A stretch of 64,000 bases of DNA from Lachnospiraceae bacterium. GTDB lineage: Bacteria; Bacillota; Clostridia; Lachnospirales; Lachnospiraceae. The stretch is from NCBI GenBank assembly GCA_022647575.1, contig JALCKY010000008.1, forward strand, positions 8,635 through 72,634, given 5' to 3'. The translations under genes and the position numbers were made by a program. This document shows, piece by piece, positions 1 through 64,000 of the stretch. The stretch's first letter is position 1, and each line of letters begins with the position of its first letter. The notes beneath the pieces are model-generated. The model was not told the DNA's origin. It saw only the letters and a list, made by a program, of their open reading frames with translations, and searched no databases.

Positions 1-339
1 ACGAAAAATCTGTGATCCGGTCAGCCAGAATGCCCCGGGATCATGGTACTCATCCACAAGGATTTTAATATAAGTGAAAAGTTCCGGCGCATACTGAACC
101 TCATCAATCAGGATCGGTGGCTTATGCAGCTGCAGAAACATCTTGGGATCGGACTTTGCCAACTCCCGCAGATTCAGGTCATCTAGGGAAACATATTCCC
201 GGCCGATGCCTTCGCGTTGGGAAAGATTTTTCAGCATCGTTGTCTTGCCGGCCTGTCTGGGGCCGGTTATTAATAATGCGGGCCAGGTTTTGCTGAGTTC
301 AAGTACCTGGTCTTCCATATGACGTTTAATATATGACAT
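1..339 (-). CDS. AAA+ ATP-binding protein (AAA_14/DUF4143-type), N-terminal part; runs off the window edge
   Basis: Manual translation from ATG at 339: MSYIKRHMEDQVLELSKTWPALLITGPRQAGKTTML. GPRQxGKTT Walker A is typical of this family. Not in the ORF track because truncated. Confidence 0.8.
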   Translation of the reverse strand, partial: MSYIKRHMEDQVLELSKTWPALLITGPRQAGKTTMLKNLSQREGIGREYVSLDDLNLRELAKSDPKMFLQLHKPPILIDEVQYAPELFTYIKILVDEYHDPGAFWLTGSQIFR

Positions 340-518
340 AGCACACCGCCATTTCTGCACCGTTTAATAATGGCAAAAACTCGTTCGATTTCATTATAGA
401 TGTATTTTATAAATACTTCAATCAAAAGTTCGGCTAATATACGGTTATTATATATTTTAGCCGCACTATTCTCTTGACGCCTATTTCATATTAATTCAAT
501 ACCCTTGGTTGAATATGA

Positions 519-1280
519 TCAACTTTTCCTCAGCAGCTTATACAGACAGTATGCTCCCGGATGCATGTATTTTGCATCTTCTTCCTCGTCTTCAATAATC
601 GGCTCACAGCTCCATCCAAGCTTTTTAAATACCTCGATTTTGCGTACTTCATCAGGCATGCCGATGATAACTGCCGTGATGACATCCCTTTCCGCATTTG
701 TAGGGACGGCATCAATGCCGACATTCTCCAGAATGATAAGGAAGTTCTTGAGCGTGCTGAGTTCTTTCGTTTCAATGTCTCCGATCAGAAAAAACGCATA
801 CTGTTCTGCCTTTCTGTCCGTCAGTTTCATGTTTTTGGCAACATGTTCCTTCAGGATATACTGTCCATCTTCATTATCTTCCTGATAATCTGTAAGCGAT
901 ACGTACATCGCAGCACAGTCGGCGCTCAGGGTGTCGCAATAGTCCATCTGATTATCGTAATCGCTGAACGCAATCCCTTCTGCGTCCGGAATAACGGATC
1001 CAAGTGTCATCCTGAGAACGGTGCGAAGGCCTGAATGCGGAGGATCTTCTTCTAAACCGTTCTCGCCATCCTCATCGTCTCTGCACATCAGATATTCCTC
1101 ATCTGAAATGCCCTTCTTCAAGGTCATCCTGACTCCGCTGAGCATGATTCCCTCTTCGGATGAAAGTTTTGTTTCGGTCGAAAGTAAATACTCTTCCTCC
1201 TCCATCAGGTCCATCGTTTCAAAATATTGGATCTTCTTCTGTTCTTTCCTTCTATCTTCATCATATTCAGGAACTCCCAT
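519..1280 (-). CDS. Acidic hypothetical protein (253 aa)
   Basis: Long ORF; GGAGG RBS upstream of ATG; overlaps the upstream gene end by 14 bp. No family recognised. Confidence 0.7.
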   Translation of the reverse strand: MGVPEYDEDRRKEQKKIQYFETMDLMEEEEYLLSTETKLSSEEGIMLSGVRMTLKKGISDEEYLMCRDDEDGENGLEEDPPHSGLRTVLRMTLGSVIPDAEGIAFSDYDNQMDYCDTLSADCAAMYVSLTDYQEDNEDGQYILKEHVAKNMKLTDRKAEQYAFFLIGDIETKELSTLKNFLIILENVGIDAVPTNAERDVITAVIIGMPDEVRKIEVFKKLGWSCEPIIEDEEEDAKYMHPGAYCLYKLLRKS

Positions 1281-2037
1281 TTGTGTTTTCCTCCAATTTC
1301 TGGCTTTCCAGACCGGCTTCTTCCTGCAGTTCCTTCAGCCTGACGGACGCGCCGCGCCTCCTCGCATAACGCATCATTTTCAGTTCATCAATGGGATATT
1401 TTTCATATGCCGCTTTCAATGACATCAGATAAGATTCTTCCGGCACAAATATTCCTATGTTCTTCTCTGCAATCAGATCGACCAGAAGTTTCTCCAGGAC
1501 AATATCGTAAGGACGTTTCCTATTACGGGGTGCTTCACTTATTTTATCGACGACGATGATCATATCATCCGTTTTATAGCTTTCTATTTCTTTCCGGCTC
1601 GGCTTATAAAAGACGTTCTTGAAATCCCGTCTCAGGAGTTCAAATATCGTTCTGGAAGATTCCTTCCGTACCTGCACGAAAATGGCACTGCATTTAAGCG
1701 CCGCAGCTGCCGATTTCTCCAGAAGATTTGTTTCAAGGAGGCAGAAATCCATCCATTCATACTGTTTCATGATGCTGTTCCGGACACGGAGCGCCTGCAT
1801 TGAATAATTTGGCCGAAAAGGCTTCCTGCTGTCCGCCGCTTTACGTGCATAGCTGTTACGGCCGATCTTATGGAGCTTTCCGTCACGGGACGTCTTCGCA
1901 AGGATCCAGCAGAATGTGTTTGCCGTTAACGAAGGATGCAGCTCCTGCAGATATTCCAATAATTCCCTGCGGCTGTATTCCTTATCCGGAAGATTTTCAA
2001 TTGCTTCTTCATACCAGAACATTTCTGCCATCTCCAC
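1267..2037 (-). CDS. DUF6577-family / AbiEi-like (type IV TA antitoxin-like) protein
   Basis: N-terminal wHTH-like segment (GKLHKIGRNSY) and C-terminal LEKLLVDLIAEK...MMRYARRRG pattern recalled from this family. Confidence 0.65.
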   Translation of the reverse strand: MEMAEMFWYEEAIENLPDKEYSRRELLEYLQELHPSLTANTFCWILAKTSRDGKLHKIGRNSYARKAADSRKPFRPNYSMQALRVRNSIMKQYEWMDFCLLETNLLEKSAAAALKCSAIFVQVRKESSRTIFELLRRDFKNVFYKPSRKEIESYKTDDMIIVVDKISEAPRNRKRPYDIVLEKLLVDLIAEKNIGIFVPEESYLMSLKAAYEKYPIDELKMMRYARRRGASVRLKELQEEAGLESQKLEENTNGSS

Positions 2038-2087
2038 CCATTTATATACCTGAATTCATTTTATCATGCCCTTTCTGCGCTAACAAT

Positions 2088-2166
2088 ATGTTTCGGCAAT
2101 TTAATTCTTGTATTGCCGAAACATGGTGACACCAAAATGACACATTAAGGTTGAAATTTGGTGTCA
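2088..2166. promoter_or_regulatory. Two adjacent inverted repeats upstream of the DUF6577 gene (candidate operator or att arm sites)
   Basis: atgtttcggcaat(2088-2100)/attgccgaaacat(2112-2124) and tgacaccaaa(2127-2136)/tttggtgtca(2157-2166). Confidence 0.5.
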
Positions 2167-2230
2167 GAAGACATATTTTCACTGTTCCTGGGTGGCTCTG
2201 AATGGATTATGGAAAGACCGGATAGACATG

Positions 2231-2280
2231 AAAAAAACGTGATAAATACGCCACTTTTCGGCTTATCTATCACGTTTTTT
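2231..2280 (-). terminator. Hairpin downstream of tRNA-Lys (probable terminator)
   Basis: aaaaaacgtgata...tatcacgtttttt inverted repeat with T/A runs on both sides. Confidence 0.55.
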
Positions 2281-2285
2281 AATCC

Positions 2286-2358
2286 TGCGCCTCCGGGGGC
2301 TCGAACCCCGGACACCCTGATTAAGAGTCAGGTGCTCTACCAACTGAGCTAGAAGCGC
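2286..2358 (-). tRNA. tRNA-Lys (anticodon CTT), CCA not encoded
   Basis: Minus strand GCGCTTCTAGCTCAGTTGGTAGAGCACCTGACTCTTAATCAGGGTGTCCGGGGTTCGAGCCCCCGGAGGCGCA: 73-nt cloverleaf, anticodon loop CT-CTT-AA, T-loop GTTCGA. Confidence 0.97.
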
Positions 2359-2396
2359 AAATGCATTGGCTGCGCTGTTTTCACAGCGCAACCATT

Positions 2397-2425
2397 ATTA
2401 TAATAAGGCTAATTGCAAAAAGCAA
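2397..2425 (-). promoter_or_regulatory. SigA-type promoter of tRNA-Lys
   Basis: TTGCTT-17 bp-TATAAT on the minus strand. Confidence 0.65.
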
Positions 2426-2462
2426 GGATTTTCTTTCAAATACGAAAATCCTTTGAAATCTT

Positions 2463-2783
2463 TTACTGCAGCAGACCTTTGATCAGATCTTCGAAATCCG
2501 CCGGGCTCATGCCGCCGATGGCGTTCTTGACCATCCGTCCGTCCTTGAACATCAGGAAATTCGGAATAGACATGACTTTGTAGGCTGCGACTGCATCGCC
2601 GTCCGTGTCAACATTGAGCTTGCAGAATTTCACCTTGTCGCCGTACTGCTCGGAGAACTTTTCAACAACCGGAGCCATCATCTGGCACGGCCCGCACCAG
2701 TCAGCGTAGCAGTCCAGAAAAACCGGCAGCGCAGACTTCATGACTTCCTGATCGAAATTATCGCTCGTTACGACTGTAACCAT
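2463..2783 (-). CDS. trxA: Thioredoxin
   Basis: WCGPC active site, 106 aa, GGAGG RBS. Confidence 0.97.
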   Translation of the reverse strand: MVTVVTSDNFDQEVMKSALPVFLDCYADWCGPCQMMAPVVEKFSEQYGDKVKFCKLNVDTDGDAVAAYKVMSIPNFLMFKDGRMVKNAIGGMSPADFEDLIKGLLQ

Positions 2784-2912
2784 AGGAACCTCCTTGAATT
2801 CTCTTATTTAAATGTTATTTTACCCTGCACCCTGAAGTTTGACAATACTGCCCGCGGGAAATGAACCCTATTTAACAAAGATTTTATGATTTGTTCGTCC
2901 CGCAGCCTGCCG

Positions 2913-3704
2913 TCAGTTTTCCGCATGAAACACTGCCGTCAGCTTGCAGATCCGGTTCCCGAGTGCCGAAAATTTTCTTTCATATTCTGTCATGATATTG
3001 CCTTCGTTCAGCACCGGATCTCGGTGCAGGTCATAAGTCTTCGCGGTGATTTCCCAGTGCGGCGCCGCCTCAAGCTCTTCCGTCGAAAAGTCGAACAGGG
3101 CACGGTTGTCAGTTTTGAACTCCAGCCGTCCGCCGTCCTTCAGCACTTTCTCATACATTTCCAGGAAATGATGCGACGTCAGCCTGCGCTTGGCATGCTT
3201 TTTCTTCGGCCACGGATCGGAAAAATTCAGATAGAGAACCGAAATCTCACCCGGTGCAAAATACAGCGGCATTTCCCGTGCATCCATGCACAGAAACCTC
3301 AGATTCTCAAGCCTCCCCGGATTCTTCTGCTCTCCGTCCGATTCTATCGTTCCGCTTCCGGCTTCTCTCTCGTCCGCATGCTGTTCTGCCGTTCCGTCTT
3401 TTCCTTCATCCGCATGCTTTTCCCCGCTTCCGTCCTCTTCCCCGTCCGCAGTCTTTTCTTCCAAAGCCTGGCAGGCACGGAACAGCACGCTTTCGTAGCG
3501 CTCGATTCCGACGTAGTTGATGCCGGGATTCAAGCGTGCGCTTTCGATCAGGAATTTTCCCTTGCCGGTTCCGATTTCCGCATAAATTTCCGCCTGCTTC
3601 GCAAAGCAGGACGCGATTCCGCCTTCGATCGGCGCCTTTTCATGGATCACGTACGGGCTGTCTGCGACAATGCCCGGCGCTTCCGGAATATTTCTCAGTC
3701 TCAT
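2913..3704 (-). CDS. trmB: tRNA (guanine-N7)-methyltransferase, with a low-complexity insertion
   Basis: EIGTGKG SAM motif, LNFSDPWPK, FKTD, TEYERKF. Confidence 0.95.
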   Translation of the reverse strand: MRLRNIPEAPGIVADSPYVIHEKAPIEGGIASCFAKQAEIYAEIGTGKGKFLIESARLNPGINYVGIERYESVLFRACQALEEKTADGEEDGSGEKHADEGKDGTAEQHADEREAGSGTIESDGEQKNPGRLENLRFLCMDAREMPLYFAPGEISVLYLNFSDPWPKKKHAKRRLTSHHFLEMYEKVLKDGGRLEFKTDNRALFDFSTEELEAAPHWEITAKTYDLHRDPVLNEGNIMTEYERKFSALGNRICKLTAVFHAEN

Positions 3705-3911
3705 GCGGCCATTATACAGTAAATATTGAGGTTTAGGAAGGTTTGTCAGCCTGAATTTTCGTCATTCTTTTTCGCAAATAATTATGTTTTTTTTATAAAA
3801 AGATGTATAATCGGTACAAATATTGAAACATGCGCAGACAATCATGGACCGCACTGAAGACACGGCCATGCATTGTTTAAAATGCGCTTATCGGAAAACA
3901 CGGAGGCCGCT

Positions 3912-4226
3912 ATGGATTCGGATTCTGTCATTTCAAGACTCGCACAAATTGAATCGGGTGCCGGCAAGGTTCTCGATGATGCGGTTGCGCGCAAATCAGA
4001 ACTGAACGACGCGATGAAGAAAAAAACAGAAGATTTCGATGCCGCCTGCGACGCCGAAACCGAGAAGAAAATCAGCGATATCAAATCACAGCTTCAGAAG
4101 GACACGGAAGCACAGCTGGTCAGGCTGCGCGGGAATGTCAAGACGGACCTGGCAGCTATCCAGGAGCGTTTCGACAAGAGCCACAGTGAATGGTCTGATG
4201 AACTTGTGAAAGATATTTTAAAGTGA
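3912..4226 (+). CDS. V/A-type ATPase peripheral stalk subunit G/H-like
   Basis: Charged coiled-coil of ~104 aa, first gene of the operon; start moved to ATG 3912 after GGAGG. Confidence 0.65.
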   Translation: MDSDSVISRLAQIESGAGKVLDDAVARKSELNDAMKKKTEDFDAACDAETEKKISDIKSQLQKDTEAQLVRLRGNVKTDLAAIQERFDKSHSEWSDELVKDILK

Positions 4227-4239
4227 TTGGGGCAGCTGC

Positions 4240-5283
4240 ATGACGGGACTGATGGCATACAGCGGGATCACGACGAAGATCCGCGCGATGCAGAAAAATT
4301 TACTGACCGATGCGCAATTCCGGGAGATTACTTCTCTGCCGGATGTGCCTTCGATTGTTTCCTGGCTGAAGAAGGTTCCTTCCTATGCGGACGTGCTGTC
4401 CCACCTGGATGAGAACAATCTTCACCGCGGCCAGATTGAGTTTGAAATAGGAAATGCAACATACTCCGACTTCGCCTCGATCTATCAGTTCGCGAACGGG
4501 GCGCAGCGGAAGTTCCTCCGGGAATACGGCCGCCGGTTCGAGGTCAAGCTGCTGAAGCGGTGCATGAACGCCGCCATCAACGGTTCGCAGATGACCCCGG
4601 ATATCAAGGTCTACAAGGATTTCTTCGATCATTACACCGAGCTGGACCTGGATGCCTTATATGAAGCAAAGGATATACGGGCTGTTATCGATGCGCTGAA
4701 GGGAACTCATTATTACGAGCCGCTGAACCGCATTTCCCAGAACCCGGGGATGACGCTTTTCGATTACGAAACGGCGCTGGACCAGTATTATTTCGCACAG
4801 ATCTGGGATGACCGGGGCGGAATGAAGACGAAGCTCAACACGTCGATCATCACGAAGATTTTCGGCACCAAGATCGACATGCTGAACCTGATCTGGATCA
4901 ACCGGGCAAGGAATCATTACCATATGTCGGCCGCGGATATGTACGCGATGCTGATACCGATCAGCTACAAGCTGAAGAAAGAGGAAGTTCAGGCACTGGT
5001 CGAGGCGGATTCGTCCGATGCGTATGAAAGTGCCCTGAAGAAGACTTATTTCGGGCGGGTCTATAAAAATTATATGGCCCCCGAGAATCTCGGTTCCGAA
5101 TATAATTATGTGCTTCGCCACATTTTAAATAAACTGTCCCGCGAGGATCCTTATTCTGTAGCGACGCTGCACAATTATCTTTATTTAAAGGAGCACGAAA
5201 TCGCCCGGCTGACCATTGCCGTTGAATGTGTCCGGTACGGAATGCCGTCCGATGAAGCTATGAAGCTGATTCTCGCCTTATAG
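4240..5283 (+). CDS. ntpC: V-type ATPase subunit C (AC39/d family)
   Basis: 347 aa, YSGITTKIRAM N-terminus, operon position. Confidence 0.85.
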   Translation: MTGLMAYSGITTKIRAMQKNLLTDAQFREITSLPDVPSIVSWLKKVPSYADVLSHLDENNLHRGQIEFEIGNATYSDFASIYQFANGAQRKFLREYGRRFEVKLLKRCMNAAINGSQMTPDIKVYKDFFDHYTELDLDALYEAKDIRAVIDALKGTHYYEPLNRISQNPGMTLFDYETALDQYYFAQIWDDRGGMKTKLNTSIITKIFGTKIDMLNLIWINRARNHYHMSAADMYAMLIPISYKLKKEEVQALVEADSSDAYESALKKTYFGRVYKNYMAPENLGSEYNYVLRHILNKLSREDPYSVATLHNYLYLKEHEIARLTIAVECVRYGMPSDEAMKLILAL

Positions 5284-5320
5284 GAGAGGCGTTAAGTCTG
5301 AATACAAAGAGGTACTGCCC

Positions 5321-7267
5321 TTGATAGTCAAAATGAAGTTCTTAAGCCTTACGGGGCCGAAGGCGGATATTGATCGCGTCGCGAACAAGTATCTGTCGAA
5401 ATATGAGATTCATCTGGAAAATACGATCACGGAGCTTTCTTCCGTGCACAATCTTTCTCCGTACATCCAGACGAACCCTTATAAAGATCTGCTTAGCAAG
5501 GCAAATGAATTCGCTTCCCTCGTAAGCAATGATAAGTCTCCGGTCACCCCCGAAGACATTCCTCTTTCTGACTCAATCGACCTTATTGAAGAGCTCGACA
5601 GCCATCTGACGGCCCAGGACAAGGTCCTGAACGCAATGGAAGACCGCGCGAAAAAGCTGGATGATTCCCGCAAGACGATTCAGCCGTTCGTCGGCATGAA
5701 CTATGATGTCAAATCGGTTCTCGGATTCAAGCATGTTGATTTCCGCTTCGGACGCATGCCGGTCAGTTATTTTGCAAAGTTCAATACCTACATCTACGAT
5801 AACGTCGATACCATTTTCCATCAGTGCAAGGCGGATCAGGATTTCGTCTGGGGCGTTTATTTCGTGCCTTCGACAGAAGCCCACAAGATCGACGCGGTCT
5901 ATGATTCCATGCATTTCGAGCGCATTTTCATTCCGGACGAGTATGACGGAAAGCCTCAGGAAGCCTATGACGGGCTGACGAAGGAATACGACGATGTCAT
6001 GAAGAAGATTTCCGCCGCCAAGGTGGAAATGAAGGCGATCCTCGACAAGGATGCACCCCGTATTCTCGGCGCTCGCAACCGCCTGGATTCTCTTTCCCAG
6101 AATTTCGATATCCGCAAGATGGCGGCCGTCACGAACGCTGACGTCGACACCTTCTATATCCTCTGCGGATGGATGGCGGAAAATGATGTGAAGTCCTTCC
6201 AGAAGGACATTGAAAACGATGAAAAGGTCTTCTGCGTGGTAGGCGAAGATCAGCACGATCCGAATACCGTGCCTCCGACCAAGCTGAAGAACCCGAAGCT
6301 GTTCAAGCCGTATGAAATGTACATCAAGATGTACGGCCTTCCGAACTATCATGAGTTCGACCCGACCATTTTCGTGGCGATCACCTACAGCTTCATTTTC
6401 GGCGCCATGTTCGGCGACGCCGGCCAGGGACTCTGCCTCCTGATCGGCGGCCTGCTCCTGTACCTTAAAAAGCATATGCCGCTTGCCGGAATCATTGCCT
6501 CGGCGGGCGTCTTCTCGACTTTCTTCGGTGTGATGTTCGGATCCTTCTTCGGTTTCGAGGACGTGATCCCGGCCGTGTGGCTGCGGCCTACGGAGGCCAT
6601 GGTAACGCTGCCGTTTATCGGCAAGCTGAATACCGTCTTCGTCGTCGCGGTGGCTTTCGGCATGTTCCTGATCATCCTGACGATGATCATGCATATCATC
6701 AATGCCTTCCGCCAGAGGAATACGGAAGGGAAATGGTTCGATACGAATGCACTGGCAGGTCTCATTTTCTACGGCACGCTGGTCGCGGCCATCGTGCTCT
6801 TCATGTCCGGCCATACGATTACTTCCGGCGGAATCTTCCTGTTCCTGCTGATCGGCTCTTTCGTCGTGATGTTCTTCAAGGAACCGCTGACGAATCTGGT
6901 CGACCGGAAGAAGAAGCTGATCGGCGAGGGTGTCGGCATGTTCATTACGCAGAGCTTCTTTGAAATGTTCGAAGTCCTGCTCAGCTACTTCAGCAATACT
7001 CTTTCCTTCGTCCGTATCGGTGCTTTTGCCGTCAGCCACGCCGCCATGATGCAGGTCGTCCTGATGCTGGCAGGAGCAACGAAAGGAAATATCAACTGGA
7101 TCGCGATCGTCATCGGCAACATTTTCGTCATGGGTCTGGAAGGCCTGATCGTCGGTATCCAGGTGCTCCGTCTCGAGTACTACGAGCTTTTCTCAAGATT
7201 CTACAAAGGCGACGGCAAGCTTTTCACGCCGTCCCTGCATAATAAGAAAGAAAATAAGGCATCATAA
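5321..7267 (+). CDS. ntpI: V-type ATPase subunit I (a)
   Basis: FGAMFGDAGQG and SNTLSFVRIGAF (essential Arg), LRLEYYE; multiple TMs. Confidence 0.95.
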   Translation: MIVKMKFLSLTGPKADIDRVANKYLSKYEIHLENTITELSSVHNLSPYIQTNPYKDLLSKANEFASLVSNDKSPVTPEDIPLSDSIDLIEELDSHLTAQDKVLNAMEDRAKKLDDSRKTIQPFVGMNYDVKSVLGFKHVDFRFGRMPVSYFAKFNTYIYDNVDTIFHQCKADQDFVWGVYFVPSTEAHKIDAVYDSMHFERIFIPDEYDGKPQEAYDGLTKEYDDVMKKISAAKVEMKAILDKDAPRILGARNRLDSLSQNFDIRKMAAVTNADVDTFYILCGWMAENDVKSFQKDIENDEKVFCVVGEDQHDPNTVPPTKLKNPKLFKPYEMYIKMYGLPNYHEFDPTIFVAITYSFIFGAMFGDAGQGLCLLIGGLLLYLKKHMPLAGIIASAGVFSTFFGVMFGSFFGFEDVIPAVWLRPTEAMVTLPFIGKLNTVFVVAVAFGMFLIILTMIMHIINAFRQRNTEGKWFDTNALAGLIFYGTLVAAIVLFMSGHTITSGGIFLFLLIGSFVVMFFKEPLTNLVDRKKKLIGEGVGMFITQSFFEMFEVLLSYFSNTLSFVRIGAFAVSHAAMMQVVLMLAGATKGNINWIAIVIGNIFVMGLEGLIVGIQVLRLEYYELFSRFYKGDGKLFTPSLHNKKENKAS

Positions 7268-7285
7268 ACTAAGGAGGACATTCTC

Positions 7286-7726
7286 ATGTTCACAACGGCA
7301 GTCAAAATCTTACTCGTCATTGCACTTGTACTCAGCATCATCATTCCGTTCGGCGTCTATCTAATCGGAGAGAGAAACCGCGGACGCTTCAAGACTTCCC
7401 TGGCAGTCAACGTATTCTTCTTCTTCGGAATCCTGCTGGTCGCGACCGTCCTGATGCTGGTCGGAAACCAGCCGGCACTTGCTGCTGACTCCACTTCCAC
7501 CGCAGGGCTTTCAACAGGCATGGGCTATCTGGCCGCAGCGCTTGTTACCGGTCTTTCCTGCATCGGCGGCGGCATCGCAGTCGCATCCGCTGCATCGGCA
7601 GCCCTCGGAGCCATTTCCGAAGACCAGAGCATCCTCGGCAAGTCATTGATCTTCGTCGGACTGGCAGAAGGTGTCTGCCTTTACGGCCTGATCATTTCCT
7701 TCATGATCCTCGGCTCCCTTACGTAA
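7286..7726 (+). CDS. ntpK: V-type ATPase subunit K (c)
   Basis: Hydrophobic; FVGLAEGVCLYG contains the conserved Glu. Confidence 0.92.
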   Translation: MFTTAVKILLVIALVLSIIIPFGVYLIGERNRGRFKTSLAVNVFFFFGILLVATVLMLVGNQPALAADSTSTAGLSTGMGYLAAALVTGLSCIGGGIAVASAASAALGAISEDQSILGKSLIFVGLAEGVCLYGLIISFMILGSLT

Positions 7727-7745
7727 ACACCGGAGGCATATTTCC

Positions 7746-8054
7746 TTGAAAATGTATCTTATCAGCGATAACGTAGACACGCTGACCGGCATGCGGCTTG
7801 CCGGCGTGAAGGGTGTCATTGTCCATGAGCGTGAGGAGCTGAAAAAGGCCCTCGAGGACGCTTTTCAGGATAAGGATATCGGAGTCCTCCTTCTGACGGA
7901 AAAATTCGGGAAGGAATACCCCGATGTGGTCAATGATGCAAAACTGAATCACAAGCTGCCGTTGATTCTGGATGTTCCGGATCGGCACGGTACCGGCCGG
8001 AGCCCGAATTTCATTACCGACTACGTTAATGAGGCGATTGGGTTGAAACTATGA
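7746..8054 (+). CDS. ntpG: V-type ATPase subunit F
   Basis: SDNVDTLTGMRLAGV motif, 102 aa, TTG start (NtpG is the E. hirae name for subunit F). Confidence 0.9.
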   Translation: MKMYLISDNVDTLTGMRLAGVKGVIVHEREELKKALEDAFQDKDIGVLLLTEKFGKEYPDVVNDAKLNHKLPLILDVPDRHGTGRSPNFITDYVNEAIGLKL

Positions 8055-8620
8055 CAATAGAAGAAAAGCTGAAGAATTTTTATGATTTCTCCATGGAGAG
8101 CGCAAAAGCGGAAGGCGAATCGGTCCTGAAGGAATATCAGGCAAGCCTTGACAAGTCTTTTGCCGAACATCAGGCCATGAAGCGCGATCAGGCGGAAATG
8201 ACTCTGCGTGACGAGACAGAGAAGTTGCGCCGTGACAGCAACAAGGCCCTCTCCGACGAGCAGATTAAAATCAAGCGCGCCCTTTCTGAAAAGCAGAGCG
8301 AAGTGAAAGCTTCCCTCTTTTCCGAGGTTGCCGATAAACTGAAGGATTTCAAGACCAGACCGGAATACGCCGACTACGTGATCCGGAAAATCAAGGATGC
8401 AAAGGATTTTGCCGGAGATGATCCGATGAAAATCTACATCGATCCGTCTGACTCTGCCCTGACGGATAAGATCAAGGCAGCGACCGGAAGCGATGTCATT
8501 CTTTCCAAGACACCGTTCACCGGAGGCATGCGCGCGGTCATTGAATCGAAGCACATCCTGATCGACAACTCTTTCGATACTCTGACGGCAGAAGAAAAAG
8601 CAAAATTCTCAATCGACTGA
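8051..8620 (+). CDS. ntpE: V-type ATPase subunit E
   Basis: Coiled-coil N-terminus and GGMRAV...IDNSF C-terminus; ATGA overlap with the previous gene. Confidence 0.85.
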   Translation: MTIEEKLKNFYDFSMESAKAEGESVLKEYQASLDKSFAEHQAMKRDQAEMTLRDETEKLRRDSNKALSDEQIKIKRALSEKQSEVKASLFSEVADKLKDFKTRPEYADYVIRKIKDAKDFAGDDPMKIYIDPSDSALTDKIKAATGSDVILSKTPFTGGMRAVIESKHILIDNSFDTLTAEEKAKFSID

Positions 8621-8638
8621 TGATCGAGGTACAGGCAA

Positions 8639-10414
8639 ATGGATGAAGCAAGAACCGGAATAATCTATGGAATCAACGGACCTGTCATTTATCTGAAGGG
8701 CAATCTGGGCTTCAAGATGAATGAAATGGTCTACGTCGGAAAACAAAGGCTGGTCGGCGAGGTTGTTTCGCTGACTTCCGAAACAACGACGATTCAGGTA
8801 TATGAGGAAACCTCGGGAATGAAACCGGGAGAAACGGTGGAAGCGACAGGCTATGCGCTGTCCGTCACGCTGGGCCCCGGCATCCTCGACAACATCTTCG
8901 ACGGAATCGAGCGTCCGCTTTCCGAAATCGCGAAGAAGTCGGGGAAATACATTTCCCGCGGCGTCTCCGTCAATTCCCTGGATACGGATAAGAAATGGAA
9001 TGTCACAATGAAAATCAAGGCGGGGGACGTGCTCCACGGCGGACAGATTATCTCCGAATGCCAGGAAACGCCTTCCATCGTCCATAAATCATTGGTTCCG
9101 CCGCTTATTGAAAAGGCAACGGTCAAATCCGTTTCCCCGGACGGGGCCTATACAATCACCGAACCGCTCGCCGTCGTCACTCTTCCGGACGGTTCCGAAC
9201 AGAATCTTTACCTGGCCCAGCAGTGGCCGATCCGTGTGCCGCGTCCCACGCTGAACCGTGAGCCGGCTTCCGAGCCTCTGGTCACCGGACAGCGAATCCT
9301 CGATACCCTCTTCCCGATCGCACGCGGCGGCACAGCAGCCATCCCGGGCGGTTTCGGTACCGGCAAGACCATGACGCAGCACTCCATCGCGAAGTTCTCG
9401 AACGCCAACGTCATCGTCTATATCGGCTGCGGCGAACGCGGAAACGAAATGACGGAAGTTCTGGAAGACTTTTCAAAGCTGGAAGATCCGCAGACCGGAA
9501 ACAAGCTGATGGCCCGTACCTCCCTGATTGCCAATACTTCGAATATGCCTGTGGCAGCCCGTGAGGCTTCCATCTACACCGGCATTACGCTTGCGGAATA
9601 CTACCGTGACATGGGCTATGACGTCGCCATCATGGCTGACTCGACTTCCCGCTGGGCAGAAGCTCTCCGTGAGCTTTCCGGACGTATGGAGGAAATGCCG
9701 GCAGAAGAAGGCTTCCCTGCTTATCTTGCTTCCAAGCTTTCCGCGTTCTACGAAAGAGCCGGACAGATGCAGACCTTAAGCGGCTACAACGGCTCCGTTT
9801 CCATCATCGGCGCTGTTTCCCCGCAGGGCGGCGATTTCTCTGAACCTGTCACGATGAACACCAAGCGTTTCGTACGCTGCTTCTGGGGACTGGACAAGGC
9901 ACTGGCTTATGCCCGCCATTATCCGGCCATCAACTGGATGGAGAGCTATTCTGAATATGTCTCCGACCTGGCACCCTGGTATAAGGAAAATGTCGACCGG
10001 AAATTCGTGGATGACCGTATGCAGATCGTTGCGATCCTGCACTCCGAAGACAAGCTGATGGAGACCGTCAAGCTGATCGGCTCCGACGTCCTGCCGGATG
10101 ACCAGAAGCTGACGCTGGAAATCGCCCGCGTAATCCGCCTGGGATTCCTGCAGCAGAATGCCTTCCATCCGGAAGATGAAAACGTACCTCTGAGGAAGCA
10201 GTTCCTCATGATGGAAACGATTCTCTACCTCAATGAGAAAGCGAAAGAACTTGTCACGATGGGCCACCCGATGTCGGTTCTGAAACAGGAAGACATATTC
10301 GAGAAGGTCATCGCGATTAAATACGACGTTCCCAACAGCAAGCTTGAGATGTTCGATGATTATCACAGGATGATCGACGATTTCTACAGCAGGGTCCTGG
10401 AGAAGAACGGTTAA
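8639..10414 (+). CDS. ntpA: V-type ATPase subunit A (catalytic)
   Basis: PGGFGTGKT Walker [21 protein letters not shown]. Confidence 0.98.
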
Positions 10415-10429
10415 GGAGGGTTGGTTTTC

Positions 10430-11809
10430 ATGTCAATCGAGTATCTTGGATTAAGTCAGATCAACGGCCCGCTCGTAATTCTCGAGGGCGTTAAAGACGC
10501 CTCCTTCGATGAAATCGTGGAATTCACGATCGACGGAAAAACGAAGAAGCTCGGCCGCATCATTGAAGATTATGAAGACAAGGCCGTTATTCAGGTCTTT
10601 GAAGGCACCGAAGGCATGTCCCTGAAGAATACGCATACGCGTCTGACGGGTCATCCGATGGAAATCACTCTGTCTGATGAAATCCTCGGACGCACCTTCG
10701 ACGGAATCGGCCGTCCGATCGACGGTCTCGGACCGATTGAATCGGATGTGAGGCTGGACGTCAACGGCATGCCGCTGAATCCGTGCATGAGGGAATATCC
10801 CCGTAACTACATCAACACCGGCATTTCCGCCATCGACGGACTGACGACTCTGATCAGGGGACAGAAGCTCCCGATTTTCTCGGGCAACGGCCTTCCTCAT
10901 AACGAACTGGCCGCACAGATCGTGCAGCAGGCTTCGCTGGGATCGAATTCCGATGAGAAATTCGCCATCGTCTTCGCAGCGATGGGCGTCAAATACGACG
11001 TCGCGGAATTCTTCCGCCGCACATTTGAAGAAAGCGGCGTTTCCGATCACGTCACGATGTTCCTCAATCTGGCAAATGACCCTGTCGTCGAGCGTCTGAT
11101 CACACCGAAGGTCGCCCTGACAACAGCGGAATATCTGGCATTTGAAAAAGGAATGCACATCCTTGTCATCCTGACCGACATCACCTCCTACTGCGAGGCC
11201 ATGCGTGAGGTTTCTTCCAGCAAGGGCGAGATTCCTTCCAGAAAAGGCTACCCGGGCTATCTGTATTCCGATCTGGCGACTCTTTATGAACGCGCCGGCA
11301 TCGTCGCGGGGCAGAAGGGCTCCGTTACGCAGATCCCGATCCTGACCATGCCGAATGACGATATCACGCACCCGATCCCCGACCTGACCGGCTACATTAC
11401 CGAAGGACAGATCGTTCTGGACCGCAACCTGACCGGACAGGGCATCTACCCGCCGATCGCCGTGCTGCCGTCCCTGTCCCGTCTGATGAAGGACGGCATC
11501 GGCGAGGGCTTTACGCGTGAAGACCATCAGGCTGTCGCGAACCAGCTCTTCTCTTCCTACGCAAAGGTGACAGATGCCAGGTCTCTTGCTTCCGTCATCG
11601 GTGAGGATGAGCTCTCCGACATCGACAAGATGTACCTGAAATTCGGCACGGCTTTTGAAAAAGAGTTCGTCGGCCAGGGACATGAGGAAAACCGTACGGT
11701 CATCCAGACGCTGGATATCGGCTGGAAGATTCTCGGAATCCTTCCGAAGTCCGAACTTGACCGTATTGACACGAAAGTTCTTGATAAATACTACAAGCCG
11801 GCGAAATAA
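10430..11809 (+). CDS. ntpB: V-type ATPase subunit B
   Basis: [37 protein letters not shown]; ATG at 10430 after GGAGGG. Confidence 0.98.
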
Positions 11810-11838
11810 AGCCGGTTCATTTGCCGGGAGGTGATGTC

Positions 11839-12477
11839 ATGGATCCGAATGCGGTCCCGACCAAAGGCAATTTAATGCGTGCGAAAAACAGCTTTGCCCT
11901 TTCCAGGCAGGGCTATGATCTGATGGATAAAAAGCGCAACATCCTGATCCGCGAGCTGATGCAGCTGATCGATCAGGCCAAAGGCATCCAGGCACAGATC
12001 AATACGACTTTCACGGCGGCTTATCAGTCGCTCCAGAAGGCCAACATGGAAATGGGAATCGACAACGTCCAGGCACTTTCCCTCACGATTCCGGAGGAAA
12101 ACTCCATCGAAATCAAGACACGAAGCATCATGGGCACGGAGATCCCTCTTGTGCGCGCCGATACCGCCGCCAGAAGCCAGAAACCGCCTTATGCCTTTTA
12201 CCATACGAGGACTTCCCTCGACCAGGCGCGTGAGGCCTTTGAGGAGGTCAAGAACCTGACGATCCAGCTTTCCATGGTGGAGATTTCCGCCTACCGGCTG
12301 GCTTCGAACATCCAGAGAACGCAGAAAAGGGCAAACGCCCTGAAGAATATCACGATTCCTCACTATGAAGGCCTGATCAAGGACATTTCCAATGCCCTCG
12401 AGGAAAAGGAACGTGAGGAATTCACAAGGCTGAAAGTCATCAAACGGCAGAAAAAAGAGAAAGAAAAAGCAGGCTGA
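11839..12477 (+). CDS. ntpD: V-type ATPase subunit D
   Basis: PTKGNL, LMDKKR, TQKRANAL, ERE-F-RLK motifs; ATG at 11839 after GGAGGTG. Confidence 0.95.
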   Translation: MDPNAVPTKGNLMRAKNSFALSRQGYDLMDKKRNILIRELMQLIDQAKGIQAQINTTFTAAYQSLQKANMEMGIDNVQALSLTIPEENSIEIKTRSIMGTEIPLVRADTAARSQKPPYAFYHTRTSLDQAREAFEEVKNLTIQLSMVEISAYRLASNIQRTQKRANALKNITIPHYEGLIKDISNALEEKEREEFTRLKVIKRQKKEKEKAG

Positions 12478-12491
12478 GGCCTGCTTTTTTT
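12464..12491 (+). terminator. Rho-independent terminator of the V-ATPase operon
   Basis: aaaaagcagg-ctgagg-cctgcttttt followed by a T run. Confidence 0.8.
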
Positions 12492-12588
12492 ATGAAATGC
12501 CTGATCGAATATTCTGAAAATTGGCAGTTTTTACAAAACAGATGTTCACATTCGATTTGAGCGGTTGACAGTAAAAGCCGCATTTTTC

Positions 12589-12618
12589 TGTGGATAATGT
12601 GGATGATTTCGTGCATAA
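12589..12618. promoter_or_regulatory. DnaA-box-like cluster
   Basis: TGTGGATAA (perfect reverse complement of TTATCCACA) at 12589, TGTGGATGA at 12598 and CGTGCATAA at 12610. Confidence 0.45.
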
Positions 12619-12658
12619 CCCCTTGAAATCAACATTTTTACCTTTTCAAAGTGTCGAT

Positions 12659-12699
12659 AAAAGGCGGTTTCCGCTGTCACATTACGGAAACCGCCTTTT
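12659..12699 (-). terminator. Bidirectional terminator downstream of trxB
   Basis: aaaaggcggtttccg...cggaaaccgcctttt, 15-bp stem. Confidence 0.8.
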
Positions 12700-12735
12700 C
12701 CTTTTTGTGCAAAATTTTGTAAAATCTGCTAAATC

Positions 12736-13648
12736 TCAGTTTCGTATTAAATAATCCTGGACAGAATCGATGCAGTTTGCTCCGTCCGCACAGGCCGTGA
12801 TGATCTGGCGGAGGGTTTTTGTCCGTACATCGCCTGCCGCGAATACGCCGTCAGCCGACGTTCTGCCGTCTTCTCCGGCCATGATGTACCCGCTCGCATC
12901 CATGCTGACCTTGCCCTTGAGAAGCCCCGAATTCGGCAGGATTCCGACGGCAATGAAGACGCCGTCGATATGAAGCACCCTTGTCGAGTCATCCTTTACA
13001 TTATGGCACCTGAGGGCGCCCGTCTGGTTCTCTCCTTCGATTGAATCGACGACGCTGTCCCAGACCATTTCCACATTCGGAAGGGAGAGCATCTTCTCCT
13101 GCAGCGACTTGGCCGCCCGCAGCTCGTGCCTCCTGTGCACGACGTAGACCTTCCGGCATCCCCTTGCCAGGAAAATCGCATCGCCGACGGCAACATCCCC
13201 GCCTCCGACGACCGCGACATCCGATCCCTTGAAGAAGGCTCCGTCGCAGGTTGCGCAGTAGGAAACGCCCATTCCCGCCAGTTCTTCCTCGCCTTTGACG
13301 CCGAGTCTTGCGATGATCTGCTCCCGTCGCGAAAATCAGCGTCTTCGCTTCGTAAGTATTCTGATCCGTCCGGACCGTCTTTGTACTGCCTTCCGGACTG
13401 ATTTCCTGCACGGTCTCCGTCACGAATTTCGCTCCGAGACCTTCTGCCTGCTCTCTCATTTTCAGTCCCAGGTCCATCCCCGAAATACCCGGGCAGCCTG
13501 GATAGTTATCGATCTGATAAGTGTTGACCACCTGTCCGCCGCTGATGAAATTCTGTTCGATCACGATAAAATCAAGCCTTGCCCGTGCCGCATAAATGGC
13601 CGCCGACAGCCCTGCCGGTCCCGAGCCGATAATGATTAAATCCAGCAT
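12736..13648 (-). pseudogene. trxB: Thioredoxin reductase with a +1 frameshift (pseudogene or sequencing error)
   Basis: N-terminal GSGPAG half (ORF 13001-13648) and C-terminal CATC/GGGD/AAGD half (ORF 12736-13272). Removing base 13306 restores ...[26 protein letters not shown], 303 aa. Confidence 0.9.
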
Positions 13649-13695
13649 GGAGTACCTCCGTTTTCTTTGTAAAACTATTATACCATTATGCTATA

Positions 13696-14352
13696 ATGAA
13701 TGCCATGAAGAAACTCCTCTTTCTCGGTGACAGCCTCACCGACTGCTATCACAATTTCGACTCCGACAGCCTGGGCGAAGGATATGTCCGGATGATTGCC
13801 GAATCCCTGCACTACGGCCAGGGAGAAGTCTCCGTGACCAACAAGGGAATCGACGGCTTCACCCTTCCGCTGCTGCTCCGCCTCTGGAAGAACGAATGCA
13901 CCAAAATGCAGCCGGATGCCATTTCCATCCTGATCGGCGTGAACGATGCCGGCGTCATCATGGAAAATGAACCATCTGCCTCCCTGCCCGGTTCTGCCGG
14001 CAGGAATGCCTTCTCTGCCTCCCTTGACGATTTCCGGATCGGTTTCCGGGCACTCATCGAGGAAATCCGGAAGACCTGCTCCTGCCCGGTTTTTGTCCTT
14101 GAACCCTTCATTTTCAGCCGGCCGGCCGAATACGCCGCATGGCGTCCGCTGCTGGCATCGATTTCCGCCATCGAACAGGATGAATCAGACCGCTTCCGTC
14201 TCCGCTTCCTGCCTCTTCAGGAAAAGCTGGATACGGCTGTTTCTGCGCTCGGCTTTGATGAAATCACCCTCGACGGAATCCATCTCACCACCGAAGGACA
14301 CCGCATCCTCGCCGATACCTTCCTCCGTGCGTGGCGAGAATTGACCCCTTAG
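13696..14352 (+). CDS. SGNH/GDSL hydrolase
   Basis: GDSLT block I, G-N-D block III (GVNDA), DGIH block V. Confidence 0.9.
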   Translation: MNAMKKLLFLGDSLTDCYHNFDSDSLGEGYVRMIAESLHYGQGEVSVTNKGIDGFTLPLLLRLWKNECTKMQPDAISILIGVNDAGVIMENEPSASLPGSAGRNAFSASLDDFRIGFRALIEEIRKTCSCPVFVLEPFIFSRPAEYAAWRPLLASISAIEQDESDRFRLRFLPLQEKLDTAVSALGFDEITLDGIHLTTEGHRILADTFLRAWRELTP

Positions 14353-14388
14353 CCCCGATTCCCTTCCCATACCAGCTATCCCTCTGAA

Positions 14389-14610
14389 CGAACGCAGAAT
14401 ATCGATGCGATGCGGCGCGGGTTCCAACTCCAGCCGCAGAGAATCTGTGTTCCGTGTGAGGGCGTCCGAGGAGGCCGGTACACGGCGAGGTACTTTCGAG
14501 CCGATGTACCGCTGCACGACGAGCGAGCGAAAGCGTCCCGAACGCGGAATACAGATGCGATGCGGCACGGGTTCCGATCCCAGCCGCCAAGAATCAATAT
14601 TCTGTGTGAG
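14389..14610. repeat. Structured intergenic element, copy 1: 84-bp core (14458-14541) overlapped at both ends by 72-bp direct repeats
   Basis: Direct repeats 14389-14460 and 14539-14610 (59/72 identical by hand alignment); core is 79/84 identical to the reverse complement of 30757-30840. Confidence 0.85.
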
Positions 14611-14621
14611 CTCCCAATTTC

Positions 14622-14650
14622 TTGTAATTTCCTGTCTTTTTGCGTATAAT
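14622..14650 (+). promoter_or_regulatory. SigA-type promoter for the GGDEF*-ECF-pil operon
   Basis: TTGTAA-17 bp-TATAAT about 50 bp upstream of ATG 14700. Confidence 0.6.
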
Positions 14651-14699
14651 TCATTTGTATACTTAAAAAAATCCGTGCCTCAGCAAGGAGCCATTCCCC

Positions 14700-15392
14700 A
14701 TGAAGAAAATCAGGAACTTCAAGATCATACAGCTCATCCTGATCACCCTGTTTGCCGTCATCGGATATATCCTTATTTTCCGCAGGACCTCACCCGAGAC
14801 CATGCATCAGGATCTGATCCCATTTTCCGTCATGTACTATGTTTTCATCGGTGCCCTGATTATTCTGATTGCCGGCATCTGCATCGATCTTCTGCTCCTT
14901 TCCAAGCTGGAAGTCGAGAAGCAGAGTCTCGACAAGCTTTCCTATCTGGACCCGGTTACCGGAGGTCTGAACCGCACGAGCACCGATATCCTCGCGAAGC
15001 AGTATGAAGCCGACGGCAAAGTCGCAAACGGCGGCTGCTTCATTTTCCACATCACGAACCTGGTTGAAATCAATAAGTCGGCAGGCTACAAGGAAGGCGA
15101 CCGCCTGCTGCGGATGTTTTATTCCCTGCTGGAAATGCAGGTCCGGGACGGAGGCTTCGTCACGAGAAATATACCGGACCGCTTTGTGGTTTATTTCCCG
15201 GATGTCAGCCGCGCTTTCGCGGATGATTTCATAGAAAAGGTCGGCAAGTCCGTCAGCGACTATAACGTGGATGCCTTCGATACGCCGATTGAATACGATT
15301 CTGTCTATTCACTGAACAGCGAAGAAAAGAAAGAGACGATTTCGGAACTGATTGCCTGTACGATTGCAAAATTGAAGCCAGGCAGCATATAA
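14700..15392 (+). CDS. Membrane protein (2 TM) with a degenerate GGDEF domain
   Basis: DPVTGGLNR, INKSAGYKEGDRLL and VTR-NIPDRF in place of R-x-GGDEF. Confidence 0.8.
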   Translation: MKKIRNFKIIQLILITLFAVIGYILIFRRTSPETMHQDLIPFSVMYYVFIGALIILIAGICIDLLLLSKLEVEKQSLDKLSYLDPVTGGLNRTSTDILAKQYEADGKVANGGCFIFHITNLVEINKSAGYKEGDRLLRMFYSLLEMQVRDGGFVTRNIPDRFVVYFPDVSRAFADDFIEKVGKSVSDYNVDAFDTPIEYDSVYSLNSEEKKETISELIACTIAKLKPGSI

Positions 15393-15422
15393 AGCAAACA
15401 AAAGATTCAAGGCAGGCGGCTG

Positions 15423-15992
15423 ATGGAAAAAATCAACCCCGCATATGTAGCCTCACTGGTCAAACGGGCTCAGGAAAATGATTCCGATGCTTTCGCCGAA
15501 CTGTATCTGATGCCTTACAAGCAGCAGTACCTGTTCGCACGGAATTACCTGAGAGACGATTATCTTGCGCAGGACGCAGTCCAGGAAGTCTATATACTTG
15601 CGCTGAAGAACATTCTAAAACTGAAGGAACGAAGAGTCTTTCCGGCCTGGATCCGGCAGATCAATCTGAGGGTCTGCTACGATATGGCACGGAAGCTGAA
15701 GGAGCATCCGGAAGAACAGCAGGATGACGAGGTCATGAACGAAATCGCCGATGAAAACATTTCGAACAACCCGGAAGCCAGCACCATGCGGCTGTTCGAA
15801 AACCAGGACCTGAACAACGCCCTGAATAAACTGCCGCTTGAAGAAAAAGAAGCCCTGCTTTTAAAATATTCCGCAGAAATGAAGTTTGAAGAGATCGCAA
15901 AAACGATGAATGTCAGCGTCAGTACGGTTACACGCTACTTGAACCGGGGCGAACAGCATCTGACAAAGATTATGACGGAAGGAGGGAAATGA
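15423..15992 (+). CDS. ECF RNA polymerase sigma factor
   Basis: AFAELY, AQDAVQEVYI, F-AWIRQI region 2 and EEIAKTMNVSVSTV region 4 HTH. Confidence 0.93.
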   Translation: MEKINPAYVASLVKRAQENDSDAFAELYLMPYKQQYLFARNYLRDDYLAQDAVQEVYILALKNILKLKERRVFPAWIRQINLRVCYDMARKLKEHPEEQQDDEVMNEIADENISNNPEASTMRLFENQDLNNALNKLPLEEKEALLLKYSAEMKFEEIAKTMNVSVSTVTRYLNRGEQHLTKIMTEGGK

Positions 15993-15995
15993 ACC

Positions 15996-16532
15996 ATGAG
16001 CAGGCTGAAAAAAGGAGATGTTGAATTCTCCGATGACTATTCCAAGATTGAGATCCCGACTTCCCTGAAGAACGACGCCCTCAAGAATATCTTTGAGGCA
16101 GCCGGCAAACAGCCCAATACCATTCCCGTCGAGATCCTGGAGCTGAAGGCCCATAAGCAGTCGCACGCGATGCACCTGATCGCGTTCATTTCCGTGTGCC
16201 TGTTTGCCGTCCTTCTCCTTACCGCCGTCCCGGTATTCGTGCGCTCCTGCGGGAGTTCCACCGGCACTGTCCAGAATGTCGATGTCAGCAAACCTGTCCA
16301 TGTCGGCGACTATAAAAACGGCTCCGACCTGGTCATTCAGCTGAGAGACGGCACTTATCCGATCGACTGGACCGGGATCTATGCCCTGACGTCCGACGGA
16401 ACGAAGATCACGCCGACGGCCCTGGATGAAAAAGCCGGCACGGTTACTTTCCCGCTTGATCTGGGAGATCTGAATATCTATATTCCTGATACGAAAGGGA
16501 ATGTGCTGCAGCTCCTTCTCAGCGCAAAATAG
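15996..16532 (+). CDS. Single-TM protein, putative anti-sigma factor
   Basis: Directly downstream of the ECF gene; ~55-aa cytoplasmic N-terminus, one TM, beta-rich extracellular part. Confidence 0.55.
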   Translation: MSRLKKGDVEFSDDYSKIEIPTSLKNDALKNIFEAAGKQPNTIPVEILELKAHKQSHAMHLIAFISVCLFAVLLLTAVPVFVRSCGSSTGTVQNVDVSKPVHVGDYKNGSDLVIQLRDGTYPIDWTGIYALTSDGTKITPTALDEKAGTVTFPLDLGDLNIYIPDTKGNVLQLLLSAK

Positions 16533-16535
16533 CAG

Positions 16536-17513
16536 ATGAACAAACAGCAATTCTTCGTCCGGGTGAGAAGAAGGTTCCTGCTGCCTGCCGCGCTTCTGAT
16601 TTCCGCGGCAGTCTTTTCAGCCTGTTCTTCTTCCGGAAACGGATCTTCCATCCGGGTGCCGGATACCTCCGTCACGGATTCGACCGTGAAGGGAACCCGG
16701 GACAATACGCCGGATGTCCTTATGCCGGAAGCATCGGGCAGCGCCGCGGACGGAACAGACATCGTGACCGTCGACTCCAGCAACATTTCCAAGGGATATC
16801 TCATGGTCCGGTACACGGGAACCGATGAAGATCCGAAAATCCTCATCGCCATGCCGGACGGCAGCAATTATTATTACCATCTCCACAATTCCGGTGAGTA
16901 CGAAACTTTTCCGCTCACCGCCGGAGACGGGACATACACCGTTTCCATCCTGAAAAATATCCAGGCAGACCAGTACGCCCTGGAATTTACGGAAGAACTG
17001 AATGCCGCCATCGCGGATCCCCTGACCCCCTATCTCTATCCGAGCCAGTATGTGGATTTCAATGCGGACTCGAAGGCCGTGGCAAAGGGAGCGGAGCTGG
17101 CCTACACCGCAAATGACGATCTGACGGTCATCGGAAATGTCTACAGCTTCGTGGCCGGCACGGTCACCTACGATTACAGCGAAGCGGAGACGGTCCAGTC
17201 GGACTACACGCCTTCCCCTGACCGGACGCTTTCCAGCTGCAAGGGAATCTGCTTTGACTACGCGGCCCTGATGGCGACGATGCTGCGCTCCCAGAAAATT
17301 CCGACCCGTCTCGAAGTCGGGTACGCAGGCACGGCTTACCATGCCTGGGTTTCCTGCTACGTGGACGAAATCGGCTGGGTCAACGGCATCATCCAGTTCG
17401 ACGGAAAAAACTGGACGATGATGGATCCGACCTTCGCCGCCTCGAAGGGTGAAAAAGGCGTCCAGGATTATATCGGGGACGGCTCGAACTATAAGACGAA
17501 ATATGTTTACTGA
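16536..17513 (+). CDS. Transglutaminase-like domain lipoprotein
   Basis: Lipobox FSAC; GICFDYAAL, YHAWV and MDPT give an intact Cys-His-Asp triad. Confidence 0.9.
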   Translation: MNKQQFFVRVRRRFLLPAALLISAAVFSACSSSGNGSSIRVPDTSVTDSTVKGTRDNTPDVLMPEASGSAADGTDIVTVDSSNISKGYLMVRYTGTDEDPKILIAMPDGSNYYYHLHNSGEYETFPLTAGDGTYTVSILKNIQADQYALEFTEELNAAIADPLTPYLYPSQYVDFNADSKAVAKGAELAYTANDDLTVIGNVYSFVAGTVTYDYSEAETVQSDYTPSPDRTLSSCKGICFDYAALMATMLRSQKIPTRLEVGYAGTAYHAWVSCYVDEIGWVNGIIQFDGKNWTMMDPTFAASKGEKGVQDYIGDGSNYKTKYVY

Positions 17514-17536
17514 TGCATCAGTCATGGAAACCGTAC

Positions 17537-17605
17537 TGCTGCATAAGTCATAGAAAAGGCAATGCTGCATAAATCATAGAATGGCAATGCTGCACAGGTC
17601 ATAAA
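17537..17605. repeat. Degenerate 25-26-bp tandem repeat (~2.7 copies)
   Basis: tgctgcataagtcatagaaaaggcaa / tgctgcataaatcatagaatggcaa / tgctgcacaggtcataaa. Confidence 0.75.
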
Positions 17606-17619
17606 ACAGGAGATGCGCG

Positions 17620-18630
17620 ATGCTCACGAATCTGGAAATGTCTTCATTCTGCGGACAGATGGCGATGGTGCTCAAATCCGGCATTTCCACGCTGGAAGGC
17701 GTGGAAATCATGCGAAATGATGCTGCCACGGACAAGGGCAGGGAACTTCTTGACGGCGTTTATTCAACCCTCGAGAAAACCGGCTCCCTGGCGGATGCCC
17801 TGAAGGACTCCGGGGAATGCCCGGAATATGCCGCCGACATGATCCGGATCGGCGAGCAGTCCGGCAAGCTGGAAAACGTCATGCGCTCCCTTTCCGCCTA
17901 CTACAAGCGGGAGGATGACATCGCCTCCGGAATCAAGAACGCCGTCACCTATCCTCTCATCATGATCCTGATGATGTTCGCCGTGGTAGGCGTCCTGATC
18001 GTCCGCGTGCTCCCGATCTTCAACAGCGTCTATCAGCAGCTGGGGACGGAAATGACGGGAGCTGCCCGGGCACTGCTGACATTTTCCGTAAATTCCGGAA
18101 AATACCTGGCCGGCGTGCTGGCCGTGCTGGCCGTCATTTTCATCATCCTGTTCATTCTGCTCCGCACGAACAGCCGCTTCCGCACAAAATTCCCCCTGAG
18201 CCGCACTCTCTACCGGGAAATCGCCGAAGCGCGCTTTGCCGGCGGCATGGCGCTCACCCTCCAGTCCGGCCTGGACACCGACGAAAGCATGGATCTGGTC
18301 GAGAAGCTGGCGGACCATCCCCTGGTTTCCTCCCGCATCGCGAAATGCAGGGCATTTCTCAAAGACGGATCCGATTTCTCCGAAGCCGTCCGGAAATCGG
18401 AAGTCTTTCCGGCCGTCTATACGCGCATGACGGACATCGGTATGCGTTCCGGCTCCCTCGATGAGGCGATGTCGAACATTTCCGACCTCTACGAAGAAGA
18501 CATCGACGGCAGGATTACGCGCCTGCTGTCGATTCTTGAACCGACGCTCGTCATTATCCTGGCCGTCATCGTGGGCGTGATTCTTCTGTCCGTCATGCTG
18601 CCCCTGATGTCCGTCATGTCGACGCTGTAG
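17620..18630 (+). CDS. pilC: Type II secretion F / PilC-family platform protein
   Basis: QMAMVLKSGI, IGEQSGKLE, VTYP, GMRSGSLDE, LEP; two T2SSF repeats. Confidence 0.9.
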   Translation: MLTNLEMSSFCGQMAMVLKSGISTLEGVEIMRNDAATDKGRELLDGVYSTLEKTGSLADALKDSGECPEYAADMIRIGEQSGKLENVMRSLSAYYKREDDIASGIKNAVTYPLIMILMMFAVVGVLIVRVLPIFNSVYQQLGTEMTGAARALLTFSVNSGKYLAGVLAVLAVIFIILFILLRTNSRFRTKFPLSRTLYREIAEARFAGGMALTLQSGLDTDESMDLVEKLADHPLVSSRIAKCRAFLKDGSDFSEAVRKSEVFPAVYTRMTDIGMRSGSLDEAMSNISDLYEEDIDGRITRLLSILEPTLVIILAVIVGVILLSVMLPLMSVMSTL

Positions 18631-18643
18631 GAAAGGACGTAAA

Positions 18644-18982
18644 ATGAACCGCTTTACAGGCAGGCATTCCTCGCATCTCCTCCGTACCGTTCTTCTGTCC
18701 GCCGCCGGCTTTGCCACCGCGATGGTCCTTTTTCTGTACGGTCTGGGAAATGCCGGTGCCTCTTCCTCGAAACAGCAGATGGAAAGCCTGACTGCCGCCA
18801 TTAACCGCGACGTCATCCACTGCTACGCAACGGAAGGCGTCTATCCGGAAAGCCTTGACTGGATTGAGAAGCATTACGGCCTGACCTATGACAGCAGCCG
18901 CTTCTACGTCGACTATCAGCCCGTCGCCAAAAACATCATGCCGGAAATCACGGTCATCGATCTGAAGGGAGGCACCTCATGA
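18644..18982 (+). CDS. Pilin-like hypothetical (N-terminal TM)
   Basis: 112 aa; CYATEGVYPESL motif; follows pilC. Confidence 0.65.
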   Translation: MNRFTGRHSSHLLRTVLLSAAGFATAMVLFLYGLGNAGASSSKQQMESLTAAINRDVIHCYATEGVYPESLDWIEKHYGLTYDSSRFYVDYQPVAKNIMPEITVIDLKGGTS

Positions 18983-28308: not shown

Positions 28309-30711
28309 ATGCAGACAGCTATGACGGGACTGACAGACAAGGAAGCGGCCGACCGGGCAGCAGCCGGAAAGGTCAATGTCACCATCAAAAAGGGACAGCG
28401 GACGGTCGGACAGATCGTACGCGCCCATACGCTGACCTACTTTAATTTCATCAATATCGTACTGGGCGTCCTTATTTTCCTGACAGGCCAGTATAAAAAC
28501 CTTCTGTTTTTGGGCGTCATCATTTTCAACTCGGCCATCGGTATCGTCCAGGAGCTCCGCGTCAAGCAGCTCATTGACAAGCTGACCGTCATCACGGCAT
28601 CAAAGGTGACCGTCATCCGCAGCGGAAATGACAAGGAAATTCCGATTGACCAGATTGTCGTCGATGACCTTGTCCATCTGTCGGTCGGCGACCAGATCGT
28701 AACGGACGGCAAGGTCATGAAGTCCGAAGGCCTGGAAGTCAACGAATCCATGCTGACCGGCGAATCCATTCCCGTGCACAAGAATTACGGCGACTCGCTT
28801 TATTCCGGCTCCTTCATCGTAGCCGGCACCGGCCTTGAAAAAGTTGAAAAGGTCGGAAATGAATGCTATGCAGCGCAGATTGTTGAGAAAGCTTCCGTCA
28901 AGCACCGTGCTTCTTCGGAAATGCAGCTGACGATCGGCCGCATCATCAAGGTTGTTTCCATCGCGATCATCCCGCTCGGCCTGCTTCTGTACAGAAGCCA
29001 GGTCCATGCTTCTCCCACGGATATGGCCAATGCCATCGTCCGTACCTGCTCCGGCGTCCTTTCCATGATTCCCGAAGGCCTGGTTCTTCTGACTTCCGTT
29101 TCCTTCATCATCGGCGTCGGCCGTCTGGCCATGAAGAATGCCCTTGTCCAGGAAATGGAATCCATTGAAGCGCTGGCGCGAGTCACGGTCCTGTGCACCG
29201 ATAAAACCGGCACGATCACGACCGGAAACCTGCAGGTTACCGAAACCATCCCTCTTGCCGATATGGATGAAGATCACATCCGTGAAGTCATGGCCGCCAT
29301 GAACGGCGCCTTCAGCGACGTCAACGTGACGCAGGACGCGCTGATCAAATACTTCGGAAAAAAGAACGACTGGTCCATTTCCGACAGCATCCCCTTCTCT
29401 TCGGCAAGGAAATTCCGCGCCGCCGCTTTCGGCGATAACGGGAGCTATGCTCTCGGCGCTCCCGAATTTCTGGTGAAGGACAATCAGAAGATTCTCGACA
29501 TGATCGACGATTATTCCGACCAGGGCTACCGTGTCCTGATGCTCGGGAAATGCGCAGCGATTTCATCGGCCGACGATTCCGTCAGCAGCGTGAAACCGGT
29601 CGCCGCCATCGTCATTTCCGATATCATCAAGACCGATGCGGCGGAAACCTTCAAGTATTTCGCAGATGCAAAAGTCGCAGTGAAGGTAATTTCCGGCGAT
29701 AATCCCAGAACCGTTTCAGCCGTCGCCGTCAAGGCCGGCGTTGAAAACGGAGACAAGTACATCGACGCGACGACTCTTCCGAACACCCTGCCGGAGCTGC
29801 AGAAAGTCATTTCCAATTATACTGTCTTCGGCCGCGTGAAACCGGAGCAGAAGCAGCTGTTCGTCAAGGCATGGCAGGCGAACGGAGAAACCGTCGGCAT
29901 GGTCGGCGACGGCGTGAACGACGTCCTTGCCATCAAGGATGCCGACTGCGGCATCGCCATGGCCAACGGCTCGGAGGCGGCAAAACAATCCGCCCACATC
30001 GTTCTGCTGAATTCGAATTTCGCCTCCATGCAGGACATCGTGAAGGAAGGCCGCACGATCATTGCCAACATTGAGCGTGTCTCTTCCCTGTATCTGACGA
30101 AGACTATCTACGCTTCCATCATGTGCCTGATTTTCATTCTGCTGAAAACAGACTATCCGTTCACGACCCTGCAGATCGGACTCATCAATGTGACCGCCAT
30201 CGGCATCCCGAGCTTCCTCCTGACCTTCGAACAGAAGGAGAAAGTCTATATCGGAGGCTTCCTAAACCACGTCCTGCGCGTCGCCGTGCCATCTGCCTTT
30301 ACCATGGTCGTCATGATGATGGTCGTGCAGATTCTGCGGTTTGCCTTCGGATGGAACATGGAAATCTATGCGACATTTTCCATCATGCTCGGCGGCCTCG
30401 TCGGCATGCTGGTCGTGCTCCAGGTTCTGTGGCCAATGAATCCCTATCACTGCTTCATTTTCGGATCCGGCGCCGGAGTCTTTATCCTGGCGATTATTTT
30501 CCTGCCGCATTTCTACGACATGGCCCCGATCGGAATGTGGTGGTCCCTTCTTCTGATTCCTCTCGGTGCCCTGACGCTTTGGCTCATCGTGGAATTCTCA
30601 AAACTGGCCAACCGCTTCACGGACTGGTTCCTTGCGGAACAGAAGCGTGTCCGGGCCATACGTAAAAAACGTCCGCCGGAAGAACCCAAGAAACCAAAAT
30701 ACTATCAGTAG
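28309..30711 (+). CDS. P-type cation-transporting ATPase (CtpE-like)
   Basis: TGES, PEGL, DKTGT phosphorylation site, GDGVND hinge. Confidence 0.93.
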   Translation: MQTAMTGLTDKEAADRAAAGKVNVTIKKGQRTVGQIVRAHTLTYFNFINIVLGVLIFLTGQYKNLLFLGVIIFNSAIGIVQELRVKQLIDKLTVITASKVTVIRSGNDKEIPIDQIVVDDLVHLSVGDQIVTDGKVMKSEGLEVNESMLTGESIPVHKNYGDSLYSGSFIVAGTGLEKVEKVGNECYAAQIVEKASVKHRASSEMQLTIGRIIKVVSIAIIPLGLLLYRSQVHASPTDMANAIVRTCSGVLSMIPEGLVLLTSVSFIIGVGRLAMKNALVQEMESIEALARVTVLCTDKTGTITTGNLQVTETIPLADMDEDHIREVMAAMNGAFSDVNVTQDALIKYFGKKNDWSISDSIPFSSARKFRAAAFGDNGSYALGAPEFLVKDNQKILDMIDDYSDQGYRVLMLGKCAAISSADDSVSSVKPVAAIVISDIIKTDAAETFKYFADAKVAVKVISGDNPRTVSAVAVKAGVENGDKYIDATTLPNTLPELQKVISNYTVFGRVKPEQKQLFVKAWQANGETVGMVGDGVNDVLAIKDADCGIAMANGSEAAKQSAHIVLLNSNFASMQDIVKEGRTIIANIERVSSLYLTKTIYASIMCLIFILLKTDYPFTTLQIGLINVTAIGIPSFLLTFEQKEKVYIGGFLNHVLRVAVPSAFTMVVMMMVVQILRFAFGWNMEIYATFSIMLGGLVGMLVVLQVLWPMNPYHCFIFGSGAGVFILAIIFLPHFYDMAPIGMWWSLLLIPLGALTLWLIVEFSKLANRFTDWFLAEQKRVRAIRKKRPPEEPKKPKYYQ

Positions 30712-30732
30712 GTCGCTTGTTGAAGATGGCGT

Positions 30733-30864
30733 GCAGGGCGGACATATATTTCGTGATCGGGACGCTCCCGCTCGCTCGTCGTGCAGCGGTACATCGGCTC
30801 AATAATACCTCGCCGTGTACCGGCCTCCTCGGACGCCCTCTCACGAAACACATGCCCGCCCTGC
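30733..30864 (-). repeat. Structured intergenic element, copy 2
   Basis: Core 30757-30840 is the reverse complement of 14458-14541 (5 differences); closed by gcagggcgg..tttcgtga / tcacgaaa..ccgccctgc. Confidence 0.85.
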
Positions 30865-30954
30865 TTCACTCCTCTTCAGTCGCTATGCTAAAAAAACCGG
30901 CAGCCCTCATGGGCTGCCAGTATAATATCATGTCATTCTTTAATTCCAATACCT

Positions 30955-31020
30955 TTGCTTCTGTCTTTGTCTGTCTTTGTCTGTCTTTTCTTTCTATCTT
31001 CTTTCTGTCTTTTCTTTCTG
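30955..31020. repeat. Pyrimidine-rich microsatellite-like tract
   Basis: Repeated tctgtctttg / tctttct units. Confidence 0.65.
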
Positions 31021-31068
31021 TTTAATTCTTTTTGTCTTCCTAGCAGAAATACATCATCGTCAGCTCCG

Positions 31069-31262
31069 GCTGAACTATGCTCTCTGCAGGGACATTGACG
31101 AGGCGGGTGCTTAGCGAGGTCTTATCGAGCTTAGCACCCCTGCACGAGGATCTGAGCGGGAGCGCGCCCTGCAGAGAACATAATTCAGCAAGGAGCGTTC
31201 GATTGATGTCTTTCCGGGCTTAGCACCCCTGCACGAGGATCTGAGCGGGAGCGTTCCCTGCA
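31069..31262 (+). repeat. Structured intergenic element, copy 3 (divergent) plus partial duplicate
   Basis: Shares gaggc, gcgaggt, cgagc, ctgcacga and gagcgggagcg with copies 1 and 2; closing stem gctgaa..ctctgcaggg / ccctgcagag..ttcagc; 3' half duplicated at ~31218-31262. Confidence 0.75.
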
Positions 31263-31312
31263 CAGAATATGCAGTGAACTCTCACGCTCAGCAGATTATT
31301 CATCGACAAGCA

Positions 31313-33274
31313 TTACCACTCAAACACCGCCGCGCAGTATGCCGGCAGCGGGAACTCGATGCTGTACGGCCGGCGGTCGCATTCGCCCTTCTGGGCCGCA
31401 TAGGAAACCTTCCTGATTTCCGCCGTGCCTCCGAACTTCGGGTCTGCCGAGTTCAGGATCAGCTTGTAGCTCTTCTTCACCGGCACGCCGCAGCGGTAGT
31501 CCGGACGCTCAATCGGCGTCATGTTCAGGACAAACAGAAGATTCTTCTTGCCGTCCGGCGACTTGCGCATGAAACTGTAGATGCTGCGGTCTGCATCATC
31601 CGCATTGATCCATTCAAAGCCGTTCGGATCGGTATCGGTTGCATAAAGTGCCGGATACTTCCGGTACATTTTCCAAAGTTCGCGGACGTAGTCCAGGAGT
31701 GCCTTGTTCAGCGGCTGATTGAGAAGGAACCAGTCGAGCTCGCGGTCTTCCGACCATTCTCTCTGCTGGCCGAAATCCTGTCCCATGAAGAGAAGCTTCT
31801 TTCCCGGATGGCCGCACATGAACGTGTAGGCCTCTCTTAAGTTCGAGAACTTGTCTTCATAAATGCCCGGCATCTTCTGCCACATTGAGCATTTCAGGTG
31901 AACCACTTCATCATGGGAAAGCACGAGCACATATTTCTCGCTGTAGCAGTAGGAAGTCGAGAACGTCAGCTTGTAATGATTGAATTTCCGGAAATAAGGA
32001 TCGAGCTTCATGTATTCCAGGAAATCATTCATCCAGCCCATGTTCCATTTCAGTCCAAAGCCCAGTCCGCCTTTTTCAACATCGCCGGTTACCTGCGGCC
32101 ATGCCGTGGACTCTTCGGCAATCATGACGGTTCCCTTGTTCCGTCCCTGAACGAGCGTATTGAGATGCTTGAAGAATTCAATCGCTTCCAGGTTCTTGTT
32201 CTCGCCGTACTTGTTGGCCACCCACTGGCCGTCCGATTTTCCGTAATCCAGATACAGCATCGACGCCACGGCATCGACGCGCAGTCCGTCGATATGGAAG
32301 AACTCGATCCAGTAGAGGGCATTTGCCAGGAGGAAATTCTTGACCTCCGGACGACCGTAGTTGAAAATCTTCGTGCCCCATTCCGGATGCTCGCCTTTTC
32401 TCGGATCGGCATGCTCGTAAAGGGCACAGCCGTCGAAATTCGCCAGGCCGAAATCGTCTTTCGGGAAATGAGCCGGTACCCAGTCAAGGATGACGCCGAT
32501 TCCCTTGCCGTGCAGGTAATCGACCATGTACTGGAAATCGTCCGGCGTGCCGTACCTAGAAGTCGGTGCATAATAACCCGTCACCTGATAGCCCCAGGAG
32601 CCGTCGAACGGATGCTCGGCGATTCCCATGAGCTCAATGTGGGTATAATTCATGTCTTTCAGATAATCCGCGATGCGGACCGCAAATTCGCGGTAATTGT
32701 AGAAGCCGTCCGGGATGCCGTCCGATTCCGGGTGCTTCATCCAGGAGCCGGGATGGCATTCGTAAATGACCATCGGATCCTTGTCGACGTTGAAGTTTTC
32801 CCTCTGCTTCATCCATTTGTCATCGGTCCATTTCAGACGGCTGCTGTCCCAGATTACCGAGGCATTTCCCGGACGGAGCTCTGCCTGATTGGCATACGGA
32901 TCGGCCTTGTAGAGATGCTGCCCTTCCGCGCCGATGATGTAGTATTTGTAGAGAGAGCCTTCCTGCACGCCGGGAATGAACGTATCCCAGACTTCCAGCT
33001 CATCCTTCTTCGTCATGAAGTTCGCTTCGACGTTCCAGCTGTTGAAGTCGCCGACCACCGAAATCGCGCGGGCATTCGGAGCCCATACCGCGAAATACGT
33101 TCCCTTGACTCCGTCGCGTTCTGCCGGATGCGCACCGAGCTTGCGGTAAAGATCATAATGCGTAGCATGCCCGAAAAGATACTGGTCGTATTTCGTGAAC
33201 TCCAGATATTTCTCATTGACCGGCTTGCGCGGTGCACGTTCCTTGGTTTCGGAAACCGTCTTTTTCGTGTTCAT
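31313..33274 (-). CDS. glgB: 1,4-alpha-glucan branching enzyme
   Basis: FAVWAPNA, WGYQVTGYY, DWVPAHF, GLRVDAVASM, AEEST, LSHDEVVH. Confidence 0.97.
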   Translation of the reverse strand: MNTKKTVSETKERAPRKPVNEKYLEFTKYDQYLFGHATHYDLYRKLGAHPAERDGVKGTYFAVWAPNARAISVVGDFNSWNVEANFMTKKDELEVWDTFIPGVQEGSLYKYYIIGAEGQHLYKADPYANQAELRPGNASVIWDSSRLKWTDDKWMKQRENFNVDKDPMVIYECHPGSWMKHPESDGIPDGFYNYREFAVRIADYLKDMNYTHIELMGIAEHPFDGSWGYQVTGYYAPTSRYGTPDDFQYMVDYLHGKGIGVILDWVPAHFPKDDFGLANFDGCALYEHADPRKGEHPEWGTKIFNYGRPEVKNFLLANALYWIEFFHIDGLRVDAVASMLYLDYGKSDGQWVANKYGENKNLEAIEFFKHLNTLVQGRNKGTVMIAEESTAWPQVTGDVEKGGLGFGLKWNMGWMNDFLEYMKLDPYFRKFNHYKLTFSTSYCYSEKYVLVLSHDEVVHLKCSMWQKMPGIYEDKFSNLREAYTFMCGHPGKKLLFMGQDFGQQREWSEDRELDWFLLNQPLNKALLDYVRELWKMYRKYPALYATDTDPNGFEWINADDADRSIYSFMRKSPDGKKNLLFVLNMTPIERPDYRCGVPVKKSYKLILNSADPKFGGTAEIRKVSYAAQKGECDRRPYSIEFPLPAYCAAVFEW

Positions 33275-33399
33275 CGGATCGTCCTTTCGGGTGCATATTC
33301 TTGAATTCATTATAGTATGGAACGCCTGCAAAAAACATAAACATTTTCTGCCGTCTGTATAGCTTTTTCACGGATGGGGCTTTCCGGCTCCGGAATTCT

Positions 33400-35094
33400 T
33401 TACAGGAACTTTCCTTCCGTCACGGAGTACATGCCTCTCGGCGTGCAGCGGATTTCCGGAATGACCGGCAGCGCCATGAAGGAAAGCGTGATGAACGGAT
33501 CCATATCCTTCGGGATGCCCATCTTGTGCGCCTTGAAGATCATGCGGTGCAGCTTCTTGTCAACGTAGCTGTAGCTCCTGTCGGAAATGAGTCCCATGAT
33601 CGGAAGTTCAAGGGTATCGAAGACTTTCCCATTTTCCACAATGGTGTAGCCGCCCTTGGTGCGTTCCAGTTCGTGTACGGCCGTCAGGATGTCTTCATCG
33701 CTGCTGCCGATGACGATGATGTTGTGGCTGTCATGGGAAACGGAAGAGGCAATGGCACCGCCGCGGATTCCGAAGCCGTTCACGGCACCGACGCCGATTT
33801 TGCCTGTCGCGTGATGACGTTCGAAAACGGCGATCTTTGCGAATTCTGCGTTCGGTTCGAAGACTTTTTCTCCCGGAAGGACTGCCATGACTTTCTTCGT
33901 CGTGATCTGGCCCGGCTCCATCTGAAGCACCGGAACCTTCTTGCCGGTCTGCTTCATGATAAGTTTCTTTTCATCGATCGTTCCGATATGGACTGTGTCC
34001 ATCAGGTTTTCCGGGCAGGGTTCCGGCTTCACTTTGGTGTGTCCGTTGACCAGCTGGCCTTTGTAGAAGACCATCTGCGCATTGAAGTCCTTGATGGAAT
34101 CCCAGACAACCAGATCCGCATCGTAGCCCGGCGCCACTGCTCCGGTCCGGCGGAGGCCGTAGCATCTTGCCGGCTGGATCGTCGCCATCTTGACGGCTGC
34201 GATCGGGCTGATTCCCATGCTGACCGCCTTGCGGACGTTGTGGTCGATATCGCCTTCCCGGCGGATATCTTCAATATGCTTGTCGTCGGTGCAGAAGCAG
34301 AAGCCTTCGGTATTCGTATTATTTTCCACGATGCCCTTGACGATCATTTCCAGGTTGCGGGCTGCGGAGCCTTCACGGATATGGCAGGTCATGCCCATCG
34401 CGCGTTCGCGCATGACGTATTCATACGTCGTGCCTTCGTGATCGGTCGTGACGCCGGCCATGACATAGGCTGCCAGGTCAAGATCCGGGACATCCGGCGC
34501 ATGGCCGTCCTTCACCTTGCCGTTGAACAGCTCGAGTTTTTTATTCATTTCCGGATCGCCGTTGATGACGCTCTGGACATCCATGACTTCGCCGAGACCG
34601 AGGACACGGCGGTTCTCAAGATACGGGGCCATTTCCTTGGCCGTCAGCCGGAAGCCGTTGTCGTCGATCGGGGTCGCCGGGACGCAGGAAGCCATCATGA
34701 CGTAGACATGGGCCGGCGAATTCTTCGTCTGCTCCAGGATATAGTCGATGCCGTCGGTACCGGATACATTTGCCGCCTCATGCGGGTCGACCATGAAAGT
34801 CGTCGTGCCGTGCAGCGCTGCCTGGGAAATCAGCTCCTGCGGATTCACGAGCGTCGATTCCAGATGCAGATGGGCATCGATCAGTCCGGACGTCACATAC
34901 TGTCCCTTGAGATCGATTTCCTTCTTGCCCTGATAATCGCCGATGCCGACAATCATGCCGTTGGTGATGGCGATGTTGCCTTCCTCTACCCGGTCGGTGA
35001 AGACATTGATGATTTTAGCGTTTTTCAGAACCAGGTCTGCCTTAATGAGTTTCCTTGCCGCTTTGGAACATCCGATGTACTTCTCGAGTTTCAT
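33400..35094 (-). CDS. ade: Adenine deaminase
   Basis: IDAHLHLES, DPHE, DGHAP, REGSAA, TDDKH, SHDSHN. Confidence 0.95.
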   Translation of the reverse strand: MKLEKYIGCSKAARKLIKADLVLKNAKIINVFTDRVEEGNIAITNGMIVGIGDYQGKKEIDLKGQYVTSGLIDAHLHLESTLVNPQELISQAALHGTTTFMVDPHEAANVSGTDGIDYILEQTKNSPAHVYVMMASCVPATPIDDNGFRLTAKEMAPYLENRRVLGLGEVMDVQSVINGDPEMNKKLELFNGKVKDGHAPDVPDLDLAAYVMAGVTTDHEGTTYEYVMRERAMGMTCHIREGSAARNLEMIVKGIVENNTNTEGFCFCTDDKHIEDIRREGDIDHNVRKAVSMGISPIAAVKMATIQPARCYGLRRTGAVAPGYDADLVVWDSIKDFNAQMVFYKGQLVNGHTKVKPEPCPENLMDTVHIGTIDEKKLIMKQTGKKVPVLQMEPGQITTKKVMAVLPGEKVFEPNAEFAKIAVFERHHATGKIGVGAVNGFGIRGGAIASSVSHDSHNIIVIGSSDEDILTAVHELERTKGGYTIVENGKVFDTLELPIMGLISDRSYSYVDKKLHRMIFKAHKMGIPKDMDPFITLSFMALPVIPEIRCTPRGMYSVTEGKFL

Positions 35095-35191
35095 ATTTTT
35101 CCTCCTGGGGGTTTACGGGTGCCGGCAAACGAATCGTCTTTTCGGACGAAGCTTATCCTGTTTACGGTGCACTGCACCGAAAGGTACGTCT

Positions 35192-35980
35192 CTATGAAAT
35201 TCCAAGCAGCGTCTTCGCGTTCTGTTCCGTGCGCGCGATGACCTCTTCTTCGCTCGTCCCCTTGATGTCCGCAATCGCAAGGGCAACGTACGGAAGATTG
35301 AGGGAAGAATTCCTTGTTCCCCGAAATGGTTCCGGTGCCAGATACGGACAGTCTGTCTCCAGAACGAGATGATCCAGATCCGTCTGTGCGACCGTTTCTT
35401 TCAGTTTTCTTGAATTCTTGAAGGTTACGATGCCGCCGACACCGATCAGGAAACCCATGCCGACGTAGATCTTCGCCTGTTCCGGCGAATACGAGTAGCA
35501 GTGGATGATTCCCGGATGCTCTGTCTTCCGGTCGCCGTAATACTCCCTGATGATATTCATCGTATCTTCGGCAGCTTCCCTGGAATGAATCAGGACCGGC
35601 TTTTTGAATTCCCGTCCCAGTTCGATCTGTTTTCTGAACCACTCCATCTGGAATGCCCGGACCTTCGGATCTTCTTTTCCTTCGCCGTAGTAATCAAGTC
35701 CGAACTCGCCGGCTGCGACGACCTTCGGATCCGCCATGTACTGCTGCATTTCCTGCCAGATACCGGGAGTGATTTCTCCGATTTCATCCGGATGGATTCC
35801 GACTGCCGCATAAATAAAATCCCGGGAATGCGCCAGCTCCATGACTTTCGGAAGCGACGGAACATCGGAACCGACATTCAGGACGCAGCCGACGCCGTTC
35901 TCCCGGAAAGAGTCCAGAAGTTCGTCGCGGTCTTCATCAAAGCGCGAGTCATCGTAGTGCACATGGGTGTCGAATATCAT
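35192..35980 (-). CDS. tatD: TatD-family DNase
   Basis: DTHVH, GIHP, GEFGLDY, IHSRE, HCYS, LETDCPY. Confidence 0.95.
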   Translation of the reverse strand: MIFDTHVHYDDSRFDEDRDELLDSFRENGVGCVLNVGSDVPSLPKVMELAHSRDFIYAAVGIHPDEIGEITPGIWQEMQQYMADPKVVAAGEFGLDYYGEGKEDPKVRAFQMEWFRKQIELGREFKKPVLIHSREAAEDTMNIIREYYGDRKTEHPGIIHCYSYSPEQAKIYVGMGFLIGVGGIVTFKNSRKLKETVAQTDLDHLVLETDCPYLAPEPFRGTRNSSLNLPYVALAIADIKGTSEEEVIARTEQNAKTLLGIS

Positions 35981-36094
35981 GTCGTCATTCCTTTATGATT
36001 GTAGTCAAAACCCGCAGCTCCGGGATGCATGGCATTCCGCAGGAGCGGGTACGCATCATTCCTTCGCGGCCTGCAGTTCCGGCCGTTATCCGTC

Positions 36095-38146
36095 TCAGCA
36101 GATTTCGGATCCGGCGGCCATCGAGCTGTCGTCCGGCGTCATCAGCGAAAGCTTTCCGTCCGCATCCTCTGCGCACAGCAGCATTCCCTGCGATTCCAGA
36201 CCGGCCATCTTACGCGGCTTCAGGTTCACGATGACCATGACCTTCTTGCCGATCATCTGCTCCGGCGAGTAGGCTGCGCGGATGCCCGAGCAGATCTGCA
36301 CGGTCTTATCCCCGATCTTCACCTGGCTGCAGAGCAGCTTCTTCGAATTTTCCACAATCCTGCAGTCGATGATTTCGCCGACGCGGAATTCCATTTTGTC
36401 GAAGTCCTCGTAGACGATTTCCGGCTTGCCGGATGCTTCATTTCCTGAAACGGCTCCCTCATTCTTTCCGTCCGCCGCGGCATCTTTCGAAACGCCTTCC
36501 GTATTCTTTGTCCCGCTGCCGGCCTTTCCGGCTGCCGCTTCATTCTTTCCTGCATCCGCCGCTTCCGGCGCCACATGCGCTTTTTCGAGGACCTCCTTGA
36601 GATCCATCCGCATGAACAGGATTTCCGGTGCATCCGTCACTTTATTTCCGGACGGATAATTGCCCCATTCACTCAGCTTGTCGTACTCGACCGCTGAAGA
36701 ATTCAGCTGTTTCATCACGCGTTCCGTCGTCTCCGGCATGAACGGCGCAAGAAGGGAGACGCCGGTGGAAATGCCTTCGGTCAGGTTGTACAGTACTTCC
36801 GAAAGACGCGCCTTCTGCGACTCGTCCTTGGCCAGCTTCCACGGCTCCGTCTCATCGATGTACTTGTTGCAGCGCTTGAAGAGGTTGAAGATTTCGGTAA
36901 TCGCGTCCGCGACGCGCAGCTCATCCATCTTGGCGGTGACGGCTGCGACGGTTCCGGTCACGCATTCCTTGAGATTGGCATCGGTATCGCTCAGCTGTCC
37001 CATTTCCCCGGTCTGCGTCACGACCCCGCCGAAATACTTGTTGCTCATCGCGATGGTCCGGTTCACCAGATTGCCGAGCGTGTTCGCCAGTTCGGAATTC
37101 ATGCGCTCGACCATGAGGTCCCAGGAAATGACCCCGTCGTTCTCAAACGGCATTTCATGCAGGCAGAAATAGCGTACGGCATCGACACCGAAAATGTCTG
37201 CCAGGTCGTCCGCGTAAATGACATTGCCTTTGGACTTGCTCATTTTTCCGCTGCCCTGAAGAAGCCACGGGTGACCGAAGATCTGCTTCGGAAGCGGCAG
37301 GTCAAGGCTCATCAGGAAAATGGGCCAGTAAATCGTATGGAAACGGATGATGTCCTTTCCGATCAGGTGGAGGTCCGCCGGCCAGTATTTTTTAAACTGT
37401 TCCGTGCTGTTTCCGTCGGCATCATAGCCGATGCCCGTGATGTAGTTCGACAGGGCGTCGAGCCACACATAGACGACGTGCTGCGGATCGAAATCCACCG
37501 GGATGCCCCATTTGAAGGAAGTTCTCGACACGCACAAATCCTGCAGGCCCGGAATGAGGAAATTGTTCATCATTTCGTTCTTACGGGATTCCGGCTGGAT
37601 GAATTCCGGATGCGTATTGATGTAGTCGATCAGCCTCGGCGCATACTTGCTCATCCGGAAGAAATAGGCCTCCTCGGAAGCAGGCTGGACATCGCATCCG
37701 TCAAGCGGGCATTTGCCGTCGACAAGCTGCGACTCCGTATAGAACGACTCGCATTCGGTGCAGTACATTCCCTTGTACTCGCCTTTGTAAATGTCGCCTT
37801 TCTCATACATCTTCTTGAAGATCTTCTGGATCTGCTTCTCATGGTCTTCATCGGTCGTGCGGATGAATTTATCATAGGACGTATTCATCAGATCCCAGAT
37901 GCGGCGGATCTCGGCTGCCGTGCGGTCCACGTAAGCCTTCGGCTCCACGCCGGCTTCTTTCGCTTTATTCTCGATTTTCTGGCCGTGCTCATCGGTTCCG
38001 GTCTGGAAGAAGACATCGTAGCCTTCCATCCTCTTGAAACGGGCAATGGCATCTGCCAGGATGATTTCATAGGTGTTGCCGATATGCGGCTTTCCGGATG
38101 CATAGGCAATAGCGGTCGTAATGTAATATTTTCCTTTGTCTGTCAT
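36095..38146 (-). CDS. metG: Methionine-tRNA ligase with C-terminal tRNA-binding domain
   Basis: YITTAIAY, PHIG, GTDEHG, KMSKS; C-terminal OB domain; start at ATG 38146. Confidence 0.97.
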   Translation of the reverse strand: MTDKGKYYITTAIAYASGKPHIGNTYEIILADAIARFKRMEGYDVFFQTGTDEHGQKIENKAKEAGVEPKAYVDRTAAEIRRIWDLMNTSYDKFIRTTDEDHEKQIQKIFKKMYEKGDIYKGEYKGMYCTECESFYTESQLVDGKCPLDGCDVQPASEEAYFFRMSKYAPRLIDYINTHPEFIQPESRKNEMMNNFLIPGLQDLCVSRTSFKWGIPVDFDPQHVVYVWLDALSNYITGIGYDADGNSTEQFKKYWPADLHLIGKDIIRFHTIYWPIFLMSLDLPLPKQIFGHPWLLQGSGKMSKSKGNVIYADDLADIFGVDAVRYFCLHEMPFENDGVISWDLMVERMNSELANTLGNLVNRTIAMSNKYFGGVVTQTGEMGQLSDTDANLKECVTGTVAAVTAKMDELRVADAITEIFNLFKRCNKYIDETEPWKLAKDESQKARLSEVLYNLTEGISTGVSLLAPFMPETTERVMKQLNSSAVEYDKLSEWGNYPSGNKVTDAPEILFMRMDLKEVLEKAHVAPEAADAGKNEAAAGKAGSGTKNTEGVSKDAAADGKNEGAVSGNEASGKPEIVYEDFDKMEFRVGEIIDCRIVENSKKLLCSQVKIGDKTVQICSGIRAAYSPEQMIGKKVMVIVNLKPRKMAGLESQGMLLCAEDADGKLSLMTPDDSSMAAGSEIC

Positions 38147-38208
38147 AAAAAATAAGTCCTCCCGAAGCATTTCTGCAATGATATTTTATACTGCTTTCTC
38201 TCCGAAAA

Positions 38209-40773
38209 TCACTGGCCCAGAAGAAGCTTCATAACCGCTTCCCCGGACATATTCTGCACGCCGGCCGCATCGCTCATCGCCGATGCGCCGTTCGTGATCC
38301 ACGTTGCCTTGACGACATTGCCGGATACATAGGCGCTGTACGGCTCTTCGACCGGAGCAAACGGCCATTCCGGGAAATACTTCGCCATATAGTAAGCCGC
38401 CAGTTTCGCCGCGACGGAATCCATCGTCTGTGCGTCGGTTTCCGTTCCCGGCGCAGAGGTTCCGGAAATCTGTACACCGGCTCCCTGCGTTCCGTACGGA
38501 ACAAGGGTCGAATGGGCCAGCAGGACCGAACCGTCGCTGCAGACGCCGAGCACGATGTAGACATGACCCGCACTGTTTCCTTCATCGACGCTCATGATAT
38601 CGCCCGGATGAAGGGTCGGATCCGAAGTCGTCGCCCAGCCGTAATTCTGATATTCATTGGCGACATCGAAGGACCGCTGCAGTTCGTAATTCTCGCCGTT
38701 CGTGCTGAAGAGCGTATTGTAGACCGCCCAGTGCACATAACCCGAGCAGTCCAGTCCGTTTCCGTGCTGGAAGGTAAACTGATTGAAATCATATCCCAGC
38801 CTTGCATTCTGCTTAAAGAAATTCCACCAGGCATCCTGATAGCCGATGATCCGTGCATCGACGGGGTCTGCCGGAATGTTGCCGTAGTTCCATCCGCCGT
38901 CCAGGATGTAAAGCGTGCGTCCGACCGGCTTCATCGCATTCTGCAGAAGGGAAAGGACCGTGCGCTGTCCCGGCGCCGAGGAAAGACAGACATCGCGTCC
39001 GGTCGGAACCAGATACCATTTCTGGGTACTGCTGCCGTCCGGCGCATTCGCCTGGACATTGGCTCCTCTGCCGGCATTTCCGGCAATGTCCGCAACACTG
39101 CCGAGCCTGCTCTCGAGCATATAGGTGCCGTCCTCATTTTTCGTGATCTTCCAGAGCTGCGCCGCCGTGCCGTTCCATTCATACTGCCCGATATTGGCTC
39201 CGGATGCCGGACTGCCGCCGGCGATGTCCAGGGCTTTCCCGGAATTGGAATTGATGAGACGGTAGTAGCCATCGCCGCTGTAGATCGCATCGAACTTCTG
39301 CGCATCCGAAGAATTGACCTGCCAGGTCTGCACGTTCGCGCCGTTGAGCCTTGATCCGCCGGCAACGTCCAGACTGTATTCCGTATTGTCCGCGGAGGAA
39401 ATCACATACGTTCCGTCGTACTCATGCTTCTCGGCATCCGTTTCGATCAGGACGAATTTCTGCGCATCCGTTCCGTTCGGTTCATACATCTGCAGATAGG
39501 CGTCCTGCACGGAACGTCCGCCCGGCACGTCAAGAACCTTTCCGGAAGAACTGTTGGCAATCGTATAGGTTCCGTCGGTGTTCCGGAAGAATTTCCATTT
39601 CTGCGCGTTCGTGTAGTTCGGTTCATAGACCTGCACGGCCGCTCCGTTCGCCTGGCTGTTGCCTGAGACATCCAGGGAAAGTTCCGATTTCTCATTGACG
39701 AACTGGTAGGAGCCGTCGCTGTTCTTCGTAAGCGTGAACATCTGGGCTTCCGTCTGGTTCTTTCCGTGGAGCCACACTCTCGTACCCTTCACGATGCCGC
39801 CGCCTGTCACGTCGATGGCCAGATTCGGATCGGCTTTCGATACGATGACATAGGTGCCGCCTGCATCGATTCCGTCTTCCGTTTCAATGATGTCAAAGTT
39901 CGCCGTCTTCGTTCCGAAATAAAGCCCGCTTCCGGTCACCGTGACCGAAGCCGTTCCCGGCTCGACATTGTCTGCATAAGCAACGGAATAATCATCGCCT
40001 TCGGCAAGGACACGGCTGTTGAATTTGACTTTCACGCCCGGCGTCACCGCCGATCCGGTATACGCTTTCTGGGAAATGGAGAGGCTGACCGACGCATCTT
40101 CCAGACTGAGTCTGACCTGGGTCATTTTCCACTTCTGCGCAGCGGTTCCGTTGTAGGTATACGTCTGGATATTCGTCAGGTTATCCGCGGAGCCTCCTGC
40201 GACGTCGAGGACCGTGCCGAGCTTGCTCTTGAATGTCACGGTTCCGTCGCTGTTCTCAACCACTCTCCACTTCTGGGCCGCTGATCCGTTGTACGTCCAC
40301 TGCTGGACATTGGCGCCCGGCTTTGCATTTCCTCCCTCGACGTCGACTGCCTTCCAGGAATGGACATTCAGAATATGGTAGTAGCCGTCCCCGTCATAAA
40401 CGAAGAGGAATTTCTGCGCCTGCGTCTGATTCGCTTCCCACAGATGGATATTGGTTCCGTTGAAATCATAGGTATTATAGACATTGACTTTCGACGTCCC
40501 GTTCAGGACTGTCGAAATCATATAGACCCGGCCGTTGAATGAACCGGTGTCATAGACTTCGCTGATCGCCGCCTCCGGCTCCGAAGAAGATACAGCAGGC
40601 TCCGGAGAAGACAGAACCGGCTCTGCAGCGGACTCGGTCTTCCCGAGTTCCGTGACGGCATTTGCCGGATGTCCGGTACCCGATGAAAAGGTATCGGCGT
40701 AGACCGGCACGGACGCAGCAAGCGCCGCGGCTGTCAAGACTGCTGTCATTTTCCTGATGAAAGATCTTCTCAT
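38209..40773 (-). CDS. Secreted protein: ricin-B lectin domains, Ig-like repeat and C-terminal NlpC/P60-like domain
   Basis: Signal peptide; many QxW/QKF ricin repeats in three clusters; GLDCSGYV, GDIM, GHVYI, AHST. Confidence 0.85.
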   Translation of the reverse strand: MRRSFIRKMTAVLTAAALAASVPVYADTFSSGTGHPANAVTELGKTESAAEPVLSSPEPAVSSSEPEAAISEVYDTGSFNGRVYMISTVLNGTSKVNVYNTYDFNGTNIHLWEANQTQAQKFLFVYDGDGYYHILNVHSWKAVDVEGGNAKPGANVQQWTYNGSAAQKWRVVENSDGTVTFKSKLGTVLDVAGGSADNLTNIQTYTYNGTAAQKWKMTQVRLSLEDASVSLSISQKAYTGSAVTPGVKVKFNSRVLAEGDDYSVAYADNVEPGTASVTVTGSGLYFGTKTANFDIIETEDGIDAGGTYVIVSKADPNLAIDVTGGGIVKGTRVWLHGKNQTEAQMFTLTKNSDGSYQFVNEKSELSLDVSGNSQANGAAVQVYEPNYTNAQKWKFFRNTDGTYTIANSSSGKVLDVPGGRSVQDAYLQMYEPNGTDAQKFVLIETDAEKHEYDGTYVISSADNTEYSLDVAGGSRLNGANVQTWQVNSSDAQKFDAIYSGDGYYRLINSNSGKALDIAGGSPASGANIGQYEWNGTAAQLWKITKNEDGTYMLESRLGSVADIAGNAGRGANVQANAPDGSSTQKWYLVPTGRDVCLSSAPGQRTVLSLLQNAMKPVGRTLYILDGGWNYGNIPADPVDARIIGYQDAWWNFFKQNARLGYDFNQFTFQHGNGLDCSGYVHWAVYNTLFSTNGENYELQRSFDVANEYQNYGWATTSDPTLHPGDIMSVDEGNSAGHVYIVLGVCSDGSVLLAHSTLVPYGTQGAGVQISGTSAPGTETDAQTMDSVAAKLAAYYMAKYFPEWPFAPVEEPYSAYVSGNVVKATWITNGASAMSDAAGVQNMSGEAVMKLLLGQ

Positions 40774-40813
40774 GCGATGTTCCTCCCGGCTGTTTCCGCA
40801 GTTTCCCTCAAAT

Positions 40814-43042
40814 CTACGGGCTGACCTTCAGAATATAGGTCGTCACTCCGTCAGAATATGCAACGGTACCGATGCTTTGAAGGAGCGTGTCATTCAGGTT
40901 TCCGAATTTTTCACGTTCCAGCTGTCCGATGTAGATATATGAAATATTATACCGCAAAATGAGCGATTTTACAGTATTTATGTCGTCCGACGTGTAAATC
41001 GTCTCTATGTCCGCAGCCCTCTGGTTCAGCTCGTCGGTATCGTTCCTCCAGAGCCATTCATGCACGTACCAGCCCAGCACGGTCGGCAGCCCGGTCGAGA
41101 CGGAAACCCGGCCGTAATCGGAGTAGCTGTCGCCGTTCGCTTCGAGGATGACCGGCTGCCCTTCCGTATTTTCATTGAGCCAGCGGATGGCCTTGTAATC
41201 CGAGGCAAAATCTTCGCTGATGAAGACGGAGGCATCCGTGCTGATTCTTTTCGACGCATCGAATACATTTCCGAACCAGGCACTGCAGCTGCTGAAAATG
41301 TACCCGCCCATAAGCAGCAAAAGAATCACGCCCGCACCCGCGAAGAACCGCAGCTTCTTCCGGCCGCCGGTGAGTCCGCGCATCAGGATGTACCCCATCG
41401 AAATCCCGAATAGAATGAAAGCCTGGTAGGTCAGCTTGAACATCGTATTGGAGCGGTAATGGCTGGCCGTATAGATATCCTTCACGTAAATCAGCTCCGG
41501 CAGGATGACCAGGCCGATCGCGCAGAACCCGAAGAGCACGACCGTCAGGTCCGTCACGTCGATGGAATTCAGCATGCGGATAAAAGCGTTCCCGCGGGCT
41601 TTTTTTCTCTTCTCTTCGCTGCCGGATGCTTCATCCGCAGAGACTGCCCTGCTTCTTCTGCGGAATTCCCCGATCAGCGTAAAGAGGAAGGCAATGACGA
41701 CCGCAAAGGGAAGTCCCCACAGGATTGCCAGCTGATAGAATGCGGAATGACTGTAAGTCAGCCGGATCTCCGAGGAGATCATGCTGAAGTTCAGCGTAAA
41801 CGGCAGCGCCGCCAGTACGCCGATGACCGCGATTTCCGCAAAGTTCAGAAGCGTGATGAAGAGGAAGCGGAACGGGTCGTGACGGTAGGTCCTCATATTC
41901 ATGAAGAAAATGACGAAGCCGCAGACGACGAAATAAATCGGAAAGTCCCAGAAATTCGTCCAGCGGAACAGTCCCGTCATCAGGCCGATCAGGATGATAT
42001 ACGGCGAAAGCAGACCTTCTGCCAGAAGGGAACGGTTGTCCGGATCGGACCGTAGCTTCCTGTCCTTCTGGGAAAGCGCCCAGGCATAGACGATCGCCGC
42101 GACGGTGATCACGAAAAGGATATTCAGGAAATGGGCATGCAGGTCGCCGAGGACGCTGGAATAGCTCGGGAATTCATGAATCGTCTTGTCGTCGATATCC
42201 GGATCGTAGCCGATGTAGCGCGTCGAGTTCGGGAACCAGTAATGATAGCTGCCGCCGGTCACGATCGGAAGAAGAATGCCGTAGATCACATAATGGAAGT
42301 TTCCGCAGAAGGCGACCGCTGCCCCGGACAGAAGTCCCGCCAGGGTATTTACGAGTACGGAAGGGTTCCCGGATGCAGACTGCTTCACGGACGCGGAAGG
42401 CTTCCCGGATACCGTCAGCCGGTGCTGCCGCGTCATTTCAAACACAAGGGAGAACGGCAGGACGAAGGAAAATGACGTGACCGTCGCCCGCATGAGATTG
42501 TAGCCGACTCCGGCCGGTACGCCGGTGATCCGCACCAGAAATGCCGTCATGTACTGGCCGCCGTAATAATAATTGAGAGAAGAACCGGCATGCCATGGAT
42601 CCGCCGCCGGCATCCATTCGCTGCGCAGCAGGGACGTCAGATAGCCGTAATCCATGAATTTCTCCGTGCCGTAGGCTTCCGGCTTAAAGCCGATCATCCA
42701 GACCCAGATGAGAAAAATGCCGAGGAAAAGAAGCTCTTCGAATATGACCAGCTTCAGGTTCATTTCCCGGAAAGCATCCCTGTTCCGGCGCAGAACGGCA
42801 CGCAGGAGGAGGATTCCCGGGACAAGGAAGACCGCGACCGTGATCATGGCATTGACCTGCGTAAAGGCCAGGACGTGCATGCAGTTCAGAACCCACAGAA
42901 GCCATGCGGAAATAAAGAGGCCGATGGTCTTCGAAAACAGCCATCCGCCGTCGCGGAAACGCCGGAACAGCAGGTTGGAAAGCGGCAGGAACACAATGCC
43001 CAGAAGCAGTATGACCAGCCACCAGATCAGGATATTCAGCAC
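40814..43042 (-). CDS. DUF2298 (YYY) polytopic membrane protein, GT-C-like
   Basis: EKFMDYGYL, NYYYGGQY, IHEFP, GDLHAH, NFWDFP, GW-VHEWLWR; GTG start after GGAGG. Confidence 0.85.
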   Translation of the reverse strand: MLNILIWWLVILLLGIVFLPLSNLLFRRFRDGGWLFSKTIGLFISAWLLWVLNCMHVLAFTQVNAMITVAVFLVPGILLLRAVLRRNRDAFREMNLKLVIFEELLFLGIFLIWVWMIGFKPEAYGTEKFMDYGYLTSLLRSEWMPAADPWHAGSSLNYYYGGQYMTAFLVRITGVPAGVGYNLMRATVTSFSFVLPFSLVFEMTRQHRLTVSGKPSASVKQSASGNPSVLVNTLAGLLSGAAVAFCGNFHYVIYGILLPIVTGGSYHYWFPNSTRYIGYDPDIDDKTIHEFPSYSSVLGDLHAHFLNILFVITVAAIVYAWALSQKDRKLRSDPDNRSLLAEGLLSPYIILIGLMTGLFRWTNFWDFPIYFVVCGFVIFFMNMRTYRHDPFRFLFITLLNFAEIAVIGVLAALPFTLNFSMISSEIRLTYSHSAFYQLAILWGLPFAVVIAFLFTLIGEFRRRSRAVSADEASGSEEKRKKARGNAFIRMLNSIDVTDLTVVLFGFCAIGLVILPELIYVKDIYTASHYRSNTMFKLTYQAFILFGISMGYILMRGLTGGRKKLRFFAGAGVILLLLMGGYIFSSCSAWFGNVFDASKRISTDASVFISEDFASDYKAIRWLNENTEGQPVILEANGDSYSDYGRVSVSTGLPTVLGWYVHEWLWRNDTDELNQRAADIETIYTSDDINTVKSLILRYNISYIYIGQLEREKFGNLNDTLLQSIGTVAYSDGVTTYILKVSP

Positions 43043-43077
43043 TTTAAAACCTCCGAAAAGATTATATCTTTTTTTTC

Positions 43078-43130
43078 TTGACATGTCCATGAAACGTGCT
43101 ATACTGATATCAGTAATTGTTATTGTTATT
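43078..43130 (+). promoter_or_regulatory. perR promoter with candidate PerR/Fur box
   Basis: TTGACA-16-TATACT; overlapping palindrome tactgatatcagta and atatcagtaat-N10-attaa. Confidence 0.6.
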
Positions 43131-43143
43131 AATTTGAAAGGAG

Positions 43144-43539
43144 GTGCCTATGGCCGCTTTGAAATACAGCAGGCAGCGGGAAGCCATCAAGGAATTCCTC
43201 GCCAACCGCTACGATCACCCTACGGCCGACGTTGTCTACGAAAACATGCGGAAGACCTACCCCAACATCAGTCTTGGAACCGTTTACCGCAATCTTGCAC
43301 TGCTTTCCGACATCGGAGAAATCCGGAAGCTGACGACCGGGGACGGAAAAGATCATTTTGACGGCAATCCGAAACCCCATAATCATTTCCTCTGCAGGGA
43401 ATGCGGAAGGATCATCGATCTGAAAATGGACGACATGGATTACGACAAGAAAGCGCAGGAATCGGATTTTGACGGCAGGATAGATGGACACAGCACCATT
43501 TTCTACGGAGTCTGCGGAGACTGTCTCCCGAAATCGTAA
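43144..43539 (+). CDS. perR: Fur-family repressor, PerR-like
   Basis: HPTAD, ISLGTVYRNL, HNHFLCRECG, CGDC; adjacent to rubrerythrins. Confidence 0.85.
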   Translation: MPMAALKYSRQREAIKEFLANRYDHPTADVVYENMRKTYPNISLGTVYRNLALLSDIGEIRKLTTGDGKDHFDGNPKPHNHFLCRECGRIIDLKMDDMDYDKKAQESDFDGRIDGHSTIFYGVCGDCLPKS

Positions 43540-43577
43540 GAAACAGAAAGCCATTCAAAAAGAAACGCAAAACTCTA

Positions 43578-43633
43578 TTGACAAGGCAGTTCAAGTATGG
43601 TAAATTAATATCAGTAATAATTCCTAGTATTAA
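43578..43633 (+). promoter_or_regulatory. Rubrerythrin operon promoter with candidate PerR box
   Basis: TTGACA-17-TAAATT with extended TG; atatcagtaat-N10-attaa shared with the perR promoter. Confidence 0.6.
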
Positions 43634-43674
43634 AACAAACTAAAATAAATCATATTGAAAAGGAGAAAACAATC

Positions 43675-44217
43675 ATGGCAAAATGGGTATGCAGCGTTTG
43701 TGGTTATGTATATGAGGGAGAGAATCCGCCGGAACAGTGCCCGATCTGCAAAGCACCGGCAGAGAAGTTCATCAAACAGGATACGGAAATGACATGGGCA
43801 GCAGAGCATGTCGTCGGCGTTGCCAAAGACGTACCGGATGACATCAAGAAAGACCTGAGAGCCAATTTTGAAGGCGAGTGCTCAGAAGTCGGCATGTATC
43901 TTGCAATGAGCCGCGTCGCTATGCGCGAAGGATATCCGGAAGTCGGCATGTACTATCGCCAGGCAGCTTTTGAGGAAGCAGATCATGCAAGCCGTTTCGC
44001 TGAACTTCTCGGCGAAGTCGTTACGGACAGCACCAAGAAGAACCTTCAGCTCAGAGTCGAAGCCGAGAACGGCGCGACAGCAGGCAAGGTCGATCTGGCA
44101 AAACGTGCAAAAGAGCAGAACCTTGATGCAATCCATGACACCGTTCATGAGATGGCACGCGATGAAGCAAGACACGGCAAGGCATTTAAGGGATTCCTTG
44201 ACAGATATTTCAAATAA
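43675..44217 (+). CDS. Reverse rubrerythrin (NADH peroxidase)
   Basis: N-terminal rubredoxin CSVCG/CPIC, ferritin-like EGECSE, EADHA, EARH. Confidence 0.93.
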
Positions 44218-44267
44218 TACCTGAACCTGAGAAACCAATCATCATTTCATAACCGGAGGAAGATAAA

Positions 44268-44804
44268 ATGTCCAAATACGACGGAACAAAAACTCTTGAG
44301 AACCTGAAAGCAGCTTTTGCAGGCGAATCACAGGCACGCAACAAATATACCTACTATGCTTCCGCTGCCAAAAAGGCAGGCTTCGAGCAGATTGCCGCCA
44401 TCTTCCTTGAGACAGCCGATCAGGAAAAAGAACATGCGAAAATGTGGTTCAAGGAATTCCACGGCATCGGCGATCTGGAAGAGAATCTGAAAGACGCAGC
44501 TGCAGGCGAAAACTACGAATGGACTGACATGTACAAGAAAATGGCAGAAGAAGCCGATTCCGAAGGCTTTGCCGATCTTGCCGCAAAATTCCGGGCTGTC
44601 GCCGGTGTGGAAGCAAAACATGAAGAAAGATACAATCAGGTCCTGACAACTTACCAGAACGGCAATACGTTCGTCGGTGATGAGAATACGGTCTGGAAAT
44701 GCAGGAACTGCGGAGCCATCGTCATCGGAAAAGAAGCTCCGGAAATCTGCCCGGTATGCGCTCATCCGCGTGCTTATTTTGAAAGAAGGGCAACGAATTA
44801 TTGA
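44268..44804 (+). CDS. rbr: Rubrerythrin
   Basis: [24 protein letters not shown]-terminal CRNCG/CPVC. Confidence 0.95.
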
Positions 44805-44828
44805 TCTGCCCCTGAAAGCAGTTTATGA

Positions 44829-44864
44829 AAACAGCCGGCTCCGAAAAACGGAGGCCGGCTGTTT
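44829..44864. terminator. Terminator after the rubrerythrins
   Basis: aaacagccggctccg...cggaggccggctgttt. Confidence 0.75.
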
Positions 44865-44925
44865 ATTTTCTGTCTGATTCTGCTGAATTCTGTCTGGTTC
44901 TGTTTTATTCTGCCCGATTCGGTTT

Positions 44926-45867
44926 TCAGCCTCCGAACAGGCTGCTGAACCATGACGTGATCTGTGAGAAAAACTTCTGGAAAATCTCAAGGATTCCCTG
45001 CGTCTGCTCTTCCGTGATGCCGTACTTTGAAAGATCCAGGTTTCCGTTTTTGATCTCGTTGTAAATGTTCTGGGCCTGCTCGGTCAGCGTATTCACGTCA
45101 AGATTAAGCGAAGAGATTTTTTTCATCAATTCAATGATCAGTTCGCGGTCCTTGTCCGACAGGGTAATCTGCATCTGGGCTGCGACATCATCCACGGCCT
45201 TGCCGATGTCTTCATCCGACGTATAATTGTTCTGAACGATGATCTGTTTGATTGCGGCGATCATCTGCGCGACCTTGTCGGAATCCCCGACGTCTGCGGC
45301 CACCTGGGAGGTCGTAACCAGCTCATCATTGGAAGCATCCACCAATTCCGGCTGAATGACATCGCCGGTCATTTTCTCATAAGCTTTCATTGCCCCCACC
45401 AGGGCTGCCGTTCCGGAAATATCAAAGGGTCCGGCAACGACGACGCTGGCATTTTTCATTCCGGCGGTCGCCAGTGCATTTTCATACATGGCAGGCGTCA
45501 CGTAGGTAATGTTATGAGTCTCGACCTGAATGCCGCTTCCGGAAGCTTCCTCCCTGACGCTGCAGGAAGAAAGCGCGCGCGTTCCGATGACGGAAGAATC
45601 CAAGTAGGAATCCAGATACTGATGCTCTTCCGCATTGGTTACGGAAACCGTGATGTCGCTGCTGAGCTGATCTTCTGAAATTCCGAGAAGCTCCAGAACC
45701 TTGGCCTTCTCATCTGCCGAAAGATCTGCCCCGAGTGAAACATACGTCTTGTTCTGAACAGCTGCCGAAGTGCTGCTGTCGTCTGCTGAAACTGCAGCAG
45801 GCGCCGAAATGCAGGTAATGGCCGCAGCTGCTGCCATGGCAATCGCCAGTTGCTTTCTGATTTTCAT
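44926..45867 (-). CDS. DUF1002-family secreted protein
   Basis: Signal peptide; LGADL, VTNAEEH-YL, ALATAG, SGTAALVG. Confidence 0.88.
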   Translation of the reverse strand: MKIRKQLAIAMAAAAAITCISAPAAVSADDSSTSAAVQNKTYVSLGADLSADEKAKVLELLGISEDQLSSDITVSVTNAEEHQYLDSYLDSSVIGTRALSSCSVREEASGSGIQVETHNITYVTPAMYENALATAGMKNASVVVAGPFDISGTAALVGAMKAYEKMTGDVIQPELVDASNDELVTTSQVAADVGDSDKVAQMIAAIKQIIVQNNYTSDEDIGKAVDDVAAQMQITLSDKDRELIIELMKKISSLNLDVNTLTEQAQNIYNEIKNGNLDLSKYGITEEQTQGILEIFQKFFSQITSWFSSLFGG

Positions 45868-45979
45868 ATACTCTCCTTTTTAAATACTCCCTTAAAAGTT
45901 ACCGCAACATTATAACCCATCTGTCAAGAGATGATTCTTAAAGTTCTGTGAAGGGATTTTAGAAAAATTTTCGGATCTG

Positions 45980-46852
45980 TTACGCAAGAATGCGGGAAAA
46001 GGCATTGGAAAGTTCCGCAAACTGGGCAAGCGTCAGGGTTTCCCCGCGTACATCCGGACGGAATCCGCATTCTGCAATCGCCTTCTGGACCGCTTCCTTC
46101 GGAAAAGAAAGTCCCTCGAAATTGGCAATGGAATTGACCAGGGTCTTTCTTCTCTGGTTGAATGTGGCCCTGATCAGGCGGAACATCATCTTTTCATCGT
46201 CCGCCTGGACCGGCGGATGTTCAAAGCGCTTCAGCCGGATGACCGTCGAGCCGACATTCGGACGCGGAACAAAGCTCGTCGGCTCCACCTCCATGATCCT
46301 CTCCGGTTTTGCATAATACTGCACCGCAAGAGAAAGCGCCCCGTAATTCTTCGATCCCGGTCCGGTTTCGATGCGGTCCGCGACTTCCCTCTGGACCATG
46401 ACCGTTACGGTATCGACAGGAGCTCCGCTTTCAAAGAGCTTCATGATGATCGGCGTCGTGATGTAGTAGGGAAGATTCGCCGCGACCTTTAAAGGCCTGC
46501 CTTCATTTTCCTCATCGGCAATTTTCTGCAGATCGGTTTTCAGGATGTCCTGGTTTAAAATGACGGCGTTGTCCCATCCGCTCAGGGTGTCTTCCAGAAT
46601 CGGGATCAGCGTCTTGTCAATCTCCACGGCAATGACTTTTTTTGCGCGCGAAGCAAGATATTGGGTCAGGGATCCGATCCCTGGCCCAATCTCGAGTACG
46701 ACATCGTCTGGCTGGATTTCCGACGCCTCGGCCGTGCCTTCCAGCACGCCGGCATCGATGAGAAAATTCTGTCCGAATTTCTTATGAAATACAAACCCGT
46801 ACTGGCGGAGCACCGCCTCGCAGCGGACAGGATTTCCGAGATATGGTTCCAT
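45980..46852 (-). CDS. rsmA: 16S rRNA m6,2A dimethyltransferase
   Basis: KKFGQNFL, LEIGPG-G, ANLPYYITT, F-QRRKTL. Confidence 0.97.
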   Translation of the reverse strand: MEPYLGNPVRCEAVLRQYGFVFHKKFGQNFLIDAGVLEGTAEASEIQPDDVVLEIGPGIGSLTQYLASRAKKVIAVEIDKTLIPILEDTLSGWDNAVILNQDILKTDLQKIADEENEGRPLKVAANLPYYITTPIIMKLFESGAPVDTVTVMVQREVADRIETGPGSKNYGALSLAVQYYAKPERIMEVEPTSFVPRPNVGSTVIRLKRFEHPPVQADDEKMMFRLIRATFNQRRKTLVNSIANFEGLSFPKEAVQKAIAECGFRPDVRGETLTLAQFAELSNAFSRILA

Positions 46853-46863
46853 GCCTTTCTCCT

Positions 46864-49557
46864 TTAGAAATCGAAGTCCTTTTCGTGAAGCAGGATGCGT
46901 CCTTCGTGATCGACCGCTTTCTTGGAGAATTTCCTGCCGAGCTTCCTCGTCCCCTTGTCGGCGCGTTCAATCGCCGTATCGATCATGTTCTTGACCTTTG
47001 CGACCGTAACCGGCTCTTTGTCCTTCTGGTTGTCGCCGATCATCGTGTACAGGGCAAGGACTCCCATTTCATCCATCTTGTATCCGCGTTCTTTAGTGTA
47101 GGTCTTTGCAAATGTCACCAGCTCATCATTCGTGAAGACGGGAATGATGATGGAGGAGGTAAATTTTTCTTCCAGTGAAGGATGGCCGGCAAGCATGGCC
47201 TGCAGATCCGCCTTCTCATCTTCAAGGATCACGACAAGGTCATCGGTACGGAATTCCATGGCTCTTGAAAGCTTGTCGATGGACTCGTCCGAAAGAGCGC
47301 CGGCGCCTTCAATGACAAGGAACCCGCCCGACATTTTCGCCACGACCGAAGCCGGATCTTTCTGGTTGAAATCCGTGGCAACGATATGGGCGATCTTGGC
47401 TGCCTTGATATTCAGGTCTTTGCAGATGGCAAGGATCACGCTGTCTGCCAGCGTCGTCTTGCCCGAGCCCTGACGTCCGACCAGTAAAATGTTTCCGCTT
47501 CTTGAAGTCTTGTCGCCGGCGTTGTTGTGCACGTCCGCGATGGTCTGCGTGACCTGCTCGCTGACGCCCGGAATCGCTGCGAAATAGGAGAAGATCTTTG
47601 TTTCATCGTCATCGAGCTTCCTCGGTTCAACCGGAAGGATTTCCATTGTTTCCGGTTTTTCCATGATGTCTTCGATGATGGACTTATCCTGCTCGTCGTC
47701 TTCCTCTTCGTCTTCCGCCGAAAATCCGCTGACGGCCGTTTCACTCTGCTGAGGAACATCATTTTCATCCGCAAGCAGTTCCTGCGGGATTTCCTGAGGC
47801 ATATCCTGCGTCTCATCTGCTGCAAACGGAGTCGGCGCCGCGCCTTCGACGGCCTGCGATGCTTCCATTTCCGCCCTGGCGCTTACCTTCTTTGCCGCCT
47901 CGGAAATCGAATCGCCGGATACCATGGCCTTCTGAAGCTCATCGTGGAAATTGAATTCCCGCGTAAGTCCCAGAGACTCATCGGTCTCCTTGCCGAGCAG
48001 ATCTTCCGCCGGTGCTGTACCTGCTGCCGTGCCAGAAGCTGCGGCTGCCGCTGTCATTCCTGCCCCGGATGCTGCACCCGCCGCCGTTCCCGACACGGAT
48101 GCCGTGGCTGCCGCCGCTGTCATACCTGCTGCATTTCCCGTCGCTTCTGCAGCTGCGGCTGCCGGTGCTTCGGACTCTGCCGGAGATGACGGCTCCTCTG
48201 CGGAACTGGTTCCGGAAAGAATCGTATCCGCCGCCGCCCTGGCTTCTTCCTGTGCGGCACTGCGTGCCGCATCTGCTGCCGCGGCTGCCTTCTCATCCAT
48301 CAGCGTATCGGTTTTTTCAAAGTTGCCGGAGGCAACGGCACTGGCAAGCTGATTCTTCGTCTCAGCGAAAAGGGCATCAAGATCTGCTTCCTTGTCTTTC
48401 TGAGGCTTCATGTATTCGTCGAGCGTAAGCTGCTCGCTCTCATTTTCACCGGCTGTCCTGGCCGCTTTCACGGCACCGGTATTGATGGATTCCGGTTCCA
48501 GCTTCTTGATTTTATACTGGGAAAGATCCTCGGTATGGCTCGGATTGTATTCCTTGATGTCTTCATCGGAAAAATCTTCTTCCGGCATCTCAGGAGCTTC
48601 CGCTGCCGGAGCCTCTTCCATTCCCGGCTTCTGGATTCCGGCAAAGACCGCACGGATGCTGTCAGCCAGCTTGTTCTGTACATCCTCTTTATTTGTCTCG
48701 GAAAATGTCCTGCGGGCGTCGACCTTGACGTTCGGCGTATTGATCCTGTTGGCTGCCTGTGCCGCCACATCCGGAACCGTCCGGCTGGCTGCCGCAGACA
48801 TTTTGCTGATGGCCTCCGCAGAATCGATGCTCTGTGCCGGCTCTTCATCTTCATCCGTTTTGGAAAGGACTTTTTCAATTTCATCGATTCCGGATTTCGC
48901 GGGAACCGGTCTCGGAACCGACTTTGCCACGACAGACGACGGACGGACATAGCGGCTGTCGTATCTCTTCTGCTGATCCGGCGTAAGAGAGGTCAGTCCC
49001 ATTTTCAGCTCCATGGCCTTCATGACGAACTTGCCTTCGGAGAACCACAGAATCATGTCATCGCATTCGGTGACGCATTTATCGTTCTGGCCGTTCTTTT
49101 TATAAAGCTTGGCCAGTTCATAAGCCCAGCGCTCCGTATATTCGTGATCCTTGTATTCCTTCAGCACCTTGATCTGCTCATCGAGGGGCGCGCCTTCCCG
49201 GCGCATGATCTTGTACTGCAGGATGTATTTCGAGGAATCATTCGGAGAGCTTTCTTCAAATTCTTCCTCATACTGTTTGGCTCCGTCAAGATCCCCGACC
49301 TTGACGGAAAGTTCTGTCAGGCGGTAAAGAATGGTCTTGCCGCCGCCGGAACGTTTATATGCATATTTCAGGACCCGGATTGAATCATCATATCGTTTGT
49401 TGGCCTCATAAATCTCCCCGACCATGCACAGCGTGCGGATATTCTTGACATGTCTCCAGTCAATCGTGTCCGTAATGGCGGCTGCACCCGAAAAATCCCC
49501 ATTTTCCGCCAAATTATTGATTTGATCCAGCTTGATTTTATACTCCGCCTTGTCCAA
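46864..49557 (-). CDS. TPR-repeat protein with acidic disordered linker and C-terminal AAA-like domain
   Basis: Helical repeat N-terminus; GRQGSGKTT near the C-terminus; TTG start. Confidence 0.75.
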   Translation of the reverse strand: MDKAEYKIKLDQINNLAENGDFSGAAAITDTIDWRHVKNIRTLCMVGEIYEANKRYDDSIRVLKYAYKRSGGGKTILYRLTELSVKVGDLDGAKQYEEEFEESSPNDSSKYILQYKIMRREGAPLDEQIKVLKEYKDHEYTERWAYELAKLYKKNGQNDKCVTECDDMILWFSEGKFVMKAMELKMGLTSLTPDQQKRYDSRYVRPSSVVAKSVPRPVPAKSGIDEIEKVLSKTDEDEEPAQSIDSAEAISKMSAAASRTVPDVAAQAANRINTPNVKVDARRTFSETNKEDVQNKLADSIRAVFAGIQKPGMEEAPAAEAPEMPEEDFSDEDIKEYNPSHTEDLSQYKIKKLEPESINTGAVKAARTAGENESEQLTLDEYMKPQKDKEADLDALFAETKNQLASAVASGNFEKTDTLMDEKAAAAADAARSAAQEEARAAADTILSGTSSAEEPSSPAESEAPAAAAAEATGNAAGMTAAAATASVSGTAAGAASGAGMTAAAAASGTAAGTAPAEDLLGKETDESLGLTREFNFHDELQKAMVSGDSISEAAKKVSARAEMEASQAVEGAAPTPFAADETQDMPQEIPQELLADENDVPQQSETAVSGFSAEDEEEDDEQDKSIIEDIMEKPETMEILPVEPRKLDDDETKIFSYFAAIPGVSEQVTQTIADVHNNAGDKTSRSGNILLVGRQGSGKTTLADSVILAICKDLNIKAAKIAHIVATDFNQKDPASVVAKMSGGFLVIEGAGALSDESIDKLSRAMEFRTDDLVVILEDEKADLQAMLAGHPSLEEKFTSSIIIPVFTNDELVTFAKTYTKERGYKMDEMGVLALYTMIGDNQKDKEPVTVAKVKNMIDTAIERADKGTRKLGRKFSKKAVDHEGRILLHEKDFDF

Positions 49558-49749
49558 TTTTTTCTCCTCAAAGGCAGCTGTCTGCCAAAAAAAGACAAAA
49601 ACCCATATTTAATAGAATTGTAACATGTCACACCGCCCGTGTAAAGCCGTCGAAGCCTGTAAAATAAAGATTTTTCAGAAAAATAAATAAAAAGAAACGC
49701 CTGTCCCGTCTGTCTGGAACGGAATGGGCGTTTCATGGATTCCGGGCAT

Positions 49750-52239
49750 TTATTTCACGGTAACTTTGTCCAGATGCCAGATGTCATCGACGTACTCCTG
49801 AATCGTACGGTCGGAGCTGAATTTTCCGGAGCATGCCGTATTCATCATGGCCTTCTTTGCCCAGCCGTTCTGGTCGCGGTAAGCCTGTTCCACCTTGTTC
49901 TGCGCATCGGCGTAGGACCAGAAATCCGCCAGGATGAAATAGCGGTCTGCATTTCCGTATTTGTTCGAAAGCAGCGAATCGTAAATCGGACGGAACAGAT
50001 CCGAATCCTGCGAATAGGTCCCGTTGATCAGCTGCATCAGGACGCGGCGGATAGCCCCGTCGTTGTTGAAGATCCTGTTCGGATCGTAGCCGCCGTTGTG
50101 CTCATAGCCGATGACTTCATCCGAGCTCAGTCCGAAAATGAAGGCATTTTCTTCGCCCACTTCTTTGACGATCTCGACGTTCGCGCCGTCCATCGTGCCC
50201 AGGGTCGGTGCACCGTTCAGCATGAATTTCATGTTGCCGGTACCGGAAGCTTCCTTGCTGGCCGTGGAAATCTGCTCGGATACATCGGCCGCCGCAAAAA
50301 TGATTTCGCCGTTGCTGACGCGGTAGTCTTCAATAAAGACCACCTTGATCTTTCCCTTGATGCTCTCATCATGATTGATGACATCGGCAACGCTGTTGAT
50401 CAGCTTGATGATCAGCTTTGCGATCTGATAGCCGGCTGAAGCCTTGGCTCCGAAAATAAAGGTGCGCGGATAGAATTCCATATCCGGATGATCCTTCAGT
50501 TCGTTGTACAGGTACATCACGTGCAGGATATTGAGAAGCTGGCGCTTGTATTCATGAAGCCTCTTGACCTGTACGTCAAAAATGGAGTGCGGATCGATTT
50601 CGATGCCGTTATGCTCCAGAATGTATTTCGCCAGTCTCTGCTTATTCTTGAATTTGATGGTCATGAATTCCTGCTGGGATTTCGGATCATCGACATAGAG
50701 CTTCAGATTGCCGATCTTTGAAAGATCCGTAATCCAGTCGTCGCCGATCTTATCCGTGATCCAGTCTGCCAGCAGCGGGTTCCCGTGCAGGAGGAATCTT
50801 CTCTGCGTAATGCCGTTCGTCTTGTTGCTGAATTTCTCCGGCATCATTTCGTAGAAGTCCTTCAGGACATCCTTCTTCAGGATTTCCGTATGCAGCGCCG
50901 CGACGCCGTTGACCGAATGTCCGCCGACGATGGCCAGATACGCCATCCTGACCTGGCCGTCATAGATAATGGCCATACTGCGGATCTTATCTTCATTTCC
51001 GGGATACTGAGCCTTGATCTTTTCGCAGAAGCGGCGGTTGATCTCCTCAACGATCTGGTAGATACGCGGCAGCAGTCTCGAGAACAGCTCGATCGGCCAT
51101 TTCTCCAGCGCTTCCTGCATGATCGTATGGTTCGTATAGGCACAGGTGCGGGTCGTGATGTCCCACGCCTCATCCCATTCCATTCCGTTCTCGTCCATGA
51201 GCAGTCTCATCAGCTCCGGAATGGCAACCGTCGGATGCGTATCGTTCAGCTGGAAAGCCACCTTGTCCGGAAGCTTGTGAAGGTCGCCGTACATTCCCTT
51301 GTACTTTTCCAGCGCCTCCTGGATCGAGGCGGAAATGAAGAAGTACTGCTGCTTCAGACGCAGTTCCTTGCCTGCTTCATGATTGTCGTTCGGGTACAGG
51401 ACTTCCGTAATCGTGCGCGCCAGATTCTCCTGCTCGACGGCTTTGTCGTATTCGCCCTTGTCGAAGCTGGAAAGCTCGAAGTCATTGATGGCTTCCGCAT
51501 CCCAGATGCGGAGCGTATCGACGATGCCGTTCTTGTATCCGAGCACCGGAATATCATACGGCACGGCGCGGACGGAAGAATAATTTTCGTAAATGTATTT
51601 GTTCTTTCCCGTCTTCGAATCGAATTCAATCCTTGTGTTCCCGCCGAAGCGGATTTCCTTGGCATGCTCCGGACGCTTCAGTTCAAACGGATAGACATTC
51701 TTCAGCCAGTTGTCCGGCACTTCGATCTGATAGCCGTCCCGGATCTGCTGCTTGAACATTCCGTAATGATAGCGGATGCCGCAGCCGTAGGCTTCGTATC
51801 CGAGAGTCGCCAGAGAATCCAGGAAGCAGGCAGCCAGTCTTCCGAGGCCGCCGTTGCCCAGTGCCGGATCCGGCTCCTGATCTTCCAGCGCATTGATATT
51901 GCAGTGCAGGTCTTCCAGTGCTTCCCTGACGCCGTCATACTCGCCCAGGTTGAGCAGGTTGTTTCCCAGAAGGCGTCCGATCAGGAATTCCATTGAAAGA
52001 TAATAGACGATCTTCGGTTTCTGTTCTTTAAAGGCGCGGCAGGAATCCAGCCATTTGTCAATGATCTGATCCTCAACGACGCTGCCGACAGCCTGAAAAA
52101 GCTGCGTCTCGGTCACTTCGCTGATATCCTGGCGGTAAAGCTTCTTGACCTGGTCTTTGACTTCCTCTTCAAAAGCTTCCTTGTCGAATTCATGTCTGTC
52201 GTTTCCGTGTCTGCCCTGTTTCCAAATCGATTTTGCCAT
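49750..52239 (-). CDS. glgP: Glycogen/starch phosphorylase
   Basis: LGNGGLGRLAAC, QLNDTHP, KRLHEYKRQ, EASGTGNMKF (PLP Lys). Confidence 0.97.
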   Translation of the reverse strand: MAKSIWKQGRHGNDRHEFDKEAFEEEVKDQVKKLYRQDISEVTETQLFQAVGSVVEDQIIDKWLDSCRAFKEQKPKIVYYLSMEFLIGRLLGNNLLNLGEYDGVREALEDLHCNINALEDQEPDPALGNGGLGRLAACFLDSLATLGYEAYGCGIRYHYGMFKQQIRDGYQIEVPDNWLKNVYPFELKRPEHAKEIRFGGNTRIEFDSKTGKNKYIYENYSSVRAVPYDIPVLGYKNGIVDTLRIWDAEAINDFELSSFDKGEYDKAVEQENLARTITEVLYPNDNHEAGKELRLKQQYFFISASIQEALEKYKGMYGDLHKLPDKVAFQLNDTHPTVAIPELMRLLMDENGMEWDEAWDITTRTCAYTNHTIMQEALEKWPIELFSRLLPRIYQIVEEINRRFCEKIKAQYPGNEDKIRSMAIIYDGQVRMAYLAIVGGHSVNGVAALHTEILKKDVLKDFYEMMPEKFSNKTNGITQRRFLLHGNPLLADWITDKIGDDWITDLSKIGNLKLYVDDPKSQQEFMTIKFKNKQRLAKYILEHNGIEIDPHSIFDVQVKRLHEYKRQLLNILHVMYLYNELKDHPDMEFYPRTFIFGAKASAGYQIAKLIIKLINSVADVINHDESIKGKIKVVFIEDYRVSNGEIIFAAADVSEQISTASKEASGTGNMKFMLNGAPTLGTMDGANVEIVKEVGEENAFIFGLSSDEVIGYEHNGGYDPNRIFNNDGAIRRVLMQLINGTYSQDSDLFRPIYDSLLSNKYGNADRYFILADFWSYADAQNKVEQAYRDQNGWAKKAMMNTACSGKFSSDRTIQEYVDDIWHLDKVTVK

Positions 52240-52284
52240 ATTTTCCCCTTTGCTGTTTAACATCGGCATTCTCACCTCTTGAAA

Positions 52285-52315
52285 GAAACCGTCCGCGTTT
52301 CCGTCAGACGGTTTC
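52285..52315 (-). terminator. Hairpin after ileS
   Basis: gaaaccgtc...gacggtttc. Confidence 0.55.
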
Positions 52316-52320
52316 CTTTC

Positions 52321-55300
52321 TCAGTTCTTCTTTACACCCAGTGTTACGGTTTCCCCGTTGATTTTCCATTCCTTGACGTATCCGTCTGCCGCATCAAAGC
52401 TCAGACTGTCCGCAAGGACATCGTGCCGGATTTCTTCTGCATTGTCTTCCATGATCTTCTGAATCTTCTCATTGCCCTGCGCATAGACGCTGATGCGGTC
52501 CATGACTTCGAACCCGGCTTCCTTGCGCATCGTCTGGATCTTGGAAATCAGTTCGCGGACGAAGCCTTCTTCGATCAGCTCCGGCGTAAGCGTCTTGTCC
52601 AGGACGACCGTCAGGTCGGAATCGGACTGCGTCTCGAAGCCTTCCGTCTGCGCGGTGTCGATCAGAAGATCCTCTTCCGCAAGATCGATTTCATTTCCGT
52701 TGATATCCAGCTTCAGAAGTCCGGTATCCTTAAGCTCCTTCATGGCTGCATTTCCGTCAATGGAAGAAAGCGCCTTCTGGATGCCTCCGAGGAATTTTCC
52801 GTACTTCGGTCCGACTGTCTTGAGCTGCGGCTTGAAGGTGTAGGAAATGAAGCTTTCCGCGGAATCAACCTTCTCCATCTTCTTTACATTCAGCTCATCC
52901 AGGATGATGTCTTCGTAATACTCCGGAATCTCAAACTCCGATTTCACAAGCATGCGGGAAATCGGCTGGCGGTTCTTGATGTTGGCTTCATTTCTGGCGG
53001 CACGCCCGAGGATGACGATCTCCAGGACATGCTCCATGTTGGCTTCCAGATCTGCATCGATCCGCTTCTCATCGCAGACCGGGTAATCGCACAGATGGAT
53101 GCTTTCCGGTGCATTGGCATCGATGCCGCGCACCAGGTTCTGATAGATTTCCTCCGTCATGAACGGAATCATCGGAGCGGCCAGCTTTGCAGTCGTGACC
53201 AGGACCGTATAGAGCGTCATGTAGGCATTGATCTTGTCCTGCTCCATGCCCTTGGCCCAGAAGCGTTCACGGCAGCGGCGGACGTACCAGTTGCTCATCT
53301 CATCGACGAAATCGCCGAGAGCCTTGCCGGCCTCTGTAACCTTATAGGAGCCCATGTCCGTATCGACTTCCTTAATCGTCGTATTGAGGCGGGAAAGGAT
53401 CCATTTGTCCATGACCGGCAGTTTGTCGTATTCCAGCTGATATTTCGTGGCATCGAAGCTATCGATATCCGCATAAAGCACGTAGAAGGCATACGTATTC
53501 CACAGTGTCCCCAGGAATTTCCTCTGTCCTTCCTGGACCGCCTTGCCGTAGAACCGGCTGGGCAGCCACGGAGCGGAATTGACGATGAAATACCAGCGGA
53601 TCGCGTCGGCGCCGTACTTTTCAAGCGCTTCCATCGGGTCGACCGCATTTCCCTTGGACTTGCTCATCTTCTGGCCGTTCTCATCCTGGACAAGGCCCAG
53701 GACCATGACGTTCTTGTAGCACGGCTTGTTGAAGATCAGCGTCGAAATGGCATGCAGGGAATAGAACCATCCTCTTGTCTGGTCGACGGCTTCGGAAATG
53801 AAATTCGCCGGGAACTGTTTCTCGAACAGTTCTTTGTTTTCAAACGGATAGTGATGCTGCGCAAACGGCATCGAGCCGGAATCGAACCAGCAGTCGATGA
53901 CTTCCGGAACACGGTGCATCGGCTTCCCGCATTTCGGGCAGCGGATCGTGACCGCGTCAATGTACGGCTTATGCAGCTCGATATCGTCCGGGCAGTTGTC
54001 CGATCTTTCCTTCAGCTCCGCAATGGAACCGATGGCGGTCTGTTCGCCGCATTCGTCGCAGACCCAGATCGGCAGCGGCGTGCCCCAGTAGCGATTGCGC
54101 GAAAGCGCCCAGTCCTGGATATTTTCCAGCCAGTCGCCGAAACGGCCCTGGCCGATGCTCTTCGGGATCCAGTTGATTTCATTGTTGTTGCGGATCAGAT
54201 CTTCCTTGACATCCGTCATGCGGATGAACCAGGACTCGCGCGCATAGTAAAGCAGCGGCGTTCCGCATCTCCAGCAGTGAGGATAGTCATGCGTAAATTC
54301 CGGTGCCGAGAACAGCAGGTTCATTTCCTTCAGCTTGTCCAGGACGAGCGGGTCTGCCTTCTTGACAAATGTACCGTCCCACAGCGTGCCTCCGCATAAG
54401 TCGCCCTTGTCGTCGACCAGCTGAACCAGCGGCAGATCGTATTTGCGTCCGACGTTGGCATCGTCTTCGCCGAATGCCGGAGCGATATGGACGATTCCGG
54501 TACCGTCTGTCAGCGTGACGTAGGTGTCGCAGACCACATAATGCGCTTTTTTCTTCTTTGCCGCAGCTGCTGCCGCCGTGAAATCAAAGAGCGGTTCGTA
54601 CTCGCGGTATTCCAGATCTTTTCCTTTATAATGCTCAAGGATTTCCGCCCCGTCGCCGAGGATGGCCGGAACCAGTGCTTCCGCCATATAATAGGTGAAT
54701 TCACCGGACTTCACTTTGACGTAATCCGCTTCCGGATTCACGCAGAGCGCAACGTTGGAAGGAAGCGTCCAGGGAGTCGTTGTCCATGCCAGGAAATAGG
54801 CATCTTCGCCTTTGGCCTTGAATCTGACGATTGCGGACCTTTCCTTGACTTCCTTGTATCCCTGCGCGACTTCGTGAGAAGAAAGCGGGGTTCCGCAGCG
54901 CGGGCAGTAAGGCACGACTTTATAGCCCTGATACAGAAGTCCTCTGTCGAAGATCTGTTTCAGAGCCCACCATTCGGATTCGATGAAGTCGTTATGATAG
55001 GTGACATAAGGATTGTCCATGTCCGCCCAGAATCCGACCTGATCGGAGAAGGTGCGCCACATTCCTTCATACTTCCACACGGAGTCCTTGCACTTGCGGA
55101 TAAATGGATCGATTCCGTACTGTTCGATCTGATCTTTGCCGTCAAGGCCGAGCATTTTCTCAACTTCGATTTCCACGGGCAGTCCGTGGGTATCCCATCC
55201 GGCTTTTCTCGGAACGAGTTCCCCTTTCATTGCATGGTAGCGGGGAATCATATCCTTTATGACACGGGTCAGGACGTGGCCGATATGCGGCTTGCCGTTG

Positions 55301-55449
55301 GCTGTCGGCGGGCCGTCGTAAAACATGTAGGTCGGGCATCCTTCCCTTTGGTCTATGCTCTTCTGAAAAATATTGTTTTCTTTCCAGAATTTTGCCGTCT
55401 CTTTTTCGCGGTCGACAAAATCGAGGTTTGTATCTACTTTTTTATACAT
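52321..55449 (-). CDS. ileS: Isoleucine-tRNA ligase, type 2
   Basis: DGPPTANG-PHIGH, GWDTHGLP, WTTTPWTLP, KMSKS; ~1042 aa with IleRS2-type C-terminus; start at ATG 55449. Confidence 0.97.
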   Translation of the reverse strand: MYKKVDTNLDFVDREKETAKFWKENNIFQKSIDQREGCPTYMFYDGPPTANGKPHIGHVLTRVIKDMIPRYHAMKGELVPRKAGWDTHGLPVEIEVEKMLGLDGKDQIEQYGIDPFIRKCKDSVWKYEGMWRTFSDQVGFWADMDNPYVTYHNDFIESEWWALKQIFDRGLLYQGYKVVPYCPRCGTPLSSHEVAQGYKEVKERSAIVRFKAKGEDAYFLAWTTTPWTLPSNVALCVNPEADYVKVKSGEFTYYMAEALVPAILGDGAEILEHYKGKDLEYREYEPLFDFTAAAAAAKKKKAHYVVCDTYVTLTDGTGIVHIAPAFGEDDANVGRKYDLPLVQLVDDKGDLCGGTLWDGTFVKKADPLVLDKLKEMNLLFSAPEFTHDYPHCWRCGTPLLYYARESWFIRMTDVKEDLIRNNNEINWIPKSIGQGRFGDWLENIQDWALSRNRYWGTPLPIWVCDECGEQTAIGSIAELKERSDNCPDDIELHKPYIDAVTIRCPKCGKPMHRVPEVIDCWFDSGSMPFAQHHYPFENKELFEKQFPANFISEAVDQTRGWFYSLHAISTLIFNKPCYKNVMVLGLVQDENGQKMSKSKGNAVDPMEALEKYGADAIRWYFIVNSAPWLPSRFYGKAVQEGQRKFLGTLWNTYAFYVLYADIDSFDATKYQLEYDKLPVMDKWILSRLNTTIKEVDTDMGSYKVTEAGKALGDFVDEMSNWYVRRCRERFWAKGMEQDKINAYMTLYTVLVTTAKLAAPMIPFMTEEIYQNLVRGIDANAPESIHLCDYPVCDEKRIDADLEANMEHVLEIVILGRAARNEANIKNRQPISRMLVKSEFEIPEYYEDIILDELNVKKMEKVDSAESFISYTFKPQLKTVGPKYGKFLGGIQKALSSIDGNAAMKELKDTGLLKLDINGNEIDLAEEDLLIDTAQTEGFETQSDSDLTVVLDKTLTPELIEEGFVRELISKIQTMRKEAGFEVMDRISVYAQGNEKIQKIMEDNAEEIRHDVLADSLSFDAADGYVKEWKINGETVTLGVKKN

Positions 55450-55482
55450 ATAGTTACACCTCTCCAGAATATTAGAAACTAT

Positions 55483-55512
55483 ATTATAAGGTTGAACAGG
55501 CGGGATTGTCAA
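55483..55512 (-). promoter_or_regulatory. SigA promoter of ileS
   Basis: Perfect TTGACA-18-TATAAT ending 33 bp upstream of the start codon. Confidence 0.75.
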
Positions 55513-55534
55513 GAAAACCGGCCGCAGCCGTACT

Positions 55535-56097
55535 GCTTCGTGCCCCCGGAGCTCCCTTCCCATCTGTCATCCGCTGCCTGGGCAGGACAGAGCACACGCA
55601 GACACGCTTGCTTCGGTTCTTTCCGCGCTCGCCGATGGATGGGCTGCTCCGAAAACTCAGCGGGCTCTCCTGATCTTTTGTCAGGCAGCGTCAGGAGGCA
55701 GGGCCGCTATGACGATAGCGTCAGCTTCGTCGCCGTTTCTGCACGATGCGATGGGCTGCGCAGAATTGTCCGAAGCGGGCTCCTTCCCATGCATGTAACG
55801 GTCCTCCGTGAGAGGCAGTGCCTCTCACGGAGGATTGTTATCAATGAAGGGAGCCCGCAAGTTTTCGGAGCAGCCCATCCATCGGCGAGTGCAGAAACGG
55901 CAGAAGCAAGCGTGTCAGAGCGGCCCTGTCTCCTGAGGATGCCTGCTGACAGTCAAGGAAAGAGCCCGCTTCAGACAGTTCTGCGCAGCCCATCGCATCG
56001 CGCGGAAAGAACTGCGAAGCTGGCGCTATCGTCCGCGTGCGCTCTGCCCTGTCCGGGCAGCGGGCGAAAGGGGAGGGGTTCTCCGGGGGCGCAAAGC
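55535..56097. repeat. 563-bp rod-like imperfect palindrome
   Basis: Centre tcctccgtgagaggca-g-tgcctctcacggagga (55802-55834), plus nested perfect stems out to cccccggag/ctccggggg. Confidence 0.9.
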
Positions 56098-56117
56098 GGC
56101 ACGGAGGGCGGCAGCAA

Positions 56118-56150
56118 AAAACCTTCCCGGCGGATGCCTGGGAAGGTTTT
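56118..56150 (-). terminator. Terminator of the autolysin gene
   Basis: aaaaccttccc...gggaaggtttt. Confidence 0.75.
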
Positions 56151-56230
56151 AAGTTGAAGTTTTATGTTTCAGCCGCGGGCGTTTCCGGAAACCCGGATGC
56201 CTGCCGGCTGCAGCTTGATCCGATATTCAG

Positions 56231-59041
56231 TTAAAAGTACCAGTTCGATCCTACCTGGATATAATTGCCCGTCCGGTTAGTACTGCGGAAATTCAAATAA
56301 CCGTGATTTCTGATGCCCTGCGTCAAGCAATCGGAAACGGCCTGTTTTACAAAATCCGCCACATTTCCGTCAAGACGGCTCTTCCAGTAAGATGGATCGG
56401 AAATACTCGGTGAATAACAGAACTGTCCGGAAGCCGTAAGCTGTGCAAGTGCTGTCGTTCCATAGCCTCCGTAATTTAAATCCGCACGATTCATTACGCA
56501 TGAAATCACGGCGAGAGCGCCTTCGTAGGAAGTATCATCTTCCTGCGCCACGATGGCATAAATCTCATTCATCTCATCTGCCGTGTAGCCTGTCGTGTCC
56601 GTAGCATACGAAGTATAGAATCCCTGCGTGTCAAATCTAGTCAGGTTATACTTCTTGATGATCTCTTTAATCGAGTCATTGTATGTCGGATCCGATGCAT
56701 AGCCCTTCAGCGCTGTCTGAATGACTTTGTCCGTATCCGTCACGCCCTTCATATCCGGGTGGACGCCTGTCTTATAGGCTGCATAGTCTTCCATGCAGGA
56801 TTCAATATCGGAATAAGTCCTCATCTGCTCATACCCGTAAACATCGACTCCGTTTACGGACTGCGGCACGTTGCGGCTCACTGCCGTCCCGTTCCAATTG
56901 CTGACCCAGGTATCATTCAGAAGATCTGCGTTCATGCCGAGGATGTTGTTGTCCGCCGGCTGAATTCCGCCAATGGAAGCTCCCGAGAAAGAAAGCCATC
57001 CTGACTCCTGTATCGCCTGTGCAATCAGAACCGATCTGCAGAATCCGTATTCATACCACTCTTTGTTCGCTGCCTGCGCCAGGACATTGATGATCTGCGT
57101 CTGCGCGGAGGTGTCGCCCGCCGTCGCCTGCTTGCCGATCTCTGCCCAGTTGGACGCCTGTGTTGAACTGCAGACTATGTCGCTCAGGAAATTGCATGCC
57201 CAGCATGCTTTTGAATAATTGACATTGGAAATGATGATTCCTGTTGAGGAACTTGCGGCATTCACTGCCTTGCCATCCCCGATGTACATCAGAACGTGAT
57301 AGACAACTCCATTCTGCGCATAGAAGATCAGGTCGCCCGGAACCGCATCCTTGACAGCAATCTTCGTTCCTGCTTCCGCCTGTTCGTAAGAACATCTTGG
57401 AAGGGTGATTCCGAATGCCGCATAGATCTGCTGTACGTAGCCGGAACAGTCACAGCCATTGGTAAGACTTGTGCCGCCCCATACGTAGGGATTTCCGAGG
57501 AACTGTTCCGCATACGAGATGATCAGCTGCCGCAGTGCCGTCGACATTGAAGAAGGATCCTTCGTCGTCGTCAGCGTGTATCTGTAAGCCGCGTTCTGCG
57601 AACCTGCTATCAGTTCCTGAGCTGTTTTCAGATTGCTCTCACCGTTCTTTTCAACGAAAGCCGCCGCTTCATTTCCCATTAAAAGACATTTCCGGGAAAT
57701 AAATCCTCTGACATCTCCGGATTCAATGTAGACCCAATCCGAATCGGAGTCAGCCAGAACACAGCATAAGCCGTTTGTCTCCAAGGTACCGATGATTCTG
57801 CTTGTCGTGCTCTTGCCTTCACGGACATTGACGTAGACATTGCCCTGTGCTACCGCATAAACTTTGTCCACTCTTGTGAAGGTCGGTATTCTGTAATTCG
57901 AGTAGTTCGTCTGGTTTTTGTTTGAATCAGTAGAATTTGTGCTGGACTGTGCAGCCGTCTTATTGGAATAGTAAAGTACGGTGCGCGTTGTCTCTCCTGT
58001 TATGAAGCCCGAAACTTCAGATTCATCCGCGTCATATCCGCTGATATCCGGCGATGAAACAGAATATTCTTCGCCGTACGAATAAGTGCCGTCATAGGAA
58101 TCCAGGACGTTTCCGTCTTCGTCTTCATATAGAATGGTCAGAGAATACTGATTGACAGAATATGTAACATTGAATGAGGTATCCTGCGCTCCCATGATGC
58201 CGGAGACAGCGGTCTGATCCGCCGTCATTCCTTCGAGTGCGGGTGAGGGGATGCTGTAGGCGTCGCCCTGTCTGACAATTTGGGTTGCCGGTGCGGAAAC
58301 AGCTGCTCCGTCCGTCCCGATATAATTGACCGTCAGCAGATAACTGTTCAGCCTGTAAGTGACGTCTGCGGAAATATCCTCCGCATCCATGGTTCCGCTT
58401 ACATTTGCCGTATCAGGGGTGTAACCCGCAATTGCCGGGCTTGCTTCCTGATAGCTCTCACCTTTGCGCAGCTGCGCCGTGTAAGATTCCGCTGCCTGGG
58501 TTCCGTCTTCATAGAGATACCGGATCGTAAGCGTATGCTGCTCATTTTCCGTATAGACGAATGTGACAGTTGTATCGGAACTTATCGTGCCGAAGATTAC
58601 CGAATCCTGCGGTTCATATCCCGGAATATAAGCCGGAAGCACTTCGTAATCGGAGCCTTCCTGATATTCCTCCGCTGTCGGATCCAGCAATGCAGCGCCC
58701 TGTTCGTTTACATATTCGATCTTCAGTGTGCAGGTATTGGCTGCGGACGCATCATCTTTTGAATCAGAATCTGCCGATGAACCGGAATCTGCCGGTACAG
58801 AATCTGTCAGTACAGAGTCTGTCGCAACTGGTGCTGCCGTCTCTGTCTGCAGATCAGAAGAATTGCCTGATGAATCCGACGCTTCCCCATCGGATGGTGA
58901 CGATGTGCCAACCTGTATTGCCGCACTTGATGCGGCGTTCCCTGCCACTGCTTCTTCAGCCCAGATACTGCACGGGCTCAGGAGAGCGAAAGTCAAACCG
59001 GCTGCGAAAATCATTCCCGCCAGCTCCTTCCGCCTGATCAT
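56231..59041 (-). CDS. Secreted multi-domain cell-wall hydrolase (4x MucBP, SH3, NlpC/P60, GH73-like, SleB/Hydrolase_2-like)
   Basis: Signal peptide; four ~62-aa MucBP-like repeats; VNVREG SH3; LGNPYVWGG/DCSGYV; AQAIQESGW..NNILGM..YASDPTY; AIVAQE..ALAVISCVMNR..GQF. Confidence 0.88.
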   Translation of the reverse strand: MIRRKELAGMIFAAGLTFALLSPCSIWAEEAVAGNAASSAAIQVGTSSPSDGEASDSSGNSSDLQTETAAPVATDSVLTDSVPADSGSSADSDSKDDASAANTCTLKIEYVNEQGAALLDPTAEEYQEGSDYEVLPAYIPGYEPQDSVIFGTISSDTTVTFVYTENEQHTLTIRYLYEDGTQAAESYTAQLRKGESYQEASPAIAGYTPDTANVSGTMDAEDISADVTYRLNSYLLTVNYIGTDGAAVSAPATQIVRQGDAYSIPSPALEGMTADQTAVSGIMGAQDTSFNVTYSVNQYSLTILYEDEDGNVLDSYDGTYSYGEEYSVSSPDISGYDADESEVSGFITGETTRTVLYYSNKTAAQSSTNSTDSNKNQTNYSNYRIPTFTRVDKVYAVAQGNVYVNVREGKSTTSRIIGTLETNGLCCVLADSDSDWVYIESGDVRGFISRKCLLMGNEAAAFVEKNGESNLKTAQELIAGSQNAAYRYTLTTTKDPSSMSTALRQLIISYAEQFLGNPYVWGGTSLTNGCDCSGYVQQIYAAFGITLPRCSYEQAEAGTKIAVKDAVPGDLIFYAQNGVVYHVLMYIGDGKAVNAASSSTGIIISNVNYSKACWACNFLSDIVCSSTQASNWAEIGKQATAGDTSAQTQIINVLAQAANKEWYEYGFCRSVLIAQAIQESGWLSFSGASIGGIQPADNNILGMNADLLNDTWVSNWNGTAVSRNVPQSVNGVDVYGYEQMRTYSDIESCMEDYAAYKTGVHPDMKGVTDTDKVIQTALKGYASDPTYNDSIKEIIKKYNLTRFDTQGFYTSYATDTTGYTADEMNEIYAIVAQEDDTSYEGALAVISCVMNRADLNYGGYGTTALAQLTASGQFCYSPSISDPSYWKSRLDGNVADFVKQAVSDCLTQGIRNHGYLNFRSTNRTGNYIQVGSNWYF

Positions 59042-59112
59042 GGCATCACTCCCTTCTTTAATTATGTAAAGCAGTATAGCATAAACATATGAAAAAGTCA
59101 TTAAAACGGCTG

Positions 59113-60060
59113 TTATTTTTTTCTCTTCTTTTGTCTCTTAAGCCGCAGAAATGACTGTTTTTTGCTGATTTCCTCCACTTCTTCCTCACTGATCATCTTC
59201 GTCGTCTTCACGGCAAAAATCTTTCCGTCCTCCGCTGTTTTCAGCCGGATTTTCCCTTTGACATAGCCGTGTTCCGGACAGAAAGCGACGGCGTACTGGT
59301 TCTTGCTGTTGTTCGAAAACCATTTTATTTTCCGTTTGACGTTCTGATGGCAGACGAAGCAGCGCATCGAAGTCAGTTCCCGGTCCTCCATCGCATCTTC
59401 CTTCGTGTCGAATTCGCGGGTCACGTATTTCTCGTAGCTGTCATAGCGGATGCGGATCTCTTCGTCCCTGCTCTTCGGATTCTGGTAATAATCGATCGAG
59501 TAATTTCCGAGAATGACGTCATCGCTGAGCGTCTGGAAAATGCGGGCCGTGTACATGGCGTCGTCAAGGGCGTGATGGAAGTCGCCCTCGCTGGAAATTT
59601 TCAGGAAATCGGCGGCATAGGAAAGGGACCTGCGCTCCTTCGGGTTTTCATAGGAGAGCGCGAAAAGTTTCTGGACATCCTCATAGAAGACAGGAGCCGT
59701 CAGAAGCTCGGACAGATAATAGTACTTCAGGTTCCGCTGCAGCTCAAACAGATCCAGGGTTCCCCAGGTGCAGAAACGGAATCCGGTGCCGCACCATTTG
59801 AAAAAATCGGAAGCCGCGTCATGAAACAGCATTCCTTCCTTGAGGTCGTCCATCGTGATTCCGATGACTTCTTTTGTACGGAAATGAATCTGCCGGTAGA
59901 TGACCGGACGGATATACTGGTGATAGGAAGAAAGGATTTCCTTTTTCTCATTCAGTTTGACCGCCCCTATTTCGATGATCTCAAAAGGAAGCTGTGCATT
60001 TTCCATAGCTTTCCCATAAGGGCACTGATTCCATTCCAGGTCGAAGACAATATAGTTCAT
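59113..60060 (-). CDS. DEDDh 3'-5' exonuclease family protein
   Basis: IVFDLEWN, EIIEIGA, FCTWG--D, HHALDDA; start at ATG 60060. Confidence 0.9.
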   Translation of the reverse strand: MNYIVFDLEWNQCPYGKAMENAQLPFEIIEIGAVKLNEKKEILSSYHQYIRPVIYRQIHFRTKEVIGITMDDLKEGMLFHDAASDFFKWCGTGFRFCTWGTLDLFELQRNLKYYYLSELLTAPVFYEDVQKLFALSYENPKERRSLSYAADFLKISSEGDFHHALDDAMYTARIFQTLSDDVILGNYSIDYYQNPKSRDEEIRIRYDSYEKYVTREFDTKEDAMEDRELTSMRCFVCHQNVKRKIKWFSNNSKNQYAVAFCPEHGYVKGKIRLKTAEDGKIFAVKTTKMISEEEVEEISKKQSFLRLKRQKKRKK

Positions 60061-60248
60061 GTCCCTTTTGTACCATAAAACAGCACTCAATTCAAGAAAT
60101 CTGCACATATGGCAGTAAAAGCGGCGAAATTTTTTCTTTTTTTACTTGCTGATTGTATCGCTGTCCAAATTTTGATACAATTATCGCGAATAGAGAAGGG
60201 CTTCATTTTAGTTGTGCAAAAAAGACTCCTGCATCCGAAAGGGCCGCG

Positions 60249-62351
60249 ATGTCCGGTATCGAGAAGACAAGTATTCTGATTATTGATGATCAAAAAATCA
60301 ACCGGATGATCCTCAGGAACATCCTCAGTTCAGAGTACTCCATATTCGAAGCAGAAAACGGTAAAGAAGGCTTCGACGTTCTGGAAAAGAATATCAATGA
60401 GATCGGTGCGGTCCTGCTCGATCTTATTATGCCTGTCATGGACGGCTTCCAGTTCCTTGCGGAAATCAGCAGGCCGCAGTTTGCTTCCATCCCCATCATC
60501 GTCCTCACCGGAGAAGCAAATGACGAGACAGAGAAAAAAGTCCTCGACCAGGGTGCCTGGGATTTCATTACCAAGCCCTATCAGCCCGTCATTCTGAAGA
60601 CCCGTCTGAAGAATGCCATTGCACGGAGCCGGATGGGCATGTACGAAAAAATGAAAGCCCTTGCAGAGCATGATGCCCTGACCGGTCTGTATAACCGTTC
60701 AAATTTTTTCGAAAAAACAAGAAAAATGATCGACGCAAATCCGGAGACGACCTTTGTCTTTATCCGGATCGACATCGACCGCTTCAGCCTGATTAATTCT
60801 TTCTGGGGAGAAGAAGAAGGCGACCGTCTGCTGAAATATGTCGCCGACTGCCTCCGCAGCGAAAGTACGGCTTTTGAAATCTGCACCTACAGCCATGTCA
60901 ATTCGGACATCTTCTGCTTCAGCGCTCCGTACGATGAAGAGAAGCTGCTGACCATGACGGACAACATCCGCAAGTCGCTGCTTCATTTCAAGAACGACTA
61001 TTTCATCAAGCCCACCTTCGGCATCTACATCATCCGGGATTCCGGGCAGCCGGTCGAGACGATGTATGAGAAGGCAGCCATTGCCTCCAAGACCTGCAAG
61101 GGCACCTACAATCAGTTCATCAGCTACTATGACCGCCATGCCCATGAAGAACTGAAATGGGAGCAGGAAGTTACCAGCCGGATGCAGCAGGCGCTGGACA
61201 GCGGGGAATTCATTCCGTGGATGCAGCCGAAATACAGTCTGAAATCCGAACTGCCCTGCGGCTCCGAAGCACTGGTCCGCTGGAATCATCCGACGCTGGG
61301 GATTCTCTCTCCCGCAAAGTTCATTCCGATTTTTGAGCGCAACGGCTTTGTCAGCAAACTGGACTACTGCATCTGGGAAAGCGTATGCCGGATCATCCGC
61401 CATTGGATGGATGAGGGAAATAAACCCATTCCCGTTTCCGTGAACGTCTCCCTGGTCGATCTCTATAATCCGAATATCGTCCAGATCCTCTGCGAGCTGA
61501 TCCGGAAGTACCGCATCCCGGCAAGTTCCCTGAATCTGGAACTGACGGAAAGCGCCTATATGGATAACCCGAACATGATGAAGAAAGTCATGAGCGAACT
61601 CCACGAAAAAGGATTCGTCATCATGATGGATGATTTCGGGTCGGGCTATTCTTCCCTGAATACGCTGAAGGAAATCCCGGTCGACATCCTGAAGATCGAC
61701 ATGGGCTTTCTCCGCGATGCGGACAAGAGTCCGCGCAGCCGCAAGATTCTGGCTTCGATGATCCTGATGGCCGGATGGCTGGACATTCCTGTCATTGTCG
61801 AAGGCGTCGAGACGCGCGAACAGGTCGAATTCCTGAAGAGCGTCGGATGCAATTTTGTCCAGGGCTACTATTACGGGAAGCCGATGCCCCCGGAAGAATA
61901 TGAACGCCTGATCCGGGAAAAAGTCACGGATCCGGATATCGAAGAGAGCAGCCTCGAACTGAGCGACCGTGTCTGGAACACCTCCGAAGAAGGCACCGCT
62001 TTCCTTTATCATTTTGCTTTTCCTGCTGCCGTCTTCGAATACTACAGCCGCCACGCCTATGCCGTCCGGGTAAACAAAGCCCTGAACGATACTTTCGGGT
62101 ATGAAAAGGAGCTGCTGAATTTTGACCGCGACAGCTGCATTTTCCCGAAAAAAGATCATGAAAAGATCCTGGACTTCTGCGAAGCGGCAGGCCCTGAAAA
62201 CTTAAAAATCAATCTGGCCGTTACCTATCTTGACAGGGACGGACAGGAAAGGCCGATGACCGTCCTTCTTTCCTTTATGGGAATGGTCCAGGGCAGAAAA
62301 ATCTTCTGTGCTTTCTTTGCTTTTCATGACTCATCCGACGGGAGATCCTGA
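60249..62351 (+). CDS. REC-GGDEF(degenerate)-EAL c-di-GMP phosphodiesterase
   Basis: IIDD..LLDLIMP..KP receiver; NSDIF in place of GGDEF; QPK, SEALVRW, DDFGSGYSS, VEGVET. Confidence 0.9.
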   Translation: MSGIEKTSILIIDDQKINRMILRNILSSEYSIFEAENGKEGFDVLEKNINEIGAVLLDLIMPVMDGFQFLAEISRPQFASIPIIVLTGEANDETEKKVLDQGAWDFITKPYQPVILKTRLKNAIARSRMGMYEKMKALAEHDALTGLYNRSNFFEKTRKMIDANPETTFVFIRIDIDRFSLINSFWGEEEGDRLLKYVADCLRSESTAFEICTYSHVNSDIFCFSAPYDEEKLLTMTDNIRKSLLHFKNDYFIKPTFGIYIIRDSGQPVETMYEKAAIASKTCKGTYNQFISYYDRHAHEELKWEQEVTSRMQQALDSGEFIPWMQPKYSLKSELPCGSEALVRWNHPTLGILSPAKFIPIFERNGFVSKLDYCIWESVCRIIRHWMDEGNKPIPVSVNVSLVDLYNPNIVQILCELIRKYRIPASSLNLELTESAYMDNPNMMKKVMSELHEKGFVIMMDDFGSGYSSLNTLKEIPVDILKIDMGFLRDADKSPRSRKILASMILMAGWLDIPVIVEGVETREQVEFLKSVGCNFVQGYYYGKPMPPEEYERLIREKVTDPDIEESSLELSDRVWNTSEEGTAFLYHFAFPAAVFEYYSRHAYAVRVNKALNDTFGYEKELLNFDRDSCIFPKKDHEKILDFCEAAGPENLKINLAVTYLDRDGQERPMTVLLSFMGMVQGRKIFCAFFAFHDSSDGRS

Positions 62352-64000
62352 TGGAAGACAAAAGAGAATGCATTCTGGTGGTAGACGACAGCCAGATCAA
62401 CCGTGATATCCTGAAGGGCATCCTGAAAAATGACTACCGGGTACTGGAAGCGGAAAACGGTCTCGAAGCCCTGAACCTGCTGGATATCGAAAGTACCTCC
62501 GTCAGCGCCATCCTGCTCGACATCATGATGCCGGTCATGGACGGCTATGATTTTCTTGCAGAACTGAAAAAGAAACCCTACAGTGAAATCCCGGTCATCA
62601 TCATGACCGGGAACACCGATCCGGATACCGAAGAAAAAGCGCTGCATGCCGGCGCCTGCGACTTCGTCCTGAAGCCTTACCAGCCGATGGTTCTTCTGAG
62701 CCGTCTCGGCAATGCCATCGCGCGCTCACAGGTCCGCTACCTGCAGAGAATCCAGCATGCGGCGGAGCACGATCCTCTTACGGATCTTTACAACCAGGCT
62801 CATTTCTTCCGCTCGGCGCAGAAGCTCCTCCAGAATGAAGCCGGCAGGGAACTCGTCCTGGCCTGCTTCAGCATCGATCGTTTCCAGATTCTCCGCTCCA
62901 TGTGGGGCGAAAAAGAATACCAGCGGTTCATGCTCTATACTTCGACCCTGCTTCGGCGGGTCATGAGCGATTATCCGTACGGCCGCTATGCCCTTGCCGA
63001 TTCCTCGACCTTCTGCTTCCTGACAGAATATGACCGCGACAGTTTTTCCAAGACCATCAACGACCTGATCATCGGCCTGTCGGATTATGACCGCAACTCC
63101 CAGATTGAACCGTCCATCGGCATTTACCGCACGGACAATCATACGACGCCGGTCGAGAAGATGTACCTGAACGCTTCCATCGCGATGCATACCATTTCCG
63201 ACCAGTACCATCACTATACCTGTGAGTACCAGCCTTCCATGGGCGAGTCTCTGGTCCGCGAGCAGGGCATCGTCAATGAAATGGAAACCGCTCTTTCAAA
63301 CGGGCAGTTCATCATCTATCTGCAGCCCAAGTACAATCTCCAGACCAACACGCCGTACGGCGCGGAAGCACTGGTACGCTGGAACCATCCGACAAAAGGA
63401 CTCATTTCCCCGGGACTCTTCATTCCCGTTTTCGAGAAAAACGGCTTCATCGGAAAACTGGACGTCTATGTCTGGGAAACGGTCTGCCGGCTGCTCCGGA
63501 AATGGATCGATGACGGCATCGCGCCGGCACCGATCTCCGTCAACATGTCGAGAGCCGATCTCTATAATCCGAGCATCGTCGATACGATCTGCTCCCTGAT
63601 CCGCAAATACAAGCTGAAGCCGGAACTTCTGAATCTCGAACTGACGGAAAGCACCTATATGGACAACCCGAAGCTGATGGCAGAAAGAATCCACCAACTG
63701 CAGAAGCTCGGATTCTGCATCATGATGGATGATTTCGGATCCGCCTATTCTTCGCTGAACATGCTGAAGGATATCCAGGTCGATTACCTGAAGATCGATA
63801 TGAAATTCATCCAGGGCGACATCCGCAGCACCCGCTCCGAACGCGTCATGGCCTCCGTCGTGCGCATGGCCGGCTGGCTCGACCTGCCCGTCATCGTCGA
63901 AGGCGTCGAAACCAAGGAACAGTATGAATTCCTGCAGAGCATCGGATGCGGCTACATCCAGGGCTACTATTTCGCAAAGCCGATGACCGTTTCGGATTAT
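62351..64000 (+). CDS. Second REC-GGDEF(degenerate)-EAL protein, partial (runs off the window edge)
   Basis: Manual translation from ATG 62351 (TGATG overlap): MEDKRECILVVDD..LLDIMMP; DSSTF in place of GGDEF; AEALVRW, DDFGSAYSS, EGVET, QGYYF. Confidence 0.9.
   Translation, partial: MEDKRECILVVDDSQINRDILKGILKNDYRVLEAENGLEALNLLDIESTSVSAILLDIMMPVMDGYDFLAELKKKPYSEIPVIIMTGNTDPDTEEKALHAGACDFVLKPYQPMVLLSRLGNAIARSQVRYLQRIQHAAEHDPLTDLYNQAHFFRSAQKLLQNEAGRELVLACFSIDRFQILRSMWGEKEYQRFMLYTSTLLRRVMSDYPYGRYALADSSTFCFLTEYDRDSFSKTINDLIIGLSDYDRNSQIEPSIGIYRTDNHTTPVEKMYLNASIAMHTISDQYHHYTCEYQPSMGESLVREQGIVNEMETALSNGQFIIYLQPKYNLQTNTPYGAEALVRWNHPTKGLISPGLFIPVFEKNGFIGKLDVYVWETVCRLLRKWIDDGIAPAPISVNMSRADLYNPSIVDTICSLIRKYKLKPELLNLELTESTYMDNPKLMAERIHQLQKLGFCIMMDDFGSAYSSLNMLKDIQVDYLKIDMKFIQGDIRSTRSERVMASVVRMAGWLDLPVIVEGVETKEQYEFLQSIGCGYIQGYYFAKPMTVSDY

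Follow-up and report, generated by a model that had tools for sequence, protein, structure and literature searches.

Low-copy structured intergenic repeats with a conserved folded core in an uncultured Lachnospiraceae-like lineage

Introduction

Intergenic repeats of bacteria are usually seen as decaying selfish DNA or as simple stabilizer hairpins. The window analyzed here, a 64,000-nt stretch of DNA from an uncultured Lachnospiraceae-like bacterium, holds a dispersed repeat for which a first-pass annotation had described three copies with altered stems and retained unpaired motifs, reading them as a structure under selection that would be either a multi-copy ncRNA or a REP/REPIN-like hairpin element. 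The question raised by this locus is what is conserved in such a repeat, and whether it acts as RNA or as DNA. Compensatory changes within a repeat family do not by themselves justify calling an RNA gene: replication template switching can yield such changes in one step (PMC8794818), and they are therefore no proof of selection on RNA when taken alone.

Copies of the element in the window

The family consists of ~105-nt intergenic repeats built around an 84-nt folded core that is nearly letter-perfect. Two A-type copies (c1 and c2), one B-type copy (c3) and one half B copy are present in the window, with the following features:

14389-14610 (+): array around c1, with a 72-bp direct repeat X at 14389-14460 and 14539-14610 (82% identical)
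14446-14551 (+): A-type copy c1, core 14458-14541, closing stem P1 TGTTCCGTGT / ACGCGGAATA, covariance-model score 129 bits
30733-30864 (-): A-type copy c2 with its extended hairpin, copy 30747-30852, covariance-model score 131.7 bits
30733-30745 and 30852-30864: outer arms of c2, gcagggcggacat and atgcccgccctgc, respectively
31051-31211 (+): B-type copy c3 with extended imperfect outer arms, copy 31078-31180, closing stem P1 CTCTGCAGGG / CCCTGCAGAG, covariance-model score 100.5 bits
31205-31267 (+): half B copy (3′ half), 63 bp, 89% identical to c3

All three copies of the first-pass annotation are found where it had placed them, and a pattern of their shared motifs matches exactly these three sites, where shuffled sequence gives an expectation of 0.00. 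The cores of c1 (+) and c2 (-) share 79/84 bp over 14458-14541, as had been reported, and the whole copies are identical at 96/106 bp. Copy c3 indeed keeps the unpaired motifs GAGGC, GCGAGGT..CGAGC, CTGCACGA and GAGCGRRAGCG, while its stem reads gggtgct/agcaccc in place of cggtaca/tgtaccg, a difference of three compensated pairs, and A-U replaces G-C at an inner pair. The outer closing stem had been described as paired in every copy and different in each. It is always paired, but the closing stems of c1 and c2 (TGTTCCGTGT / TGTTTCGTGA) are homologous and set apart by a few compensated pairs, and only c3 has an altogether different one. Nor does this stem mark the outer limit of the structure, as pairing extends a further ~5-40 locus-specific bp, varying by locus.

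The array around c1 amounts to ~1.6 units of a 150-bp tandem unit, made up of an A-type copy and a ~44-nt spacer hairpin. At the same locus the 95%-ANI relative L029 carries a tandem array of at least two full units, and c1 itself is identical in L011 and L029-L033. The c2 hairpin starts 22 nt past the stop codon of a P-type ATPase gene, and c2 and c3 form an inverted pair. The half B copy, absent from the first-pass annotation, lies in a 96-bp segment (31218-31313) that is present or absent depending on the strain, abuts the glgB stop codon and contributes to it. Counting the half copy, three copies in the window lie on the + strand and one on the - strand, and these mixed orientations therefore lend no support to a replication-strand-specific ssDNA role.

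Fold and sequence constraint of the core

The consensus fold has a predicted energy of -56.75 kcal/mol and contains 43 pairs, 12 of which show changes on both sides, with the inner-stem covariation resting on two deep lineages only (A and B). Pairing is retained in 96.6% of alignment cells, a level that none of 500 shuffles reach and that compares with 28-49% in slid controls, in agreement with the earlier proposal that the structure is kept through compensatory changes. The fold is also strand-asymmetric, the reverse strand reaching just -42.92 kcal/mol with 36 pairs. On its better strand, the 84-nt core folds into a long irregular helix, in which a tandem G.A/A.G step is conserved and the apical loop is 7 nt long and A/T-rich. 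A GGG/CCC closure, together with the short side hairpin GCGRRAGC, completes a three-way junction. This junction is closed by the family-specific stem P1, followed by locus-specific complementary arms, to give a rod of ~130-200 nt. The loop motifs of the core are CTGCACGA, GAGGAGGC and the tandem GA; types A and B have the same unpaired motifs and compensated stems.

Orthologous copies from genomes that are ~95% identical differ at 5/423 nt, while other intergenic and third-codon sites differ at ~9% (binomial P 6e-12), placing the core at about one-seventh of the neutral rate. Two of these five differences convert a G-C pair to G.U on the better-folding strand. In a strain set retrieved through a neighboring protein, and so unbiased for the element, variable sites number 2/106 in c2 and 4/103 in c3, while the flanks are heavily variable. 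Among five independent A loci, variable columns comprise 11/24 in P1, 4/7 in the apical loop and 2/77 in the remaining core, where the invariance of ~21 core positions fixed by the scan pattern is by construction in scan-derived copies. One of these A loci belongs to an organism of 48% GC and even so shows 95% identity to c1. The core is thus under purifying selection in place, with P1, the apical loop and the outer arms free to change; the selection claim of the first-pass annotation stands, and more strongly than could be seen from the window.

Distribution of the family

Covariance-model searches of the window and of lineage DNA (~250 kb, with much overlap between strain copies), together with scans of metagenome, genome-representative and viral contigs, gave ~six distinct loci in total. 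Three of these are in the window, and the expectation of many more copies genome-wide was not borne out in these searches. Beyond the window, true copies came only from a small number of metagenome contigs belonging to this lineage, and copy number appears low. A scan of 185,579 species-representative genomes with an exact pattern returned eight matches, all of them chance hits in unrelated high-GC DNA; viral contigs scanned with three patterns held no genuine copy, and BLAST against phages and plasmids found no match. Protein sets of 5.8 billion and 1.84 billion sequences, searched for spurious ORFs that translate the element, contained just the window's own ORF and two unrelated Arg-rich low-complexity proteins outside the family. 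As for Rfam 15, the whole window at the gathering threshold yielded only a tRNA, the 118-621-nt stretches around each copy gave only noise of 10-14 bits at E<=10, and the related loci had no match, so the family match that the first-pass annotation had wished to see checked was not found. The family is restricted to one uncultured Lachnospiraceae-like lineage and is uncatalogued in Rfam. Chance similarity or an assembly artefact is hardly credible as a source of the family, given three pattern matches against 0.00 expected, covariance-model scores of 100-137 bits across copies, and recovery of the same loci from independent JGI, ENA, NCBI and Logan assemblies.

Genomic context and transcription signals

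Copies are found 3′ of genes, in spacers where two genes converge and in spacers between divergent promoters, with gene 3′ ends hosting 4/6 loci. The mixed orientation given in the earlier description holds; the placement just downstream of genes holds only in part, as other loci also lie between divergent genes. The element is in sense orientation in the 3′ region of a lipase gene and of dapL, its orientation is uncertain between convergent genes, and the copies between the divergent tsaE/PPIase promoters and upstream of the parA promoter fall outside predicted transcripts. The element borders carry no promoter or terminator consensus, and the flanks are unrelated among copies. Two transcription signals lie close to copies in the window:

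14622-14650 (+): sigma-70-like promoter TTGTAA-17-TATAAT, driving the downstream GGDEF operon
30896-30921 (-): canonical intrinsic terminator, an 11-bp stem followed by T7, between c2 and c3

Neither a riboswitch nor a terminator nor a promoter-driven sRNA gene fits the element. The GGDEF operon promoter sits downstream of c1, which is therefore not in the leader of that operon; a riboswitch or 5′ leader is also rejected by the -10 boxes between element and downstream gene at c1, L012 and L023, and by the facing of c2 and c3 toward gene 3′ ends. No copy has a hairpin with a T-tract, and the only intrinsic terminator in the region is the one at 30896-30921, which probably ends the glgB transcript and is separate from the repeat. 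A promoter-driven sRNA gene family would need a shared promoter or terminator of its own, which is absent. A small ORF was likewise rejected, the ATG-led frame of type A being missing in type B.

Outer arms and nested palindromes

Each copy forms the tip of a far longer hairpin, with nested outer arms that are particular to the locus. At each of the six independent loci one flank pairs with the other; the energies range from -38 to -61 kcal/mol, where shuffled flanks give -17 to -23 kcal/mol (sd ~4). None of the six has a direct repeat at the element borders; instead, the flanks are inverted complements from the border outward. An extra arm layer, GGGCGGGCATG, is common to c2 and the non-orthologous L010 copy, beyond which each continues in unique complementary sequence. 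The outer left arm of c2 has decayed in some strains with no compensating change, and the arms are therefore not actively maintained. Changes at the DNA level are also seen: the number of tandem copies varies at c1, c2 carries a partial duplication of 52 bp in L009, and the half B is an indel. Template switching is described as a source both of stems and of one-step compensation (PMC8794818, PMC5941160, PMC13100816). In relatives that conserve the PPIase-tsaE synteny, the element is absent and the divergence is too great to tell whether arms pre-existed there. Among the ATPase relatives, one contig stops 60 nt past the gene, and synteny is gone in the other.

Proposed mechanism and alternatives

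We favor, tentatively, the reading that the element is a low-copy, lineage-restricted structured module in which a folded single-strand core is recognized, while the outer arms arise by palindrome extension at the DNA level. Here, the core would act as a folded single strand, and its conserved internal-loop motifs would be the surface that a trans-acting factor, most likely a protein, recognizes. The strand recognized could be RNA, where neighboring genes read through, or DNA exposed in replication or as a cruciform. A near-invariant interior, retained also at differing GC, combined with a stem that is rebuilt at each locus, points to a reader of the folded core. The copy-specific outer arms would not be selected pair by pair; their pattern suggests that they are made in DNA, where fold-back priming or template switching at the hairpin may extend the palindrome into the flank. 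A new copy would take along the arm present at the time of copying, hence the nested layers of core, P1, shared extension and unique extension.

An alternative is a multi-copy small ncRNA, in which the copies would be transcribed on the best-folding strand and serve as a protein sponge, a scaffold or a stable RNA excised by a double-strand RNase. The clearly better fold of one strand, the fixed G.U pairs, GNRA-type side loop and tandem G.A step, the purifying selection on a core of ~80 nt, and the 2/5 orthologue differences that turn G-C into G.U on that strand would all fit. However, G.T wobbles, tandem G.A and GCGAAAGC-type mini-hairpins are stable in single-stranded DNA too. Moreover, the copies have in common neither promoter nor terminator and sit in unrelated flanks, two loci are upstream of both adjacent promoters, the adjacent mRNAs in the convergent region would carry the antisense strand, and Rfam holds no match. 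We judge an ncRNA somewhat unlikely on this balance.

The dispersal of copies over non-syntenic intergenic sites of every type could instead reflect non-autonomous mobile DNA of MITE or REPIN-like kind, moved in trans by a transposase or an HUH/RAYT enzyme whose binding sites would be the conserved motifs. Such movement is consistent with the 95%-identical copy in a 48% GC organism, the absence of the element from the syntenic tsaE-PPIase spacer in relatives whose TsaE is 75-84% identical, the resemblance of P1 to a 16-bp terminal inverted repeat, and the breaks of short-read contigs inside the element. Against it, neither the 64 kb nor the surroundings of any copy contain a transposase, RAYT, IS200, reverse transcriptase or integrase, including the RAYT/IS200-type TnpA that the first-pass annotation had proposed looking for. 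Target-site duplications are also absent, the flanks being inverted rather than direct, and types A and B have a common interior but unrelated ends, the opposite of a MITE. Copy number appears low, and resident copies are conserved in place, unlike usual non-autonomous elements, so that mobile DNA appears unlikely. If, on the other hand, the core had inserted into the loops of pre-existing hairpins (terminators or REP-like palindromes), the arms would be the old hairpins. This is in keeping with the 4/6 loci at gene 3′ ends, where terminators are expected, and with a core-less P1-like hairpin (CCGTGAGAGG-cagt-gCCTCTCACGG) at 55794-55840. Yet base pairing runs unbroken through the element border and leaves no remnant of an old loop, the arms are not followed by a T-tract, long arms of this kind also occur between two divergent promoters, where a terminator is unexpected, and an arm layer common to non-orthologous copies means that this layer travelled with the element. 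Insertion into old hairpins is accordingly very improbable.

If the reading of a recognized core with DNA-made arms is right, the nested arm layers record palindrome growth, and the template-switch model of hairpin origin therefore becomes testable in a bacterial repeat family. We would give only slight credence to a broader claim, that the element belongs to a widespread unrecognized class in which a functional, selected cap with a putative reader protein seeds palindromes that grow outward by fold-back or template-switch synthesis, their stem layers recording history.

Comparison with known repeat families

Like REP/BIME and REPIN-RAYT sequences of Proteobacteria, the element is intergenic, hairpin-forming, multi-copy and often at gene 3′ ends, and it likewise occurs as single copies, as an inverted pair (c2/c3), and clustered with other motifs in mosaics or tandems, as in the c1 array with its spacer X. 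REPs, however, measure 20-40 nt, occur in hundreds per genome and come with a RAYT gene, whereas the element is 84-106 nt long and branched, has ~six known loci and no RAYT nearby, and is conserved in its interior rather than its stem. A REP/REPIN assignment is thus rejected by the size of the conserved unit (84-106 nt) and by the number of loci across all scans, and a MITE by ends unrelated between A and B, the lack of a target-site duplication and a parent IS that was not found. The ~127-bp imperfect palindromes ERIC/IRU of Enterobacteria and Vibrio and the structured Firmicute repeats bcr1 of the Bacillus cereus group and pneumococcal BOX/RUP/SPRITE resemble the element as 100-200-nt intergenic imperfect palindromes in either orientation, with internal indels and partial copies. 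In contrast to all of these, the element has no sequence similarity to them, no TA-type duplication and no conserved ends, its copies are under purifying selection, and its arms are locus-specific.

Integron attC sites and the sso of rolling-circle plasmids offer a parallel in folded single-stranded DNA, where structure and a few unpaired motifs are kept while stems vary. The element differs from them in having no R/L boxes, integrase, cassette array or uniform orientation, and in a chromosomal housekeeping context with no plasmid. An attC identity is rejected by the mixed orientation, the housekeeping neighbors, the lack of an integrase and a conserved part that is central, not terminal. Another parallel lies in template-switch hairpins, a mechanism that accounts for perfect stems, one-step compensation and outward growth of inverted repeats without per-pair selection (PMC8794818; PMC5941160; PMC13100816). 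These papers deal with a mutational process rather than with a family of elements that has a conserved functional core, and the pattern of the arms suggests that the mechanism may apply to the element.

Other sequences near the copies

The L012 copy lies among clustered perfect parS sites, and P1 at its ends (TGTTYC...GRAATA) looks similar to the outer hexamers of parS. This is a probable coincidence, because the window is without parS and type B does not fit. A 563-bp palindrome at 55535-56097 was rejected as a relative of the element, its alignment scores falling within those of shuffles and only its apex resembling P1. A separate 45-bp module recurs close to the L023 copy.

Copies and consensus fold

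The element is a genuine repeat that has a defined structure and is under constraint. Alignment of the window against itself by BLAST recovers the three copies of about 105 nt at the positions reported in the first-pass annotation. A shared-motif pattern (GCGAGGTNNTNTYGAGC...CTGCACGA) matches the window three times, at exactly these copies, and never in shuffled sequence. A partial copy absent from that annotation lies beside the third.

Copies of the element in the window (c1 to c3 from BLAST of the window against itself)
14446-14551, + strand: c1, A-type copy
30747-30852, - strand: c2, A-type copy
31078-31180, + strand: c3, B-type copy
31205-31267: partial copy of c3 (half B copy), 63 bp, 89% identical to c3

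By the same BLAST comparison, c1 and c2 are identical at 96 of 106 positions, c3 is 81% similar to both over a central 52 bp, and c1 is bracketed by a 72-bp direct repeat. The original description holds for the replacement of the stem cggtaca/tgtaccg by gggtgct/agcaccc and for the unpaired motifs that the copies conserve. The closing stem had also been said to differ in every copy, which is true of c3 but not of c1 and c2, whose stems are homologous, with a few compensated differences. The original observation is confirmed, and its interpretation is partly supported.

The consensus fold of nine sequences contains 43 pairs (-56.75 kcal/mol). From the outside inward, it consists of the closing stem P1, a GGG/CCC closure, and a long irregular helix joining the 5′ GAGGAGGC region with the 3′ GCUGCACGA region, which continues through the compensated stem and a tandem G.A/A.G step to an apical loop of 7 nt that is rich in A/T; the structure is completed by a small hairpin at the side, GCG(A/G)(A/G)AGC. 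Standard pairs occupy 96.6% of cells and 12 pairs are altered on both sides, values reached by none of 500 shuffles, while slid controls pair at only 28-49%. Because the reverse strand folds less well (-42.92 kcal/mol, 36 pairs), the structure favours one strand and is more than a plain DNA palindrome.

Locus-specific outer arms

Once 40-45 nt of flank is added, each copy folds as the end of a rod about 130-200 nt long. At every one of the six independent loci the flanks pair with one another, at -38 to -61 kcal/mol, with shuffled flanks giving -17 to -23 (sd about 4), and pairing begins at the element border, with uninterrupted runs of 13 pairs at c2, 21 at L010 and 14 at L012 (copies on other contigs). 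No direct repeat was found at the element borders of these six loci. The layers are nested: the core is common to A and B types, P1 to all A copies, GGGCGGGCATG/CATGCCCGCCC only to c2 and the L010 copy, at unrelated loci, and the outermost layer is complementary sequence unique to each copy. In some strains, the left outer arm of c2 has decayed with no compensating changes. For arms that are continuous, nested and specific to each locus, we infer that the best explanation is extension of the palindrome at the DNA level, which could proceed by fold-back priming or template switching at the hairpin. Template switching has been documented to create and homogenise stems (PMC8794818, PMC5941160, PMC13100816), and as it can yield compensatory changes without RNA selection, the earlier argument for selection on structure from covariation alone is weakened.

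Constraint on the core

Independent evidence of constraint restores the claim of a functional core. Genomes about 95% identical to one another diverge by about 9% at other intergenic DNA and third codon positions, whereas the element, in its four orthologous pairs, shows 5 differences in 423 positions (P 6e-12), a conservation somewhat inflated by the scan pattern, which fixed about 21 positions per copy. Two of the five changes lie in loops, two turn a G-C pair of the folding strand into G.U, and the fifth disrupts a pair. In strains retrieved through the ATPase protein, a set free of scan-pattern bias, 2 of 106 sites vary in c2 and 4 of 103 in c3, and the adjoining flanks carry abundant substitutions and indels. 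Comparison of five independent A loci gives 11 of 24 variable columns in P1, 4 of 7 in the apical loop (whose composition is partly set by the scan pattern) and 2 of 77 in the remaining core. The 72-bp spacers around c1 have diverged by 10-15%, the neutral rate. Orthologues are more alike than paralogues, which rules out concerted evolution.

Distribution and genomic context

Searches of Rfam 15 found no family that fits the element, either at gathering thresholds or at E<=10 on short inputs. An exact-pattern scan of 185,579 species, one genome each, gave chance matches only; viral contigs, phages and plasmids held no real copy; and protein-space searches for translated copies returned only a spurious ORF of the window itself. 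The metagenome scan placed true copies at seven loci. These include the orthologues of c1 (at least two tandem units there), c2 and c3 in one 95%-identical genome; L010, between convergent dinB and dapL and 3′ of the latter; L023/L024, between divergent tsaE and cyclophilin genes; and L012, from an organism of 48% GC. Run with its filters off, a covariance model detected no additional copy in the window, and none in the other DNA of the lineage that was examined. The expectation of many more copies genome-wide is therefore unsupported, and the family is, as far as seen, lineage-restricted and low-copy. Outside its own cluster, the neighbouring ATPase has nearest homologues at 85%, 75% and then about 60% identity, the last labelled Lachnospiraceae. 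In three samples, short-read contigs end within c1 (window position 14487), which would be expected of a genome with more than one A copy.

Placement varies. c1 lies 3′ of a GDSL lipase gene, upstream of the next operon's promoter, and c2 and c3 sit back to back between the convergent ATPase gene and glgB, with a separate canonical terminator between them. The L012 copy is upstream of the parA promoter, within a cluster of parS sites, and the L023/L024 copy separates two conserved -10 boxes of the divergent genes. Relatives with 75-84% TsaE identity keep the tsaE-cyclophilin synteny and lack the element; one of these relatives has just about 16 nt between the two boxes. Neither the 64 kb nor the DNA beside any copy contains a transposase, RAYT, reverse transcriptase or integrase.

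The DNA of these loci is also unstable. The number of tandem copies at c1 varies among genomes, contig L009 carries a 52-bp partial duplication at c2, and some strains have, while others lack, a 96-bp segment with the half B copy and a CT-rich tract of 89 bp. The CT-rich low-complexity tract at 30940-31040 (tctgtctttg-type units) shows length differences of 56 and 89 bp among strains.

Nature of the element

A riboswitch, terminator, classical MITE, REP, attC site and known RNA were each considered and rejected. A conventional sRNA gene is argued against by inconsistent placement and by the lack of shared expression signals, with no shared promoter or T-tract at any copy. Since the fold is strand-biased and its unpaired motifs are conserved, the data point instead to a folded single strand, RNA or DNA, read by a trans factor. 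As a variant of structured intergenic repeats, the element is undescribed and restricted to its lineage, and it is unusual in two respects: its resident cores are under purifying selection, and its self-complementary arms are nested.

Neighbouring repeats and other observations

Upstream of ileS, a 563-bp rod-like palindrome (55535-56097) is not a simple one, as its blocks pair in the order a-b ... a′-b′.

Paired blocks of the rod upstream of ileS
55711-55787 with 55957-56033: block I1
55601-55657 with 55860-55916: block I2

At its apex (55796-55840) stands a hairpin that resembles P1 but lacks the core. A 45-bp module of the rod (55709-55753) recurs about 90 nt away from the A copy in L023/L024, with 93-96% identity, which suggests a second repeat family co-occurring with the element. 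Upstream of parA in L012 (4360-5204), a tandem unit of about 80 nt carries four perfect parS palindromes (TGTTTCACGTGAAACA), with the A copy in their midst. P1 has ends (TGTTYC...GRAATA) similar to the parS outer hexamers, probably by coincidence, since the window contains no parS. The tsaE-cyclophilin spacer accumulates unrelated repeats in different lineages; in a relative (L048/L049, about 230-310) it contains another unit, GAACCAAAGGGACGGGGGT, three times.

A pyridine-nucleotide oxidoreductase gene (12736-13648, - strand) appears as two overlapping ORFs of 178 and 215 aa and is a single 303-aa gene in the near-identical contigs L030-L038; the split is a frameshift or sequencing error in the window assembly. 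Upstream of the V-ATPase operon, the window (1-3779) carries tRNA-Lys and DUF6577 genes, where the 99.3%-identical contig L030 (1-85) has a DDE (DUF772/DDE_Tnp_1_2) transposase gene; strains have thus been rearranged relative to one another at this point. The window also has a tandem duplication of 60-70 bp at 26265-26394, with 94-97% identity, and two neighbouring response-regulator GGDEF-EAL genes that are paralogues sharing 72% identity (61222-61886 versus 63321-63985).

What the first reader, a model, noticed from the sequence alone, without database searches (positions are those of the whole stretch)
55535..56097. 563-bp rod-like palindrome with polarity-swapped internal loops
Seen: nested perfect stems (ttctttccgcgc/gcgcggaaagaa, gatgggctgc/gcagcccatc twice, agcgggctct/agagcccgct, ccgtttctgcac/gtgcagaaacgg, and a 16-bp apical stem). 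The mismatched loops are not random. In the outer half, gacacgcttgcttc faces gaagctggcgctatcgtc; in the inner half, gacgatagcgtcagcttc faces gaagcaagcgtgtc. The same loop pair thus appears once in each polarity, so top and bottom strands each fold into a rod carrying the same loop motifs. It lies between the autolysin terminator and the ileS promoter, i.e. outside both predicted transcripts. Inference: a strand-symmetric recognition substrate (cruciform or ssDNA element for a HUH transposase or nucleoid protein) or an independent rod-shaped RNA.
Basis: seen in the sequence. Interest (0 to 1): 0.68.

Follow-up and report, generated by a model that had tools for sequence, protein, structure and literature searches.

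The report
Nested foldback palindrome repeat family
The 563-bp "rod" is real, but it is one copy of a small, species-restricted family of long hairpin-forming DNA repeats between genes; its swapped loop pattern is one of several arrangements that flip between strains, so it is a by-product of DNA recombination and not a designed symmetric signal.

Summary
Observation confirmed. Window 55528-56104 folds into one ~577-nt rod on either strand (RNA z -21, DNA z -18). Two independent metagenome assemblies contain the identical sequence, so it is not an assembly artefact. It is not unique: the genome holds 8 intergenic loci (18 arms) of the same family. The family was not found in 52 genus-mates, 400 genomes of the order, GTDB representatives, plasmids or phages.

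Each arm is a ~112-bp unit in two variants, X and Y, that differ by fixed bulges. X always faces the complement of Y. Long copies hold two nested layers plus a locus-unique outer inverted repeat of 70-115 bp per arm.

The "polarity swap" is not a fixed design. A ~95% ANI strain carries the same-polarity isomer at one locus, and other strains show core inversion, unit loss or gain, and deletions.

At the tyrS locus one outer arm is the conserved 3' coding end of the upstream gene. The other arm is its inverted copy and holds the tyrS -35 box, so the palindrome grew by copying flank.

There is no Rfam match and no internal promoter. The only HUH (RAYT) gene has different REPs of its own.

Best reading: foldback-type palindromic repeat DNA shaped by processes acting on the DNA itself. 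The scan has noted hairpin repeats with locus-specific stems on other genomes before.

The parts
55483..55512 (-). ileS promoter (TTGACA-18-TATAAT, 12/12), 15 bp from the left end of the rod. It is context, not part of the repeat.
   Evidence: the ileS identity of ORF 52324-55449 comes from Pfam
55528..55600 (.). Left locus-unique outer arm. It pairs with 56035-56104 (about 78% complementary) and has no other copy in the genome.
   Evidence: (I4, I5)
55601..55666 (+). Outer-layer X arm: m1 GACACGCTTGCTTC, stem S1 GTTCTTTCCGCGC, TCGCC bulge + GATG, stem S2 GATGGGCTGC, TCCGAA + AACTCA bulge, stem S3 GCGGGCT.
55667..55710 (.). Left spacer: an m4-like tail, a copy-variable segment, and the conserved stem CAGGGCCGCT. 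It pairs with 55917-55962.
   Evidence: (I3)
55711..55781 (+). Inner-layer Y arm: m1 GACGATAGCGTCAGCTTC, S1 GCCGTTTCTGCAC, GATG + C bulge, S2, GCAGAATTG bulge + TCCGAA, S3.
55782..55851 (.). Apex: m4 tails and a 22-bp tip hairpin (55796-55817 / 55819-55840) with the centre at 55818.
   Evidence: (I6)
55852..55916 (-). Inner-layer X arm, read on the minus strand. 57 nt of it are identical in five copies of the family.
55917..55962 (.). Right spacer, partner of 55667-55710.
   Evidence: (I3)
55963..56033 (-). Outer-layer Y arm, read on the minus strand. Its S1 carries the same variant as the outer X arm, so the two covary.
56035..56104 (.). Right locus-unique outer arm, partner of 55528-55600.
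56118..56150 (-). Intrinsic terminator of the upstream autolysin-like gene: an 11-bp perfect stem followed by a T run on the minus strand. It is context, not part of the repeat.
   Evidence: (I13)

Best explanation
The rod is one copy of a species-restricted, low-copy family of long quasi-palindromic (foldback-type) intergenic DNA repeats. A two-layer hairpin was once dispersed to at least seven intergenic sites. Its arms are tandem ~112-bp units of two variants, X and Y, that differ by fixed bulges. Since then each copy has been remodelled by processes known to act on inverted and direct repeats in DNA. (1) Recombination or template switching between arms inverts whatever lies inside. Because X differs from Y, this flips the polarity of a layer and produces the swapped-loop pattern. 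(2) Unequal exchange between the direct units adds or removes units. (3) Arm-to-arm templated copying keeps stems paired, giving apparently compensatory changes, and extends the palindrome outwards into flanking DNA, which creates the locus-unique outer arms. Shown here: family membership, modular anatomy, isomers, unit gain and loss between strains, and one outer arm derived from flanking coding DNA. Inferred: the molecular route (RecA-type recombination versus replication template switching), how the element first spread, and that any present role is incidental. Possible incidental roles are a hairpin at the 3' end of upstream transcripts or a barrier ahead of the next promoter.
For: - Dispersed family: 8 loci in the genome, 83-90% identical among the long copies. 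All are intergenic.
- Restricted range: none in 52 genus-mates. The 17-base gapped arm pattern hits 18 times in G000, against 2 single chance hits in 400 other genomes of the order. A 19-mer gave only scattered single hits, read as chance, in unrelated taxa among GTDB representatives and IMG/VR. No hit in plasmids or phages.
- Modular X/Y arms and chimeras.
- Isomers and rearrangements between strains: L090 has Y Y | rcX rcX at the locus where G000, L104 and L108 have the swapped form. L096 has the core inverted plus a deletion. L107 has a 325-bp deletion that leaves a solo arm. L101 has 3 units on the left and 2 on the right where G000 keeps only a remnant. One assembly of the ileS locus lacks one 115-bp unit.
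- Outer arms are unique to each locus and unrelated to the core.
- tyrS locus: right arm 218949-218995 lies inside the last codons of the aldo/keto-reductase gene, whose C-terminus is conserved in the G027 orthologue. Left arm 218340-218382 is its inverted copy (score 28 against shuffles 14 +/- 2.3, 0 of 2000) and holds the tyrS -35.
- Stem S1 covaries on both sides at 6 of 48 pairs, while the bulges are invariant.
- Literature: template switching between imperfect inverted repeats homogenises arms, inverts spacers and expands repeats (PMC8604942, PMC13100816, PMC8794818; abstracts). Palindromes seed inverted duplications centred on themselves in E. coli (PMC3315005).
- Hairpin repeats in genus-mates also invert in situ and take nested inserts at the apex.
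Against: - In the one informative strain pair the rod diverges less (15/577 = 2.6%) than four-fold degenerate sites of the flanking genes (6.1% and 15.9%). This hints at constraint beyond neutral DNA, although local divergence is patchy.
- The X/Y bulges are invariant in all layers and copies, and 57 nt of the inner X arm are identical in five copies. Arm-to-arm copying alone should erase such differences.
- Three of the four long copies end 0-21 bp from the -35 of ileS, tyrS and rnpB. That could be function rather than tolerance.
- No target-site duplication, no partner transposase and no clean empty site were found, so the original spread is unexplained.
- SbcCD is present, so persistence of 560-690-bp near-palindromes with 1-4-nt tips needs explaining.
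Confidence: 0.62

Rival explanations
1. The rods are functional RNA structures. They are transcribed as the 3' ends of the upstream genes, and their long bulged hairpin acts as an exonuclease block, an RNase III site or a read-through barrier that shields the next promoter.
For: 7 of 8 copies lie just after a gene's 3' end. At three long copies the rod starts within or at most 25 bp after the stop codon, with no separate terminator. Paired stems covary while the bulges are invariant. Divergence is lower than at four-fold sites. REP/ERIC-type repeats are known to act this way (established knowledge; PMC3733652 abstract).
Against: The copy under study is shielded from upstream transcription by a good intrinsic terminator and has no promoter of its own. 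Both polarities of each layer occur and flip between strains, so no single RNA sequence is preserved. No Rfam family matches. Between strains, 5 of 15 substitutions break pairs and only 1 pair is compensated.
Confidence: 0.15
2. The rods are currently mobile non-autonomous elements (MITE/REPIN-like), moved as single-stranded hairpins by a hairpin-recognising enzyme such as a HUH/RAYT-type or other transposase that inserts into the tips of existing hairpins. This would explain the nesting and the locus-specific stems.
For: Dispersed copies share the whole two-layer architecture. The flanks are inverted rather than direct, as expected for insertion into a palindrome centre. In genus-mates another hairpin repeat carries a nested insert exactly at its apex. 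A RAYT gene exists in the genome.
Against: There are only 8 loci, at 83-90% identity, so no recent burst. The RAYT is flanked by different REPs (63 copies) that are absent from the rods. There is no target-site duplication, no autonomous partner with the same ends in the genome and no filled/empty polymorphism among the strains seen. All differences are internal rearrangements. At tyrS one 'stem' is old coding DNA.
Confidence: 0.13
3. The rods are DNA-level regulatory or architectural sites. They act as cruciform-prone supercoil sinks or nucleoid-protein sites placed just upstream of strong housekeeping promoters (ileS, tyrS, rnpB).
For: Rod ends lie 15 bp (ileS), 0 bp (tyrS, with the -35 inside the arm) and 21 bp (rnpB) from the -35 boxes. 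The DNA fold is very stable. BIMEs bind gyrase and IHF in E. coli (established knowledge).
Against: The fourth long copy and the shorter copies show no such promoter. Genus-mates run the same ileS promoter arrangement with no rod, or with an unrelated hairpin repeat. Strains with large deletions in the rods exist.
Confidence: 0.08
4. The rod is an assembly artefact, such as a fold-back chimera.
For: Palindromes are a known artefact class. One MEGAHIT contig differs by one 115-bp unit.
Against: The palindrome is imperfect, with fixed bulges. It lies in the middle of its contig. Two independent JGI assemblies give the identical sequence, and a 95% ANI strain has it with 15 substitutions. Seven other loci share the family.
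Confidence: 0.01

Closest known systems
REP / BIME clusters and REPIN-RAYT systems of Proteobacteria
   Same: Intergenic palindromic repeats, mostly after gene 3' ends. Units occur in alternating orientation and form mosaic clusters, with conserved mismatches inside the hairpins. A REP-RAYT system even co-exists in this genome.
   Different: The units here are ~112 bp, not 20-40 bp. There are 8 loci, not hundreds. There is no GTAG/CGTC tag. The genome's RAYT is flanked by an unrelated REP. The rods are 560-690 bp with nested layers.
Bacterial MITE-like hairpin repeats (ERIC, Correia/NEMIS, RUP/BOX, RPE)
   Same: Non-coding, dispersed elements that fold over their whole length, often co-transcribed with neighbours, and restricted to one species or genus.
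   Different: There is no target-site duplication and no parent IS. The rods are several times longer, are built of tandem arm units, and carry locus-specific outer arms.
Foldback (FB) elements of eukaryotes
   Same: Long terminal inverted repeats made of tandem sub-repeats whose number varies between copies. The whole element snaps back into a long hairpin.
   Different: FB elements are eukaryotic and often associated with a transposase-bearing partner. No homology or enzyme link exists here, so the likeness is architectural only.
Quasipalindrome template-switch mutagenesis and palindrome-centred inverted duplication (E. coli, yeast)
   Same: These processes explain arm homogenisation, spacer inversion, multi-base 'compensatory' changes and outward growth of inverted repeats (PMC8604942, PMC13100816, PMC8794818, PMC3315005).
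   Different: They have been described for short inverted repeats or engineered palindromes. Here the outcome is a natural family of ~600-bp nested palindromes, with 50-115 bp of copied flank.
Viroid-like / Obelisk rod RNAs
   Same: A rod-shaped fold of several hundred nucleotides with internal loops, on either polarity.
   Different: Those are circular RNA replicons without a DNA copy. This is chromosomal DNA in several loci, with no ORF and no ribozyme or Rfam match.

Membership tests
REP/REPIN-RAYT | Short (about 20-40 nt) palindromic REP units, usually in tens to hundreds of copies | tested here: not met
   Arms are ~112-bp units. There are 8 loci and 18 arms in 3.0 Mb.
REP/REPIN-RAYT | The cognate RAYT (Y1 HUH) gene is flanked by the same REP | tested here: not met
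   The single Y1_Tnp gene (C2:309570-309902) is flanked by GAACCACGGGGACGGGGGTGGTGGTTC, which has 63 copies and does not occur in the rods.
MITE | Direct target-site duplication at both ends | tested here: not met
   The flanks of all four long copies are inverted complements of each other, not direct repeats.
MITE | Terminal inverted repeats shared with an autonomous IS | tested here: not met
   No further genomic copies of the terminal motifs outside the 8 loci. None in plasmids or phages. ISfinder was not available.
Foldback-type element (architecture only) | Long inverted arms composed of tandem sub-repeats of variable number | tested here: met
   Two units per arm in G000. Strain L101 has three on the left and two on the right. 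One unit is lost in L080.
T-box leader (upstream of ileS/tyrS) | Match to the Rfam T-box model | tested here: not met
   No T-box hit at E<=1 in 55300-56400, and none at the gathering threshold in the tyrS locus L042.
Invertible promoter switch (inverton) | Inverted repeats flanking a promoter, with a nearby invertase | tested here: not met
   Inversion isomers exist. No promoter lies inside the rod, and the neighbouring genes are ileS and an autolysin-like gene, not a recombinase.
Viroid-like/Obelisk RNA | Circular RNA replicon with no DNA counterpart, plus a ribozyme or Oblin ORF | tested here: not met
   It is chromosomal DNA at 8 loci. No Rfam ribozyme match. Only short chance ORFs are present. 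RNA circularity is not testable here.
Intrinsic terminator | GC-rich hairpin followed directly by a U tract | tested here: not met
   No T run follows the rod on either strand. A separate canonical terminator lies at 56118-56150.

The most novel reading that the evidence does not exclude
These rods are self-extending palindromes. Once seeded between genes they keep copying flanking DNA across their axis, even the last codons of a gene. In doing so they can create new regulatory sequence: at tyrS the -35 box sits in the inverted copy of the upstream gene's coding end. The fixed X/Y bulges would then be selected interruptions that keep a ~600-bp palindrome viable in an SbcCD-positive cell. On this reading the genus, with hundreds of related-in-kind hairpin repeats, would be a natural system for studying palindrome growth, flip-flop inversion and promoter birth.
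Probability: 0.2. Interest if true: 0.7.

Novelty: new variant of a known kind. Interest (0 to 1): 0.45.

Why it matters
Near-perfect palindromes longer than about 150-200 bp are regarded as barely tolerable in bacteria that have SbcCD. This genome has SbcCD and still keeps four palindromes of 560-690 bp. They are stable enough to be identical in independent samples, yet they visibly flip, shrink and grow between strains. That makes them a natural record of how inverted repeats evolve: arm copying, spacer inversion and outward extension into genes and promoters. They also serve as a caution. Covarying stems and mirror-image loop patterns in such elements can arise from DNA mechanics and need not indicate a structured RNA or a designed recognition site.

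Tried and rejected
- Rfam at a permissive threshold gave only a spurious plant miRNA-precursor hit, caused by any long hairpin. There was no T-box.
- An exact 19-mer scan of GTDB representatives and IMG/VR gave only scattered single hits, read as chance, in unrelated taxa.
- BLAST against plasmids and phages found nothing.
- An nhmmer profile of the abundant ~200-nt hairpin repeat of genus-mates ('family R') found nothing in G000, so the short word similarity I noticed is not homology.
- The outer arms were tested as decayed third layers of the same family. None scored above shuffles, so the idea was rejected.
- The first search with family R used the wrong coordinates and hit coding DNA. It was repeated correctly.
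- A motif scan with loose mismatches flooded the output and added nothing beyond BLAST.
- A look-up of the QueT protein, meant to find strains with an empty site, returned nothing.
- The promoter I read by eye upstream of ykuD did not pass the scan, so I dropped it.

Full report
**1.

The palindrome runs from 55528 to 56104 with its centre at 55818.

- As RNA, the plus strand folds into one unbranched rod of -408.6 kcal/mol and the minus strand into one of -392.6 kcal/mol. The z-scores are -21.3 and -21.6, and none of 100 dinucleotide shuffles came close.
- With DNA parameters the fold is the same rod at -222.5 kcal/mol, z -17.6.

- ORF 52324-55449 (minus) is a class I isoleucyl-tRNA synthetase.
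- ORF 56234-59101 (minus) is an NlpC/P60 + glucosaminidase + MucBP wall protein.
- A canonical terminator lies at 56118-56150.
- The only sigma-70-like site in 55350-56300 is a 12/12 TTGACA-18-TATAAT at 55512-55483 on the minus strand, 15 bp from the rod.

**2. It is not an artefact**

The exact IleRS protein is encoded on 17 public contigs. Two independent JGI assemblies (259 kb and 15 kb contigs) are identical to the window through the whole rod. One MEGAHIT contig lacks exactly one 115-bp unit. Three short-read contigs end at the rod's centre or spacer. A strain with about 95% ANI (L103) carries the rod with 15 substitutions.

**3. It is a repeat family**

BLAST of the rod against its own genome (3.03 Mb, 11 contigs) finds eight loci.

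- Four are long: this copy, C2:218446-218884, C2:248934-249400 and C1:305770-306225.
- Two are single hairpins of about 220 bp.
- Two are remnants.

All eight are intergenic. Seven of them lie just after a gene's 3' end.

The family was not found elsewhere:

- none in 52 genus-mates;
- an arm pattern that hits 18 times in G000 gives two single chance hits in 400 other genomes of the order;
- a 19-mer gives only scattered single hits, read as chance, in unrelated taxa across GTDB representatives and IMG/VR;
- plasmids and phages give nothing.

**4. Anatomy**

Each arm is a unit of about 112 bp: m1, stem S1, m2, stem S2 (GATGGGCTGC), m3, stem S3 (GCGGGCT), m4, a copy-variable stretch and a closing stem (CAGGGCCGCTCT).

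Units come in two variants:

| Module | X | Y |
|---|---|---|
| m1 | GACACGCTTGCTTC | GACGATAGCGYCRGCTTC |
| m2 | a TCGCC bulge | a single C bulge |
| m3 | AACTY bulge after TCCGAA | GCAGAAYTG bulge before TCYGAA |

In every hairpin an X arm faces the complement of a Y arm, so the same asymmetric bulges recur. Chimeric arms exist at C6:86116.

The long copies have two layers. In this window the order is X, Y, apex, rcX, rcY.

In an alignment of nine layers, 31 of 48 pairs are invariant and six pairs of S1 change on both sides. The bulges never vary.

**5. The swap is an isomer, not a design**

A metagenome scan recovered contigs of strains 93-99.7% identical to G000 at five of the loci.

- queT/ykuD locus: two ~99% strains have the G000 order. 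The ~95% strain L090 has Y Y | rcX rcX. Its outer layer is the exact reverse complement of G000's, while the inner layer and the unique outer arms are unchanged.
- tyrS locus: L096 has the core inverted relative to the outer arms and reduced to one arm.
- rnpB locus: L107 has lost 325 bp and keeps a solo X arm.
- C2:331443 locus: L101 has a full element with three units on the left and two on the right, whereas G000 keeps a remnant.

Inversion between arms and unequal exchange between units are therefore ongoing. A layer's polarity depends on its history.

**6. The outer arms come from the locus**

Each long copy is extended by an inverted repeat of 70-115 bp per arm, 73-78% complementary. These arms occur nowhere else in the genome and do not resemble the core.

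At the tyrS locus the right arm (218949-218995) lies inside the last codons of an aldo/keto-reductase gene. That gene's C-terminus aligns to the end with the G027 orthologue, so the arm is old coding sequence. The left arm (218340-218382) is its inverted copy: score 28 against 14 +/- 2.3 in shuffles, with 0 of 2000 as good. The left arm also contains the -35 hexamer of an 11/12 tyrS promoter.

So here the palindrome grew outwards by copying flank. This fits published work.

- Template switching between imperfect inverted repeats homogenises arms, inverts spacers and expands the repeats (PMC8604942, PMC13100816, PMC8794818).
- Palindromes in E. coli seed inverted duplications centred on themselves (PMC3315005).

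**7. Context in the genus**

Gene order, autolysin then ileS, is conserved.

- In G023, G030, G022 and G027 the spacer is 130-230 bp with no rod.
- G036, G025 and G033 have an unrelated ~260-nt hairpin directly upstream of the same promoter, and G022 keeps only its right arm.

That hairpin belongs to 'family R', with more than 120 candidate copies per genome. It has conserved bulged arms and a hypervariable but always paired tip. It has no profile similarity to G000. Orthologous R copies are inverted in situ between species, and one carries a nested insert at its apex.

The same genome also has another small family on locus-specific stems (earlier finding e1-5280522; sequences seen). It also has a genuine REP-RAYT system whose REPs differ from the rods. 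The scan has noted hairpin repeats with locus-specific stems in many other genomes.

**8. Evidence pointing to function**

- In the L103 comparison the rod differs at 2.6% of sites, against 6.1% and 15.9% at four-fold sites of the two flanking genes. Local divergence is patchy, and only one strain pair is informative.
- Of the 15 substitutions, about 6 fall in unpaired positions, 1 pair is compensated, 2 keep pairing and 5 break pairs. The folding energy is unchanged.
- Three long copies end 0-21 bp from the -35 boxes of ileS, tyrS and rnpB. The fourth shows no such promoter.
- SbcC and SbcD are present.

These points keep the RNA-hairpin and DNA-architecture rivals alive. They do not outweigh the isomer and flank-copy evidence.

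**9. Limits**

- No clean empty site was found.
- How the family first spread is unknown.

**Verdict**

The structure is real and striking. It is best read as a new, unusually long and nested variant of palindromic intergenic repeat DNA, whose symmetry features are products of recombination and template copying.

Noticed in passing
G000 C2:308070-311402 (L058); not in the window: A REP-RAYT system. A 254-aa Y1_Tnp (HUH) gene is flanked by perfect 28-nt REPs, GAACCACGGGGACGGGGGTGGTGGTTC, two on one side and one inverted on the other. There are 63 such REPs genome-wide, many as inverted doublets.
   Followed up: partly
L052, L054, L057, L059-L078 (genomes G036, G025, G033, G022): 'Family R' is a ~200-nt hairpin repeat with ends ACAGTTCAGACAGGCTGT and more than 120 candidate copies per genome. 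Its arms are conserved and bulged, and its apical stem differs in every copy yet always pairs. One copy sits directly upstream of the ileS promoter, at the same spot as the rod in G000.
   Followed up: partly
L059 vs L121-L123; L066 vs L124-L126: Orthologous family R copies are inverted in place between sister species. One copy carries a ~100-bp nested insert at its apex, and that insert is itself inverted between G033 and G022. G025 has a deletion allele bounded by a 5-bp repeat.
   Followed up: partly
G000 C2:218319-218347 (L042:3319-3347): The -35 box of the 11/12 tyrS promoter lies in a sequence that is an inverted copy of the last codons of the upstream aldo/keto-reductase gene. This may be a case of a promoter element born from copied coding DNA.
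   Followed up: partly
window 55300-56400 and L042: Neither ileS nor tyrS has a detectable T-box leader, which is unusual for Bacillota. ileS has a short leader behind a perfect consensus promoter.
   Followed up: no
G000 C1:305326-305662 (L043:3326-3662): The RNase P RNA gene (Rfam 286 bits) lies next to rod copy C1a. A promoter-like site is at C1:305697-305669, 21 bp from the rod end.
   Followed up: no
window 14458-14600, 30757-30860, 31089-31270; also G000 C6:69900-70500: A second small repeat family (core GGGACGCTCCCGCTCGCTCGTCGTGCAGCGGTACATCGGCTCG...), already noted by the scan. Two of its copies flank the 45-bp remnant of the rod family at C6:70137-70181.
   Followed up: no
L080 (ENA ERZ27250307 contig) vs window 55963-56080: One public assembly of the same locus lacks exactly one 115-bp unit, between the two GATGGGCTGC cores of the right arm. 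This is either a real unit-loss allele or an assembler collapse.
   Followed up: no
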